A stretch of 63,930 nucleotides of DNA, filler included, from Dugesia japonica (lineage: Eukaryota), in the NCBI GenBank assembly GCA_001938525.1. It is 6 parts of 6 records of this genome, joined end to end, with 100 filler letters (N's around TTAATTAATTAA, not from the genome) between each part and the next. Parts side by side here need not be neighbours in the genome. Positions count along the whole stretch, not along the records: positions 1 to 10,302 come from MQRL01497085.1; 5 more parts are not named here. One strand, given 5' to 3'. This document shows, piece by piece, positions 1 through 63,930 of the stretch. Under the pieces are notes generated by a model. That model had not been told where the DNA came from and did no database searches. It worked only from the letters and a program-made list of their open reading frames with translations. Position numbers and translations under genes: made by a program. The number at the start of each line of letters is the position of its first letter. Within the stretch, counting starts at the first letter, position 1.

Positions 1-210
1 TTTTAAATCCCAATTGATGATCAGCTAACACAGAATGCTCAACGCTAACAAATTTAACCATTAATTTTGTATCAAGTAATACATAGAAAGGTTTGTTAAT
101 TGCAGATTCCAAACACATTTTAACAGATGCTCTTTGCAATTGAATGTGTACATTAACATCAGGACTAAGATATTTCGGTTGATCCATAAAATCAAGTTGT
201 ATTGAACTAA
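1..210 (-). pseudogene. Polinton/Maverick major capsid protein (double jelly-roll, PY-like), internal fragment; element A
   Basis: Manual translation SSIQLDFMDQPKYLSPDVNVHIQLQRASVKMCLES...DTKLMVKFVSVEHSVLADHQLGFK fits the Polinton MCP pattern (D.F.Q.K.L...V...L.R; .L.V..V....V...H) and parallels the MCP text at 49790-49900. Runs off the window edge. Confidence 0.7.
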
Positions 211-214
211 ATTG

Positions 215-880
215 AACGTATGACCCAAATAATTATGACTATGAATAAGTTTCGGGAAAACATTTATCCATGTTCTATTACCAACATTTACAAATTACTT
301 TTAATAGCATCTCTGAATTTACAATTAAATCTCTACATATACAGTTTTTATTGAGAAAATACACTATAATGATTTATTTATAGATGATTAATAAGTTTTT
401 TTCACTTTAAAATTATACAATTCCTTACCCAAATCCGCTTGTAAATTATCTGAGTGTCCATCTTTGAACATTGTCTTGATTGCTGGCTCCATATCACAAC
501 CAGATTTCGATTTATCTGGAATATCTCGTGCATATCTGCTGAATACATTGATACATGTTAGAATATACTTGTAACCTTTATTAAATTTTGAATATAGAAA
601 CACTTCCATCAAATCGATTTGCCATAAATCGTCAATACTATATGTTTTATACGCTCTTGTTGGACATTTTTTCAACATCAGTTTGTTCAAACTGTATGCC
701 AGCTAACCTGATAACCATTTTTTCGGCTTTCTTTTCAACTTTTGAGCTACTTTCATTAATTTTCTAGACCTCATAAACTTGCTGAGGTTATTGGATCGGT
801 CCATATTGTCTTCAGTTTTGCTCCCACTACAAACATGAAAATGTTAAGTAAAAAATAGGTAATAATTGTAATCCACCCAT
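215..880 (-). pseudogene. Polinton-type retroviral-like (rve, c-type) integrase, decayed and 3'-truncated; element A
   Basis: AYSLNK..KK.PTR, WQIDLMEV, NKGYKYILTCINVFSRYA, LQADLGKELYN, GNRTW, PKLIHSHN; clearly similar to the integrase at 48067-48981. Contains stops and frameshifts. Confidence 0.9.
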
Positions 881-3800
881 TGCTTATTTGAAATGAGTTA
901 TTTCTAGTGTTGCTAATGCAATCAATAATACTACTGCTATAAAAAACCCCTTTGTTCATTCATTACTCGATTTATCGATTTATTATATCATTTTATTTTT
1001 ACTTGTATCATCCATTCAGATCTATCATCNTATTTATTCTCGTCCTGCCTATTAAAATAGATGATAATCGAATTCTATATTTCTATATCTTTACTGAATC
1101 TTGCAAATAATGCTTCTAATATGTTTTATCTTTCGTTTTGATATCGGAAAAAAGCAAACTGTATTTTTATTTTGTAATCACAACTAGTGTCTGAAAAAGT
1201 AATAATTTATAATGAAAACAATAAATAAAATTACTCTAAAATCATAATTCCTGATTGAAATGGAAATCTTTAATTTTTCCAAGTTACACAGTAATTGATT
1301 ATAAATTTTTCTTTTGTAAGTAAACTTTGTTGAATTTTTGTTTTTAACTTTAGGAAAACCGTTGCTTATATACTTGCTGTGATGCATACGTACACATCCT
1401 TTGCATGTTTCTATTGGTTGATATTTTTTTTAATTGATATGATTGGTTGAATTTAAGACCTATGCAACACGATTGCAACCGAATATCAAGTGACTGATGA
1501 TTTTAGATTGCCGAAAGCATTGAATTACATATATAACTGGCTTTTGGAACATGATCGCATTAACCATGCAACACGTGTGTAACACATATACACACAAAGA
1601 CTGACCAAACGAAGACTAAACATCAAGACTGCCTGAAAATCATCTATTAACACTCTTGCTTCTCTTCCACCAAGATTTTTGAAAATTTATACAAAGACAT
1701 ACACAACTCAAAAAAATCTAAACTATNNNNNNNNNNNNNNNNNNNNNNNNNNNNNNNNNNNNNNNNNNNNNNNNNNNNNNNNNNNNNNNNNNNNNNNNCT
1801 ATACTACTTACAAATCAAATTTCTTTATCCTTCAAAACATCTTAAAACCCGTAAAATCTCACAGGTCAAAAATCAGGAAAAAATTAAAACAACTCTTGAA
1901 ATTCATAAAAATTCATCTATTATTTATCATATAAACACAAAAGATACATTTTCCTTATAAAATCAACCTTTCTCTTTCTTATAAAAAAAGTTTTAATTCG
2001 ATAAAAAAGGATTTCCGCCAAAAAAGTATTACTTATTAATCTTTAAACTTTAACTACCAAAAAATAAATCGATAATCCTCCAACTCGACCCAAAACGAGT
2101 TTCATCATCTGCGTCAACATCCAACCTTTCCAACAACGTCAAATTCATCCAAATCCATTAGCAACTCACAAAAGCAAACCGATTTTAAGGAAAAGTGCGC
2201 AATAACTGATCAGATTTTCCGGTGCCCTAACATTCATTATAGCCTAACGAAGTACTTTATGCCAAAAATGCTTTAGACAATGTATAGACAGAATTTTGGT
2301 CCCACTACAAAAATACTACTCTCATCTCAAAATAGTAAAAGCACACACATACTCCTTTTGAGTCAACTTTCTTTCTTTACACTATATCTTTACACACATA
2401 CACACACTGCACGTACATAAACGATATGCTAACATACATACATACATGCCAATACCATCCATCACCAATATCGCAATACTTTTTAAAAAAAATTGAAAAA
2501 TAAANAAATTCGAATAAATTAAAACAATATTTAAAATTATAAAAAATAACCCCATTAATACATCAAAAAAATTAAAACTTTTCATCATACCAAAAACTTT
2601 GTTCCGATCAAAAATCTTAAGATTCAAAATCCACGATAACCCAAATCAAAAATTTAAGAACAGTGTTATGTTTTTTCGCTAGTGGATGGGGGTGTTTCAG
2701 TGCGCTACTATCTACCATGTAGCAATAAGACTATTTGGCAAACCACACTGAGTAAAGAAATTACGAAGTTTCTTAGTAATTTGTCATGACTACAGGAAGT
2801 TTATAGAAAACTATGCAAGAAAATCAATGATTTTAGAACAGTTATGTAGTCGACGAAGCCACAAGAAGTTAAAATGGAAAAGTGAAATAAAGGATACTTC
2901 TGAGGGTCTGAAGAAGCGTGATATAATATCCCTTATATTCGCCTTGTAATATGCGCCAACATTGCGAAGAATTTGTGGAGTCAAATACAGGAAATAGTTT
3001 GTAGCTGTGAAATTTGTCAGAAGATCAAAGTAGAAATTAAAAATGTTTAATATTGAGTCAAAACTTTCAAATAAAAACAATTCTCTGTAAAAGAATTGTT
3101 TTTATAGTGTAAATTTTTATAAATTTGTAATTAAAAATTGATTTAGAATTGCCTGAAAGACCTCAATTGTCATTTATGCATAAATTAACTATTTTATCAT
3201 GTGAGTTTCGAAAACTGTTTTATATTTTGACGTAATAATGCAAATTAGGATAAAGTTTATATTTATGGAAAGTAAAGAAATAATGGATTGAATTAATATT
3301 TGCTATCGAGTAATATTAGTTTCTTCGTCAGTAAATAGCTGTAAGGGAAAAGTATGAAAAAATGATTAATATTATCGCTATTATTGTTATTATTATTAAT
3401 AAATATTATTGATTTTTTTCTGTCTAAATAAAGCCAAATAAAAATTTGCATAATGAAATATTTCACTCAGTCGATTTAAACAAAAATTTATTTTTAATTT
3501 TATTTGCTGAATAAATCAGAGTTAATTAAAATATGCTTCAAAAAACTTTTCAACAATAATATTGATTTAATTGCCTAAGTCAAAGTATTTATGAAATATT
3601 TCAGATAATTTTACAACGAAAATATTGAATTACAATATAATGTTATTCAAAATGTTATTTTCAATTGAAAATACGGTTAATAGAAAAATACAATTTATTG
3701 ATTAAAAAATATTCAGTTAATAATTTCAATAAAAATTAATCCCAATGAAAATTACTTGATGAATTATTAGGATATCAAATATCAAGTAAGACATCTTCCA

Positions 3801-4329
3801 CAATTTTTATTAATGCAATGTCATTTAATACATCTCTGGTTGCCTCACGAATTCATATCTTATTTCCACATTACTCACAAAATAATTATTATTTATTGTC
3901 AACAAATTTAAATTTTGTTACAATAAAATATTTAATACATTCGAATTCGACTAATTTTGAATTAATTGTTGGATATTGATAAATTTGTCTGTATAATACT
4001 ATGAAACCACGTGATCAATTTTATTTTTTATAAGTAAACATGTGGAGAATTTTAATGGTATCTTCAAACACGTGCCGAATTGTTTTGCACCCACACGAGC
4101 AAACGCTAAACCGTACGCCATAGTTATTCATTTAAATGATATTGATTTCTTTAAATAACAAAATTTTTATTCAATTACAAATTTATTTCAATATTATTTA
4201 CAAAAATAATTAATATTTTTTATGAACACATACATACACTCGAATTTCTCCATTCGATATAAGATGGTATCTAGAAATTTTTACCAATAACTCAAAATAA
4301 ATATATATCAATTAACTCTTACCGAAATT

Positions 4330-4593
4330 CTATTGATTTTCTATTTGCTGTTCACATTGAGAAATCGATTTCGATGAAAGTAATAGAATTAATTCCAAGT
4401 CTTGTATATAATTAATAACATGTTGTAACAATTCGATTTGGTTGACTTTTTTATTTCTTGGAATAGTTGGAACTAATTTTTTTAATTCACAAAAACACTT
4501 TTTCATTTCGATTGATCTAATTGAACGAGTTAATGAAAATCGTTTTTGTAGTTTGAAAAAATGATTTTTTTTCTTTAAAAAATGTATTGTCAT
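4330..4593 (-). CDS. Id / extramacrochaetae-like helix-loop-helix protein (about 87 aa)
   Basis: [39 protein letters not shown] is the Id/emc HLH signature (LKxLVPxIPxxxKVSxxEILQHVIDYIxDL). First ATG at 4593 (the ORF caller extends to a TTG at 4659). CCAAT-like boxes lie upstream at about 4657 and 4690. Confidence 0.88.
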
Positions 4594-5014
4594 TGAAGAA
4601 CAGAAAACTTTATGCAAATAGTAAAATTTAACATCAGATTTATGAAAAATAAACACCAATTACGTGGTTAGAAAATTAAAGAAATTTGATTGGTCAAAAT
4701 TCCTAATACTGACTGATTTTTATGAATTGGTGACCAAAGTAAATTAGCATAATAACTGGACTTAATTTCAGAATTTTATTTCGTTTTTGAGTTCTATTTG
4801 TATTTTAATGAATACTTTAAATCAAAGTTATCGAATTTTATTTAATTTTATTTGAAAATGTTTGTTTTCTTTTTATTTTAGTTATTCATTGCATTAAAAC
4901 CTTATAAAACTTGATTTTTAAAAAATATTATAAGTAGAGTAGTATTCACTTATGCCTTTCTAGTACATTTTTCTAATTTCATAAAAAAATAAATTTATAA
5001 AAATATGTAAAAAA

Positions 5015-5240
5015 AATATGTAAAAAGTAGATATCACACAAAATATGTGAAATATTCGGTGTGAAATGTGAAATATTCGGGTGTGAAATGAGACATGTGA
5101 AATATTCGGTGTGACATGTGAAATATTCGAAGAAGACAAAATATGTGAAATGTAAAAAGTAGATATCACACAAGAAATGTGACATGTGAAATATTTGGGT
5201 GTGAAATGTGACATATTCGGAGAAGACAAAATATGTGAAT
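5015..5240. repeat. Sub-terminal tandem repeat array of ATGTGAAATATTCGG / ACATGTGA units, with two higher-order copies about 133 bp apart
   Basis: ATGTAAAAAGTAGATATCACACAA recurs at about 5017 and 5150; AGAAGACAAAATATGTGAA also occurs twice; many ATGTGAAATATT units. Confidence 0.9.
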
Positions 5241-5309
5241 TTAAGAGGAATAAATATAAAAATAAAAAAGAGGAATAAAACATCTGTGATTAAATTATTC
5301 CTTTAGAAA

Positions 5310-8300
5310 ATGAGCGCTATAATAAGTTGTGAAAATTGTAATAAGGTGTTTAAGAATTTAGCAGGTAAAATGGGACATATTAGTTCCAGAACTTGTTACA
5401 GAGTAAATGCAGCATTTAAATGTAATAAATGTAATAAAACATTTAATTCAGAAAATAGTTTACAATTACATATAAATTCAACACGTTGTGGTAATTCGGA
5501 AATTTTGCCATTATTTTGTAAAATCTGTAATAAAAAATTCCAAAGGCAAAATCACGCAAGAGCACATTTCAATTCTGAGAAACATAAAAAAATGGCTCAT
5601 GAAGTTGTATTTAGAGAATTACCACAAGAAGAAGCAATTAATTATGATGCTGAAATTAAGGATTTATTTAGAATATATAAAGATTATGAAATTGTTTATT
5701 TTAAAGATAGTAAAGTGGAAATGAAATATAATGTGGAAGGATTATATGACATTCCTATTAGAAATGTTAATGCATTTAAAATTGATGTTAAAGAAATTGT
5801 TAGAAAGTATTTTAGACACGGAAAAAAGATTGTTATAGGCATGACTGTAAAATGCAGATATATAAAAGAAAGAAATAATGAATATGTTGAAAAAGATTTT
5901 ACATCCTTTTCTAAACTAAAAAGAATTTCAATTGAAAGTGAAATACCAAATGTTGTTAATGAAACATTTAACGAATTAGAAAGATATATTGAAGATAGAG
6001 ATAGAGAAGGAAGTGGATGGTCAATGTCGCACATTATAGATTATAAATTAGATCTTTCTAAATATCAATCATTAGCAGGNNNNNNATATTGTAAATTACC
6101 ATTTACAAAACCAGGAGTTAATATAGAAAATAAAGATAACAAATGTTTTCTATATTCAATATTAGCACATAAATATTTACATGATAATCCTACAAGAGTA
6201 AGTAATTACATTCCACATTTAACAGATTTAAAATATAATGATTTGACATTTCCAATGAATATTGACGATATTAATAAATTTGAGAAATTAAATAATTATC
6301 AAATAAATAGGTTTGGTGTCAATGCAAATAAAAAACTTGAACCATTACACATTACACATCACATAAGAAATCCATCACCTGAAGAAAATAAATGTAATTT
6401 GTTAGTATACAAAGATCATTATGTTTTATGTAGAGATTTAACTGTATTTTTCGCAACTAATGGAAATAGAAATTATCCATGCATTAGATGTATGAATTGT
6501 TATTCATCTGAAGAAGTTTTAAATAAACATCAAGATGCATGTATTAGGCACAAACCAAACAACATTGTATTTGAACATAATGATTATTATTTATTTAATA
6601 AATTTTACCAGAAAAATAAAATACCATTTATTCTTATTGGAGATTTCGAAGCATATACAAATTCATATAAAAAACAAAATGCTTTATCTTTAGGTGTTTA
6701 TTTAAAATCAGATTATCAAGAATTAATGGAAAGTAAATATTATGAATTCTCAGGTAAAAATATTTATGATGAATTCTTTCAATTTTTAGAAGACACCAAT
6801 AATAAATTACAAGATATAAAAGATAATAAATTAATAGAAACATTTGAAGGTGAGATACGCGAATTAACATCTGACACAAAATGTTATTATTGTAACAAAT
6901 TTATATCTAACACTGCAGTTATAGATCATAACTATTTCAATGGAGAATTTCGAGGATATTCATGTAATGATTGTAAGATAAATGATAGAAGTGTAAAGAA
7001 TTTATTTATTCCATTTTACTTTCATAACGCATCAGGTTATGATAACCATTTATTTTTTAGGGAATTATTGACAAAGTTTCCAAGTAAAGTAAAAAAGATA
7101 ATTCCTCACTCATCAGATAATTATATTGCATTTCAATTTAGAAATATCAGATTTCTTGATTCACAAGATTACTTCCTTTTACATCTGTTGAAGTAATGGG
7201 AAAATTATTAACACAATCAGGTAATTACCCAATATTAACATCATTTAATTTAAAACCAAAGAAAGCATTATTTCCATACAAATATGTAAAAGGTAACACT
7301 ATAACAGAAGTTGAAACATTATTAAAATCTAATAGAATACCAACTAAAAAAGATTTCTTTAACACACTAAATCAAAAAGAAATATCTAACGATGAACATG
7401 ATGAATTTTTAATAGATTATTTAGATTTCAAAAATATGTGGCAATACATGTTACACTATATGAAGTTAGATGTTTTAATTCTAACTGATTTCTTAGAAAA
7501 CTTTAGAGATTCAAGTTTGAATAACATTTTAAAATAAGATCCATGTTATTCATATTCTGCACCTGGATATGCATGGGAAACTGGAATGTTAAATGCAAAT
7601 GTAAAACTTAAATATGCAAAACCAGAAACCTATGATATTTTCTTAACAGCTGANGANGGAATTAGAGGTGGATATTCTGGTGTTTTAGGTGAACGTCAAG
7701 TATTTAGTTATAATAAAAATAAAGAACCATTTACAAGACAAATGAATAAAGCATAATTTGAAGATTTAATAAAAATGATGAATACACACGATTTGATTCC
7801 AGATGAATATCTTGATGATTTAATGGAAGATACATTTATAAAATATTTAGATGAAAATTCTTTATATGCATCATGTATGACTAAACCATTACCAACAGGT
7901 GAAATGCGTGAGTGTGAAATGTTAATATATGAAACAGCAACTGACACATTAAATTTTATTTATGAAGTTGATCTTGAATATCCACCTGAAATACATGATA
8001 AAACTAAATATTTTAGATTAGCACCTGACAGAATAAATATTACAGAAGACATGTTAAACAATTACCAAAAATCATTTAATAAGAAAATAACAAATAAAAA
8101 TATTAAATTAACACTTAATCAATTTGACAAGAAAAATTATGTTGTACTTGGAAGTACATTAGATTTATATTTAAAATTAGGTATGAAACTAAAAACAATT
8201 CACAAGAAAATTAAAATGGAAACATCTACATGGTTTAAAAATCATGTTCACAAATTAATAACTTTAAGAAAAGAATCTAAAAGAAATAATGATGTGTTTG

Positions 8301-10023
8301 GTGATTACATTTACAAATTAATGTTAAATGCTTTCTATGGAAAAACTTTAGAAAATATTAGAAATAGATGCAACATAGAAATTGTAGATAATGACAGAGA
8401 TTATCAAAGGTTTGCAAGTAAAATAACTTTCAAGTCAAGTAAAATCTTTACAATAAATGATTCAAATGAAGCTCATATTGCGGCAATGCATATGGAAAAA
8501 GGAAAACTAAAATATAACAAATTTCCATATATATGTTTTACCATTTTAGAAAATGCAAAACAAGTAATGTATGATTTTGTATATAATCAAATGCAACCTT
8601 TAATTAGAGAAAGTAATTATAAAATACATTACAGTGATGGTGTAACATCTGACACTCCAATAATTTTAAGGAGAGATAATAAAGTTGAAATAAAAAAGAT
8701 TTCAGAAATAGATCAAAATTATAAGAAAAATAAATATGATAAAAAATATTATTCTTATCCTGAAGATTATGAAATATGGACAAAAAGTAATTAGTCTAAA
8801 TTAAATAAAGTAATTAAGCATAGAACTAATAAATAAATTTATAGAGTTAGAACTAAAATGGGAATTGTTGATGTAACACAAGATCATTCACTGTTAAATG
8901 ATAATGGTGAACAAATAAAACCAATAGATGTAACATGTGAAACTAAATTATTACATAATAAAATATTTAAAGTAAATAAGGAAATAAACATTGATAAAAT
9001 TTTATCAGACATTTATGATAACGAACCTAATAATTCACATTTAAAGAAAGCATTTATAGATGGATTCTTAATTAGAAGTGGAGCAGCAACAATTTATAAT
9101 AATAATAAATATTATTATTCATTTTTTAATAAAGATTTATCTTTATTAAATAAAATAAAAAGATTTCACAAATCACCAATGATATTTGATTCAATAAGAC
9201 CACAAAATGCTCATAAACTTAGTTCACTAAATCCAAAACCTCATGCAGAATATTATTTTGAAAATTATTATAATAAATTTGTAAGAACTAAAAGAATTCC
9301 AGATCACATGTTAAATGCAACATTTAACATTAGATATTGGTTCTTTGTAGGATTTTATGCATCAAAAAATAATAATAAAAAAAAAATTAGTTTTACACAA
9401 GAAGGAAAAGAATGTTTTTCACAGTTGTATTATTTAGCAACATCTTTAGGAATTAATTTAGTTGTTACAGAAAGAAAAGATACAGACTATTTCACTGCAA
9501 CACAAGTAAAATCAAGTATTACAACTAACATGCAAAGTGTAACATTTTTAAGAGAAGGTATTGAAGATGTTTATGATATTGAAACTGAAGATGGAACATT
9601 TAACTGTGGATTTCCATTAATAATGAAAAATAGTGATTAATATTTGTAGAGATAAAACATAGAGATAATTTAGAGAGATTACAAACTTTACTAGGAAATG
9701 ATTTATTTCAGATGAAAGACGAATTACCTAATTCTGAAATAAATCAAGCTAATTTTATAAAAGCAAAAAGTTATGCTTATAGTTATAATGATAGCGCAGC
9801 ATTTGATTCTAGAAATAAAGGTGTCAAGAAAAATAATAAATTAATGATGAAAAATTTTGATTCAGTTTTAAAAGATCCAAGGAAAATAATTTATGGAACT
9901 AATTTTTCATTAAAATCTGAAGGTCATGAAATAGAAATATTAGAACAAAAGAAAATAGCATTAATGGCATATGATGATAAGAGAATTATAGAAGATAATG
10001 CAACAACAACATGGCCACATTGA
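5310..10023 (+). pseudogene. Protein-primed family B DNA polymerase (Polinton group-2 type) with N-terminal zinc fingers, OTU-like region, EndoVII-type insert and an intein
   Basis: GSGW; NKDNKCFLYSILA; ExoI GDFEA; ExoII FHNASGYDNH; RFLDS; FPYKY; ExoIII HYMKLDVLIL; GIRGG; motif A YLDENSLYASCM; motif B KLMLNAFYGK; split motif C; KSYAY; KGV; DDKR. Five predicted ORFs join through 2 frameshifts (about 7163 and 9638) and 4 in-frame stops (7535, about 7754, 8792, about 8834). Confidence 0.95.
8639..9631 (+). mobile_element. Intein (Hint splicing domain plus degenerate LAGLIDADG homing endonuclease) at the PolB motif C site
   Basis: Block A GVTSDTPIILR directly after YSD; block B VDVTQDHSLL (TxxH); endonuclease blocks AFIDGFLIRSG, KRIPDHMLN, FFVGFYASK, LYYLATSLG; block F VYDIETEDGTF; block G LIMKN followed by +1 Ser. 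993 nt = 331 codons in one frame, with two point-mutation stops. Confidence 0.93.
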
Positions 10024-10113
10024 AATCAATATTATTGTTTTACATGTGACATGTGGCATTTTAGATTAGACAAAATAAATAAAACATTAACATGTAATTT
10101 TTTATTATAAGAA

Positions 10114-10302
10114 ATGACGAGCGAAGCGAAACCAATGAGTGTAACGAATGCAGGGAATCCAACAGAAGAAGAATTAAAGAAAATAGTAAATTCTAAAACA
10201 TGTAAATCTGTAAAGATCAACGGTAAAAATTATATTAGTAAAAAAGTAAAAGATGAACTTAAAAAGAAATCACATGAAGGTGGATTTGCATTTTTAGCTG
10301 CA
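10114..10302 (+). CDS. Small basic ORF with HEGGFAFLAA motif (Polinton pX/core-like virion protein candidate), truncated by spacer
   Basis: Lys-rich stretch followed by GGF and hydrophobic residues, like KHEGSGFFWAAL in 47388-47864; resembles an adenain-type protease cleavage site. Confidence 0.5.
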
Positions 10303-10402
10303 NNNNNNNNNNNNNNNNNNNNNNNNNNNNNNNNNNNNNNNNNNNNTTAATTAATTAANNNNNNNNNNNNNNNNNNNNNNNNNNNNNNNNNNNNNNNNNN
10401 NN
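10303..10402. other. Artificial scaffold spacer (44N-TTAATTAATTAA-44N); also at 22789-22888, 31262-31361, 46526-46625 and 55722-55821
   Basis: Five identical 100-bp blocks; the 12-mer places stop codons in all six frames. Confidence 0.97.
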
Positions 10403-11786
10403 CCTCTTTTTTCTTCATTTCTTTTTTCCGGTTGCTTTTCTCTGGTTTCTCTTTCTTAGGGTGTTTCACCCCAACAGTATAAATAAAACCAATCAAATCC
10501 AAAAAGCTTGTGAAGATTGTAAAACAATTTTACTTTAATTATATATTTACAATTACTACTAGAATAATTGATGGACTTAACCAGTGATTGGAATTTTCAA
10601 GTTTCAACAAATCGAAAAGCGTAAATTTAAAGATTTTTTTTTAACCTCTTATCAGAGATCTAAATTTTTTCTTTGAAGATTCACAATTGTTGAAAATTTA
10701 GATCTCTAACAAAAATTAAAGAAAATCTATTCAAACTACGCTTTCTATAATTTATTGAAACTAACTTTACTAATCAGAAAAACCAAAAAGTAGAAATTAA
10801 ACATCAGCATGTTAATTTGATATCGCAATGCTTTCTTTCTAAAATTCATAAGCAGTATTTTAGAGACAAGATCTAGCCAAGAAATTAAAATTGTTAAATG
10901 TCGTTGAAATTGCAAGNGATAATTCATTATTAATAAATCAAAAATTGAACCGATATTTTGGACAATTAACTCATTTGTACCCACGCATATTTTCTAAAAA
11001 AAAATTTTATATATATTAAATATATATTAAATATATAATAAGGCATTCTTATAAAGTGAATAAATAATTAATTTATTGGCACGTAGTTACTTTTATTGTC
11101 AGATTTATAAAGCGTATTTAAATGAGTACAGTGGGTACAAATTGGTACAAATTGAGTTACTAGTTGTCTATTCTTTTGCTTAATTTTGCCATTAATCTCG
11201 CTCTATGTGGAAATGGTAAAATCAATATCTGTGTGAAACTCAACACTAATAATTTAGCTTTTAGTCAAATGGGTTGCAATCAAAGTAAAATTTCAAAAGA
11301 TAGCCTTTTTCTATGTGTAAAACAAGAAAAACAAAAAGTATCCGATGTAAATATAATCATTGATACTGAATTAATGTGTTGCATTGATTAAAATAGTATT
11401 GAAGCTTATACATATCTAGAAATACAGCAAAATAATATTATAGCTTTAAATACGAAAAAGTATTGGACTAATAAAACAAAGTTGACAGAAGTGGCTTACA
11501 TTCAATGCAAAAGATAGATGCATGCAAAGCTTTTATTCATAACAATTTAATGATCTTTTTTGAAGTCTACTAAAGAATCGGTACTACCCTTAGTGAATTT
11601 GAATAAATTTTTTAAATAAGTAGATCAGTAGAAGTTAGAGAATCAATTTCTTTTATAAATCACGGCTTTTAATAGAAAATAACGTGTAATAACAAAGTTT
11701 CTAAATTATACAGAAAAAAAGATCCACTGAACAATATGATTCTTAGAAATATAACATCGAAGATATTGATATTAATTAACTCTTTA

Positions 11787-11943
11787 GGCTAGTGGCCACC
11801 TACTGAAAACCTCGTAGACTTTCTGTAAGAAGTTGTATATTTAAATCGTTTTTACTCAATCTACTTATTATATCACTGATCCGACGGATTAAAAGTTATT
11901 ATTATAATGGTCTGTAAGGTTCGAAATGTTGGTGGCCACTGCC
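11787..11943. mobile_element. MITE, PIF/Harbinger (Tourist)-like
   Basis: Inverted ends GGC(T)AGTGGCCACC / GGTGGCCACTGCC, flanked by TTA and TAA; 157 bp, non-coding. Confidence 0.65.
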
Positions 11944-12861
11944 TAAGGCGATTAAAATTAGTTTTGGAAGATTAAATTCACCTCATTGTGTTTTATAGTC
12001 AAATAAAACATTTTGTTTTGTTAATAAAACAGATAGCAAATTCTTATATTTCTCTGAAGCTACATTTACCATATAAAAATGAAATCTTCCTCAACTGATT
12101 CCAAAGTTTATTTAATTTTCGCAATGTTTTCTCTAACAGTAACCATACACCTCACTAATTGAAACCAATTGCATGCTAAGTTTACATGTTATGTATTTGC
12201 AAAGTAATGGAAAATTATCTTCAATTTTCCATTTAGACTAGTGGTTACTGACCAGGATGCTACCTATTGGCAATTAATATTAAGTGGATTAAATAAAAAT
12301 ATTCATGTGCATTTTGAAAAATTGAAATTTTTTAATAAGTTCAAGAACATTATTTAAGCAAATCCAACATTAATTTAAATAGATGACTTTTATTTGCTTC
12401 AATTTTTATATAAAATTTAAATAAAAATTAATAAGACATTTAAAACGTTTTTGGAAACATTAATTACTGAAAACAACAAATACGATAATGAAATACTGAA
12501 TGTCAAAAGAATTTAACCAACAAGTAAGAAAAGAGTGGGATTATAAATACATCTTCAATAAAATGCATCAAGATAAATCCTACAAAGATTTCTCTTAAGC
12601 AATTCTGTGAACAACCAAAACTAATCTCATTTATACCAAAATTAATACCTGTTAAATAATTATGCACATATTTCTGGTTGTACGAAATTCAATATAAACT
12701 ATACGTTATTTTTATACGCTAATAGATTGAACCTAATAAAATAGTATTCACTTAAAAACAGAATTACAAGTATAATTATAAAAACATTTCCAAATTATAA
12801 AAAATCATCAATTTCAATAATTAATTAACAATTTAGAAAAAATTTTATTTTTTTAACAAAA

Positions 12862-13578
12862 TCACTCAATAAAATTCAATAAAAAATTAATAGTTTCTTC
12901 AATGTTTTTATCAAATGCCAAATAAGCTTCAATCGTTTGATCTTCACTAAAACCCATTGAAACAATTTTATCAATATTTGCGACATCTCCTAAAGTTAAA
13001 CTCGAATCTGTAGGTTGATCATAATCAGGTTCGGTGATATTTTCAAAATCACCTGATTCCATTTGTTCGGGTAATAATTTTGACAAATCTGGATCATTTT
13101 GCATATCATGAACCATGCTCTGCAAAAGATCTGAATTTTGTTGCAAAGTAGAACTGTAACTATTCATCATATTGCTCATTTTCCCACCTTCAGGGTTGTG
13201 CAATAATAACTCTACCGCAGTTTCTAGATCATTACCCGCCTCATTCAAGGCAAACAATGCTTGCTCTTCACTATATCCCATTTCTGTTGTTAAACACATT
13301 AAATTTTTATTNNNNNNNNNNNNNNNNNNNNNNNNNNNNNNNNNNNNNNNNNNNNNNNNNNNNNNNNNNNNNNNNNNNNNNNNNNNNNNNNNNNNNNNNN
13401 NNNCTATTAATTGTTCATCTTCCAAAATATTACCTTTAAAAATTAATTTAAAGTGTTTCAAATTGTATTCTTTTCCATATTCCTTTTCAATTTTTAATTT
13501 CAATTCTTTCACAAATTCACTATTTTTTGCCTCTATATTTAGTAAAATTCCATTTAGAGTTTTGAGAATTATTTGCAT
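12862..13578 (-). CDS. rad23: RAD23-like ubiquitin receptor (UBL - UBA1 - STI1/XPC-binding - UBA2)
   Basis: MQIILKTL...VKELKLKIEKEYG...KLIFKGNILED (UBL); EMGYSEEQALFAL..A.NDLETAVELL (UBA1); LQQNSDLLQSM...DPDL; IDKIVSMGFSEDQTIEAYLAFDKNIEETINFLL (UBA2). An N gap hides part of the gene. Confidence 0.88.
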   Translation of the reverse strand: MQIILKTLNGILLNIEAKNSEFVKELKLKIEKEYGKEYNLKHFKLIFKGNILEDEQLIXXXXXXXXXXXXXXXXXXXXXXXXXXXXXXXNKNLMCLTTEMGYSEEQALFALNEAGNDLETAVELLLHNPEGGKMSNMMNSYSSTLQQNSDLLQSMVHDMQNDPDLSKLLPEQMESGDFENITEPDYDQPTDSSLTLGDVANIDKIVSMGFSEDQTIEAYLAFDKNIEETINFLLNFIE

Positions 13579-14304
13579 GTGCGTAATATCAATAAATTAT
13601 ATTATTTAAACGAATTAATAACTTTTTAGTTGATAAAAAAAAAATTTTATTTCTATTTTATAATTTCAATAAATATTTTGTTAAAAATTAAACTTTTCAA
13701 TCTGTAAAATCTTAAAGTTTATAAATCAAAATGTTTCGAATGAAAACTCTTTAATTATATGTATGATTAAATCTTACAGGTTAAATTAATTTAAAATAGT
13801 GTTGTCAAAACCTTTTTTACGCAACACACCATAGAAAAATTAAAGAAAATTTAATTTTTTCGGAAAAAACATTGGTAAAAATTTTGTATTCAAATAATTT
13901 TTCATTACAAACTTAAATTTGGTATTTCAAAAAATGTAATTCATAAACAGAAATAGGAATTAAGGAAGAATAAAACTAAAATTATTTCCAAAAAATTGCA
14001 CAGAATTTACGAAAATAATATTAATTAAAATTTACAATGTTTATTACAAAATAAATTTGTAAAAATTACTTGTTTGTGAATTTTGAAAATTTCCGCGACA
14101 AACATAATTTAAAGATAAAATTTGTCGATATTTGATAATATAGAGAATGTATTATTAAAATTGAGTACGAGGAACTTTAAAGTTGAATTTTCATGGAAAA
14201 GATAGATTAATTCAAAATTTGAATTAATAATTTTCTATAAATGTAATATACATGGTGATTGATAAGAATGAATAAAAGTTTGACATGTGAAATCCATTTG
14301 ACTA

Positions 14305-15150
14305 TTGATTTTTTGTGGCAAAAAACAGGAACATTTGAAGAGAAACCAAAATCAGGTCGTTCAATCAGTTAGCATGAACAAGATTACTAAAGATCTTAAA
14401 ATTTTCCGTCATTCCGTTCAAACGATTGTTCTTAATGTACTGGGACTCAGAACCTATTGTTTATTAAATAGACATGTTCTGACCGAAAAAACCAAGAAAA
14501 ATTGCTTGGAGAAATGTAAAAAACCCAACGATCTTTTTATGGTTTGGCGCATTGAAGATGTGTTGTGGTCTGATGAGAATGTTTTTACCATTGAATTGGT
14601 CAAAAACTCAAACAATCATCGCCAACTTTTGAGTCCAGCTCTAGAAGCCGGAAAATTAAAACAATACATCGTTTCCTAAGAGCTTGATGGTTTGGGTTGA
14701 GTTAGCTCACGTGTGGAAGACTTCGTTGATTTTTATCAACAGAAACGTAAAAATCAATGCGCAAGTTTATCAAAAAGAGATTTTGAAGAAAGCCGTAATA
14801 CCATGGAAGCGAAAAACCTCGTGCATGCTTTTTCAACAAGATTGGGCTCCAGTCAATGGACCTAAATCGACATTTGCCCACCTCGATGCAAACGCAAAAA
14901 CTTATATGACAAAGGATCAGTAGCCATCAAACTGCCATGATCTCAATCCATTTGTCTTTTCAATTTGGGACTACCTGCAGGAACATTTAAAGTTGAGGAA
15001 AATAATAAGTTTGGATAATTTGAAGAAGTGCCTTATCAAGGAATGGAACGATTTGGATTCTGACTACTTGCGCCCTACTATTGCTTCTCTACCAAAACAA
15101 ATTCAAGCCTGCATAAATTCTGATGGTGGTCATTTTGAAAACTCCTTATA
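14305..15150 (+). mobile_element. Tc1/mariner superfamily transposase pseudogene, DD37D (maT) type
   Basis: LWSDENVF, MVW, KINAQVY, FQQDWAP, *PSNCHDLNPFVFSIW, CINSDGGHFE. 37 residues lie between the QQD Asp and the third catalytic position (here mutated to Val). Confidence 0.88.
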
Positions 15151-16699
15151 AAAATTAATTGTAACATGTCGCTTGTAATAAAAATTAAAGATTTAAATTT
15201 ATTTGGCTCTTCAATATTTAGTTTCAAAATGATACGTTTTCCGCATACTTATACTTTTTTATTTTTAGTGAGAAAGTGTTATTTGACGATGAATGTTGAT
15301 TTTGAAATGATAAATTGTAATAAGTTGAGAAAAGTTATTTATCAAAAAAGGTACTTATGTTATTTACAAATTTTTCTTCGTTGACTTTTTTACAAATAGA
15401 TTATTATCTGAATTATAATTTTTAAGATTATTAACTGACCATGACTATTATGTATTTATTATTCGACAAGAAATTGTATAAATATACTTCGTGAAATGAC
15501 TTTTACTTAACTTTTTTGTTTATAACCATTTGTAAAAAATATTCTGTTGAAAAAAAGATTTAATTTTTTATCTCACATTCAATTCAGATTTATTGTATGA
15601 CTCAACCAATTGAAAACACTTATTTAGTAACAGAAACAGGTTAAACAAACACTCTACTCTTCTTCTTCCTATACATTTACCCCTTCCTTTTAATCGTTTT
15701 CTTCTTCTTTGCCGTCCCTTATTTTTCCCCCATTTTCTTGCTCTTTTCTACCTCTTTTTCTCTTCTTTGTTTTCCTCTTTATTGTCCTCATTTATTTTTA
15801 TTATATAACTTATTTGTATAACTTATATAATCGGAAAATATACATGACTCTTCNNNNNNNNNNNNNNNNNNNNNNNNNNNNNNNNNNNNNNNNNNNNNNN
15901 NNNNNNNNNNNNNNNNNNNATGTCGCAACATGAGTTTTTAGTGTTTAGAGCAAAACGCAAAAATTTTATCCATCTCACTCTTTCTTAACATTACTTTTTT
16001 TAAACGCTTTCAATCTTATTTTAAATAATGAAATTTAATTAGAAATAAAACCTACAAGAAAATATCAATAATTTCTTACAAATACAAATTTGATGACATA
16101 TGTTTGAGCAGAACCCATCACCATCACCGAAAAATAACTGATGAAATATAATAATAAATAAAGAAATAAAATGGGGAAAATATAAAGTAAATTTGTTTAA
16201 ATACAAGTATTATTGATACTATTAGTTAAATTCAAAATTTCACAACTCTCCATAAATTTTTATTGATTATTACAAGTTTTTTTATTAAAATGAAAAATGA
16301 TGAAGAACAATTCACAGTATTCAAACAGACAATCTGAGAAATTTTAATAAAATATATTTTTTAAAAATATCGATTTTCATTTGTAAAATATTTCTTATAT
16401 CATAATTTCACAAAACAACTTTTATAATTTTATAATTTTACATAATATAAAATATCGATTTTACTTTTAAAATATTTTATACATCACAATTTCACAACAC
16501 AATTTTGATACTTTTTAAATTTTACATAATATAAAATATCTATTTTGATTTTAAAATACTTTAATTTCATAAAATAATTATTTATAATTTTAAAAATTTA
16601 TCTTCTCTTTTTTCAATAATATTGGAAAGTTTCAGAAATAAATTTTAAATAATATATATATAATAAATAAAAATTAAAAAATCTCAGACATTTGAAATC

Positions 16700-19660
16700 C
16701 TTACACTCTTAAAATTTTTTAAAATTTTTTTCCACATTTCTTTCGATCATATTGCCTCCCGAATTCTTCAGCAGGTATCGTCATTCATGAATCTGTTTTA
16801 TCAGTTCGTATGGACCTGTGTATCTTTCTTTTTCTTTTGATATGTTTCTTACATTGATTGGAACCTCGTCTCCAACTTGAAAATGTCTCTTTGTTGGTGT
16901 CAACTCTTCAGATTCTTCATTCTTTTCTCCATTATTTAACCATCGTTCTCTATGTATCTTCTTACCGAATATCAATTGTGATGGAACTATGCCCAAAGTC
17001 TTCTGGCTTGTTGCATTTAGAGTATATTCGATTTCTGGTATTATCTCTGCCTAATTTTTATTCTTTTTATCTTTGATTGTTGTATTGATGTAATCTCTGA
17101 TCGTTTTGAATTAACGTTCTACTATTCCGTTTGTATTATGACGATATGGAATTGAAAAGAAAATCGTTATATTCATTGAATCTGTCATCTCTTTGAAGGC
17201 TTTTGATTCAAAGGTCTTCCCACAATCTACATGTATCTCTTTTGGGGCACTAAATCTCAGTATCCATTTATCCATAATCGTTTTCTTTATTGATTCCTCA
17301 TCTTGTTTAACTAGGACCGTTAAGCATATGTATTTGCTAAATTGATCTATTATGGCACATATACGTATGTATAACAATTTATTTCTACGGTTTCTTGTAA
17401 TGGCCTACTGATATCAATATAAATACTCTCAAATGGTTTATTAGCCTTTAATTTTACAGTTTCCACCTTTGATTCAATTGTTGTTACTTTGTTCATTTGG
17501 CACGCTGTACATTCTTTAATTACTTTTGACATAATTTCTCTCAAATCTGCCATATAATATTTATTTTTCAAATAATTTATCACTTTTTCCGTGCCTGCGC
17601 GCACCAATAAATTATGCATTTCTTTTACCATTTGAATTTTCCTTTCTGACGAGATCCATATTTCGTCGTCTTTTGTTTTTATTATATCTTCTAATAATCC
17701 AAACTTTTTACATGTTCCATTTTTCATATCATTCTTTATCTGTTCAATTTTTTCTACGTTACTTTGCCATTTATATGTATTTTAATCTGATATACCATTA
17801 ATTGTTCTTGTCTTTATTTTTCCTTCCTTTGGACTCTCATGATCTGTTAAGCATTGTACACACGTACCACAATTCATTCTCGACAGNATATCTGCATTCG
17901 TGTGTTTCCCACCTTGTCTAAACTCCAAAACTATATTTAGGCTACTAAGAAAATTCATCCAAGTCTTAAATTGCGGAGTAATTGGCTTGTTTGTCTTTTC
18001 CATAAATGCAATTGCCTTGTGATCTGTTCTCACCAAAAATCTTTTTACCATACAAATCAGGTTGAGGAGGGTTACAAAAATAGTAAATAGCCAATAATTC
18101 TTTTCTTGCTATACATTATCCTTTTTCATGAGCTGACATTGTATGTGATCCATATGCAATGAGTTGTTCTAATTTTGTTCCATCTATTTGCGACAAATTT
18201 GCTCCGATGGCATCAAAACTCGCATCTGTATCTAGTACAAACCTCTTTTTGATCTCGGGAAAACTCAATATCGGTACTTTTGTTAATGCTTCTTTCATCT
18301 CATTAAAAGCTTTATCACAACTTTCCACCAACACAAGTTTTGTATTATTACTTCCACATAGCTCTTCCAAGCTTCTAGCTTTCTTTGAGTAATTATTGAT
18401 NAATTGTCTATAGTTATTTCATATTCCTTAAAAGCTTCTCAAGTTCTTTACACATTTAGGTCTTCCGAAATTTTTTATTGCTTCAATTTTTGTTGAATCA
18501 GTTTAAACTCTATTCTTGCCTATGACATGTCCTAAAAATTTGACTTCTACTTGCAATAAATGACATTTTTCCGTATTAATTCTCAATCCTGATTCTTGAA
18601 TTCTTTTAAAGATTTGGTCTAAAATTCTGTAGTGCTTCTCTAAATTTACTGAAAATATCAATATATCATCCATGTGTACCATCGGTTCTCTCAATCCTCC
18701 TAATACTTTTATCATTAATTCTTGAAACGTTCCAGGTACTGCAACTATACCAAAAGGCATTCTTGTGAAGTAATACTGTCCATTTTTCGCAGAAAAGGCT
18801 GCTTTCTCTTGTGAATCTTTATGCAACGGAACTTGATAGTATACATTACTAAAATCAATAGTACTAAAATATCTTGCACCACTCAAATTGTCTAGTATTT
18901 CCTCTACACTAGGCATCAGAAATGCCTGTCTTTCTGTGATTGCATTCAGTTTTCTAAAATCTAGACATATTCTAACTTCTTTCCTTTCTTTTTTCCAAAC
19001 ACATATTAATGGAGTGTTCCATTGCAAATTACACTTCCTAATAATGCCATTGTCAAACAAATTCTTGATCTATCTTATTCTCTAAATGCATTGATTGTCT
19101 CCATGGTTTTGTATTTATTGATTCTCAATTTGCAATTATTTGATGTTCTGCCATTATTGTTCTGCCGATATCCCAGTTGTTTGCCATGAATATTCCTTTA
19201 TGAATCATTTTAACATTCTCCAAATTCTCATTTTGCTTGTTAATCAATACTTTTATTATTCTCTGTACTCTCTCTTCATCCGTTGTTCTGCGTCCATACT
19301 TTGCTTCTATATTAGAAAGATACATTTCATTATCCTCACATTTAATCTCTTTCAGCAGTTGGAATCTAAACTGTTCCTGTAATTCGTTTCCTCCTATTAA
19401 ATCTACATGTATCTGTTTCATCACAATGAATTTAACTGTTTTGCTTTTATTCTCGAATTCCACTTCTATATTTATCGTACCTATGATTTCGATCGGACTA
19501 TTATTGACTCATCTTAAATTGTCTTCATTTTTTAATAAATTGACGTTTCCCAATCTTTCCAATATTCTCAAATTCATTACATTAACTCTTGCTCCAGTGT
19601 CTAACAAGTAATCAACTTTTACGTTTTGTATTTCAACCGTTATACTTGGTCAACATTGCA
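16700..19660 (-). mobile_element. Ty3/gypsy LTR-retrotransposon pol pseudogene (PR-RT-RNaseH-IN)
   Basis: LLDTGA protease (about 19590); RT CLDFRKLN, FSTID, MPFG, HMDDILI; RNase H LDTDAS, RTDHKA; integrase H..H..C..C, IDQFSKY, HVDCG, NGIVER; C-terminal YTGPY. Domain order is gypsy-like. Confidence 0.95.
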
Positions 19661-19799
19661 TCTTGTCATAACTTATTTCTTGTCACTTTTTCTCTTCTTT
19701 AGTCAGAAATTCACTTTCGACTTATCCATTTATATCATTGATCATCTCTGGTTGGCCTGTAATCAATTCTTTCTTTACAAATTTGTAAACGTTTTCTTT

Positions 19800-20240
19800 T
19801 ACATCATTGTGCTAATCTACTCGCGCAAATGGGAGTTGGAGGCCGAAGTGGAGTGGCTCCGACAAGAAAATAAACACTTAGCCAACTCCAGTACAGATTT
19901 TCCTCAATATTCTCCTCAGTTTCTACAGGAAAGATCCGAAAGGTGTTCATCAACCTTTCTACAAACAATCAACCTGTGATAACATTGTATATATTAAAGA
20001 TTGTAAATTTATAATAAAAAAATATCATGTTCGTGAATTATCGGTTTTTCTCTGTTACGACTTCTATCGTCGATAAAAAATGAACCCGAATAACAAGCTT
20101 ACGGTGCGCTCAAGCACTCTTAACGTGGTGTAATAGTTACCCGGGCTGCCATCAACGTACTCAAAGGACGGGTACATTAAATCTTTGTTGGCGGGTTTCG
20201 AGTGATATAATTTTTGAGCTATATTAACCATGACCCCAAC
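19800..20240 (+). repeat. Dispersed repeat with two small decayed ORFs (copy 1; copy 2 at about 29060-29510)
   Basis: WELEAEVEWLRQENKHL versus WELEAEGEWLRTENKQL, plus about 200 bp of shared downstream sequence ending CCATGACCCC. Confidence 0.85.
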
Positions 20241-20659
20241 ACATATAATTTATCAAATAATTAATTTAGCGCCCTCTAAATTAGTAGGGTCGGGGCAAAT
20301 GCCCCTTTCTCGCATTAGTTACGCCACTGAGTCTATTGCACGCAAATGTAAAATACAGGAATTAATAAAGTAACTTGTCGTTATTTAGATTCACCATCTA
20401 AGTTATTATAAAAAGCCAAATCAAACACAAAAAATGCGGTTTGTTAATGAAGACTATTGAAAGTATATATTTATTATTATGGACAGAAATAAATAAAGTG
20501 TGAAAGGTAAACAATTAAATTTTACAAATAATTGTTGATTTGTTTGAAAAAAATTGTGTAAAAAATAAAAATATGCTAATAAAAAATCTAATCGCGCGGT
20601 TAATTTTGAAGATAGTTTGTAATTCAAATAAATTTATTTATTAATCACCTTTTAGTCCA

Positions 20660-21400
20660 TTAATTATCTCGGTAATAGTCAATTTGTGTAAGTTTTGGAC
20701 AATTTGGTCAATTATTTAATTGGTTAAGATGATTTGGTTAATTATTATCTCAATTTAGGTAATTTTGGACAATTATTTACTCTGTATGGACAAACTTGGT
20801 TAATTATTTGCTCACAAGAGTAATTTTAGGTCAATTCGGTCAATTATTTCCTCGGGTGTTGTCAAATTTGGTTAGTTTTGCACGATTTGGTGAAATATTT
20901 ACTCACAGTGCTCATAATATTCGACCTCACCAAAAAAAACTTTCAACCAATTTCACCTTAATCACTCAAAAATTACCGATCCCCAGGAAAAATTTGACAA
21001 ATTAAACAATCCTAAAGAAATATTTGACCAAATTTATCTGAACCAACTAAAGATTGACCTTATTTGACCTCCCCAAGGAAGATTAGGACAAAAAACCAAC
21101 TAAAACCAATCAAAAATTACCCTAATTAACTAATCCCGAGAAAATATTCAACCATATTTCCCAAAGATTACCTAAAACCGACCAAGTTTACCCAAACTGA
21201 CCAATCCTGAGGAAATATTCGATCAAATTCACCTGAACCAACCAAAAATTGACCAAATCGTAAAAAAAATATCCAAATTTTCCAGTTCCGAAAAAATATT
21301 CGACTAAATTCGCCTGAACCAATGAAAATTGACATCATTTGACTTCACCAAATAAATTCCCAACTAAAACACCTAAAAATTATTAATTTCTTAATCCTAT
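20660..21400. repeat. Foldback-like inverted minisatellite
   Basis: Left part repeats TTGGTCAATTATT-like units; right part repeats the complementary AAATTGACCAA-like units. Orientation switches near 20910. Confidence 0.6.
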
Positions 21401-24400
21401 TACATAAAATTTCACCTATGAAATTAATCTCATGACATAATTTGTGTGTAAAAAATTTTACCAACTAAATAATCAGGGGGAAAAAACCTCTCTGACATAA
21501 TATTACCTAATGATGCAATTTATCATGCAATTTTTAAATTGCCAACTAAATGCATTGGGGTTAAATTTCATTACATCACANGGGGGTTTACCGAATGTGT
21601 GCTGAGGTTTACTGCTAATATCCCTCTTCTAACTATATGTTAATACATTAAAAGAAATATATTAAAACATATTTTTTTAAAATATATATAATTATATAAT
21701 TAAATATATAATTAATAAATAGATCAAAATTTGATATATACAATTCTAAATAAATAAAAATTAAAACATTTTTGTGCGGCCCAGAATTTCTTAAAGGTTT
21801 AACTCTCTCGTTATTAAGAATCGATAAGTTACACAAAATGATTTCATTTTATTATGTAAAAATAACTTTTCATTTTATTTATGTAANAATAAATTGGTTT
21901 AATTTTCTGGATTAATATATTTTAGAAAATTCTTTTTCAATTTAAAAAATTTGGTAAATTAAGTCTTAATCAATTTTATTTTTTTTTCAATAAAAATTTT
22001 AATATTATCTTGTGAAGATAAATTTCTAAATTTTTTTAATTAATTTAAAATATTTACCGAAAAATGAAAAATTTATTAATAAAATGAAAGTTTTAATGGC
22101 AATTATATCTAGTTTTCTTAATGGAAATCTAATTGATACTTAATGGTATACAGTGCAAATTAATGGAATAATTTTATAAAATATTTCTTTATGAACTAAT
22201 TATTTTTAATATAATATTTTAAAACTTTTCAAATTTTATGATTGTTATCACATTATTTTTCTTTTTTTTAAATGGCAAAATTGAATCCAATTATTTTTTT
22301 AAAATATTCAATGGTTGAATGATAACAACGATTAAAATAATATTAAATTGAATATGAATAATGTCTATGGTCAAGTGTCCTATTTGCCAATTTCAAGCGA
22401 CTCTCTTGAGTTAAGCATGTGAAGAAAAGTTAATTAGAATTAAAGTTGATTAAAATTGAAGAATGTTTTAAGTTATAAATGCTTAAGTTTTCAGAATAGT
22501 TGTTTTTATAATAGGAAACTACCTTGAAAAACTAAAGAAGCTAATTTTGAAGAGGAAATTATATTAATATATTAGTAGTTGGAAATTGAATTTGTATTGT
22601 AAATTGGAATTTCCATTATTGTTAACATTGTGATTAACATTATTTGTTTCATTATTGAATTACTTGTAAAGTGTACTGTGTAAGTTATTTGAATTTAATA
22701 CTACTAATAATTATTGTAAGTTGTTTCCTCAGAATCGTTTATTTTGTTATTTGTTTCCATAAAATTAACACTTGAGTTGTAAAATAATNNNNNNNNNNNN
22801 NNNNNNNNNNNNNNNNNNNNNNNNNNNNNNNNTTAATTAATTAANNNNNNNNNNNNNNNNNNNNNNNNNNNNNNNNNNNNNNNNNNNNGTTATTGAAAAG
22901 CTTATGTTTGTTTTAATTCAACAAAATTCAAAAAATGAGATTTTCCCTGACAATATTAACATAAATTTTGTTTTCCCCGGGCAACATTAACATTAAATTT
23001 CCCAAGAAAATATTAACATTAATGTTCCTCGGGTAATATTAACATTTCAATTAGTCGCTCTGAGCAATATTATTATTAGTTGTGTAAGGTTCATAGTAAT
23101 GGATGTTTCAGTGTTCATACTATGAGATGTTAGTTGGAAACATTAGTTGTTACAAGGTACAAACCATGAGATGTCTATGGGTACGCACTCTTGGCTGTAA
23201 CTGACATAAGACGATCCCTGAACAAAACTATTCAATGCACCTGACATTAGCTGCTCACCTAAAGAAACAATTACTATCCCAAGGAAAATCACTCTTAATA
23301 TTTATATGTTTAAGTAAAATTATTCTGTCTTAGTAAAGTCAATGAAATCAGTTTATTATTTGCATTCTAAGTAAAATTATTATCAATAATATCATTNAAA
23401 ATTATTTTCATACATAGTTTCAATAACAGTTTTGATTGAATTCCATACCATTACATACCTCATCCGACATGTACAGTCCAACGGAACGAATCCATCAAGG
23501 TCCGTTAGCATCCAATCGAGTCCGTTCTTAATTAAACTAATCGATCAGCTTGTGTATTTTTAATAGACTAAGCTCGATTACAGTATGTGCATCTCTGACA
23601 GAAATGCTTCCAACCGTTCCCATCCGGTCTTAAATATACATTGCTACAACTGTATAATCTTAATAAGATAAAAACAGTTAGTCGTCAACGCCATTATTTG
23701 GCTAGACACAGATCGGCAAAATGGTAAAAAATTCTAAGTCAACTGTTATTAAATACATATTTAATTAAATCAATACTTATTATCATTAAGGAAAAGCATT
23801 ACTAAAGCTTCATTAAGTTAAATTATTTAAGAAAAACATTACCATTAAATAAAATTATTACCATTTAATTTTAATAAAATAAATCCTTACTTATTGTCGA
23901 AGTTCATAAAAATGATCATAATTTGTAATAAGTTACCATATCTTCAATAACTTTAATCATATCATTAAGAGTTCATAACAATTATTATCTGAAANNNNNN
24001 NNNNNNNNNNNNNNAAATTATTAATTTTTAAAATTGTTAACTTAAAATAAAATCATTACGAAAATTATTAGAATTTAAGAAAATCATTACAGTTTAATTT
24101 AAATGAAAATAAATCCTTACTTATTTTCATAATTTATCAAATGTTATAATATAATAATAATAAATCATAATAGATCATAATAAATTTTCATATTATATAT
24201 CACAAATCATAATAGGTTTTCCTAAATAATCTAAAATAAATTAATAATATAACAAATTAAATAAAAATCTTACTTGATATTGTTAAAATCATGCAATAAT
24301 ATGAAATTATTCCATTCAGGCCATATTTAATTAATATGTTTAAACAAAATTATTTAATAATTGTTTGACATATTTTAATTAATATGATTTAACAGAAATT

Positions 24401-24699
24401 AATTTTAAATAACATTAATTATAATTTTAAAAAACATTAATTCTAACTGATTAATTTTAAGATGGCAAATTTTAAATTCAATGAAATTTAAGCTGTTAAA
24501 TAATTTTGATTTGTATTAATTATAAGCTGCTAAANNNNNNNNNNNNNNNNNNNNNNNNNNNNNNNNNNNNNNNNNNNNNNNNNNNNNNNNNNNNNNNNNN
24601 NNNNNNNNNNNNNNNNNNNNNNNNNNNNNNNNNNNNNNNNNNNNNNNNNNNNNNNNNAATCCTTATCTTAAAATCCTATGAATTTAAAGATTTTTGATG

Positions 24700-27120
24700 A
24701 AAGTTGAACTTGAATGACTAGTTCTATACTTTCTATGCAGTTGTCTCTAATTTTCAATGATGACTCGTGTACTTATCATGATGATACATGTATATTCTAT
24801 GATGAAGTGTATATGTTTTGTGTTGAAATTATAATTTTCATGACAAAGTGATTATATTTGTGTTGAAATGTTTATTTTCAATAATGAATCTTATATTTTA
24901 TATGTTCACTTAGAAATTTTATGTATTGTTTTAGAATTTTATAAGATGAAATGTACTTTTAAACGTTGACTTAGATATTTCAATGTGATTAACTAGATAT
25001 TTAGTGTGATGAATTATAAGTTTCACTTGTTAGTTTGAACTTTTATCTGCTGACTTAAAAGTTTTTTTATTTTCTATGTAATCTTTGAATGTTATTGAAT
25101 GTCTCTGTGTAATTTATAAAACATTTTAATAGAAATATACAGTGTTTGAAATGTTTTATTGACTTGTGTGTATTTTTAAATAATTTTAATGACTTTTTTA
25201 TAACTTTAACATGATGAATTATAATTTTTATGTAATAGTTTAGAACTTTTATGTGACTACTTAGAATTTTACTGTGATTAAACGAAATTTTTGTGAGATA
25301 GAATTTCATTTAGTTTAATGTGTTACATTTCTGTGTGATGGATTGTAATTTAAGTGTGATAGATTATAATTTTTATGTGTTGGCTTAGAAATTTATTTGT
25401 TCAGTGTTAATTTTATGGATCAAATTAGACTTTGTGAGATAGGTTATACGTTTAATTTGTTGGTTTAAATTTTTATCTGCTGACTAAAAAATTTCATTAT
25501 TTTCTATGTTATTTTTGAATGTTATTGAATACCTCTGTGTAATTTATAAAACATTTTAATAAAAATATAGAATGTTTGAAATAATTTATTGACTTATATG
25601 TATTTTTAAATATTCTCAATTACTTCTATATAACTTTAGTACGATCAATTAAAATTTTTATGTACTGGTTTAGAAATTTTGTGTCACTACTTAGAATTTT
25701 ATTGTGATTGAATGAAAGTTTGTGAGATAGATTGTAACTTTAGTGTAATATGTTACAATTCTGTGTGATGGATTGTAATTTTAGTGTGATAGATTATAAA
25801 TCTATGTGTTGGCTTAGAAATTTGTTTGTTCAGTGTTATTTTATGAATTAGATTAGACTTTTGTGAGATAAATTATAATTTTAAAGCGTTGACTTAGAAA
25901 TTTCAATGTGATTATCTATATTTTAAGTGTTACAGATTATAAGTTTAACGTGTTGGTTAGAATTTTTATCTGTTGGCTAAGAAATTCTTTGTAACAAAAA
26001 TAGAAATCATGTGCTGAATTAGAATTTTATGCGTTGGCTTAGAATTTTTATGAGATGTCTAAAGATTTTGTGTGATTAAAATAATTTTAGTGCATGGATA
26101 ATAATTTTTATGTCTTGACTTACAATTTGTGTAATGAAATGTAATTTCATTGTGTTGAATTACAGTTTTAGTGTTATTGACTTAGAAATTTTATGCGTTA
26201 AAACTTAAAGTTTTACTTGTTGAGTGTTAATTTTTATGAGTTAGATTAGTCTTTTGTTAGATGGATTGAAATTTTTAAGCGTTGACTTACAAATTTCAAT
26301 GTCATGAACTACATTCTAGTGTGACAGATTATAAGTTTAACTTGTTGAATCAGAGATTTATGTGTTGACTAAGAAAGTTTTTGTGACAAAAGTAATTCTA
26401 GTGCCTGGATTATAATTTTAAAGTAATAACTTAAAACTTTCAATGTAGTGAACTATAGTTTTGTGTGATTGATTATAAATTTACCTGATTGGTTAGAACT
26501 TTTGTGTTGACTTAGCAATTTTATTGACTGCTTTGTAATTTATGAAACTTTTTAATAACTTTTATGTAATTTTTGAAACGTTTTCTTGACTTCAATGTAA
26601 TTTATGATCATTTCTCATGACTTCTATTTAATTTTAATAGAATGGATTATAATTTTATGTGATGAAATGTAATTTTTGTGTGTTGACTTAAAATCATTAC
26701 ATGTTGAGTGTTAATTTTTTTTGACCGAATGCAATTTGTTATGATGAATGATAATTTTAATGACTTCTATGTAATTTTTCAAGAGTTCAATTGACTTCTA
26801 GTGAATCTTTGAAAATTTTCATTGACTTCTATTTAATGTTTTGATAATTTTGAAAGTTATTGATTACTTCTATGTAATTTATGAAACTTTTTAATGATTT
26901 CTATGTAATCTTCATGTGTTCAGTTTTAATTTTCATGAGTTAAGTAAAGATTTTGTGTGATGGATCATAATTTGTGCAATGGATTATATCTTTATGCGTT
27001 GATTTAGAAATTTTCATGAGTTAACTTAGACATTTTGTGTGATTAAACGCAATTTTAATGTCAGGTATTAAAGTTTTTTATGTATTGGCTTTGAAACTTA
27101 TATGATTTAATGTAAAGTTT
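24700..27120. repeat. Degenerate T/G-rich satellite (GACTTAGAAATTTTATG-like short units) with a higher-order duplication of about 430 bp
   Basis: TTTATCTGCTGACT...GAATGTTATTGAAT...TGTGTAATTTATAAAACATTTTAAT at about 25042 and 25472; short motif repeated throughout. Confidence 0.8.
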
Positions 27121-28915
27121 ACAATAACCCTAAAGAATATGTATAAATCTATAAAACGTAGACATTTTGAACAATAAAACACTTATAAAACCAGAGAAAA
27201 TCCTTAACATTATATACACAAAGACTTAATTTTCCTATTATATTAGATGTTCCCCTGGACAATATTAATGTTAAGATTAATGTTAATGTTTACATTCCGG
27301 AGCCATTTTTATGTTTACATCCCCGGGCAATATTAATATTAATGTTAATGTTTAGATCCCCGGCCAATAATAATAAATTACTCAACAAATAACTAGATTA
27401 TACAAAAAATTACCTTTTTTCTCGGATACTTGCAAAAAATTGTGGGAAATTATTGTAAATTTTAGTCGGAAGGCAGCCAATGGAAAGACAAATCTGAACA
27501 AAAATTACTATAAAAAAGGCTTAAAAATATGCAGACTTACCCTTAACAATCTAGTCGATTTGTTACTACGATTCAACATTTGACAGAAACCAATTTGAAG
27601 AAACACGAGACCAAACGGTTCTAAAATTAAATTAATGCAATTCAATTTTCAAGAAAAACTTATGTGGAGAATTTTCAGAATCAATTCCAGCCAATAGGAC
27701 GCATAATTAACTCCTCGAATTTCTAAAATATCACATATAAAAAATTTAAATTAAAAATTTTCGCGTTCTTACCAAATTCCAAATTTGACAATCATCTGAC
27801 AGTTGGAATTTTCTTGATCAAAGTCGTCAACTTGAGGTGCAATTATCTGGAAGATAACAGATAATTACTTTTGAAATTTCCACATACTTACTCGGTAAGG
27901 ACATCAGTTCCGATCAGAAGTGGTTGTCATTTGAATCGACATTCCCAATAATTGCTTACAGAAATCTCTTATAAATACTCACTCTCCAGAGTATCCGATC
28001 AGACAGAAAATTTAAAAATGTTTTAATTCATTTCAATCGTTTGCAAGAAGATGCCGACAACATTTTAAGTCCTCAAAGAAGAATTACATAGAGTTACCGT
28101 CAGTCTCTCACAGTTATTCAATTCTCCAAGAAGATTTTAACCAATTTCAATAAGTCCGGATCCATCTCTCATCCATCTATTATTACTTGTGCTCCCTTAG
28201 TTGTTATTAATTCGAATTGTAAGATGTATTTTATTTGTTACTAGTTATTAAAAATTTAGTTTCAAAAAATAATTGTTTTTCTTTGGCTTATAAATTTAGA
28301 TAAGTAAAATAAAATTTTAATAGATTATAATTTAAATTTTGTTCAACTAGCTTTGGACTCTTAGAATAAAAATTTCTCCCTATTATATTGTAGGATATTG
28401 TAGGTATTATTATTATTACTATTATATTTATCATTATCATTAATTATTATTGTCATTATTGTTAGTATTGTTTTATCAGTACTGCTACTATTATCGTTAT
28501 GATTAATAATAGGATTATCGTGACTATTTTTACTATTATTTTTATGATTCCTACCCATATTCGTTATTATTGTTAATATTCTTCTTCTTCTTATTATTAT
28601 TATAGTTCGATTAGTACTCTTATTATAAATTAACATCAGTATCGGTACTGTTATGAATATTACGATCATTGTTGGCATTACCTTTATTATTTTTATTATC
28701 ATTAATATTATTAATATCATCAACATTATCGTTATTATTGTTATCTAAGGTGTTATTATCATTATTACTATTGTGGGGTTAGTACCAGTACCATCACTCT
28801 TATTATTAATTAGCAGAATGAGTAGGGTTATTAATTATATCGTTGTCATTCTCATAACTATATATTTATTTGATAATCTTATTATTATTCTTATTATGAT
28901 TAATAAATATTTTTC

Positions 28916-29510
28916 ATGCTTATTTGTACCACCTTTGAAGCCACCACAACTAATTGGTCAAGAGCCTGTCAAGCTCTTCAAGAAAAAATAGGAATGTTGC
29001 TATTCGAGATGACCCAACTCCGTCGCCAAAACATCGAGTATACCTGGAGGGACACAGTCCAGGTTATGAAAATATGGGAGCTGGAAGCCGAAGGTGAATG
29101 GCTCCGTACTGAGAACAAGCAATTGTGTGATGGGATACACAGTCGACCATCAACGTCCTCCTCAGTTTCTCTTCCCAGAAAAACACGCAAAATCTTCATA
29201 GACTTATCCGAAAATGATATGTTTGACAACTGAATTTTTGATTACTTTGTCAGCACAAACATTTACTACTGTATATTGTTATGTAAAATATTCTAATTAC
29301 GACTATTTACTTTCCTTCTTTACGACTACTATCGTCGACACCAAAAAATGAACCCAAACTACGCGCAGATGGTGCGCTCAATCACTCTTGACGTCGGGTA
29401 AGAGTCACTGGGGCTGCCATCAACATACTCTCAGGACGAGTATTTAAATCCTAGTTTGCGGCTTGCGTGTGATATACTTTTTGAGTCATATCACCCATGA
29501 CCCCAAAAAT
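28916..29510 (+). repeat. Dispersed repeat copy 2, with a 105-aa coiled-coil-like ORF and a second decayed ORF (MNPNYAQMVRS...)
   Basis: Homologous to 19800-20240. Confidence 0.8.
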
Positions 29511-32199
29511 TTCAAGGTCAAAGTGATATACTATCCTATGATCTGATTGAATGAAGTGTTTCAAGGTTATCCAGCCAGATTTCTCCGCGCAGATTTAATA
29601 TTTAAATTTCCCACGCGGACTTAATATTTTTTCTTTTAAAGTTTGAAAATTGTTTTTGTTTTAACTAATTAATTTTTATGATTGGTTTAAATTTACTAAT
29701 TTTTGATATTTTTATATAAATTAAGTGATTAAATGATTTTTATGGATATTATTTTTCATAGAAAATCGGTGGGAAAACTTATTTTGTTTCAATTTTCAAA
29801 TTTTGAAGTTAATTTCCCCCGAGCAATATTAAGATTAGATGCTTCTCAAACAATGTTAAAAATAATATATATAAAAACAAATGAAAAGTCTAATCAAATC
29901 GTACAATTTATTATTGATAAAACATGGAAATTCACAATCATTATGTACAGTTGTTTAAATCTGGATCTTCATTATAAATAAGATTTTAATAATACAAATT
30001 AATTAGTTTAAATAACAAAATAGATTACCTGTAAATGTGCTTCTTTTTATAATAATTAAGTTATATCATTAATTTAAATCATTAAGTTCAATAAAAATCA
30101 TTAAATTAAGTTAAAATTTGATAATATTATGAAAAGTTTAAATCATTTCAATAAAAATTGAAATGAGATTATAATTTAATTAAAATAAAATCATTAACTT
30201 AAAATTTAATCTTAATAAATCTAACCTCTTTCAACAATTCCTTTGTCATAAAATTCCTCAGATCCATCATTTATTTTTTCAGTCAAAAATATAAATCAAT
30301 AACAATAAATTAATTAATTAAACTTACCACGTTAAAACTTCTCATCATATTTGTTGAAATATTTTTCATTGAATTCACTCTGTTAATATCTAAAATTAAA
30401 AGGAAATCATTAGAATAAATTAAGAAATAAATATTCACTTATTTTATAATAGATTTTTCAAGGTCATCTACCACTTTATTTATTTAAATCAGTTAAACTA
30501 AAATTAATAAATAATTTACATATAATTATAATAATTAATTAACAATCATTTTTAATTTAATAAACTTAAACAAAAGTTAATTTAATGTTAATTTCAAATT
30601 TATTAATTAAAAACGTATTAATTAAAATCTTATAAACTTTAAAAACATTTTCAAACCAATGAAATCTTAAAGCTTTTTAAGAATATATAAAACTATATAG
30701 ATAACCTATAAAATCCCATAATATTCTAAACAAACCTTATTAAAAATTTGATTTATCGTGCATTTTCATTGTTTCTATTAGGGATATAATTAATTAACTA
30801 ATTAATTTAAATAATATATGTATTTATATTTGTGCCACATAATTCGCATCATAAACTATTTGGAAGATAATTAATATTCCATTTTATGTAAAAATAAGAA
30901 ATGGAAATTATTATATCATAATTTAACCCAGCGATACCCAAACATTTTAGGTCGCGAAACCCTTTGCAAAACTAATAATTCCAGAGGAACACATGTTTAT
31001 TTATATAAACCATAAGTTTGTGTATTTAAAAATATACATATTGTTGGGTTCGCTGACTCCACAAAGTTAAATTTAAGTGCGTCTACAGAATAGACGTAAA
31101 TAATCGATTACCCAACTTTGAAAAAATCTTTATCCACAGTAATACAAACTCGAAAATCCACAAGGTTTTATTTAAATAAAAATAAACCAATTATTAAAAG
31201 ATAAATCTTCGAACAATTTGGCAAATTTTTGCAAAATTACATTCGTTTATATTTGCTAATCNNNNNNNNNNNNNNNNNNNNNNNNNNNNNNNNNNNNNNN
31301 NNNNNTTAATTAATTAANNNNNNNNNNNNNNNNNNNNNNNNNNNNNNNNNNNNNNNNNNNNTTAATTTAATTTTTTTAATTGGTTTTTTATTTACCCTAT
31401 ATTTATTTGAATATGTATATTTGATAATTGTGAAAATAAAATTTCTGAAATGAATATTTGTGATTTGGAAAATAAATATTTAAAAATTTACCTAGCAATT
31501 ACAATTTGCTCTTCACTAAATTTTCAAGTTTTGGNTGCAAAAAAATCATGGATTTTTCAAGTGTCTGGCTGGTGCCCTTCCCGTTTCAAACACTGATTGT
31601 TATTCCTAAGGCTAAATAAGTAGAATCGACAAATAATTATTGTGAAAGTTCGAATGCAAATAAAGTTTCAAAGGACTTTATTCTTAGGCGAGACTAATTA
31701 ACATTGATAATAATTATTTGTGTTCCTCAATTAAATTAATAGTTATTGGAATAATAATAATAGTTTCAATTCAGTGAAATTGTTAGCATAAATCTGAATT
31801 GATTGTATCTCAAATATTCATCAACTTTAGAGAAATTTCGAGAACAAGACGGAGTAAATTTACTGAATTTTTAAGTAATTATTAGAATGCATAAAATTAT
31901 CTGATACTAAAATTACGTTGTATTACGTTGTTAAGAAAATAATGTTGTTTTAAACATTTTTTTAAAATTTAAATAAGTCATCCAAATAATATTTATCAAT
32001 TGAAATAACATCCATTGCAATCGACACATGTTTGCCAAAGGGAAATAAGTTAATTTATATCGATAGTATGCAATTACTGTGTCCTGGATTCAATATCTGA
32101 ATATCTGTCATCTTCAGATGCAGTATTAATCCTTTAAAAGTTCTTATAATAATTTCTGATAATGTAATCAATTATGCAATCTCTCCAATAAATCCAATT

Positions 32200-33790
32200 A
32201 ATTAAAAAACCTTCAATAAAGATTTGGAAAGACCAGTCTGAACATTCATTTTTAGATCAATTGATCTAATAATCACAACTTCATTCAACTCCTAATAATT
32301 TTTAAAGTTTCTGTACAAAATTTTAAAAGTATTCTGATAACTGATTTACAATTAATATTTTTTCCACTAAAATGACTTCTATTACTAACACGACGATGCA
32401 CCTAAATTCTTTAACAAAAATTATGATAAGTCTCTTCGATGTATGTAGCATTTCATGCATTATATTCATATTTATAAACAAGATCAAAATACAATTGAAT
32501 TGATATTTTAGACTTATTAATAAACATTTATGATTTTATAAGACTTAAAAAACTTGAAAATTCAGAGTCATTTCTTTACTCTTAAACTCACTCTTAAATT
32601 TTTTAAATCCTTCCGAATACGAAATAGTTAATATGTAACTAACCATATCTATCTTATCTGGATTTTGGATAATATTTTTATAATTTAAATTATCATTACC
32701 ATTATTAGTGATATCTTTAATTTCATTATTATTTTTATAATCGATCTTATCAATTGTTTCACGATTTAATTTCTCCACAATTGATTTTCAATAACCATTT
32801 TTATTTAGTAAAGAAATTAAACTTTGAATATTATCAAAAGACTTCAAATATAAAGAGGAAAGAGTTCACGATCTATACTACAGTTTTTTAATCATTTTTT
32901 ACTTGTAACAAGATTCACAAAAACTAACAGCAAATGTATACAAACATGTATCCATTAGTTTGTGATAAATCTCTGTTTCATAATTTTTAAATATTTTTTT
33001 ATTAATATGTCAAGGAAAGAAATTTTAGCTTCACATTTCATTTCTGTAGTGAATCTAATGTTTCTATGCAATGAATTTATATAGTTTAGGAATGGGTCAA
33101 TATCTATTTGGTTATTAAAAACCAGAAATATATCATCCTCATAGGGTTTATACACTAGTGGTTTATTTCCAATTAACAAATCAATCTTTTCCTCAATATT
33201 CGAAAGAAACAAAGAAGTTAAAGTAGTTGCAAGAGGAGAACCCGAAGCAACTCGATCCTCCTGTTTGTACAATTTATCAGTAAACAAAATATGTACATTG
33301 GACATTGCCAAACTCAAAAGCTCCCTAAAGGCAGTCGCACTTAACAAATTATGCTCAGTCAGATTTTTCTCCTATAATTCACAACAAAGTTTCCTATAAT
33401 GAAACATTTGTAAATAAACTAACAACGTAAAAAGATACCATGCATTCAGTACTACTAACAACTTCTGAGTTCGAAATAAAATTGCAAAAATCAAACCTAT
33501 CCTTGCATTCATATTTGGAGTCAATCAAAGGTTTCATTTTCTTATCTAAAAACTTAGCAAGNTTATACTGAGCTGTTTGAATCTTAAATAACACATGTGT
33601 CATAGGAACATTACTCTTTTGGACTTTAGGAAGACCATAAAACTTAGCTGGCTGTGAACCTTAGTAAACCTTATACAATCACTAATTAATTTTTTTAATA
33701 AATCATTCAAACTTTATAGTTAATAGTTGGCAAGTTACCATTTTCACGAAATTTATTAATTTTACAAAATTGAGTTCCTTTCAAAACTNN
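32200..33790 (-). mobile_element. Penelope-like retroelement pseudogene (RT plus C-terminal GIY-YIG endonuclease)
   Basis: PAKFYGLPKVQK, SFYVVSLFTNV, YKQEDRVASGSPL, YEDDIF, NSLHRNIRFTTE, ISFLDILI; degenerate GIY-YIG LVYKYEYNA*NATYIEET at about 32430-32490. Confidence 0.9.
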
Positions 33791-33999
33791 NNNNNNNNNN
33801 NNNNNNNNNNNNNNNNNNNNNNNNNNNNNNNNNNNNNNNNNNNNNNNNNNNNNNNNNNNNNNNNNNNNNNNNNNNNNNNATCAAATGCTAATGATTTATG
33901 CAATATGCCATATAATTATGTAATTATTTTTATTTTCCGGAAGTTTTAAAAAGTAAACAATTTTTATGGTAGCCTCTTTAGTTAACACTTTATATTTAC

Positions 34000-35079
34000 A
34001 GTATCCTCAAAAATAATTTTAAATAAAGAACAGCGAATTGAAATAATACTGAAGGCCGGTTCAGGAAGCAGTCGACATGTTACTTTGGAATTTATCAGGA
34101 AACATGGTATTGTGATAAAACTTCTAAGAAAATTTGAAAAAACTGGTAGTGCTATCAACAGAACGAGATCTGATCCAAGACGTACTGCCACTGATGATGA
34201 CACAACACGTACAATGCTTTCAGTGCTAACATGAAGTCCAACGAAAATTATACGATGGTTGTCAGCAGATAGAGTATTAGTTGCATTTTGATAACAAACG
34301 AATGGCATCCATACCAATCGCATATGGCGCATCATATGAATGAAGACTATCCGGATAGATGAATGAAATTCTGTGAATGGGTATTAGGCATAATGAAGGG
34401 TGATTCAAGTATGGGGAACAAGATTTTGTTCACTGATTAAGCAAATTTTTACATTAATGGAGAGGTTAATCAGCAAAACCTACGTTATTGGACAGATCAC
34501 TGGATCTGTCTGACGAGTTTGCAAGGTGTTCCTAAAGTGATGGTGTGGGTTGGAATATTGGATAAGATAATTATCGTACTATTTTTCGTTTGTGGAAATC
34601 TCAATATGTTACCAGAAGAGATTTTTCAATCCTTGCTAAACGAGAATAGTAACTTCTCAGCTTAGTTTCTGCATGCTGGAGCTTCATCTAATTATGGTGC
34701 TCAAGTACATCAATGGGTACATCAACAGCTTTCAGATGCTTGGATGGGTCGGCGTGGTCCTGTTTAATGGCCTCTCAGATCATCTGATCTCAGCCCATTA
34801 GATTTTTATCTTTGAGGCCATTTGGAAAACCATGGTGTATCATGAAAATATTCGAAACAGAAATCATCTCACAGAACGGATCACCGACACCATTACAAGC
34901 ATAGTTGCATCTGTGCTTACACGTGTTCTTCGGCAGTAAATAATGCACATTAAAATGTGTTTCCAGAACAATGGTTATATAAATGTTATAACATAAATAA
35001 ATGTTATATAAATAAAAATGGTTTTCCTTTCTTTTTTATATTTATTTTTCATATGTATGAACACTTATAAGATACCCTG
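34000..35079 (+). mobile_element. Tc1/mariner superfamily transposase pseudogene, DD41D (rosa/VS) type, with right end
   Basis: KFEKTGS, LFTD*ANFYINGEVNQQN, KVMVWVGI, WMGRRGPV*WPLRSSDLSPLDFYL. 41 residues lie between the second (mutated) and third Asp. Ends ...ATACCCTG|TA. Confidence 0.88.
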
Positions 35080-35303
35080 TATATAATGATTACTTTTAAT
35101 GAGCACTTTTAAAAAAGGATTAAATATTGTAACTGAAGATGACATAAATATTTTATTTTTTTAATTTTCGACAGTAATCATCAATATGAAATCTTTATTT
35201 TATGATCTTTTAATATGATAAGAAATAAATTCAAATGTTATCATGATTAATGTTAAGATGTAATTAATATTATATTATAATTGATATTATAATTAATATT
35301 AAG

Positions 35304-35463
35304 ATATTTACATGCAAAATCAATTATTCATCGTGATTTGAAATCAAGCAATATATTTCTACACGAAAAAGTAATAAAAATTGGTGATTTTGGTTTGTCG
35401 ACAGTTAAATGCTCATGGTCAAGAGATAATTTTCATCAGCCAACTGGATCAATTTTATGGATG
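35304..35463 (+). CDS. raf: Raf-family kinase exon (catalytic loop and activation segment)
   Basis: AG|[54 protein letters not shown]|GT; closely matches the Raf consensus. Absent from the ORF track. Confidence 0.93.
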
Positions 35464-35679
35464 GTATAATTTACATTTTTATAAATTTTATCTAATTAAT
35501 GTTTATTTTCTTATTTTGGTTAATTAAAGAAAATTCTAAAATGCTATTATTCCAAATATTAACATACAGAAAAAAATAATGCAGACTAGAGAATAATGAT
35601 TTATATAATGAGCACCCACCTTCGTGTAAATAAATAACCTAAGATATTTTTTTGAATTAATGCAGTTTATGAAAATAAT

Positions 35680-35815
35680 AGATTAATTTGCATTACGATT
35701 AACAACTGGTACGAGAAAACACTAACTTGCTTCTCTTCCGAAACCACAAAAAAACCATTTCTGATTACGTTTATGAATACAAGTTTCGTCAATTTCCACA
35801 ATATTGTTAATCCAT
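35680..35815 (-). mobile_element. Merlin (IS1595/ISXO2-like) DDE transposase fragment inside the Raf intron
   Basis: Manual translation NNIVEIDETCIHKRNQKWFFCGFGREAS*CFLVPVVNRNA matches the Merlin pattern IVEIDES...KR...WVFGG.ER....CF.VPV..R. Confidence 0.72.
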
Positions 35816-36419
35816 CCAATTGGGGTCCCTTCCTTCAGATAAAGAGTTCTAACTGTAGATCACCACCAATTGTCTTGGAAGTCTTAAGAACTTTTGACCT
35901 TATGACGGTCTAGGTCAAGAATGATCATCTGTGATACCTAGTTCCATGGTTCAGCACTTTTTTCTTCCTCCTTGACGTCTTTCTACGGCCNNNNNNNNNN
36001 NNNNNNNNNNNNNNNNNNNNNNNNNNNNNNNNNNNNNNNNNNNNNNNNNNNNNNNNNNNTTTCATTTTTGTTTTTTCCATTTATCAATTGTTTCTGTCTT
36101 TTTCTTTATCGTTTCTTAGCCTTCACTTTTATGTCAGAACCCTTCATGCTTGTCAAGCCATCCTTTTGTTTCATATTTGTAATTATATGTGTTTCTCTCA
36201 TCGTTGTTTTGTTTTATATGCTTATTTATCTACTTCTTTTGCTGTATACTTAAATTTCGCGCTTTTTTAAATTTTTTCGTTTTTTTCTTATTTTCTACAG
36301 CAACTTCGTATTTCATTTTTTATATTTCTTTCATTTCTTAATATTTCCTTTCTTTTTTGAAGAAGCCTATTTTTCCTTGGTCTCTTTGCGACTTTTTTAT
36401 ATATTTTTGGACCATAAAA

Positions 36420-36925
36420 CTGATGAAATGGATAACAATTTTGATGATTGAAATTTAATGTTTGGCAGCAACGGTAGTGTTAATTATACGTGAAAACGTA
36501 AAGATATCCTTGAATAAAATGCGTAAAATCATAAAAATTTTCAAGAAATCTGTGGTGCGAACTGAAATTTTGAACAAGCACGTAATGAACCAAGAAGGAA
36601 AAGTTAATACACTAATTCAAGATAATAAAATCTGCTGGAACATTCTTATAATGTTGGTAAGCGGCTTTTTAAAATTGCGTATTTGTCAATCTTGCTCTGG
36701 AAGAGCTTAATGCAGAAAAATTTCTGAATTAAAATATTGCTATCTTAACCTAGGTGGAAAGTGTTTTAGAACCTGTAATGTTAGCAGTTACGGAATTAAG
36801 CAAACAAAATTCCGATCTAATTACTGCTGAAGGAACAATCATTAAGATTTTCCAAAAATTAAACTAAGTAAACACACCACTGTCTACAAAATCTTTAGAA
36901 GCTCTAAACGTTGAAATATTTCCGT
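36420..36925 (+). mobile_element. hAT transposase fragment inside the Raf intron
   Basis: KMRKIIKIFKKS...LIQDNKICWN (compare LxxDxxTRWNS), then VLEPVMLAVTELSKQ. Confidence 0.68.
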
Positions 36926-37250
36926 TTATTAGCTGGTTTGCGCGAACCGGATGGAAAGTAGCACTGTTTATAGTCAATATATTTTCAAAATATGAATGCT
37001 TGAGGGTAAAAATTTTTCTACATTTTTTCGTTTTGATCAATAAGTGTTTTACATACATAGCTATTATAAATCAATAAAATGTTATATTTACTTGTTTTAT
37101 TATCCCTGAAAACCATCCAACACATTTTTAGATTAAAATATATAGTCACACACATTTTGATGTTTCCAAGAGAATACTTATTATTAATATTTGACCTTGC
37201 TTAAATTCATTTGAATTATAATTATTCAATTATTCTATTTAATTATTTAG

Positions 37251-37517
37251 GCTCCTGAAGTTATTAGAATGGATACAATCAATCCTTATACAGATAAATC
37301 AGATGTATATTCATTTGGAATTATAATATATGAAATAGTATCAATGAAATTGCCTTATCATCATATCAATAACAAAGAGCGCATTTTATTTATGGTTGGA
37401 AAAGGAGCTCTATTTCCAGATTTCAGCCTTATTAAAATAACTTTACCTCAACAATTTAAACATCTTATGATCGACTGTCTTCATTTTGATCGTGAATGTC
37501 GTCCAGGATTTACACAA
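37251..37517 (+). CDS. raf: Raf-family kinase exon (APE motif to C-lobe)
   Basis: TTTAG|APEVIRMDTINPYTDKSDVYSFGIIIYE...LPYHHINNKERILFMVGKG...RPGFTQ|GT; joins in phase 0 to the exon ending ILWM. Confidence 0.93.
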
Positions 37518-37881
37518 GTTATTTTTGATATATCTTGTATTATAAATGCTTTCACATTTTTACTTTAAAATAATTTTTGCAAAACTAATTTATAAATAGA
37601 TAGTTACAAAATCCATGCCAGAAAAGTCACTTTAAAGCACTGTTTCACATATTTTGCTTATAATTAATTTTAAGTTAATATATTCATTTTTTTATTATTC
37701 AACAAGAAAATTTTAAATTAAATTAATTGATAATTATTTTAGATTTCACACTATTACTAAATTGTTTATTTTTATGATTAAATTTTATCTGTTAGACACT
37801 CTAATTCTCTTTAAACTGACGTATATTTGAACAATAATTTTAAAAAATCAAAAAACAATGTCATTTTAAAGAATTCTTAAT

Positions 37882-37918
<37 letters not shown>

Positions 37919-37919
37919 T

Positions 37920-38275
37920 TAATAATTTATCGTTTTTGTAAATGTGAGTATGTTTTGAAAAGCGAGTTGAAATTTTTGTGTGGTTGGTGATCGTTTTTCT
38001 TAAAATCTTTTATTTAAAAAAATTTAAAATGTAGGTGGAAAATTTAAATGACGAATGAGTAATTTGTTTGAAATTTTAAATAACGTTTTAAAATTTGAAT
38101 GAAAAATTTAAAAAAATTTGAAAAGCGATCACCAATTAAAACATGGATTTTAATTTGTTTGAATAAACAAGTAGTGTTGGTTAAAGTTTTGTGTGAATAA
38201 ATATTCTATGGAATCGAGTTTTGATATTAATGATCCGATGAGTACTTCAACGTCATTTAACAGTAAACATATCTG
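37920..38275. repeat. Non-coding dispersed repeat (copy 1; copy 2 at about 62220-62570)
   Basis: Shared GTTTTGAAAAGCGAGTTGAAATTTT...GATCACCAA...GATATTAATG(A/C)TCCGATGAGTACTTCAA, with an internal inverted repeat. Confidence 0.85.
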
Positions 38276-39364
38276 AGATACAACCTATTATTGATTAAAA
38301 TAAGTTATATTGCATCTTAAGGTGATGTAATACCTTTTTTATTTATCCCGATACTGTTTAATTGCTTTCTGAAAAATCGTCTGTTCTTTTGGCTTGAATA
38401 TATATTTGCACACTTTGATCGTGCCTGAAAGATCAGAGTTAAAGCATACATTGTGTTGAGTAATAAGTCTTTATATTTTTAAGAAAAATTAAAAGTCAAA
38501 TTTTTATTATTATAAAATATTTTATTCAACAATTGAAATTCTACCATTGAACTTAACGACATTTTGCTATTTTTCAGGTGATTTGAAATCCTTTTTTTTC
38601 TAGAATTTCTCTGTTTTTGAGCGATGAAATTAAATGTTTTATATTAAGAGAATTCTGTAAAAACCTAAATAAACATAAAATAAAAATCAGGTGGTGCTGG
38701 ATCCGGTAAGAATGCTGAGTGAGTTAATACATCCTAGTCAATTTTTAACAACTTTGCTCGTATCTGTAATGATACTTGAGGTCTCACATTATCTTGTTGA
38801 AATATTACAACATGTTTATGGCTCACTTTTCGCATACACCTCATTTGGTTTGTATTGCATTTTTCCCTTTACGGAAATCAACCAACGAAAATATTGATTC
38901 TTGTCTTTCATATTTCCCCTTTAATTTCAATTAATTAGTTTGATTTATTTTAAAATAAGGTACTTACAATGAACGAACAAGTAATAATTAAAACAAANNN
39001 NTTAAAACAAAGATATTTTAAATGAATTAGGCTTTCAATATTTTGCTTATTTAATTTAATACACAATACGGAAAGACTTATTTTTCAGCCAAAATAAAAA
39101 GAACAAAGTAAAATTTTCTTGTTAATACGTACAAAAGTTGTGATGTCAAAAAAATAATTATTAGTTCTGCTTCTTGCATTTCTATTTTAGTGTTTTCTTA
39201 TTTGATGATGCTTAATGACTGTTAAGCCTTTTTGGTTAGTCTTATCTTCATGCATATTCTTAGGTGAGCCATATAATATCAGGTTACTTTATTAATTCAT
39301 TGTTCTCAACTTACCAACTTTTGTTATAGATCGGGTGCCTGGATATAACTTAGTTTGATAGTAA

Positions 39365-41645
39365 TTATTAGTTAAATTTAAAACTTCCAAAAGTTTTATT
39401 TATTATCACAAGTGTTTGATTAAAGTTTTAAAAATGCAAGAATAATCCATAGTGTTTGAACAAATACTCTGAGAAATTTATATTTAATTTCAAATTCATT
39501 AAAATAAAATATTTTGAATATATCGATTTTCTATTTACATATATTTTAATTATTTTTCAAGATAATCTCTTAAAATAATTTTATACTTTTACAAATTTAC
39601 CTAATATAATATAGATAATTGTTTAAATCAATTTACATTTAAAAAATATTTTCTATTTTAAAAATTTGTAATGTACTTTTTTACTATAAATATTTGAAAT
39701 AATTGTAAAATATTTCAAGAATAAATTTTAATATAATATAATATAATATAATATATACCAAATTAAAAAATTTCCCAGATATTTAAAATCTATGAATCAC
39801 TTAAATTTTTTTTAAATATTTTCCACATTTCTTTCGATCATCTTGCCTTCTGAACTCTTCTGCAAGTATCGAATTTCATGAATCTGTTTTATCACCTCGT
39901 ATGAACATGTGTATCTTTCTTTGTCTTTTGATCTGCTTTCTACTTTGATTAACAACTCATCTCCAACTTGAAAATTTTTCTTTCTTGTTGTCAATTCACC
40001 GAATTCTTCATTCTTTTCGCCATTATTGAACCATCTTTCTCTATGTATCTTCTTATCGAATATAATTTTTGCTGGACTTATCCCTAAAGTCTTCTGACTT
40101 GCTGCATTTAATGTATATTCAATTTCTGGTATTAACTCTGCCCAATTTTTATTATTTTTATCTTTGGATTGGTTTAATCTCTGATCTTTCTGAACCGACG
40201 TTCCACTAATCCGTTTTTATTATGATGATATGAACTTGAAAAGCAAATCGTTATATTCATTGAATCTGTCATTTCTTTGAAGGCTTTCAATTCGAAGATC
40301 TACCCGGAATCTACATGTATCTCTTTTGGAGCACCAAATCTCAGTATCCATTTATCCATAATCGTTTTCTTTATTGATTCCTCATCTTGTTTAACTAGGG
40401 CTGTTAAGCATATGTATCTGCTAAATTTATCTATTATGGCACATAATATCCTTTTCTTCCTAAGTTTTCTTGGAATGGCCCACATATATCAATATAAATG
40501 GTTCATTTGCCTTTAATTTTATAGTTTCCTCCTTTGTTCTAACTGTTGTTACTTTGTTTATTTGGCACGCTGTACATTCTTTAATTACTTTCGACACAAT
40601 TTGTCAAATTTTCTAAATCATACTCATTTCATATTCATATTATATTCGTATCATAATCACTTTTTCCGTGCCTGTGTGTATCAATAAATTATGCATTTCT
40701 ATTACCACTTGAATTTTCCTTTCTGACGGGATCCATATTTTGCCGTCTTTTTTTATATCTTCTATTAATCCAAACTTTTTACATGTTCCATTTTTTTATA
40801 TCATTCTTTATCTGTTCAATTTGCCATTTATATGTATCTGAGCCTGATATACCATTAATTGTTCTTATCTTTATTTTTCCTTCCTTTGGATTCTCATGAT
40901 CTGTTAAGCATTGTACACACGTACCACAATTCATTCTCGACAGCATATCTGCATTCGTATGTTTCGCACCTTGTCTAAATTCTAATGCCATATCTAGCCT
41001 ACTAAGAAAATTCATCCAACTCTGATATTGCGGAGTAATTGGCTTGTTTGTCTTTTTCATAAATGCAATCGCCTTGTGATCTGTTCTCACCTAAAATCTT
41101 TTTCCATATTAATAATGTTTAAAATGATTACAAAAATAGTAAATAGCCAATAATTCTTTTCTTGTTATACAATATCCCTTTTCATGAGCTGACATTGCAT
41201 GTGACCCATATGCAATAACTTGTTCTACATCTCTTCCATCTATTTGCGAGAAAACTGCTCCGATGGCATCAAAGCTCGCCTCTGTATCTAGTACAAACAT
41301 CTTTTACATATCTGGAAAACTTAATATCGGTGCTTTTGTTAATGCCTCTTTCATCTCATTAAAAGCTTTATTAAAACTTTCAGACCACACAAGTTTTGTA
41401 TTATTACTTCCACATAGCTCTTTCAAGCTTCTAGCTTTCTTTGAATAGTTATTGATAAACCGTCTATAGTAATTGCATATTCTTAAAAATCTTCTCAAGT
41501 TCTTCACACATTTAGGTCTGTCGAAATTTTGTATCGCTTCAATTTTTGTTGGATCAGTTCGGACTCCATTCTTGTTTATGACATGTCATAAAAATTTGAC
41601 TTTTGCTCGCAGTAAATGACGTTTTTCCGGATTAGTTCTCATTCC
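39365..41645 (-). mobile_element. Second, 5'-truncated copy of the same Ty3/gypsy family (end of RT, RNase H, IN, 3' non-coding region)
   Basis: Near-identical peptides (RTDHKAIAFM, MNCGTCVQCLTDHE, VKQDEESIKKTIMDKWILRF). The downstream AT-rich DNA aligns with about 16220-16700. Confidence 0.93.
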
Positions 41646-44600
41646 TGTCGTTTGATAGTCTTGATATCTGCCATAGTCACTATCGGTTGTTATAGGTGAG
41701 TCACTATCCTCAAGAACAGCTCAGCTATTTCGGCAAATCTTTTCCCATAGTCGTGGTTCACTTGAATCATCTGTTTTTTGTGCATCTCTTTCAGCCATAT
41801 TCGATTTTACGTGACTCATTACGGTTCTGCATCGGTACTGTACTTTCCGAGAGTCCCACATCGGTGGTATCCAGTTGTTTAAAATTGTTGTAAACATACA
41901 ACCGCTGTCATTTAAGGATTGTCGAGGTCTACTTAGGTGATACTTTTTGACATTCTTCAGTGGAATATTTTAAAATATTATTGTAACATAACATATAATA
42001 TACAGTTCAAGATTATCCTTGGCTAGTAAAATTAAAGTCATTTCTGAACTATGACTTCGTGAATTAATTTTAGAAAGGAACAATACAGTCAGATAGCGAG
42101 ATAATTTGTTACTAACAAAACCTTATAATTCTGATCTTGACCACTATCACCTAAGATGATTTTTCATTGATCAGCATTCCAAGTTTAAGCATGCATTCAT
42201 ATAAAATCAGGATTAAGATAATATCATGCATGAACTAGTACTGAATTTATCAATTTACTAAAAACATTTAATAGCATTTTTAATATAATATTTTGATTTA
42301 TTAATTATCATAATCCAAATTGTTTTTAATTTCTGAAATTTCATAAGTCATAAGTTATTAAGTCATAAATTCATTTAAATAAATTAAAATGAAGATTATC
42401 CAGTTATTAAAGTATAATTGTCATACAAATGCATAATATCAAAACAAAAATATTCTTACGACCATAATAACATTATGAAAAGCAAAGAAGCAAGGATCAT
42501 TATCAGTTGTCGTTTCTTTATAACGTTTTATTTGTTTATTGTTCGCCTTTTAAGGCACCCTGAAGTGTTTTTCTATCATTAATTATTCACATTCCTCTTC
42601 AACCATAATTTATAACTCTTATTGCCGCATATTTTCTCATTTATCTTGAACCAGTTTCAAATATCGATCCGTTAGGGTTTTGCTAGCCATTTAATACTCA
42701 TAAACTATTTATTTGTCATTTTATTGATGCCTAATTAAGGGTATGAGGCATTCAAAACAAATAAACAGTTTAAGTAATTTCTCTCAAAATAATTTCTCAA
42801 TCCACTTTTTAAATAATTTTTAAGCGTTTTTAATTTTTTGAATGTCTGATATTTCGATTTGATATCGTGTTTATATAGTAGTTTGGTCTTGGTTTTTCAA
42901 AAATTTGTGTCTATCAAAACATCAACATTTATGCATGCTTGCATTGGCATAACAGATAACTAGACCATGGTTATAGAATAGCATTCTCAGATTAATAATG
43001 ATGAGGATTGTTTTACTCCCCATTAAATATACGTTCATTTATGTTGGAGGTTTAAATTTTATGTATCTGTTGTTATTACCGCTTCTTCGTAGAATAATTT
43101 AGTTCAAATTCACAGGTTTTCGCTTGCATTGTGATTTAGAATATCATTTGAACGATGATTAACCAATATGGGTTTTACCAAAAAAATTTGGAATTTTAAG
43201 TTTCACTTTCACTAAATTGCGACTTTTATGAATAATGATAATACAATAAAAATTGTAAATAATAATGTNNNNNNNNNAATAATAATGTTGGGGTTTCATC
43301 TAGATAGCTCAATTTTATTCTATGTAAAACCACCTAGTAAAACCACGCGAAAAATTTAATTTTGTGTCCGTAAGCCAGATTTCTGGAGTAGTGCCGGTGA
43401 CTCGCAACCCATAATTCGAATTCATGGTCGTTTTCATTTTATTTGGGTTCCTATCTTTTATAACATTCGATTTGGTTTGTTGCAATACCTGGATCTGGCT
43501 TACAAGTTATTCCATCGATTCAAATATTTGTCAACGACTCCGAAACCTCTGTCATTATCGATAATCTTCTCGTTAGTCGTTTGTACAAATCTTTCTGCGC
43601 TTTACTTTTATGGATCTGGAATCCCCTTCTATGATTTCATAATCTCGAAGATTCTCTTTCTAATTACCCATTTGATTATTCGGTATCTCGTGAAACAACC
43701 TATCCGTTTGTTCCAAAAAAATCTACAATCTTTATACCCATCTGGGACACCTTATTAGCTCACTAATTGTTATCCGTTATGATTGTTCTCTGTATCATTG
43801 TTATCATTACTCGGGTTAAATTCGTCATTAATATGGTTGTCGAAATTTTCCAATATTTTTGAGGTCATAATTTCTCCTAATCATTATTATTATCATTATC
43901 ATTAATAATATTTTTATTAACACATTCAATAGTTATTAGGAATAATTATTTTGCTTATTACTTTCGAAACGAGAATCTGTACTTTTACTTTTTCATTATT
44001 ATTGTTATGTTAATCAAAGGGAAATCCTAAATCATTACTTAGGAAGATTTTATTGGAATTGATAACTACGAGCTTTAAAGTTCATACTACAATATAGGTT
44101 ACAAAATTACTTACGTGAACAGTAATATCCGCCCGATACAATGAGCATAATATCAATTATTTATCAATTAACTCATAACAATAATCTATAATTTATCCAT
44201 TTTAATCCATCAGCAGAAACCGTTGCAGAGCCTTGGATATTAGTTTCTAAGAAGTCATCTCTAACTTATTAAACTCAAAAGGGAATCTTTTCAGATTGAT
44301 TTTTATGAAATTTGCATCGGTATTTGTACCACTTTTCTTATATGCCCTCAATCTTCTTATTGGCTCGATAATAGCATACGATATGTTAATAATTCTAATT
44401 GGTTGAATCGATAACGCCACTTTCTTCTATTGGTTAATTTTTTGGAATTCCAAAATTGGTCATCTTTTAAAAGCCTGGTAACTTTCTTCTTGGTGAAGCC
44501 AGCGTTTTCTAACAACGATTTTTGAAATCCTCGCATTTTTTCTGACCATAATTTTCTGATTACATAACATTTGTTCACCGCATTGCTATAATAGTTTCTT

Positions 44601-45413
44601 TTAGCAGTTGGTTCTCCTCGTTGATCGACTTTACTTCATTCCGAAACTTCTTTAACTCCATTAACTCATCTATTCGGCTAGTAATTCGATGTGGCAAGGT
44701 TTTCCACTCTTCGCCGACATTCTAAACAAACATGCGAAATTATTGACTTCTTGATCACCATTATATAAAGCTAGTGGACATTTAACACATCATAAGAAAT
44801 TGAAACATACACTACATAGAACTATGCTTACAACACCTAAACATTGATTGTCAACATTTGACAAAATAAAAAGAATTACAATGTCAGATGATGATGCATA
44901 TATGAAATGATCTACTCTAAGTTTGTGTTATCATTTTATTCCACGGTTCCTGATTCATTCTTCTCGTCGGCCCCGTCATCTAGATAAGGAACACGTTGTG
45001 GCATAACACATTCAATTCTTTCAGCCAGATGATCCGATTGTGTTTGATACTCGGCTCGTTTTCCTTTCGTCTTGTTGACTTGGGCAACTGAGATCAGTGG
45101 ATGTCTTAAATGCTGCACAATTTAATATAATAGGGTGGCTTTTTCATTGTCCCGATACACGTATGCCTCTTAAATTTGAGTCATCTTCTCTTAATGCTCC
45201 TTCTCCATTCTTTGAATCCGCTCTTGCAGACCATTGATCTTCCGATCTTTTTGTCGCAGTCGGTTGGTTTGCATCCAACATGACTCCTTTATCGCATCCG
45301 AATTTCTAGAGTCCTATAAGTTCGTCATTTCTGGCGCCGAGCGAGTATTAAAAGACCATCTATAGATTTTCAGGGAATTTTCAGTTTCTTTATTTATAAG
45401 CTAGTGACTGATG

Positions 45414-45584
45414 ATGTGAATTAATTTTTCTATTAATGAATTTATATTACATTATTCAAGTGACTTAATACGGCATTTGTTATTTATCGATAAGGCTAAA
45501 CGCCTTATCGATAAATAACAAATGCCGTAATAAGTCACTTGAATAATGTAATATAAATTCATTAATAGAAAAATCAATTCATAT
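45414..45584. repeat. Long near-perfect palindrome (83-bp arms, 5-nt loop TAAAC)
   Basis: 45414-45496 is the reverse complement of 45502-45584, with 3 mismatches by manual comparison. Confidence 0.95.
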
Positions 45585-46096
45585 TTATTAATTCATATAT
45601 TATTATTATAAATATTATTATCAAAGACTATGATGCTGTATGAAAATATTACATTTATGAGTAAAAATAAAAAAGTAAAAAAATGCGAAGAAATGTTTTC
45701 CTTTAAAGTTATTTACTAATCAAAATCGTTAGGTAAATAATGAATTCAATAAACAAAATTATAAAACAGAAATTATAATTACTTATTACATAGGTGACAA
45801 AAATTGAAACATCTTACAGTATTGCATACATAAAAGAAAAAGCACTGATCACCATTAGTTATCATTTGGCTCACTTTATCTACTTTACAACTCTCAGAAT
45901 TTTCATTATTATCTTTTTTGAAGCTTTACTCGAGTTGCACTCCATATTATTTTTCCTCACTACTACACCGTCAATTTAATTTTTTGTTAGTTTTACCATT
46001 CGTTAATTTTTCATTTTCTCTTTTACCAACTTCGTTTAGTATGATCTTTCATCGGCCATAACATCCGATATCGATGACTCAATCCGAACTCTAACC

Positions 46097-46291
46097 CAGT
46101 GGAATAGCGAGCATAACTGGCACCTATTCAATACATTTTGGCGTCTCCTCATCCCCCAAAAAACATTAAGCACTTTAAGTTTAAAAAGATTGTATTTTGG
46201 ACGCAGAAAATCTTGTTTGTCTTAAGGACCATTTGGCGCCCATCAACGAGTAGCGCCCGTCGCATGATAGACTCCCCTTGTTACGCCACTG
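46097..46291. mobile_element. hAT-type MITE with 8-bp target-site duplication
   Basis: CTCTAACC|CAGTGG...TTACGCCACTG|CTCTAACC. The same right-end motif GTTACGCCACTG recurs at about 20318-20329. Confidence 0.85.
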
Positions 46292-46625
46292 CTCTAACCA
46301 ACTACATTAATAGTTTACTCCGATATTATTGATTCAATCCGCTTTCCAATTAATCCCGATATCATTAATTCAATCCAATCTCTAATTCACTCTGATAATT
46401 AATACATTTGATTGTTGCACCACTACATATTAATTCATTTTGGAATCATAACCAGGGAATAATAAATTCATTCTGTCATTTAATAACTACTCTCACTGGT
46501 GTATGATCTCGCCGATATTCACATANNNNNNNNNNNNNNNNNNNNNNNNNNNNNNNNNNNNNNNNNNNNTTAATTAATTAANNNNNNNNNNNNNNNNNNN
46601 NNNNNNNNNNNNNNNNNNNNNNNNN

Positions 46626-47212
46626 AAACACATTTTGTATGTAGGTTGTTGCAGAGCTCAAGTTTTTTCAAGTCACATTTTTAACGGATTTACTGTCATA
46701 AAGGAGGTGGTGGAGAAAGCTGTTTAACACATAAAGAGTTTTGCAAGTTAAAGAAAATTACGGTGATAAATNGTTTTGATAAAAATTNGTCAAAACGATT
46801 AAATCCAGGTGATGTTAATGTTATCGATGATTTATTCCAAGAAGCAAATAAGGGAGCGGAATTTACATATTTGTTCACAAAAATTGCTAGACATCGAGGT
46901 GTTAAAGTCATTTTTATTACACAATATCTTTTTCATCCAGGGGGAAATCATCGAACAAGAAATTTGAACGTTAGTTATCTTGTTTTGTTTAATAACCCTC
47001 GAGATTAAACTATTGTTGATTTTGTTGCAAGACAGGCTTTTCCACATTTGAAAATATTTTTGCAAGATACATTTAGAGATGCAACAACCAGTGCTCATGG
47101 GTATCTTTTCATTGACTTTACACAAGAATGCAACGATAATGAAAGAGTTAAAACTGATGTCTTTAATTCAAATGGTCTCACTGTCTATAAACAAACTACC
47201 ACTCATGAATGA
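46626..47212 (+). pseudogene. A32/FtsK-like genome-packaging ATPase (C-terminal part)
   Basis: Walker B VIDDL, ARHRGVKVIFITQYLF, RTRNLNVSYLVLFNNPRD, then after a stop ARQAFP...HGYLFIDF. Confidence 0.9.
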
Positions 47213-47387
47213 ATATACCGAAGATGAAGTTTGAAAAAGTTATTCCAAAAATCAAAGAAAAAGAAGAAGCGAACTAAACGAAAAGTGAAACGACTAAAAC
47301 AAATATCGAAAGCAGATATTAAGAAAGTAATGGGGAAGCTCTCAAAAATATGGGTTCATCTAAAAACAAAATTTGAAATGAAATTGT

Positions 47388-47864
47388 TTGTTAACAACGA
47401 AGCGAATTGAGCAAAGTGTTTCTTATTTTGAGGCTCTTCTTCACTCTAAAGCAGATAGATGGAAATTATTACAGAGTTTTCCATCCTTTGTTTTGAAAGA
47501 TTTTATTGAGGTATTGCATAACATAGTTTTGGGACAAGTTGAAGTAGGTTCTCTTAAGAAAAACTTAAAGAAGTACAGAAATACACTGATTGACATGATT
47601 AATGCACGTAGTATCAATGCAAAAAAGAGGATTTTGATGAAGCGTTTTCCACTTGATGATTTTGATAAAAACAAGAGAAAAAATAAAGAGAGTTTTAAAG
47701 GTTCAAAAAAAATTAAACATGAAGGAAGTGGTTTTTTTTGGGCTGCTCTAATACCATTTGCTTCTTTGATTGCAAAAGATATTGGTAGCGGTGCTATTGC
47801 AAGTGCCGCTGGTTATGGTGTTAGCAAAATCATTGAAAAAATTAATAAACCACAAGAAGTATAA
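47388..47864 (+). CDS. Polinton small basic protein (pX/core-like) with GSGFF motif
   Basis: FIEVLHNIVLGQV...LKKYRNTL and KHEGSGFFWAALIP; located between the ATPase and integrase genes. Confidence 0.6.
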   Translation: MLTTKRIEQSVSYFEALLHSKADRWKLLQSFPSFVLKDFIEVLHNIVLGQVEVGSLKKNLKKYRNTLIDMINARSINAKKRILMKRFPLDDFDKNKRKNKESFKGSKKIKHEGSGFFWAALIPFASLIAKDIGSGAIASAAGYGVSKIIEKINKPQEV

Positions 47865-47868
47865 ACAA

Positions 47869-48981
47869 ATGGTAAGTTTGATTAATTTTAATTAACGGGG
47901 CCTTCCCAATCTTTACCAAATTTTAATTTTAATATTCGTTCAAATTGTTGTGTTTCAGATGAACATGGAAACAATATGGTTCAATTCATAAGATGTAGTA
48001 GGATTTGGCAGCATTTCAAAAATCGCAAAAGCAACAAAAACAAGCAAGAAGAAAACAGAGAATTAGTTGAAAGATCAAATGGCTTATAGTCTCAACAAAC
48101 CTATGAGAAAGAGGTTTCCAACGAGGAAATACCGAGCTAATGGTATTAATGCGATTTGGCAGATGGATTTAATGGAAATGATACCTTATTCAAGAATTAA
48201 CAAAGGCTATAAATATATTTTAACAGGTGTTGATGTCTTTAGTCGATTTGCTCGTGCAGTTCCAGTTAAGAAAAAGAATGCAAAAGATATGTCAGAGGCA
48301 ATGGAAAAAATATTGAAAGGTTCACAACCAAAACATATTCAAACAGATTTAGGAAAGGAATTTTACAATTCCAGTGTGAAAGCACTTTTGAATAAGTATA
48401 ATAATTATCACTATTCTGTTTTCAGTCAGTAAAAAGCAGCTCTCGTTGAAAGATTTAATCGAACATTAAGAACAAAGTTTTCAAAATATTTCACTTATCG
48501 TGGCAATAAAGTTTGGATAAATGTCTTGCCAAAGCTCATTCAATCATATAACTATAGTCAATATCGCGGTCGGAATGGATATCGACCGGTTGATGTAACT
48601 GACGACTTGAACTTTTGGTTACATAATGAAATTAAGACTGTGAAGAAGGCAAAGTATAATATTGACGACTTTTTTCGAATTAGCAATATCAGTAAAACTC
48701 CATTCATTAAAAATTTCGATCAAAACTGGAGTGATGAAGTCTTTTGAATAACAGGAATCAATACAAAGCAAATGCCCGTAATGTATGAAATCAGTGCTGT
48801 GGATTATGAATTTATCCAAGGAAAGTTCATTGAACAAGAATTGCAAGTTCTCCCACGTAAACCACTTGTGTATCGTATTGAAAAAATTATTCGTAAAAAA
48901 GGCAATCAAGTTTTAGTCAAGTGGCATGGTTATTCAAAACCCAGTTGGATATTTGCATCAAATGTAAACAAAATTCAATAA
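47869..48981 (+). pseudogene. rve integrase with C-terminal chromo-like domain
   Basis: WQMDLMEM, YKYILTGVDVFSRFA, IQTDLGKEFYN, VERFNRTL, NWSDEVF, YRIEKIIRKKGNQVLVKWHGY. In-frame stops only. Confidence 0.95.
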
Positions 48982-48999
48982 AATAGAATAGAATCGAAC

Positions 49000-49755
49000 A
49001 TGTCCAAAAAGAAAATGACTTCATTTTATATGGTATTACCAAGCAATAGTTGTCCAAACACTCGTCCAAGTAACTCTGCAAATAAATTTACAATCGACTA
49101 TGAAAATGCAATTAATTTACCTGGTGAATGGGAAGTCGCAATGACTGATATTCTTCTTGTGTATTATCCACAAACCATCAAACAAGGAACATACATTTCG
49201 TATCAATCATGCGAGAAAAGAAAACATAAAATGGAAATGAAAGATAATAAGCTTGTCTTCACTCCACATTTCCCTGAAATATCCAATGTTGTTTATGACA
49301 GGAAACAAATGTGGGTTAATACAAATAAAAACATTGCAAAAATCTTCAAAGCAATTGAAGATGCTCGTTCATGGGGCTTTAATAGAACAATAATTCGTGG
49401 TGATAGCTACATTGTATTTCAGGAGATGCAACCTACTAAAAATCCTGTTGACATTGATGCAGTTACTTGGGACAATAAGGATAAGAATAAGGATTCATTT
49501 TTCAGAGGGAAACAGTATGGTAGAAACTGGAAAGCTGTTTTTGGACGAAATGCGCTTCCAATTCTAAAGAAATTTGGTATTCCTATTGCAAAATTAGCAG
49601 GCAAAGCGTTGCGGAATGCTGGTAGAAATGTGATTCAGGGAAAGGCAAAAGTAAAAGATGCATTAATCAGTAGCGCAAAAGAAGCTTTACCAGAAATAAA
49701 AAGGCATGCAAAAGATGCATTTCAGGAATCAACAACAAATTTATTTAACGAATAA
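49000..49755 (+). pseudogene. Minor capsid (penton) N-terminus fused, probably by deletion, to a PZ/protein-VI-like amphipathic protein
   Basis: FYMVLPSNS...NSANKFTIDYENAINLPGEWEVAM is the Polinton penton start. RGKQYG..W...GRNALPILKK...AGKAL...*SESG is PZ-like. Junction near 49470-49495. Confidence 0.75.
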
Positions 49756-49789
49756 AGCGAAAGTGGTTTAAATAAAATAAAAAGAAAAC

Positions 49790-50430
49790 AGAGTATGTTC
49801 ATTAAAGAAGCAAAACTTTTAATAAGAAGATTTATTGCACAACAATCAGTGCGAATCGGTCATTATATGGGAATGAATAATCAAAATGCAATTTATCCAG
49901 TTCAAAGATAAAAAATAATTCAATTTTCAATTCCAAAAGGTTCAAGAAGTGAATATAAGGATAATTTATTTAGTGATAAAAGATTGCCAAAGTTTGTTTT
50001 GATAACATTTCAAATGATAGCGGTGAATCAAAGGTTAGTGGTGAATATTCATCGTTTTGCTGCTCATTTGATAATTTTAATATTCAAAGCATTTCATTGT
50101 AACGTGAAATTGACTATAGAGATACATATAATATCAACATGGAAAATTACTTTAATGAAGCTTGTGTGAGATCTCTAATTCTTAATATGGGTTTAATCAA
50201 CAAGAATATAAATAATGGAANNNNNNNNNNNNNNNNNNNNNNNNNNNNNNNNNNNNNNNNNNNNNNNNNNNNNNNNTTTCGATGTTGATCAAACACAATT
50301 GCCTAAAACTGGAAATCTGAAAATAGATATTCGTTTCAGAGATGTATTACGTGATTTAGTAACAATGTATGTATATGAAGTTTTTGATGAAGACGTCCAA
50401 ATAGCAAAGGATGGGTCTATTATAGTATAA
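49790..50430 (+). pseudogene. Major capsid protein (double jelly-roll), C-terminal half
   Basis: KEAKLLIRR...H...NAIYP, RLPKFVLITF, FD......KTGNLKIDIRFRDVL...TMYVYEVFDEDVQIAKDG. Confidence 0.82.
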
Positions 50431-50521
50431 ACAACGAATTGGCTCTCAATAAATTAATGATGTTTCAATCGAAATATGCCATGAAGCAAGTTTTTTTTAG
50501 TTTTCTTTAAAAATTAACTAA

Positions 50522-50860
50522 TTTAGTACTTTAGATATTGAAAGAGCTCTTGATTGTCTTTACGATTTTCGCGGAATATATGCATTAGAGAAGCTGCCTG
50601 ACTACTTAGATAATGGAGGATATGNNNNNNNNNNNNNNNNNNNNNNNNNNNNNNNNNNNNNNNNNNNNNNNNNNNNNNNNNNNNNNNATCGAATCAATGT
50701 CTATGATCCTCTTAGAATGTATTATCCTGCAGTTCTTGTAAGAAAGTTGGAAAGAATGCAACAACCTGTTGTTTACAATAATACAATGTATCAGAATCCT
50801 TTGACGTTTTAATGTGGACAGTACTGTATTAATTGGTTGTATAAACAAAGTTATAAATAA
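50522..50860 (+). pseudogene. Adenain/Ulp1-like cysteine maturation protease
   Basis: Manual translation FRGIYALEKLP...[gap]...VYDPL...VYNNTMYQNPLTF*CGQYCINWL. The Q..CG.YC catalytic motif is present; the His motif probably falls in the N gap. Confidence 0.85.
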
Positions 50861-52558
50861 ATGTATTTTTCTTCTCAAAGGCTTGTTTTCTTAATTGACC
50901 ATGAATTTTTTATGGACAATGAATTTATTAAAAAGGAATTTTGTATAATGAGTGTCAATAAAATGTTTCAGCCTTTACATTATATGATTAAGTAAATTTT
51001 CTTTAATTAAATAATTTTACAAGAAACATTTAGAAATAATATCAAATTATTTAATTCTAAAGAAATGAATATAAACAAATATTGAGACAATTTGATTTTC
51101 GATGAAGAAGATTTGGTATTTTGCACAAACTGTATCATGAATGATATTAATAATAATGTTGAGATACCTTGGGGGATTTTTCCAAGATAAATCAACTTTG
51201 CGTGAGTTTAGTAATACTTTATTTAAAGAAAGCAATCCCAATATAATATTGTAGATAAAGGACCCTATATACCTTAATTTGATTACTATAAATAAATTAT
51301 ATTGATATATATATATATATACTATATAGTCGACTTTATTTAATAAAATCAAGATTTACATTTTTTAAAAATATGTAATTTGATATAAAATTTCGTTACA
51401 CTTTAATACAAAACTTAATTACAAAACTCTGTCTTATAAACGTAAAGATTTTTAACCTTTTGTTGTGGATCTCAGAAGGTCCAAACAAATTTCGGTTTTA
51501 AAAGAAAGTGATCATCTAAAATTTTGATCAGTATTTATACTAATACGAAAACTAATACGGCATGCATGATTTTAGTATTATTATTATAAGATAAATAAAA
51601 ATAGAAATTTCCGTTAATTACATAAAATATAAAAATTTCATTATTTCATAAAAAAATTTTCCATTAATCGATAATTTCATTCAATAAATTACATAAACTA
51701 CAGATTATATCTAATCGCTTGTTGATAACTAATTGTTCGTGCAATATAAATAAGATATTTCTAATTAGATACAAATAAAATATAAATAGAAACTTTTACA
51801 GATAACATAAATTAATTAAACAAAATCGATTTGATTAAAATCAAATAAGATCAGCTAAAGTTTATTGATTTTGAGTTGATTGATTGCTCAATTGATTGAT
51901 TGAATTGGTTGATTGGGATACTTTCCTTGTATATTACTTGTTGTGTATGTNNNNNNNNNNNNNNNNNNNNNNNNNNNNNNNNNNNNNNNNNNNNNNNNNN
52001 NNNNNNNNNNNNNNNNNNNNNNNNNNNNNNNNNNTATTCTATATTATAGATCGTGAAGATGGACAAAAAATAAAGACAATTAAACAGTTGCTGCCCAATT
52101 TAAGAATCACAAGTTATTCAATGAGAAATATATATAAAATACCAAACAATATAACGTGTAAATTTCTCGATCATGGACTACAATGTACTTTTTAAAAGTG
52201 TTTAATGCTATGTCAGGATTATGTGAATGTAATATAAATAAAAAGAAATTAAATCAAATTAAAATGACAATTAAAATTTATATATTGGTTTATTTTTGAT
52301 CATTTTTAATTTAATTTTATGACAATACTAAATTAACTTTAAATCATCTACATATATCGGATAATAAAAAAAATTTAATAAAAATAATAACTTTGTGTGC
52401 ACATACACATATACTGACTTTATTTATATAAAAAATATTTCTATGGTAACACAATTAAATAAATTTTCTTTCTTCCACTAAAATAGCACATGGGTGTATA
52501 AATATAATCTTTTAGTTATAATTTCTGTCTGTAAAATCTAATTATTATTAAAAACAAT

Positions 52559-55500
52559 ATGGTCTGCAAAAATTATAAATATTGTCAATCGTAAATTCAC
52601 ACCGATTGCCATGAGTTAATAGAGTTGTACTACAAGATCAAAGCAAAAGGACATGTACTTTATGTCTGTCAAATTGTAAGATAGCAGAAGATAGTTTATA
52701 TATAGACTTTTGGATGCCTTGAAAGTATCAAAAAAGTCAATATTTGAAAAGGCAAATATAAATATCATAAACAAAAGTAATTCTAATAACAATGAAGAAA
52801 TTAATCAAATGAATCAAACCAATCCAAGCAATCAAACCAATCCAAACAATCAAATCAATCCAAACAATCAAACCAATCCAATAAGAAAGCGAAAAAGATC
52901 GCCAGTTCCATCAAAAATATCAAAGCAAAATTGTCAATATCACAAGATAACTTTTATTATGAATGGAAGTCACATGGAGATGTAAACAGAAACAATACCA
53001 GAGATATTAAACCTCCATCTAGTTTTATAGAAAAAGTATGTGAAGAAGCTGAAAAACTCAAACATTGTAAAGTTGTTCATTGACTCAAGGTACAGTTTGA
53101 AAATCCTGAAGGTAAAATTAAAGAGTGGTATATTTCACATAGGGCCGTTGAATTTAATCCAGACTTTATTGATACTATTTCTCCCATCTTAGCAGAGAAG
53201 ATAGAGAATTATAGTCAGATGGGACGTGGATGGAAAATGGTGAAAGTCCTTCAATATTGTTTCAAGGTTATCAAGATCAGCCCAATACCGTATCTATCTG
53301 GACGAAGCTACATAAAATCTCCAGAATCTTTAGAAAAATGCAATGCAACAAACAATGTTCAGAATCGAGATAAATTGTGTTTTGTTTAAAGCGTCCTAGC
53401 TGTACAAAATTATTCAAACATAACACGTAACAGACAAAGAGTTGGAAAATATGAGCCATATTTATCAGACCTCATATATTCCTCAGAAGATATGCCTATG
53501 AAGATCAAGGATATTCCCAAGTTTGAGAGAGATAATCCGTAATTTGCAATCAATGTCTTTACATACAACAATGAACCGGATATTGTTGATGCAGATATTG
53601 TCAAGAATCCGTATATTGATCTAATATACAGAAGCAAGAACTTAGGATGGCAATCCAATCAACTTACTCTTATTAGAAAATGGAAGGAATTATCATTACA
53701 TTGCAGTTACAAATCTAGAGAGATTGCTTAATTTAAGAGATAGAGAAGACGGGCTCAGAATTCAATGCAAACATAGGTGCTACAAATGTTTACATGGATT
53801 TAGATATTAAACTGAATATGAAAAACCCTTGCCCATGTGCAATTCCAGCAATAGAACAACAACACTATACAAAATGCCAGATCAAAAATACTGCGAGTTT
53901 ACAGATATCTCCAAATCAGTCAGTCCACCTTTTATTGTATATGCTGACTTTCAGCCGGTATTAGTTCCTTCAGAAACACATGAACATATTCATCTACCAG
54001 CGTCTGCTGGTTTGTTGCTTCTGGGACCAAATAGTTATATGAATTATGAAGAATTTACTGGATCGGATTGTATTGTCAGTTTTCTATCAGCGTTGGAGGC
54101 CATTGTAAAAATCAAGGTTTCGTTATGGTATCAAAACAAGTATGGGTACAATACAGTTGTACAAATCTCTTACAGTATATGCTAATATATATTAAATTAC
54201 ATATATATTTGCTTGCCGATGTTTTTGAGCAATTCAGAATTCAAGTCAAGGAACAGGATGGACTTGAAGCAGCCAACTTTATATCAATACCAGATTTCAG
54301 TTGGGCAACAGCGATCAAAACATGTCCAGTCAAGATTCGATTGTTACAAGATCCTGAAATGTACTTCTTTTTTCAAGCTGGGATACGAGGAGGAATGATC
54401 TTTGTGAATAAACATAGAGTCGTTGTAGATGAAACCACCAGTCTACTTTATATAGATATTAATAATCTATATGGGTAGGTTTTGAGTCAACCATTACCAT
54501 ATGATAATTTTGAATGGATAGTTGATGAAGATCAGTTGAAGACTCTAATAGAAATGTTACCAAACTTAGATGTAGAGAAAGAAGTAAGCGGACTGGTGTT
54601 TGAGGTTGACTTGTCAATTCCACCAGAAGAACATGACAAATTAGACCAACTTTCACTTGCTCCAATTAATCAATGTCCACCAGGATGTAAAGTTAAAAGA
54701 TTTCTGTTGTCACATGAAGCAAAGCAGAATTATGTGATACATTATAGGCTGCTTCAGATGTTTATGAAATTCATCGAGCTGTATCATTTGATCAAGTTTG
54801 TGTTTTTAAGTCATATATCAACTTTAATTCAGCAAAACGGGCTCAATCAACAAATGCCTTTGAGAAAGATTTTTTAAAGTTTAAGAACAACAGTCTGTAC
54901 AGGAAGACAGTTGAAAACTTATTAAAGCGTATGAATTTGAGACTATTCAACAATGAGAAGAAGCTTGTGACCTATGCCAGTAAGTCACAGTTTAAAGATT
55001 CAATTGAAATAGCTGATGATCTGATTGCAGTTTTATTGGATAAGGATGTTTTCACATTGGATAGACCATCGTATATTGAACAGGCGGTTCTGAATATATC
55101 TAAATTGAGAATGGATAAGTGGCAATATGAAGAATTGGAATCGTACAGAAGAAGATTTAATTGCGAAATTAACATCATCTCTGGTGATACAGATAGCTTC
55201 TTTCTTAAATGCAAGAATGTAGATCAGAGACAACAGCATCTTCCAGCAATGATCCCAGACAAACCTTTAGATAGCTCCAATTTTCAGAAGGATTATCCGC
55301 TCTATTCAACACAATTAACTGCGTGAAGTTCAAGGACAAAAATAATGGTCTGGCCAATTTTGAAGAATGGATATTTCTTCGCCCAAAGTCATATTCTCTT
55401 CAAACAGATGGAAAAACAACAGCAATGAAGAGCAAGGGAATTTCGCTAAAACAAACTAGCATCAAGCATCAAGATTATATAGATGCGTATGAAAAGGGTG

Positions 55501-55652
55501 AAGAAAAACGAGTAAATCAAAGCAGAATTGGAACAGTAAACCACCAACTGTTCACCATTCAATCAACAAAAGAAGCATTAGATCCGTTGGATGATAAAAG
55601 ATGTTGGATCTCTAAAAATAGCAGTGTGGCATACGGTCATGATTCATTTTAA
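52559..55652 (+). pseudogene. Protein-primed DNA polymerase B (group-2 type), intein-free, internally deleted
   Basis: GRGW, NVQNRDKLCF, HYIAV, YADFQ, LADVFEQFR, GIRGG, YIDINNLYG, NNSLYRKTVEN, SGDTDSFF, RPKSY, KGI, DDKR; many frameshifts. The start position is uncertain. Confidence 0.93.
52800..52880 (+). repeat. 18-bp coding tandem repeat (NQTNPN-like, 4-5 copies)
   Basis: AATCAAACCAATCCAA(G/A)C units. Confidence 0.85.
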
Positions 55653-55821
55653 ATACATTATTTTATTGTAAATATTTTGAGAAAGATTGTGATTGTTATA
55701 CATAATAAACATTTATACAAANNNNNNNNNNNNNNNNNNNNNNNNNNNNNNNNNNNNNNNNNNNNTTAATTAATTAANNNNNNNNNNNNNNNNNNNNNNN
55801 NNNNNNNNNNNNNNNNNNNNN

Positions 55822-55873
<52 letters not shown>

Positions 55874-55890
55874 TAATAATAATAATAATA
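55822..55890. repeat. (AAT)n microsatellite
   Basis: Read directly from the sequence. Confidence 0.95.
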
Positions 55891-58604
55891 TTACACCTCT
55901 AGAATGTGCAATTACGCATGCGTGAAGTATGATTATAGTTTCTAAATAATCTAATGTGTGAAATAATTTTCAAATAAAATTATTCCAATTTTTTGCCTAT
56001 TATTAATCTAAAACAAGAGTTCCAACCGCCATCTCAATCAGTTTTTGCACAATTTGTCTCATTACATTACGTATCGCTGTTTCACGAAACAGTTCTGTGT
56101 AAATAATAATTCTTTCGACATCAACTCAATAACGCCATTCTTAAATTAATCAGTTGTCATGGATACTCTGACATTTCTACTGATGAAATATTTGGTAATA
56201 ATTTGTCAACTTTTATTTTTGTTCAATGATAAAAATTTTCATAAAATTTACTTTTCAAGAAATTCTTTTCTCATTTTCTATTTAATTTGTTTGAATGAAC
56301 AGTCATATTAATTAGATTAATTATTGATCTTTATGGTATTTCGTAATCAAATCGTATTATTTATTTGTTTACTTTGTTAGGATAAACGCTCGTTTGACTA
56401 TTTAAATTATAATTTGTAAAATATATTGAAATCCAAAAGAAAAATGAATAAAATCTTATTTAAACAAATTAATTTTTTTATTTTAAATATTTGATTAAAT
56501 TTTTTTTATTTTTATCTTTAACATTTTCTTAACATATATCGTCTGTCATTAACATTCTCAATCAATCTGTATGGACTTTCACATTTGTTTTGACTTTTCT
56601 TTCAAGTTTCTACTTTTACTAACAGATCTTCTCCGACATAGAATCTTCTCACTCTTTGTTTTCATAGCTTCTCTCTTTATTTCAATTTCTTCAATATTAT
56701 CTTTCCGTGCTAATTTTTCCTGTACTTTTTAATGAAAATTTTATACTTTCAAACTTCTCTTTCTTTAGAAAGAAGTATTATTCGTACTCTATTCTCCCAT
56801 CTTTGCACCATGAAAGTAAATCCCATATACTCCTTTGTTTGTAAATAGTTTAAACGAACTCTTCTACTGGTGAAGTACTACTGTTTACGTAAGGCTTATT
56901 AAAACTGACTTCATAAATTAATTCATACAATTCTCTTTATTCTTATTTAATTTATCCGATTGTATTTATTTCTTTTCGTCCACTGTTTTTCAACTTTGTT
57001 TAACATTCCTCGGCTCAATGACCATTTTTCTTGAATCTCCTAAACGTTGACCAAATCTTTTTCTATGACCTTCTTTTTCACAACCAAAACAATTTTTATT
57101 TTTGTATCCAGGTTATACCAGCTTGTATATCCATTCCTGTGATACATCCAGCACTCAACATTTCATTTTATTGATCAATGTTATTATGTGACCAATTTTT
57201 CATTTCTCTACTTTGCTTTGTTACTTTTAATTTTACTTGTAATGTTACTTTTCTTTGTTATACATAATGATGAGTAGTTTTATCTTTATTAAAACAATCG
57301 GTAAAATCACATTAATGTCTGTATAATTATGTGGCTTCTGTGATTACATTTGTTGTTAAAATCAATTTTTTCCATGAATTTGATTTATTAATTTAAGCCC
57401 AACTCATTTTATATTTATATAATTCGATTGGATAAATAAGTTCTTGATAATTGAACTGGTTGAAGCATCATATCATTCAATGTCCGTGTAATGAATTTTT
57501 CACGGAGCAATATTTTGATCAACACAATCTGACTCATTAAAAAAAATAGTAAAACCACTGATAACATTGTCTTTATATAATTTTCTGTTTTAAATGCTTG
57601 AATCTTTTATATTTTTTACTATTTTTACATCTTGGAAATCTTTCAATAAACAGAATTATTCAGCGACTTGAACAACGTATCACCCAATAATTCTCCAGCT
57701 CCGTTATCTTCATTGCGTTGGTGGATATTAAATTCTATATATTTTATTGTTGATATTTTTCTATAATTCATTTGGATTTTTTATTTTACAGTATTCTTTT
57801 TTATCACAACATCATGTTTCATGTACAAATCTAACATCCAGCGGTCTAGTAAATAGTATTCTTCAAATTAAGTAAATTCATTTATCTTTGGAAATATCTG
57901 ATCTGCCAAAAATGAATAATACATTTTAATCACACCGAATATCCTCAATTGACTTCATAGGAAAATACAAGATTTTCTTTACAAAATCAAATTTCTTCAT
58001 ATTTATGCTATCTTGATCACACGATTCTTTATGTCAATTCTTATAAATGTAAAGGATTCGCATCGTAGTATAAAAGATAAATTTTACTTAAGTGGCTCTC
58101 TTAAATGATATTTCTTAATACTGTGAATACACTGCTCCTCATAGGTGTATCAAAAATAATATAATAGTTAAGATTAATTTCTGAATATTTCAACTCGATA
58201 ATCCATTCTAAACTTGGTCTCAAGTAACACTACATTGAGTTTATTCCATATAATGATGAATATTTCTCTCGGGAATTTTAGAATATATCTGCTAGTAACA
58301 AAATATCTTTTTCATTTTGCGCGTTGGAATATTCTGTGATGAATATTCTTCTACCAAAATACCATTTTGTTTGAATGCTGTATAAAACTTCTTAATATGA
58401 GACAACGATTTTCATGGCATTATTTCTTCAACTATTTTTAGTATAATCGTAATGATATATTCTCTTATTAGTTTTAAATTATATTTCCCGAGAATAAGAC
58501 ATTGTTCTGGTTTACAACTATCAGTTAAAATTTCCCAAGATATTGGCAAAACTCTAAATACATAAATAGAATAAAATTAATTAAAAAAAAAGAATTTATA
58601 ATAG

Positions 58605-58892
58605 TATAGAAATAGTAGCGCATTACATCAGGCTAACCGGTACTCCCGCGGTCATTCACTTTTGCCAGCAACTTTTCACTGTCAAAATGGTTTATTATCC
58701 ATAATTTTGATTGGTTGATATATTATTTTGAATGGTGGTATACTATTTTGGATCAAAACAGCTTTGTTCCGATCGGATTAAAATGTGTGGGTAAAGATCG
58801 TGAGTACTAAAAGACTTTGACAGCAAAATATTTGGCCGACCGCTGAGTGAGGGACCGGTCAACATGGTGTAGTGTATCATTATATCTCTATT
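58605..58892. mobile_element. Degenerate MITE-like inverted-repeat element
   Basis: GC-richer island whose ends are imperfect inverted repeats (CATTACATCAGGCTAACCGGT versus the reverse complement of ACCGGTCAACATGGTGTAGTG; CTGTCAAA/TTTGACAG). Confidence 0.5.
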
Positions 58893-60618
58893 TTTAAAAT
58901 TGAGTTTCAACTTGTTTAGCTTGTTTGATTTGTTTGAAAATGTAAATTAAAATTTTCATCTGTTTTTATTAAATAAATGTTTCACGGATACAAAGACCTC
59001 TTTTTAGTTCAACAATGAACGTTCAACATACTCACTTAACAACGTATTCAATCTATTTGTAAAGAATTATATTCTTCATTGCTTCAGTATTTACTTCTTT
59101 AACTTTATTTCCTAATTTCAAATAACCCAGTAAAAAATCAAATATGTATGATAATTTATATCTATTACTAGTATAACAAGAAGCAAAATCATGTATGATA
59201 TTGAAAGAACGATTTTTACTTTAACATCATATGTTGTATAACGAAATAATTAGGAAGAACCTCAACCAATGGAAATTGATTAAAGTTATTTTAATTATAT
59301 ATTTGTTTATATTTGACCTTGATTCATTAAATATATACATTTTGTTAATTGTGAAATTAAATGTCTGTTGAAATGAAAATTTGTGATTTGGAAAATCAAT
59401 TATCTTTAGAAGATTTAACTAACATGTTATATATGTAATAAATCTTGAATTTCCATTCTATTTCTAAAAATTTACCAACGGAAATATTTGCATTGTCTTT
59501 TTATTTTATTTCTAATATTCTTAATATGAATAAATTTAGATATTTAGATTTAATTAACATGCCCAAACAAATAGGTTTTTGATTGTTTATCGCATTTTCA
59601 ATTTTGAATTCACTTTGTACACTTCAAAACCACTACATATTATAAAGGGAACGTTGTTTCCGGAAATAGATTTATCAAATACCAAATAATCGTCTTAGGG
59701 AAAACTATTTTCTGCTGATTCATTATAAAAGCATAATCTTTGACGATTCTTAAAAGTTTCATCAAATAAAATATCCGATTTTACAATTTACAAAAAATGC
59801 TACTTCAGTTTGTGGATATTTTTTCTATATGCGACAACGATTTTCTTTGTATTATTTCCGCCTTTTTCCGTTCATAATTATTTCGAATATAATCGTATTG
59901 ACATATTCAGTTCATTCGTTCTAGATTATGCTCCCTAAGAATATGAATTTCCTATGTTTTTTAACTATCACTTAACATTTCTTTTATAATGCTTAAAGTT
60001 ATTTTTTAAAATCAAAAATGTTTAATCCAACATTTAAATTATTATAATTAATCATCATATTATAAATAAGAAATCTTTGTTATTCTTAGTAATTTCTTAA
60101 CAATTTTTAAATTTAATTTGATATTTAAATTAAGTTAACTAAAATTTTATATCAATAAAAGTTAAAATAATTTCAATTAGAAAATTTATTTATTTCTTTG
60201 ATTAAAGCTAGTTCATAATTCTTTTGAACAAACAATGTGAAAGAGAAAAAATTGTCTTCGGACGGTTTTCCTAACAATTACCTCAATCATATTTTCTCAA
60301 ACATTCATTCAGTTCTCTTATATTATTCATTATTTATTTTTTTATTAGTATAACACTTTATACTAGTATAAATTTTATTAATATAACAAATCTTCCAAAA
60401 TAAATTCAAATTGATACTTCGAGACTCACGTTCAATTTTAAATTAATTAAATTATTATCTACCAAATCTTTTTAATAATTAACAAAATTATTTATTAGCA
60501 ATTAACTAATCAATATAGACGTTTTGAAATATATTCTACAAGTACTTACAGATCGATTATGAATTCTAATGATTGTAATCAAATAAAAATTACAACTTCA
60601 TTTCCAATACTTAATGAA

Positions 60619-60801
60619 ATTATTATTATTATTATNNNNNNNNNNNNNNNNNNNNNNNNNNNNNNNNNNNNNNNNNNNNNNNNNNNNNNNNNNNNNNNNN
60701 NNNNNNNNNNNNNNNNNNNNNNNNNNNNNNNNNNNNNNNNNNNNNNNNNNNNNNNNNNNNNNNNNNNNNNNNNNNNNNNNNNNNNNNNNNNNNNNNNNNN
60801 N

Positions 60802-60866
<65 letters not shown>
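60619..60866. repeat. (TAT)n microsatellite spanning a gap
   Basis: Read directly from the sequence; explains the poly-Y and poly-I ORFs. Confidence 0.95.
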
Positions 60867-60868
<2 letters not shown>

Positions 60869-62219
60869 ACTGTTTAATGTTTAAATCGCTTGTTAAATTC
60901 CCAAATTAATAATTGCACTTATGATGCATTTAAACAAAAATAAATATTAAGCTGCAAATTTAAATGTTTTTATTTTGTACAATAGTTGTTTCACAGAGAG
61001 AACCTTGAAAAAAATTATTAAAATCATAAATCATTGTCATATTCTGATTACTGATTGTTCATTTATGAACGAGTGAAATTTATTTGCTAGCGTTGAGCTA
61101 GGTAAATTTTTGAAATTATACAACGTTTTCTGGATTGAATGGATTGCATTGAGAAACAGAGTTGATGTACTGATAGAATAAATGAAAAGATTGTCAAGTG
61201 CAAATAGAAACAGACAAACGAATTGTGTTGTTTTTCTCAACTAATTATTATATATATTGAATCTATGTAATACTACTAAATTGAAGATGTTTATGTTTTC
61301 CTTCATATACTGCCATTAATATATCATTATTATATTTTGACCAATTGGATCAAGAAAATGTCCAGTCTAATCTTTATTTATTATATCAATTTAATACTTT
61401 CAATGGCTTTAAAACTATCATTGGCAAGGAATAAACATCTGGATTAATATTATATTGATCTACGTTTTAACTTGAATATATGACAAATAAAATTTGAATT
61501 TGGAAGTTTATATCAAATTAAATTAAATTATATAAATTAAATCTTTAACAGTGTTTCTTTGCCTTTTTGTTAAATGGATCCCTTTTATAATTTTTTGGGT
61601 TTTGCAGACCCCTCTCTTTCAATATGTAAAACGAAAAAAGAAATTACATAGAAATCAATATTTAATTTTATTATTTTAATTTAATGGTCATTCAATAATT
61701 GATTTATTAGTTTTTAAAATAGATACAAAATTATTAATGTTAAGGTTGTTGCTGCATTTCCTTAATTAATTACCTGAATTGAGGGATGGTTTCTGATACA
61801 CTGGATTAACTGGTTCCACAGCTTGTTTTACAATCAATGAGTAGGCTTTTCTTACTGAAGACTAGAACTTTCAAAGGGTATATAAATCGAATCAAATGTT
61901 TTGAAATTTACAAATTACAATTTAAATTGAAGTCGACAGAGGTCAATGGACCACATATTAAGAAACCCTGCTCTATAACTTGTCTAATTTATATTAATCT
62001 TTATAACTTGAACATTACAGACAAATTCACACACACATACAGTCGTAGGAAGGTAAATAATACGATAATTCATGATATTCTAAGTATTTAAAATAAATAT
62101 TTGTATTAATAATTTTACAAATATTTTCTCAGTAAAAATTATGGTTTATATATAAACCTAAATATTTAAATAGGAATTCTTTTGATTTATAAATGGTTTA
62201 TTTATTATTAAAATATAAG

Positions 62220-62570
62220 CTTTGTTTTTGATAATAATTCTTATGAGTGTGTTTTGAAAAGCGAGTTGAAATTTTGTGTAATTGGTTAATCATTTTCTAA
62301 AAAAAAATTATTTAAATTATACATGAAAATTTTAAATAACGAATATTTGGTTTTAAATTTTAACTTTGGTTTAATAATAAATTAAAATTTTTGAATAGCT
62401 TAAAATAAATTTTAAATAATTTGAAAAATGATCACCAAATAAAACACAGGATTTTAATTTATTTGAATAAACAAATAATGTTGAATATAGTTTAGTTTTT
62501 GTGAATAAATTCTAAATAAAATCCAGTTCTGATATTAATGCTCCGATGAGTACTTCAAACTCATCTAACA
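62220..62570. repeat. Non-coding dispersed repeat (copy 2 of 37920-38275)
   Basis: Co-linear similarity with copy 1. Confidence 0.85.
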
Positions 62571-63930
62571 ATTCTAATTTGAATCGAAAGTCAATTCCTG
62601 ATGAAGAATAATTCAAAAATTAGAATTGTTAGGTGGGTTTGGAAAACTCGTCGAATCATTAACATCAAAATTCAACTCCATAAATTTATTAAAATAAAAA
62701 CTAAATAAGCATAAATCTGCTTTTACCAAACAAATTTAAAATTTCATATTTAAAACGGAAAATATTAAATATTTACATTCTTAAAATTTCATTATTTATT
62801 AAATTTTTAACATAAACATAATCCATTCCTGTAATTTTATATTTTATTTTATTTAAAATCTATTTTGATTTTTAAATTTTATTAATATTACATTTTCGAC
62901 ACTTAACATATTTCATTCATTTAATGTATATTTTATTTTATTTAAAAATCTTTATATTTTAGTANTTTATTTTATAACTTATTTTCCTGATACAAATTTA
63001 AATATACTTTATAATATACTTAAAATAATTATTATCAAAAACAAAAAAAATTGATTGAATATTTTATTTTAAATGAATTCTAATAAACGATCAATGGTTA
63101 TGTCCAACAATTAGTCTCGCCTCATCAATAATTCTTGTAATTGTAAAATATTCATATTAAATAATTAATTTTATCCAAGTGAAATTTCATGTCACAATCA
63201 TTATAGATATTATTAATTTAACAAAACTAATTCATTTCACGGATAGCTTGTGCTACTTGAGAATTAGTGAAGAAAATTGTGAACTAATATTTATCAAATA
63301 TCAATAAGTTTCATTCTGAATCCCCCCGAGAGTAATATAAGTTTAGAAAATCAATTAATTATTTCCAAACTCATAGAAATACAGAAACAAGATCCATCTA
63401 TTTCTTAAATCATTTCTTTAACGATAAATCATTTCCACATCGATTTAGTCAGGACCAAATCAGTCGAAAAATTAAATAGAAAGAAAAACAAATTAATATA
63501 TATTGACAATTGACAAAATATCGGTAAAATTTTAATTAAATCAATAAATATTACAACAAATTTATTTCTATTTCAATTTGGATGATATTTTGAATATTTA
63601 CAACCTATTAACAATAAAACAACAATCACAAACAAAAATGTGATTTTTCATTAATTAATAACTTACAACTATCAATAGCAATAAATAATTAATTAATCAA
63701 ATATAATATATGTAAATATAAGAAAACATAAAAAAAATAAAAAAATAATTTTAAATTTATCAAGAAAATATACGCGAAAATTTTAATTATTTTTATTTAT
63801 TTATTTATCAGTAAAAAATATAAATTTATTTTTGACTTATGTTAATAAAAGATGGGTTACATTAATAGTTCTGATATTGAAAAATAATTTTTCAAACAGT
63901 AAATATATAAATATATAAATATATAAATAT

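Follow-up and report, generated by a model that had tools for sequence, protein, structure and literature searches.

The window, i.e. the whole stretch of Dugesia japonica DNA that was analyzed (63,930 nucleotides), contains a decayed copy of a multicopy Polinton polymerase gene in which the catalytic motif C is interrupted by an intein. Comparison of the intein and of its host gene with their respective relatives makes it likely that this intein lineage entered Polintons once, long ago, probably from the PolB of a giant virus, and that homing then spread it among them.

Results

Anatomy and decay of the intein and its host gene

The exteins are parts of a protein-primed PolB (PF03175, E 1.8e-17) of the Polinton type, as the sequence-only reading had said, and the gene spans positions 5310–10023. 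The intein (331 codons, + strand) is preceded by Y-S-D, ends in K-N and is followed by Ser at +1, its insertion point lying after the first Asp of PolB motif C (Y-S-D / intein / S-D), which is the pol-c site. The features of this part of the window are as follows:

4330–4656 (−): Id/emc-type helix-loop-helix gene (best match ID-1, E 1.7e-12)
5045–5129 (+): short tandem repeats upstream of the polymerase, possibly the element's subterminal repeats
5310–7196 (+): N-terminal polymerase part with C2H2 zinc fingers, an endonuclease-VII-like segment and the start of the exonuclease; the frame ends at a frameshift near 7160–7196
7160–8638 (+): remaining N-extein, carrying the PF03175 match, up to Y-S-D of motif C; in-frame stops at 7535–7537 and 7754–7756
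8639–9631 (+): intein at the pol-c site, 331 codons, decayed; Gly at position 1, stops at 8792–8794 and 8834–8836
8639–8962 (+): N-terminal splicing (Hint) region, blocks A and B; T-x-x-H at residues 80–83 intact
9026–9493 (+): two-motif LAGLIDADG homing endonuclease domain, limits approximate; frame open, both motifs without their catalytic acidic residue
9512–9631 (+): C-terminal splicing region, blocks F and G; K-N end, one-residue deletion common to all Polinton-type inteins
9632–10023 (+): C-extein with Ser at +1; frameshift within the first three codons, continuing in frame at 9637–10023
10114–10302 (+): beginning of the element's next gene, cut by the assembly gap at 10303; no Pfam match, multicopy like the polymerase

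The sequence-only reading had recognized an intein at 8639–8960. The peptide motifs that it quoted are present there in frame and the feature is real, but it represents the N-terminal splicing region, that is, the first third of the intein. The complete intein consists of a Hint domain and a LAGLIDADG nuclease, and it scores above the curated cut-offs of both TIGR01445 (intein_Nterm; E 4.5e-9) and Pfam Hom_end (E 7e-5). The structure predicted for it from a six-sequence alignment (pLDDT 81, pTM 0.84) has intein-endonucleases as its best matches among solved structures (7qsu, E 1e-14), and this model, together with the TIGR01445 match, indicates that the N- and C-terminal regions together make up a Hint fold. 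As in class 1 inteins, the T-x-x-H of block B, the C-terminal Asn (Asn331) and Ser at +1 are present, the penultimate residue being Lys instead of His, and the insertion is exact and in frame, with uninterrupted homologous alleles. The GC content of the intein (22.6%) is close to that of the exteins (24.5–24.7%) and therefore gives no hint of recent arrival.

This copy of the intein and polymerase is dead. Residue 1 of the intein is Gly, a non-nucleophile at the position where class 1 inteins have Cys or Ser, and the window intein is therefore a degenerate copy; the two in-frame stops within it, at codons 52 and 66, mean that the copy cannot make protein; and neither LAGLIDADG motif has the catalytic acidic residue of an active endonuclease. 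The host gene adds its two frameshifts and the two in-frame stops of the N-extein. Among the other Polinton-type inteins extracted, all 13 have a canonical nucleophile at position 1, and the catalytic acidic residue is kept in both LAGLIDADG motifs of the relatives examined.

Relatives of the intein

The nearest relatives of the intein lie at the same site in 11 other Polinton-type polymerase clusters (defined at 90% identity, the window not counted); they are 35–47% identical to it and mostly intact, two of these proteins ending inside the intein. Among 115 matches, Polinton-type polymerases make up seven of the top eight plus one more (47% identity for P0004, 36–38% for the others), a profile search contributed three further clusters, and the 11 best BLAST matches among 257 extracted inteins are all Polinton-type. 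One of the clusters comes from the symbiont bin of a clam and others are on contigs of up to 1 Mb. Inteins of RNA-primed PolBs rank behind the Polinton-type ones. The sequence-only reading had likened the intein to giant-virus (Mimivirus-type) PolB inteins and had proposed a jump from the polymerase of a giant virus into that of a Polinton. A giant-virus-type intein is indeed combined here with a Polinton extein, and the window does group with giant-virus-type pol-c inteins, but its nearest relatives are other Polinton-type inteins, and such a jump would therefore be ancient and common to them all, and would not have happened at this locus or in this host.

The wider family was surveyed with HMMER against 1.84 billion representatives. 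The best 150 of 1,564 matches comprise 132 PolBs whose motif B or C junctions are of the eukaryote or giant-virus type, 12 type II topoisomerases, one PolB of the D-T-D-G type and five unclassified proteins. A check for giant-virus identity covered few of the RNA-primed hosts, and others could be mirusviral or cellular. The same intein family also occurs at two type II topoisomerase sites and at PolB motif B (P0035, P0259, P0292, P0294 and others). The nearest named viral intein is that of ChoanoV1 PolB (P0497, 36% identical to the window), the Mimivirus PolB intein being absent from the sequences compared, and the P0013 family sits on two GVMAG contigs. With the predicted structure as query, Foldseek ranks the PolBs of a phycodnavirus, Pandoravirus, Megavirus and Marseillevirus above phage proteins.

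Archaeal and cultured-phage inteins, which as closest relatives were to speak against a giant-virus connection, are far more distant. Archaeal PI-PkoII (PDB 2cw7) shares the intein-endonuclease fold with the predicted model (TM 0.70) and also resides in a PolB, but differs in sequence, its match reaching E 1e-4 only, whereas the nearest Polinton intein matches at 1e-77; a single phage record out of 50,697, one that bears no annotation, matches weakly at 23%. Scanning of viral contigs with the single intein protein gave no match, and scanning with the intein alignment left 80 loci, none above 35% identity; relatives of P0239 or P0004 were not found on viral contigs. A scan of prokaryotic genomes gave two loci, both on contigs in Bacteroidales bins and both with giant-virus-like motif-C flanks. 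The intein-bearing PolBs at these loci (L162:8001-8987 and L163:5086-6072) are nearly like that of viral contig L003, and the two contigs are probably mis-binned giant-virus DNA. An atlas search with the P0006 intein returned only matches under 0.9, and about 6% of one RNA run yielded 14 partial reads of less than 90% likeness.

Two characters at the end of the intein were scored. A one-residue deletion within the last ten residues is found in 14 of 14 Polinton-type inteins (a set that includes the window and near-copies), in 90 of 287 RNA-primed motif-C inteins and in none of 49 other inteins; its carriers outside Polintons include ChoanoV1 PolB and a family on GVMAG contigs. The second character is the K-N end in place of H-N, on which the proposed link to Mimivirus had partly rested. 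It is present in the window, but with 4 of 14 Polinton-type inteins compared with 199 of 287 RNA-primed motif-C inteins carrying it, K-N was rejected as a marker of giant-virus origin.

Intein and extein histories

Searches with the extein gave 522 matches, and among the 120 best 115 have an empty motif C, none has an intein and 5 were unscored; the only named one of these 120 is from a coral. An extein tree of 40 rows was built with 10 filled and 30 empty proteins, the latter from 32 hand-picked candidates of which two were dropped. In this tree the window groups with three empty proteins (99/98), and presence or absence of the intein changes at least six times, by gains or losses. Congruence of intein and extein trees had been named in advance as evidence against a transfer between polymerases, and the outcome is divided. 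For the window and P0004 the two histories are discordant, since their inteins are 47% identical (E 8e-85) and their exteins are not alignable (E 9); joining the two on the extein tree is not rejected (p-AU 0.26), because P0004 forms a very long branch. The subclades P0006/P0010 and P0005/P0009/P0474, on the other hand, are alike in both trees, and much of the pattern can therefore be inheritance with loss.

These mirrored subclades, and the clustering of the filled/empty label on the extein tree (only 5 of 500 shuffles were as low), are what would be expected if the intein were ancestral in Polinton polymerases and had been inherited vertically with many losses, in the absence of ongoing homing. 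We nevertheless regard purely vertical inheritance as unlikely: it demands precise loss in most lineages, given the 115 empty sites among the 120 best extein matches, and it is opposed by the discordance of the window and P0004, by the integrity of both nuclease motifs in the relatives examined and by a co-conversion-like tract in the P0006 cluster.

That tract was found by comparing filled and empty alleles. The P0005 and P0006 clusters (15 listed members scored of 121 and of 136) each hold filled and empty members with extein identities of 97–100%, and 94% for one member. In the P0006 cluster, seven filled and six empty members are 98–99% alike at positions −60 to −11, whereas the ten residues flanking the site on either side match at 58% and 60%, and at +1 to +10 the filled members are 92% identical to the filled alleles of other families versus 60% to their own empty alleles. 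The pattern is co-conversion-like, matching what would be expected of co-conversion from a foreign donor. The empty members of this cluster (P0139, P0141–P0143, P0145 and P0146), which are 93–99% identical overall, vary sharply at motif C; three different sequences occur among the six, including C-D-S and T-D-A after the first Asp, and this variation may represent escape from the nuclease. Filled and empty alleles are seen also in the giant-virus family P0013 (L001 and L002, the latter of about 1337 aa versus 1688) and within the P0101 family (L165).

In the host itself, about 16,000 contigs per run map to the stretch at 80% likeness in each of two sequencing runs, and a joint that skips the intein is seen in two of three contig runs. 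Summed depth in run X1, which is not copy number, is 24,000–80,000 over the N-extein, 13,000–22,000 and 42,000 over the two splicing regions, and 300–3,300 over the nuclease region; the profiles of X5 and X9 have the same shape. The dip over the nuclease, which can mean either deletion or divergence, suggests that many filled copies have a lost or diverged nuclease.

Possible donors of the lineage

For the intein trees, 350 inteins were extracted, of which 220 are 310–400 aa long; 94 were kept, by thinning on identity and by taking 34 of 54 long-ended rows, and 42 were then removed by hand. The resulting 52 rows gave a quick tree, and 50 rows (two long branches dropped) a careful one. The window pairs with P0004 in every intein tree (96–100). 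In the careful tree the Polinton clade (100/99) lies inside a 99/95 clade of RNA-primed motif-C inteins, which contains ChoanoV1 and a GVMAG family and in which most hosts are unnamed; its apparent sister is P0239, at 80/70. Separate trees of intein and extein, proposed at the outset as the way to detect a transfer, thus place the extein among Polinton polymerases and the intein among giant-virus-type PolB inteins, with the sister weakly placed. Because of this weak placement, because the root on topoisomerase inteins is arbitrary and because archaeal pol-c and Mimivirus inteins are absent from the trees, a giant-virus PolB is the probable, not the proven, source of the lineage.

A competing source would be a prokaryotic virus with a PolB of the D-T-D-G type, the likeness to giant-virus inteins then reflecting an older common ancestor. 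It is suggested by P0101 and P0347, two inteins on IMG/VR contigs whose exteins match phage and haloarchaeal-virus polymerases: they join the Polinton group in whole-intein and Hint-only trees (SH-aLRT 82–94), altogether in four of the five trees holding both, and with them included the support of the Polinton clade itself is 17–89. However, they sit on the longest branches (1.2–1.75), depart from the Polinton clade in the nuclease-only tree and lack the shared one-residue deletion. No other group is so low in identity to the Polinton inteins (Hint 33–39%, nuclease 24–33%), whereas the best values of the short-ended giant-virus group are 45–56% for Hint and 35–46% for the nuclease. A tree of better likelihood without the prokaryotic-virus join exists; the 52-row tree that holds the Polinton and short-ended giant-virus groups together has a log-likelihood 13.3 above that of the free quick tree, a grouping that is not significant (p-AU 0.647). 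Adding that the phage records yielded only the one weak match, we judge a prokaryotic-virus origin quite unlikely.

Transfer could also have run in reverse, the short-ended giant-virus subgroup receiving the intein from Polintons or from a small virus related to them, or the two could have shared an unsampled donor such as a mirusvirus. The deletion carries no direction, and the sister position is weakly supported, but inteins of the giant-virus type far exceed the Polinton ones in number and diversity and are spread over several sites and genes (the 132 PolBs and 12 topoisomerases II of the best 150 matches), and the Polinton clade is nested among them when the tree is rooted on topoisomerase inteins; a reversed or shared direction is thus very unlikely. 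For the preferred direction, from giant virus to Polinton, the flanks are informative as to mechanism: Polinton and giant-virus-type sites match at only 6–10 of 15 bases of flanking DNA, and the first jump was therefore not ordinary homing between near-identical alleles, the same point that is made for Mimivirus and archaea in the accessible part of an earlier report (PMC549080).

The element in its genomic setting

The Id-type gene lies ~650 bases upstream of the polymerase, within the same stretch free of long N runs (1799–6079) as the polymerase start, and to our knowledge Id genes are specific to animals. An exon-like piece of a Raf-type kinase is present at 37251–37568 (+; best match B-Raf, E 1e-27). 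The nearest extein has recorded look-alikes among ctenophores, arthropods, molluscs and echinoderms. On the basis of the nearby Id and Raf-type genes, the coral match of the extein and these look-alikes, the host of the element is very likely an animal, the polymerase element very likely residing in animal DNA beside animal genes. That the element is instead a contaminant, or protist or symbiont DNA mis-joined to an animal scaffold, is hardly credible in spite of the many gaps in the scaffold and the fact that no sequencing-run contig spans the stretch, because the Id-type gene and the polymerase start share one stretch with no long N run, because the roughly 16,000 contigs in each of the two runs come from different studies under one organism label, and because of the animal-phylum look-alikes.

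Integrase, capsid, ATPase and protease genes and terminal inverted repeats were not found for the window copy, which is cut at 10303. A second decayed Polinton lies at 47382–55652 (+), with an integrase at 48067–48432 and a polymerase at about 53.6–55.65 kb with an uninterrupted motif C, which makes it an example of an empty site from another family; a third, more decayed Polinton-type polymerase remnant lies at about 57600–59800 (−). The window also contains a short (about 240 aa), apparently intronless Rad23-like gene at 12862–13596 (−), with a ubiquitin-like domain and two UBA domains; a long imperfect inverted repeat at 24916–26521, centered near 25450, with 444 bp arms at 86% and further arms outward; and two related Ty3/gypsy-like retroelement remnants at 16501–19508 and 39577–41647, 84% identical over 2.1 kb.

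Discussion

Both the pol-c site and giant-virus inteins are already known from the accessible portions of PMC549080, PMC5784728 and PMC5871332, the first of which describes the pol-c site in motif C (D|T-D-S) for Mimivirus, whose PolB intein has 351 aa. The Polinton-type inteins (331–350 aa) resemble these giant-virus pol-c inteins in their motif C site, their Hint and LAGLIDADG domains and the frequent K-N end; they differ from them in making a clade of their own and in residing in a protein-primed polymerase, that of an integrated Polinton, instead of in an RNA-primed PolB.

Polinton polymerases have been reported to carry HNH or VSR nuclease domains (bioRxiv 10.1101/2023.08.22.554363, in the accessible text of which the word intein is absent), and the available part of PMC11161782 suggests that nuclease insertions in Polinton polymerases result from intein invasions. 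Those insertions are likewise nucleases inside Polinton polymerases, but they are fused domains, whereas the family of the window combines a complete Hint domain and its junction residues with a LAGLIDADG nuclease, and its empty alleles at a catalytic motif are exact. A further parallel is provided by inteins described in the accessible part of PMC10710043, those of Anaeramoeba and those in virus-like polymerases that lie on algal and labyrinthulid nuclear scaffolds: like them, the Polinton inteins are virus-borne, end in nuclear DNA and appear to move between non-allelic sites. The difference is that the host here is very likely an animal and the carrier a multicopy Polinton, and the accessible text of that paper does not contain the words 'polinton', 'animal' or 'metazoa'.

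A survey of eukaryotic inteins places viral polymerase inteins only in giant-virus families and unclassified viruses (PMC5784728, available sections), PMC12220804 and PMC3671162 mention inteins only in general in the text accessible, and PMC8097293 does not mention them. In the main texts of the open-access literature searched, no Hint-LAGLIDADG intein is described for a Polinton polymerase or for an animal genome. What appears to be new here is therefore the occurrence of a known intein allele (pol-c) in animal DNA, within a class of host gene that is new for it, and it matters because inteins have been stated to be absent from metazoan genomes (PMC8529194, in the part available).

In the scenario that we favor, a pol-c intein would have been acquired once, long ago, by a Polinton polymerase, the source probably being a giant virus present in the same cell. 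Intact copies would yield a precursor from which the intein splices out, so that motif C is rejoined and the element can replicate. Polymerase genes that lack the intein would be cleaved at motif C by its LAGLIDADG nuclease; with a filled copy as repair template, the intein and a few flanking codons would then be copied in. We infer splicing from the motifs, the fold and the exact empty alleles, and homing from filled and empty alleles at 97–100% identity combined with the co-conversion-like tract. Since many Polinton copies are present per host, one nucleus would contain both filled and empty targets, and homing would proceed among these many copies, with occasional jumps between distant polymerase lineages. 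In the family of this host the nuclease would have decayed while the splicing parts persisted in many copies, corresponding to a late phase of the homing cycle, and pseudogenization of the window copy would be the last step.

A bolder proposal, which we advance tentatively from these sequence comparisons, is that animal germ lines harbor working mobile inteins, a Polinton-specific clade that may splice in animal cells, home between integrated copies in one nucleus, cross distant polymerase lineages and drive escape variants of motif C. An intein in a catalytic motif persists only if it splices, and intact filled copies would therefore imply a polymerase made through protein splicing. If this is true, the Polinton intein clade widens the known range of inteins by a new virus class and by animal nuclear DNA, in which they are passengers, and it would record gene flow between giant viruses and Polintons. 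It would also constitute a natural homing system in which sequences of filled, empty and variant target sites are in hand, making splicing and cleavage directly testable.

What the first reader, a model, noticed from the sequence alone, without database searches (positions are those of the whole stretch)
8639..9631. Full-length intein inside the active-site motif of a Polinton protein-primed polymerase in an apparently animal genome
Seen: pPolB motif C is split as IHYSD | 331 codons | SD. Restoring one missing base at about 9638 gives SDSIFVEIKH..., in frame with the rest of the polymerase (MKDE, KSY, KGV, DDKR). The insert has intein blocks A, B (TQDH), F (VYDIET) and G (KN, +1 Ser) and LAGLIDADG blocks. 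Established: the YxD|TDS site is a known intein site in RNA-primed PolBs of archaea and large DNA viruses, and true inteins are essentially unreported from metazoan host genes. Inference: this is an intein-bearing Polinton/adintovirus lineage, a parasite nested within a parasite and a route for inteins into animal genomes. I do not know of a described case in a Polinton pPolB, but cannot check the literature.
Basis: partly seen in the sequence, partly recalled or inferred. Interest (0 to 1): 0.95.

Follow-up and report, generated by a model that had tools for sequence, protein, structure and literature searches.

The report
Dead intein inside a Polinton polymerase
A decayed self-splicing protein element (intein) of the type known from giant-virus DNA polymerases sits in the active-site motif of a broken Polinton protein-primed polymerase gene, next to an animal Id gene. 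This would be a rare trace of an intein in an animal genome, but this copy is a fossil, not a working element.

Summary
Bases 8639-9631 (331 codons) interrupt motif C of a protein-primed family-B polymerase. 73 of 73 intein-less relatives are contiguous at that point.

The insert is a Hint + LAGLIDADG intein of the 'pol-c' allele class (YxD|TDS site, as in Mimivirus PolB). It has 441 homologues, the best at E = 4e-30. It scores above the Pfam Hom_end threshold, and a structure model matches solved homing-endonuclease inteins.

The host gene is a pPolB2-class Polinton polymerase with an HNH insertion, related to the C. briggsae pPolB2. A fragment of a Polinton-type integrase and an Id-family HLH exon lie nearby. 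No assembly gap separates the Id exon from the polymerase.

This copy is dead. The polymerase gene carries 2 frameshifts and 4 in-frame stops, 2 of the stops inside the intein. The intein lacks its position-1 nucleophile and the acidic residues of both endonuclease motifs.

Most of the closest intein relatives sit in RNA-primed, probably giant-virus, PolBs. At least four other database fragments carry the same intein lineage in protein-primed PolBs.

No paper in the searched library describes a Hint intein in a Polinton pPolB. I rate it a new member of a known kind, in a new host gene and a new kind of genome, of moderate to high interest.

The parts
5310..10023 (+). [quoted passage not shown] It is broken by 2 frameshifts and 4 in-frame stops, 2 in the exteins and 2 in the intein.
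   Evidence: PF03175 on two pieces (4e-5 and 1.9e-13). The pieces are collinear with intein-less P0001 and with C. briggsae CBG25359, and with IMG/VR loci L007-L010.
8639..9631 (+). Intein of the pol-c allele class, 331 codons (Hint splicing domain plus LAGLIDADG homing endonuclease), inserted between the D and the T/S of motif C. It is decayed.
9035..9535 (+). LAGLIDADG homing-endonuclease domain of the intein (approximate bounds). The acidic catalytic residues of both motifs are not conserved in this copy.
   Evidence: Pfam Hom_end and LAGLIDADG_3. PI-PkoII by sequence at E = 0.014. AlphaFold model pLDDT 78; Foldseek matches TliVMA intein at 2.7e-8, plus I-DmoI, PI-SceI and PI-PfuI. Alignment A1.
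5415..5588 (+). C2H2/JAZ-type zinc fingers at the N-terminus of the polymerase.
   Evidence: PF12171 at 1.9e-10 and PF12874 at 1.1e-8. Relative P0005 also has an N-terminal C2H2 finger.
6870..6977 (+). HNH (Endonuclease_7-like) insertion typical of HNH-bearing pPolB2.
   Evidence: The window hit is weak (E = 0.013). The hits are significant at the equivalent place in P0001 (2e-8) and P0002 (9e-9). The feature is described for nematode and oomycete pPolB2 in PMC10748475.
5045..5240 (.). Array of roughly 21-nt direct repeats about 70 nt upstream of the polymerase start codon. One more copy lies at 10045-10065. It may be terminal or regulatory repeats of the element.
   Evidence: Its function was not tested.
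4330..4659 (-). Neighbour: an Id-family helix-loop-helix exon (host animal gene).
   Evidence: PF00010 at 8e-12. Human ID1, ID2 and ID3 chains at 1.8e-12 to 9e-8. The closest named relative is from the trematode Dicrocoelium dendriticum.
388..729 (-). Fragment of a Polinton-type (rve) integrase, about 90 codons.
   Evidence: Weak PF00665 hit. It is 43% identical (E = 2e-16) to the rve + chromodomain integrase encoded just downstream of pPolB2 in L014, L019 and L073.

Best explanation
The insert is the remnant of a bifunctional intein (a Hint splicing domain enclosing a LAGLIDADG homing endonuclease) of the 'pol-c' allele class. It lies between the Asp and the Thr/Ser of motif C (YxD|TDS) of a pPolB2-class protein-primed DNA polymerase. 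That polymerase belongs to a Polinton/Maverick remnant integrated beside an Id-family gene of an animal.

How an intact copy would work (inferred from the family): the intein is translated in frame with the polymerase. It then excises itself by an acyl shift at intein residue 1, transesterification onto the +1 Ser/Thr, and cyclisation of the terminal Asn. This re-forms the catalytic motif. Its endonuclease cuts intein-less polymerase alleles at the same site, and repair copies the intein in (homing).

Origin (inferred): the lineage came from inteins at the same site of RNA-primed, probably giant-virus, PolBs and colonised pPolBs once or a few times.

Shown here: the homology, the exact site, the absence of the insert from relatives, and the decay of this copy.

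This copy can neither make a polymerase nor splice nor home. It is a molecular fossil.
For: Intein identity:
- 441 homologues, best 4.3e-30.
- The C-junction (K/H)N|TDS occurs in nearly all of 125 hits. The N-junction YGD|SVTGDTP occurs in 16 of the 18 hits to the intein's N-terminal piece.
- This matches the Mimivirus YGD|TDS pol-c site with first Ser, last Asn and +1 Thr (PMC549080).
- The window scores above the Pfam Hom_end cut-off. Homologues hit Intein_splicing.
- The structure model matches solved homing-endonuclease inteins.

Host gene:
- PF03175.
- Collinear with P0001, P0002 (C. briggsae) and P0005 and with L007-L010.
- HNH insertion.
- Relatives encode an rve + chromodomain integrase next door, and a fragment of it is in the window.

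Insertion:
- 0 of 84 pPolB2 loci carry the intein, and the junction is contiguous in 73 of 73.

Origin:
- At least 129 of the 150 best hits have RNA-primed PolB exteins.
- The pPolB-hosted inteins (window, P0020, P0060, P0130) form an exclusive group in a neighbour-joining tree, bootstrap 62/100.
- P0059, the closest intein (44-64% identity), sits in another PF03175 pPolB class.

Decay:
- Break counts and lost catalytic residues.

Animal context:
-.
Against: - The window contains no capsid, ATPase or protease gene and only one possible end of the element, so the Polinton assignment rests on two genes.
- The integrase fragment lies on the far side of the Id exon and on the other strand, which is not the arrangement seen in relatives.
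- Support for a single origin of pPolB-hosted inteins is moderate (62%, 136 columns, neighbour-joining only).
- 'Giant virus' for the RNA-primed hosts is inferred from one 228-kb contig's gene content and from the literature, not from taxonomy labels.
- I could not check physical linkage to the Id exon against reads.
- The host species is unknown.
Confidence: 0.85

Rival explanations
1. Assembly chimera or contaminant. The polymerase plus intein belongs to a protist-associated Polinton-like virus or other non-animal DNA that was joined to an animal contig.
For: The window contains N runs. The closest relatives all come from environmental metagenomes. The source genome's own ORFs are not in the protein collections.
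Against: No N lies between the Id exon and the polymerase start. G+C is uniformly about 21-28% from the Id region through the element. The gene is heavily decayed, as expected of an old genomic resident rather than a replicating contaminant. A second Polinton-type gene fragment lies on the other side of the Id exon.
Confidence: 0.1
2. The insert is not a splicing element. It is a retained endonuclease-domain insertion, like the HNH and VSR domains already described in pPolB2.
For: Polinton pPolB2s do carry nuclease-domain insertions (PMC10748475; PMC11161782). This copy lacks the position-1 nucleophile.
Against: Hint blocks A, B, F and G are all recognisable, with the terminal Asn and the +1 Ser kept. 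Homologues hit Pfam Intein_splicing. The insertion splits the catalytic motif itself, which a polymerase could not tolerate without excision. The HNH domain is a separate feature elsewhere in the same gene.
Confidence: 0.03
3. The gene is still functional. The in-frame TAA/TAG codons would be read as sense under a variant code, and the frame changes would be assembly errors or programmed shifts.
For: All four in-frame stops are TAA or TAG, none TGA.
Against: In DNA of 25% G+C this pattern is expected by chance about one time in five (my own estimate, about 0.68^4, from the frame counts). Two frame changes are present as well. Catalytic residues of the intein and endonuclease are lost, and there is a deletion after the junction relative to relatives. 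Animals with Id genes use the standard nuclear code (general knowledge).
Confidence: 0.02
4. The exteins are an endogenised giant-virus (RNA-primed) PolB, the usual home of pol-c inteins.
For: The closest full-length relatives of the intein sit in RNA-primed PolBs.
Against: No PF00136 or PF03104 hit on any extein piece, whereas PF03175 hits two pieces. No extein piece matches any RNA-primed host protein among the 150 intein hits. The exteins are collinear with pPolB2 relatives.
Confidence: 0.01

Closest known systems
pol-c allele inteins of RNA-primed family-B polymerases (Mimivirus PolB intein; archaeal PolB position-III inteins; PMC549080)
   Same: Same insertion point inside the catalytic motif (YGD|TDS). 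Same architecture (Hint plus LAGLIDADG endonuclease, about 330-350 residues). Same terminal Asn, +1 hydroxyl residue and TxxH block. Direct sequence homology to hundreds of such inteins.
   Different: The host protein is a protein-primed PolB (PF03175) of a Polinton, not an RNA-primed PolB. The penultimate residue is Lys rather than His, a trait shared with the closest RNA-primed-hosted relatives. This copy is a pseudogene in an animal genome.
HNH and VSR nuclease-domain insertions in Polinton pPolB2 (Jeong et al. 2023, PMC10748475), which Krupovic et al. 2024 (PMC11161782) read as traces of intein invasions
   Same: Selfish endonuclease-related insertions inside Polinton pPolB2. The window's gene also has the HNH insertion.
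   Different: Those insertions are nuclease domains with no recognisable Hint splicing domain, at other positions. Here a complete Hint + LAGLIDADG intein sits in motif C.
Solved homing-endonuclease inteins (TliVMA and PhoVMA inteins, PI-PkoII, PI-SceI, PI-PfuI)
   Same: Same fold for the endonuclease core and adjoining Hint strands (Foldseek E = 2.7e-8 to 1e-5). Weak sequence match to PI-PkoII.
   Different: Only 12-17% identity. Different host proteins and insertion sites. The window copy lacks the catalytic acidic residues.
Nuclear inteins of fungi and protists (PRP8, VMA1, RNA polymerase subunits; PMC5784728)
   Same: Inteins residing in eukaryotic nuclear DNA.
   Different: Those sit in cellular housekeeping genes and are active. 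This one sits in a mobile-element gene, belongs to a viral/archaeal allele class, and is dead. The review states that inteins are absent from metazoan genomes.

Membership tests
Intein (Hint + LAGLIDADG), pol-c allele | In-frame insertion at a conserved host-protein site that is contiguous in homologues | tested here: met
   The junction is contiguous in 73 of 73 pPolB2 loci and in P0001. The insert is 993 nt, a multiple of 3.
Intein (Hint + LAGLIDADG), pol-c allele | Insertion between D and T of YxD|TDS (motif C) | tested here: met
   The window has ...YSD | insert | SD.... Relatives have YGD|...|TDS. The site is defined in PMC549080.
Intein (Hint + LAGLIDADG), pol-c allele | N-terminal splicing block with a nucleophile at intein residue 1 | tested here: not met
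   The block is recognisable, but the nucleophile carried by 16 of the 18 hits to the intein's N-terminal piece is absent from this copy.
Intein (Hint + LAGLIDADG), pol-c allele | Block B TxxH | tested here: met
   TQDH aligns with T.DH of relatives.
Intein (Hint + LAGLIDADG), pol-c allele | C-terminal Asn followed by a Ser/Thr/Cys at +1 | tested here: met
   The window has KN followed by S. The closest relatives have KN|T.
Intein (Hint + LAGLIDADG), pol-c allele | LAGLIDADG endonuclease domain with acidic catalytic residues | tested here: inconclusive
   Fold and family are met. The acidic residues of both motifs are not conserved in this copy.
Intein (Hint + LAGLIDADG), pol-c allele | Uninterrupted reading frame and splicing activity | tested here: not met
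   Two in-frame stops lie inside the intein and a frameshift lies near its C-terminal junction. Activity itself is not testable with these tools.
Polinton/Maverick, pPolB2 class | Protein-primed PolB (PF03175) related to pPolB2, with the HNH insertion | tested here: met
   The class is described in PMC10748475.
Polinton/Maverick, pPolB2 class | Linked retrovirus-like (rve) integrase | tested here: inconclusive
   Only a fragment of about 90 codons is present, about 4.6 kb away on the other strand and beyond the Id exon. Relatives have the integrase directly downstream.
Polinton/Maverick, pPolB2 class | Capsid proteins, packaging ATPase, maturation protease; terminal inverted repeats and target-site duplication | not testable with these tools
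   The piece ends 280 nt after the polymerase, and only one side of the element is in the window.
Adintovirus | Specific relationship of the polymerase to adintovirus polymerases | not tested
   No named hit of that kind came back from any search.
RNA-primed PolB of giant viruses (endogenised) | PF00136/PF03104 domains in the exteins | tested here: not met

The most novel reading that the evidence does not exclude
A lineage of Polintons whose protein-primed polymerase carried a working pol-c intein was active in an animal germ line. The intein lineage crossed from giant-virus RNA-primed PolBs to Polinton pPolBs by exploiting the shared YxDTDS-coding site, presumably in cells where both replicated. 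It has since spread among at least two pPolB classes. Polintons would then be the first documented vehicle bringing true inteins into metazoan genomes, and intact intein-bearing copies may still exist in this or related animals.
Probability: 0.35. Interest if true: 0.8.

Novelty: new member of a known kind. Interest (0 to 1): 0.58.

Why it matters
Reviews state that inteins are absent from metazoan genomes (PMC5784728). The idea that nuclease insertions in Polinton polymerases are scars of intein invasions has been only a suggestion (PMC11161782).

This locus, together with the four database fragments found here, gives direct sequence evidence for three points:
- Complete Hint + LAGLIDADG inteins do colonise Polinton protein-primed polymerases.
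- They use the same catalytic-motif site as in giant-virus and archaeal PolBs.
- Such an element reached an animal genome.

It also links the intein pools of giant viruses and Polinton-like elements. That link bears on how these two groups of eukaryotic DNA viruses meet and exchange parasites. The practical weight is limited, because this copy is a fossil.

Tried and rejected
- Exact look-up of a window ORF in public assemblies found nothing, so the source genome could not be identified.
- The contig with the closest Id homologue (L006) is from another species: 66% nucleotide identity in the coding part only. It gave no empty-site comparison.
- Searches of IMG/VR with P0060, P0059 and P0020 found no close relatives.
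- The extein piece had no match among PDB sequences.
- A profile comparison of the P0059 C-extein with pPolB2 C-exteins was not significant. It was classified instead through its own relatives.
- Kapitonov & Jurka 2006 and two Krupovic & Koonin reviews are not held. My vague memory that an early Polinton paper mentions an intein therefore stays unverified.
- Rejected readings: an RNA-primed PolB origin for the exteins and a variant genetic code.
- I did not read the gene through its breaks, join frames, or build any consensus.

Full report
WHAT IS IN THE WINDOW

The piece (1-10302) is AT-rich, with 20-33% G+C throughout. On the + strand, 5310-10023 is one gene split into six open pieces.

Pfam finds the following on those pieces:
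- C2H2/JAZ zinc fingers at the N-terminus.
- A weak Endonuclease_7 (HNH) match.
- DNA_pol_B_2 (PF03175, the protein-primed 'organellar and viral' PolB family) on two pieces (4e-5 and 1.9e-13).

On the - strand, 4330-4659 encodes an Id-family helix-loop-helix. PF00010 scores 8e-12, and human ID1, ID2 and ID3 chains score 1.8e-12 to 9e-8. The closest named relative is from a trematode. No N lies between this exon and the polymerase start.

THE OBSERVATION

The N-extein ends ...IHYSD at 8638. The next 331 codons (8639-9631) end in ...KN, followed by SD. The remainder of the polymerase continues in another frame and carries the KDE, K.Y, KG.KK and DDKR motifs shared with relatives.

Intein-less relatives are contiguous at exactly this point:
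- P0001, from a marine metagenome, reads straight through ...SDTDS....
- In C. briggsae CBG25359, the window's N-extein aligns up to residue 695, and the C-extein of the related intein-bearing fragment P0060 aligns from residue 696.
- Four IMG/VR loci are contiguous there.
- Of 84 fetched pPolB2 loci, none holds the insert. In all 73 that hold both exteins, the extrapolated gap is about 0 nt.

THE INSERT IS AN INTEIN OF THE POL-C ALLELE CLASS

The 260-residue piece finds 441 proteins at E<=1e-3 among 1.84 billion representatives, the best at 4.3e-30.

Of 125 hits that reach the C-terminal end, nearly all read ...(K/H)N|TDS.... Of the 18 hits to the N-terminal intein piece, 16 read ...YGD|SVTGDTP....

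This is the site and chemistry described for the Mimivirus PolB intein: YGD|TDS, first Ser, last Asn, +1 Thr, the 'pol-c allele' shared with archaeal PolB inteins (PMC549080).

Further support:
- Homologues hit Pfam Intein_splicing, Hom_end and LAGLIDADG_3.
- An AlphaFold model of the piece, built with an 18-sequence alignment, has pLDDT 78 and pTM 0.73.
- Its best structural matches are homing-endonuclease inteins (TliVMA 2.7e-8, PI-PkoII, PhoVMA, PI-SceI, PI-PfuI) and I-DmoI.
- The penultimate Lys, where many inteins have His, is shared with the closest relatives. It is a family trait, not decay.

THE HOST GENE IS A POLINTON-TYPE PROTEIN-PRIMED POLYMERASE

The extein pieces are collinear with P0001, P0002 (C. 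briggsae CBG25359) and P0005. None of them matches any RNA-primed host protein among the 150 intein hits.

P0001 and P0002 carry a significant Endonuclease_7/HNH domain where the window has its weak one. This matches the HNH-bearing pPolB2 class described for nematode and oomycete Polintons (PMC10748475). That CBG25359 is that paper's C. briggsae pPolB2 is my inference.

In relatives, an rve + chromodomain integrase is encoded directly downstream of the polymerase. A fragment of about 90 codons from the same integrase family lies in the window at 388-729 on the - strand, beyond the Id exon.

Capsid, ATPase and protease genes and the element's ends cannot be assessed. The piece stops 280 nt after the polymerase.

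STATE OF THIS COPY

The polymerase gene has 2 frameshifts and 4 in-frame stops, 2 in the exteins and 2 in the intein. It also has a deletion just after the junction relative to relatives.

The intein lacks the residue-1 nucleophile that 16 of the 18 hits to the N-terminal piece carry. The acidic residues of both LAGLIDADG motifs are not conserved.

The four stops are all TAA or TAG. That is not significant in DNA this AT-rich, and the frame changes rule out a simple variant-code reading.

The copy is therefore a fossil. It can neither make a polymerase, nor splice, nor home.

WHERE THE INTEIN CAME FROM

At least 129 of the 150 best hits have RNA-primed family-B exteins with PF00136/PF03104.

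One of them lies on a 228-kb contig of densely packed, giant-virus-like genes. DNA polymerases of Phycodnaviridae, Iridoviridae and Mimiviridae are the commonest intein hosts among eukaryotic viruses (PMC5784728). I infer 'giant virus' for most hits from these two points; it is not labelled.

A few hits are different:
- P0060 (ENA ERZ27248209) and P0020 (NCBI GCA_044232415.1) have C-exteins that start at the +1 residue and align with pPolB2 (1e-28 and 9e-18 to CBG25359).
- P0130 groups with them by intein sequence.
- P0059 (ENA ERZ27241786) carries the closest intein (44-64% identity). It sits in a different PF03175 pPolB class, whose other members are intein-less.

In a neighbour-joining tree of the C-terminal 130 or so intein residues of 118 sequences, the window, P0020, P0060 and P0130 form an exclusive group with bootstrap 62/100.

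The simplest reading is one or a few transfers from RNA-primed to protein-primed PolBs at the shared catalytic-motif site, followed by spread within Polinton-like elements. Among pPolB2 genes the allele is rare: 0 of 84 sampled loci.

LITERATURE

Five full-text searches combined 'intein' with Polinton, Maverick, self-synthesizing, protein-primed or pPolB. None found a paper describing a Hint intein in a Polinton polymerase.

The nearest statement is that nuclease domains inserted in Polinton pPolBs 'result from intein invasions' (PMC11161782). It cites the HNH and VSR insertions of PMC10748475, and that paper does not mention inteins.

The founding Polinton papers are not held. I have an unverified memory that one of them may mention an intein, so I cannot claim priority.

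VERDICT

The reading needs three corrections:
- The copy is dead.
- The lineage is not unique to this locus.
- 'Adintovirus' is untested.

This is a new member of a known intein allele class, in a new host gene family and a new kind of genome. Interest is moderate to high. It would rise if intact copies are found in animals.
Noticed in passing
window 5415-5588: The polymerase starts with C2H2/JAZ-type zinc fingers (PF12171 at 1.9e-10). Relative P0005 also has an N-terminal C2H2 finger. The pPolB2 paper I read (PMC10748475) has no text match for zinc fingers.
   Followed up: partly
window 5045-5240 and 10045-10065: An array of roughly 21-nt direct repeats lies about 70 nt upstream of the polymerase start. 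One further copy lies just after its stop codon. These could be terminal or regulatory repeats of the element. Unexplained.
   Followed up: partly
window 388-729 (- strand): A fragment of a Polinton-type rve integrase lies on the far side of the Id exon and on the opposite strand to the polymerase. Either there are two element remnants or the region was rearranged, so the Id gene is flanked by Polinton debris.
   Followed up: partly
window 10114-10302 (+ strand): An open reading frame begins 90 nt after the polymerase and is cut by the edge of the piece. It has no significant family hit and no match in the fetched loci.
   Followed up: partly
window 5310-10023: All four in-frame stops of the broken gene are TAA or TAG, none TGA. 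This is not significant at this base composition.
   Followed up: yes
L014 2528-3520; also L019 and L073: In metagenomic pPolB2 relatives, the gene directly downstream of the polymerase is an rve integrase with a C-terminal chromodomain. Many of these contigs come from a few JGI samples (for example the Ga0126343 series).
   Followed up: partly
L003 (ENA ERZ27241786) 2-1314: The closest relative of the window's intein is itself split between two frames on its contig. It sits in a pPolB class different from pPolB2.
   Followed up: partly
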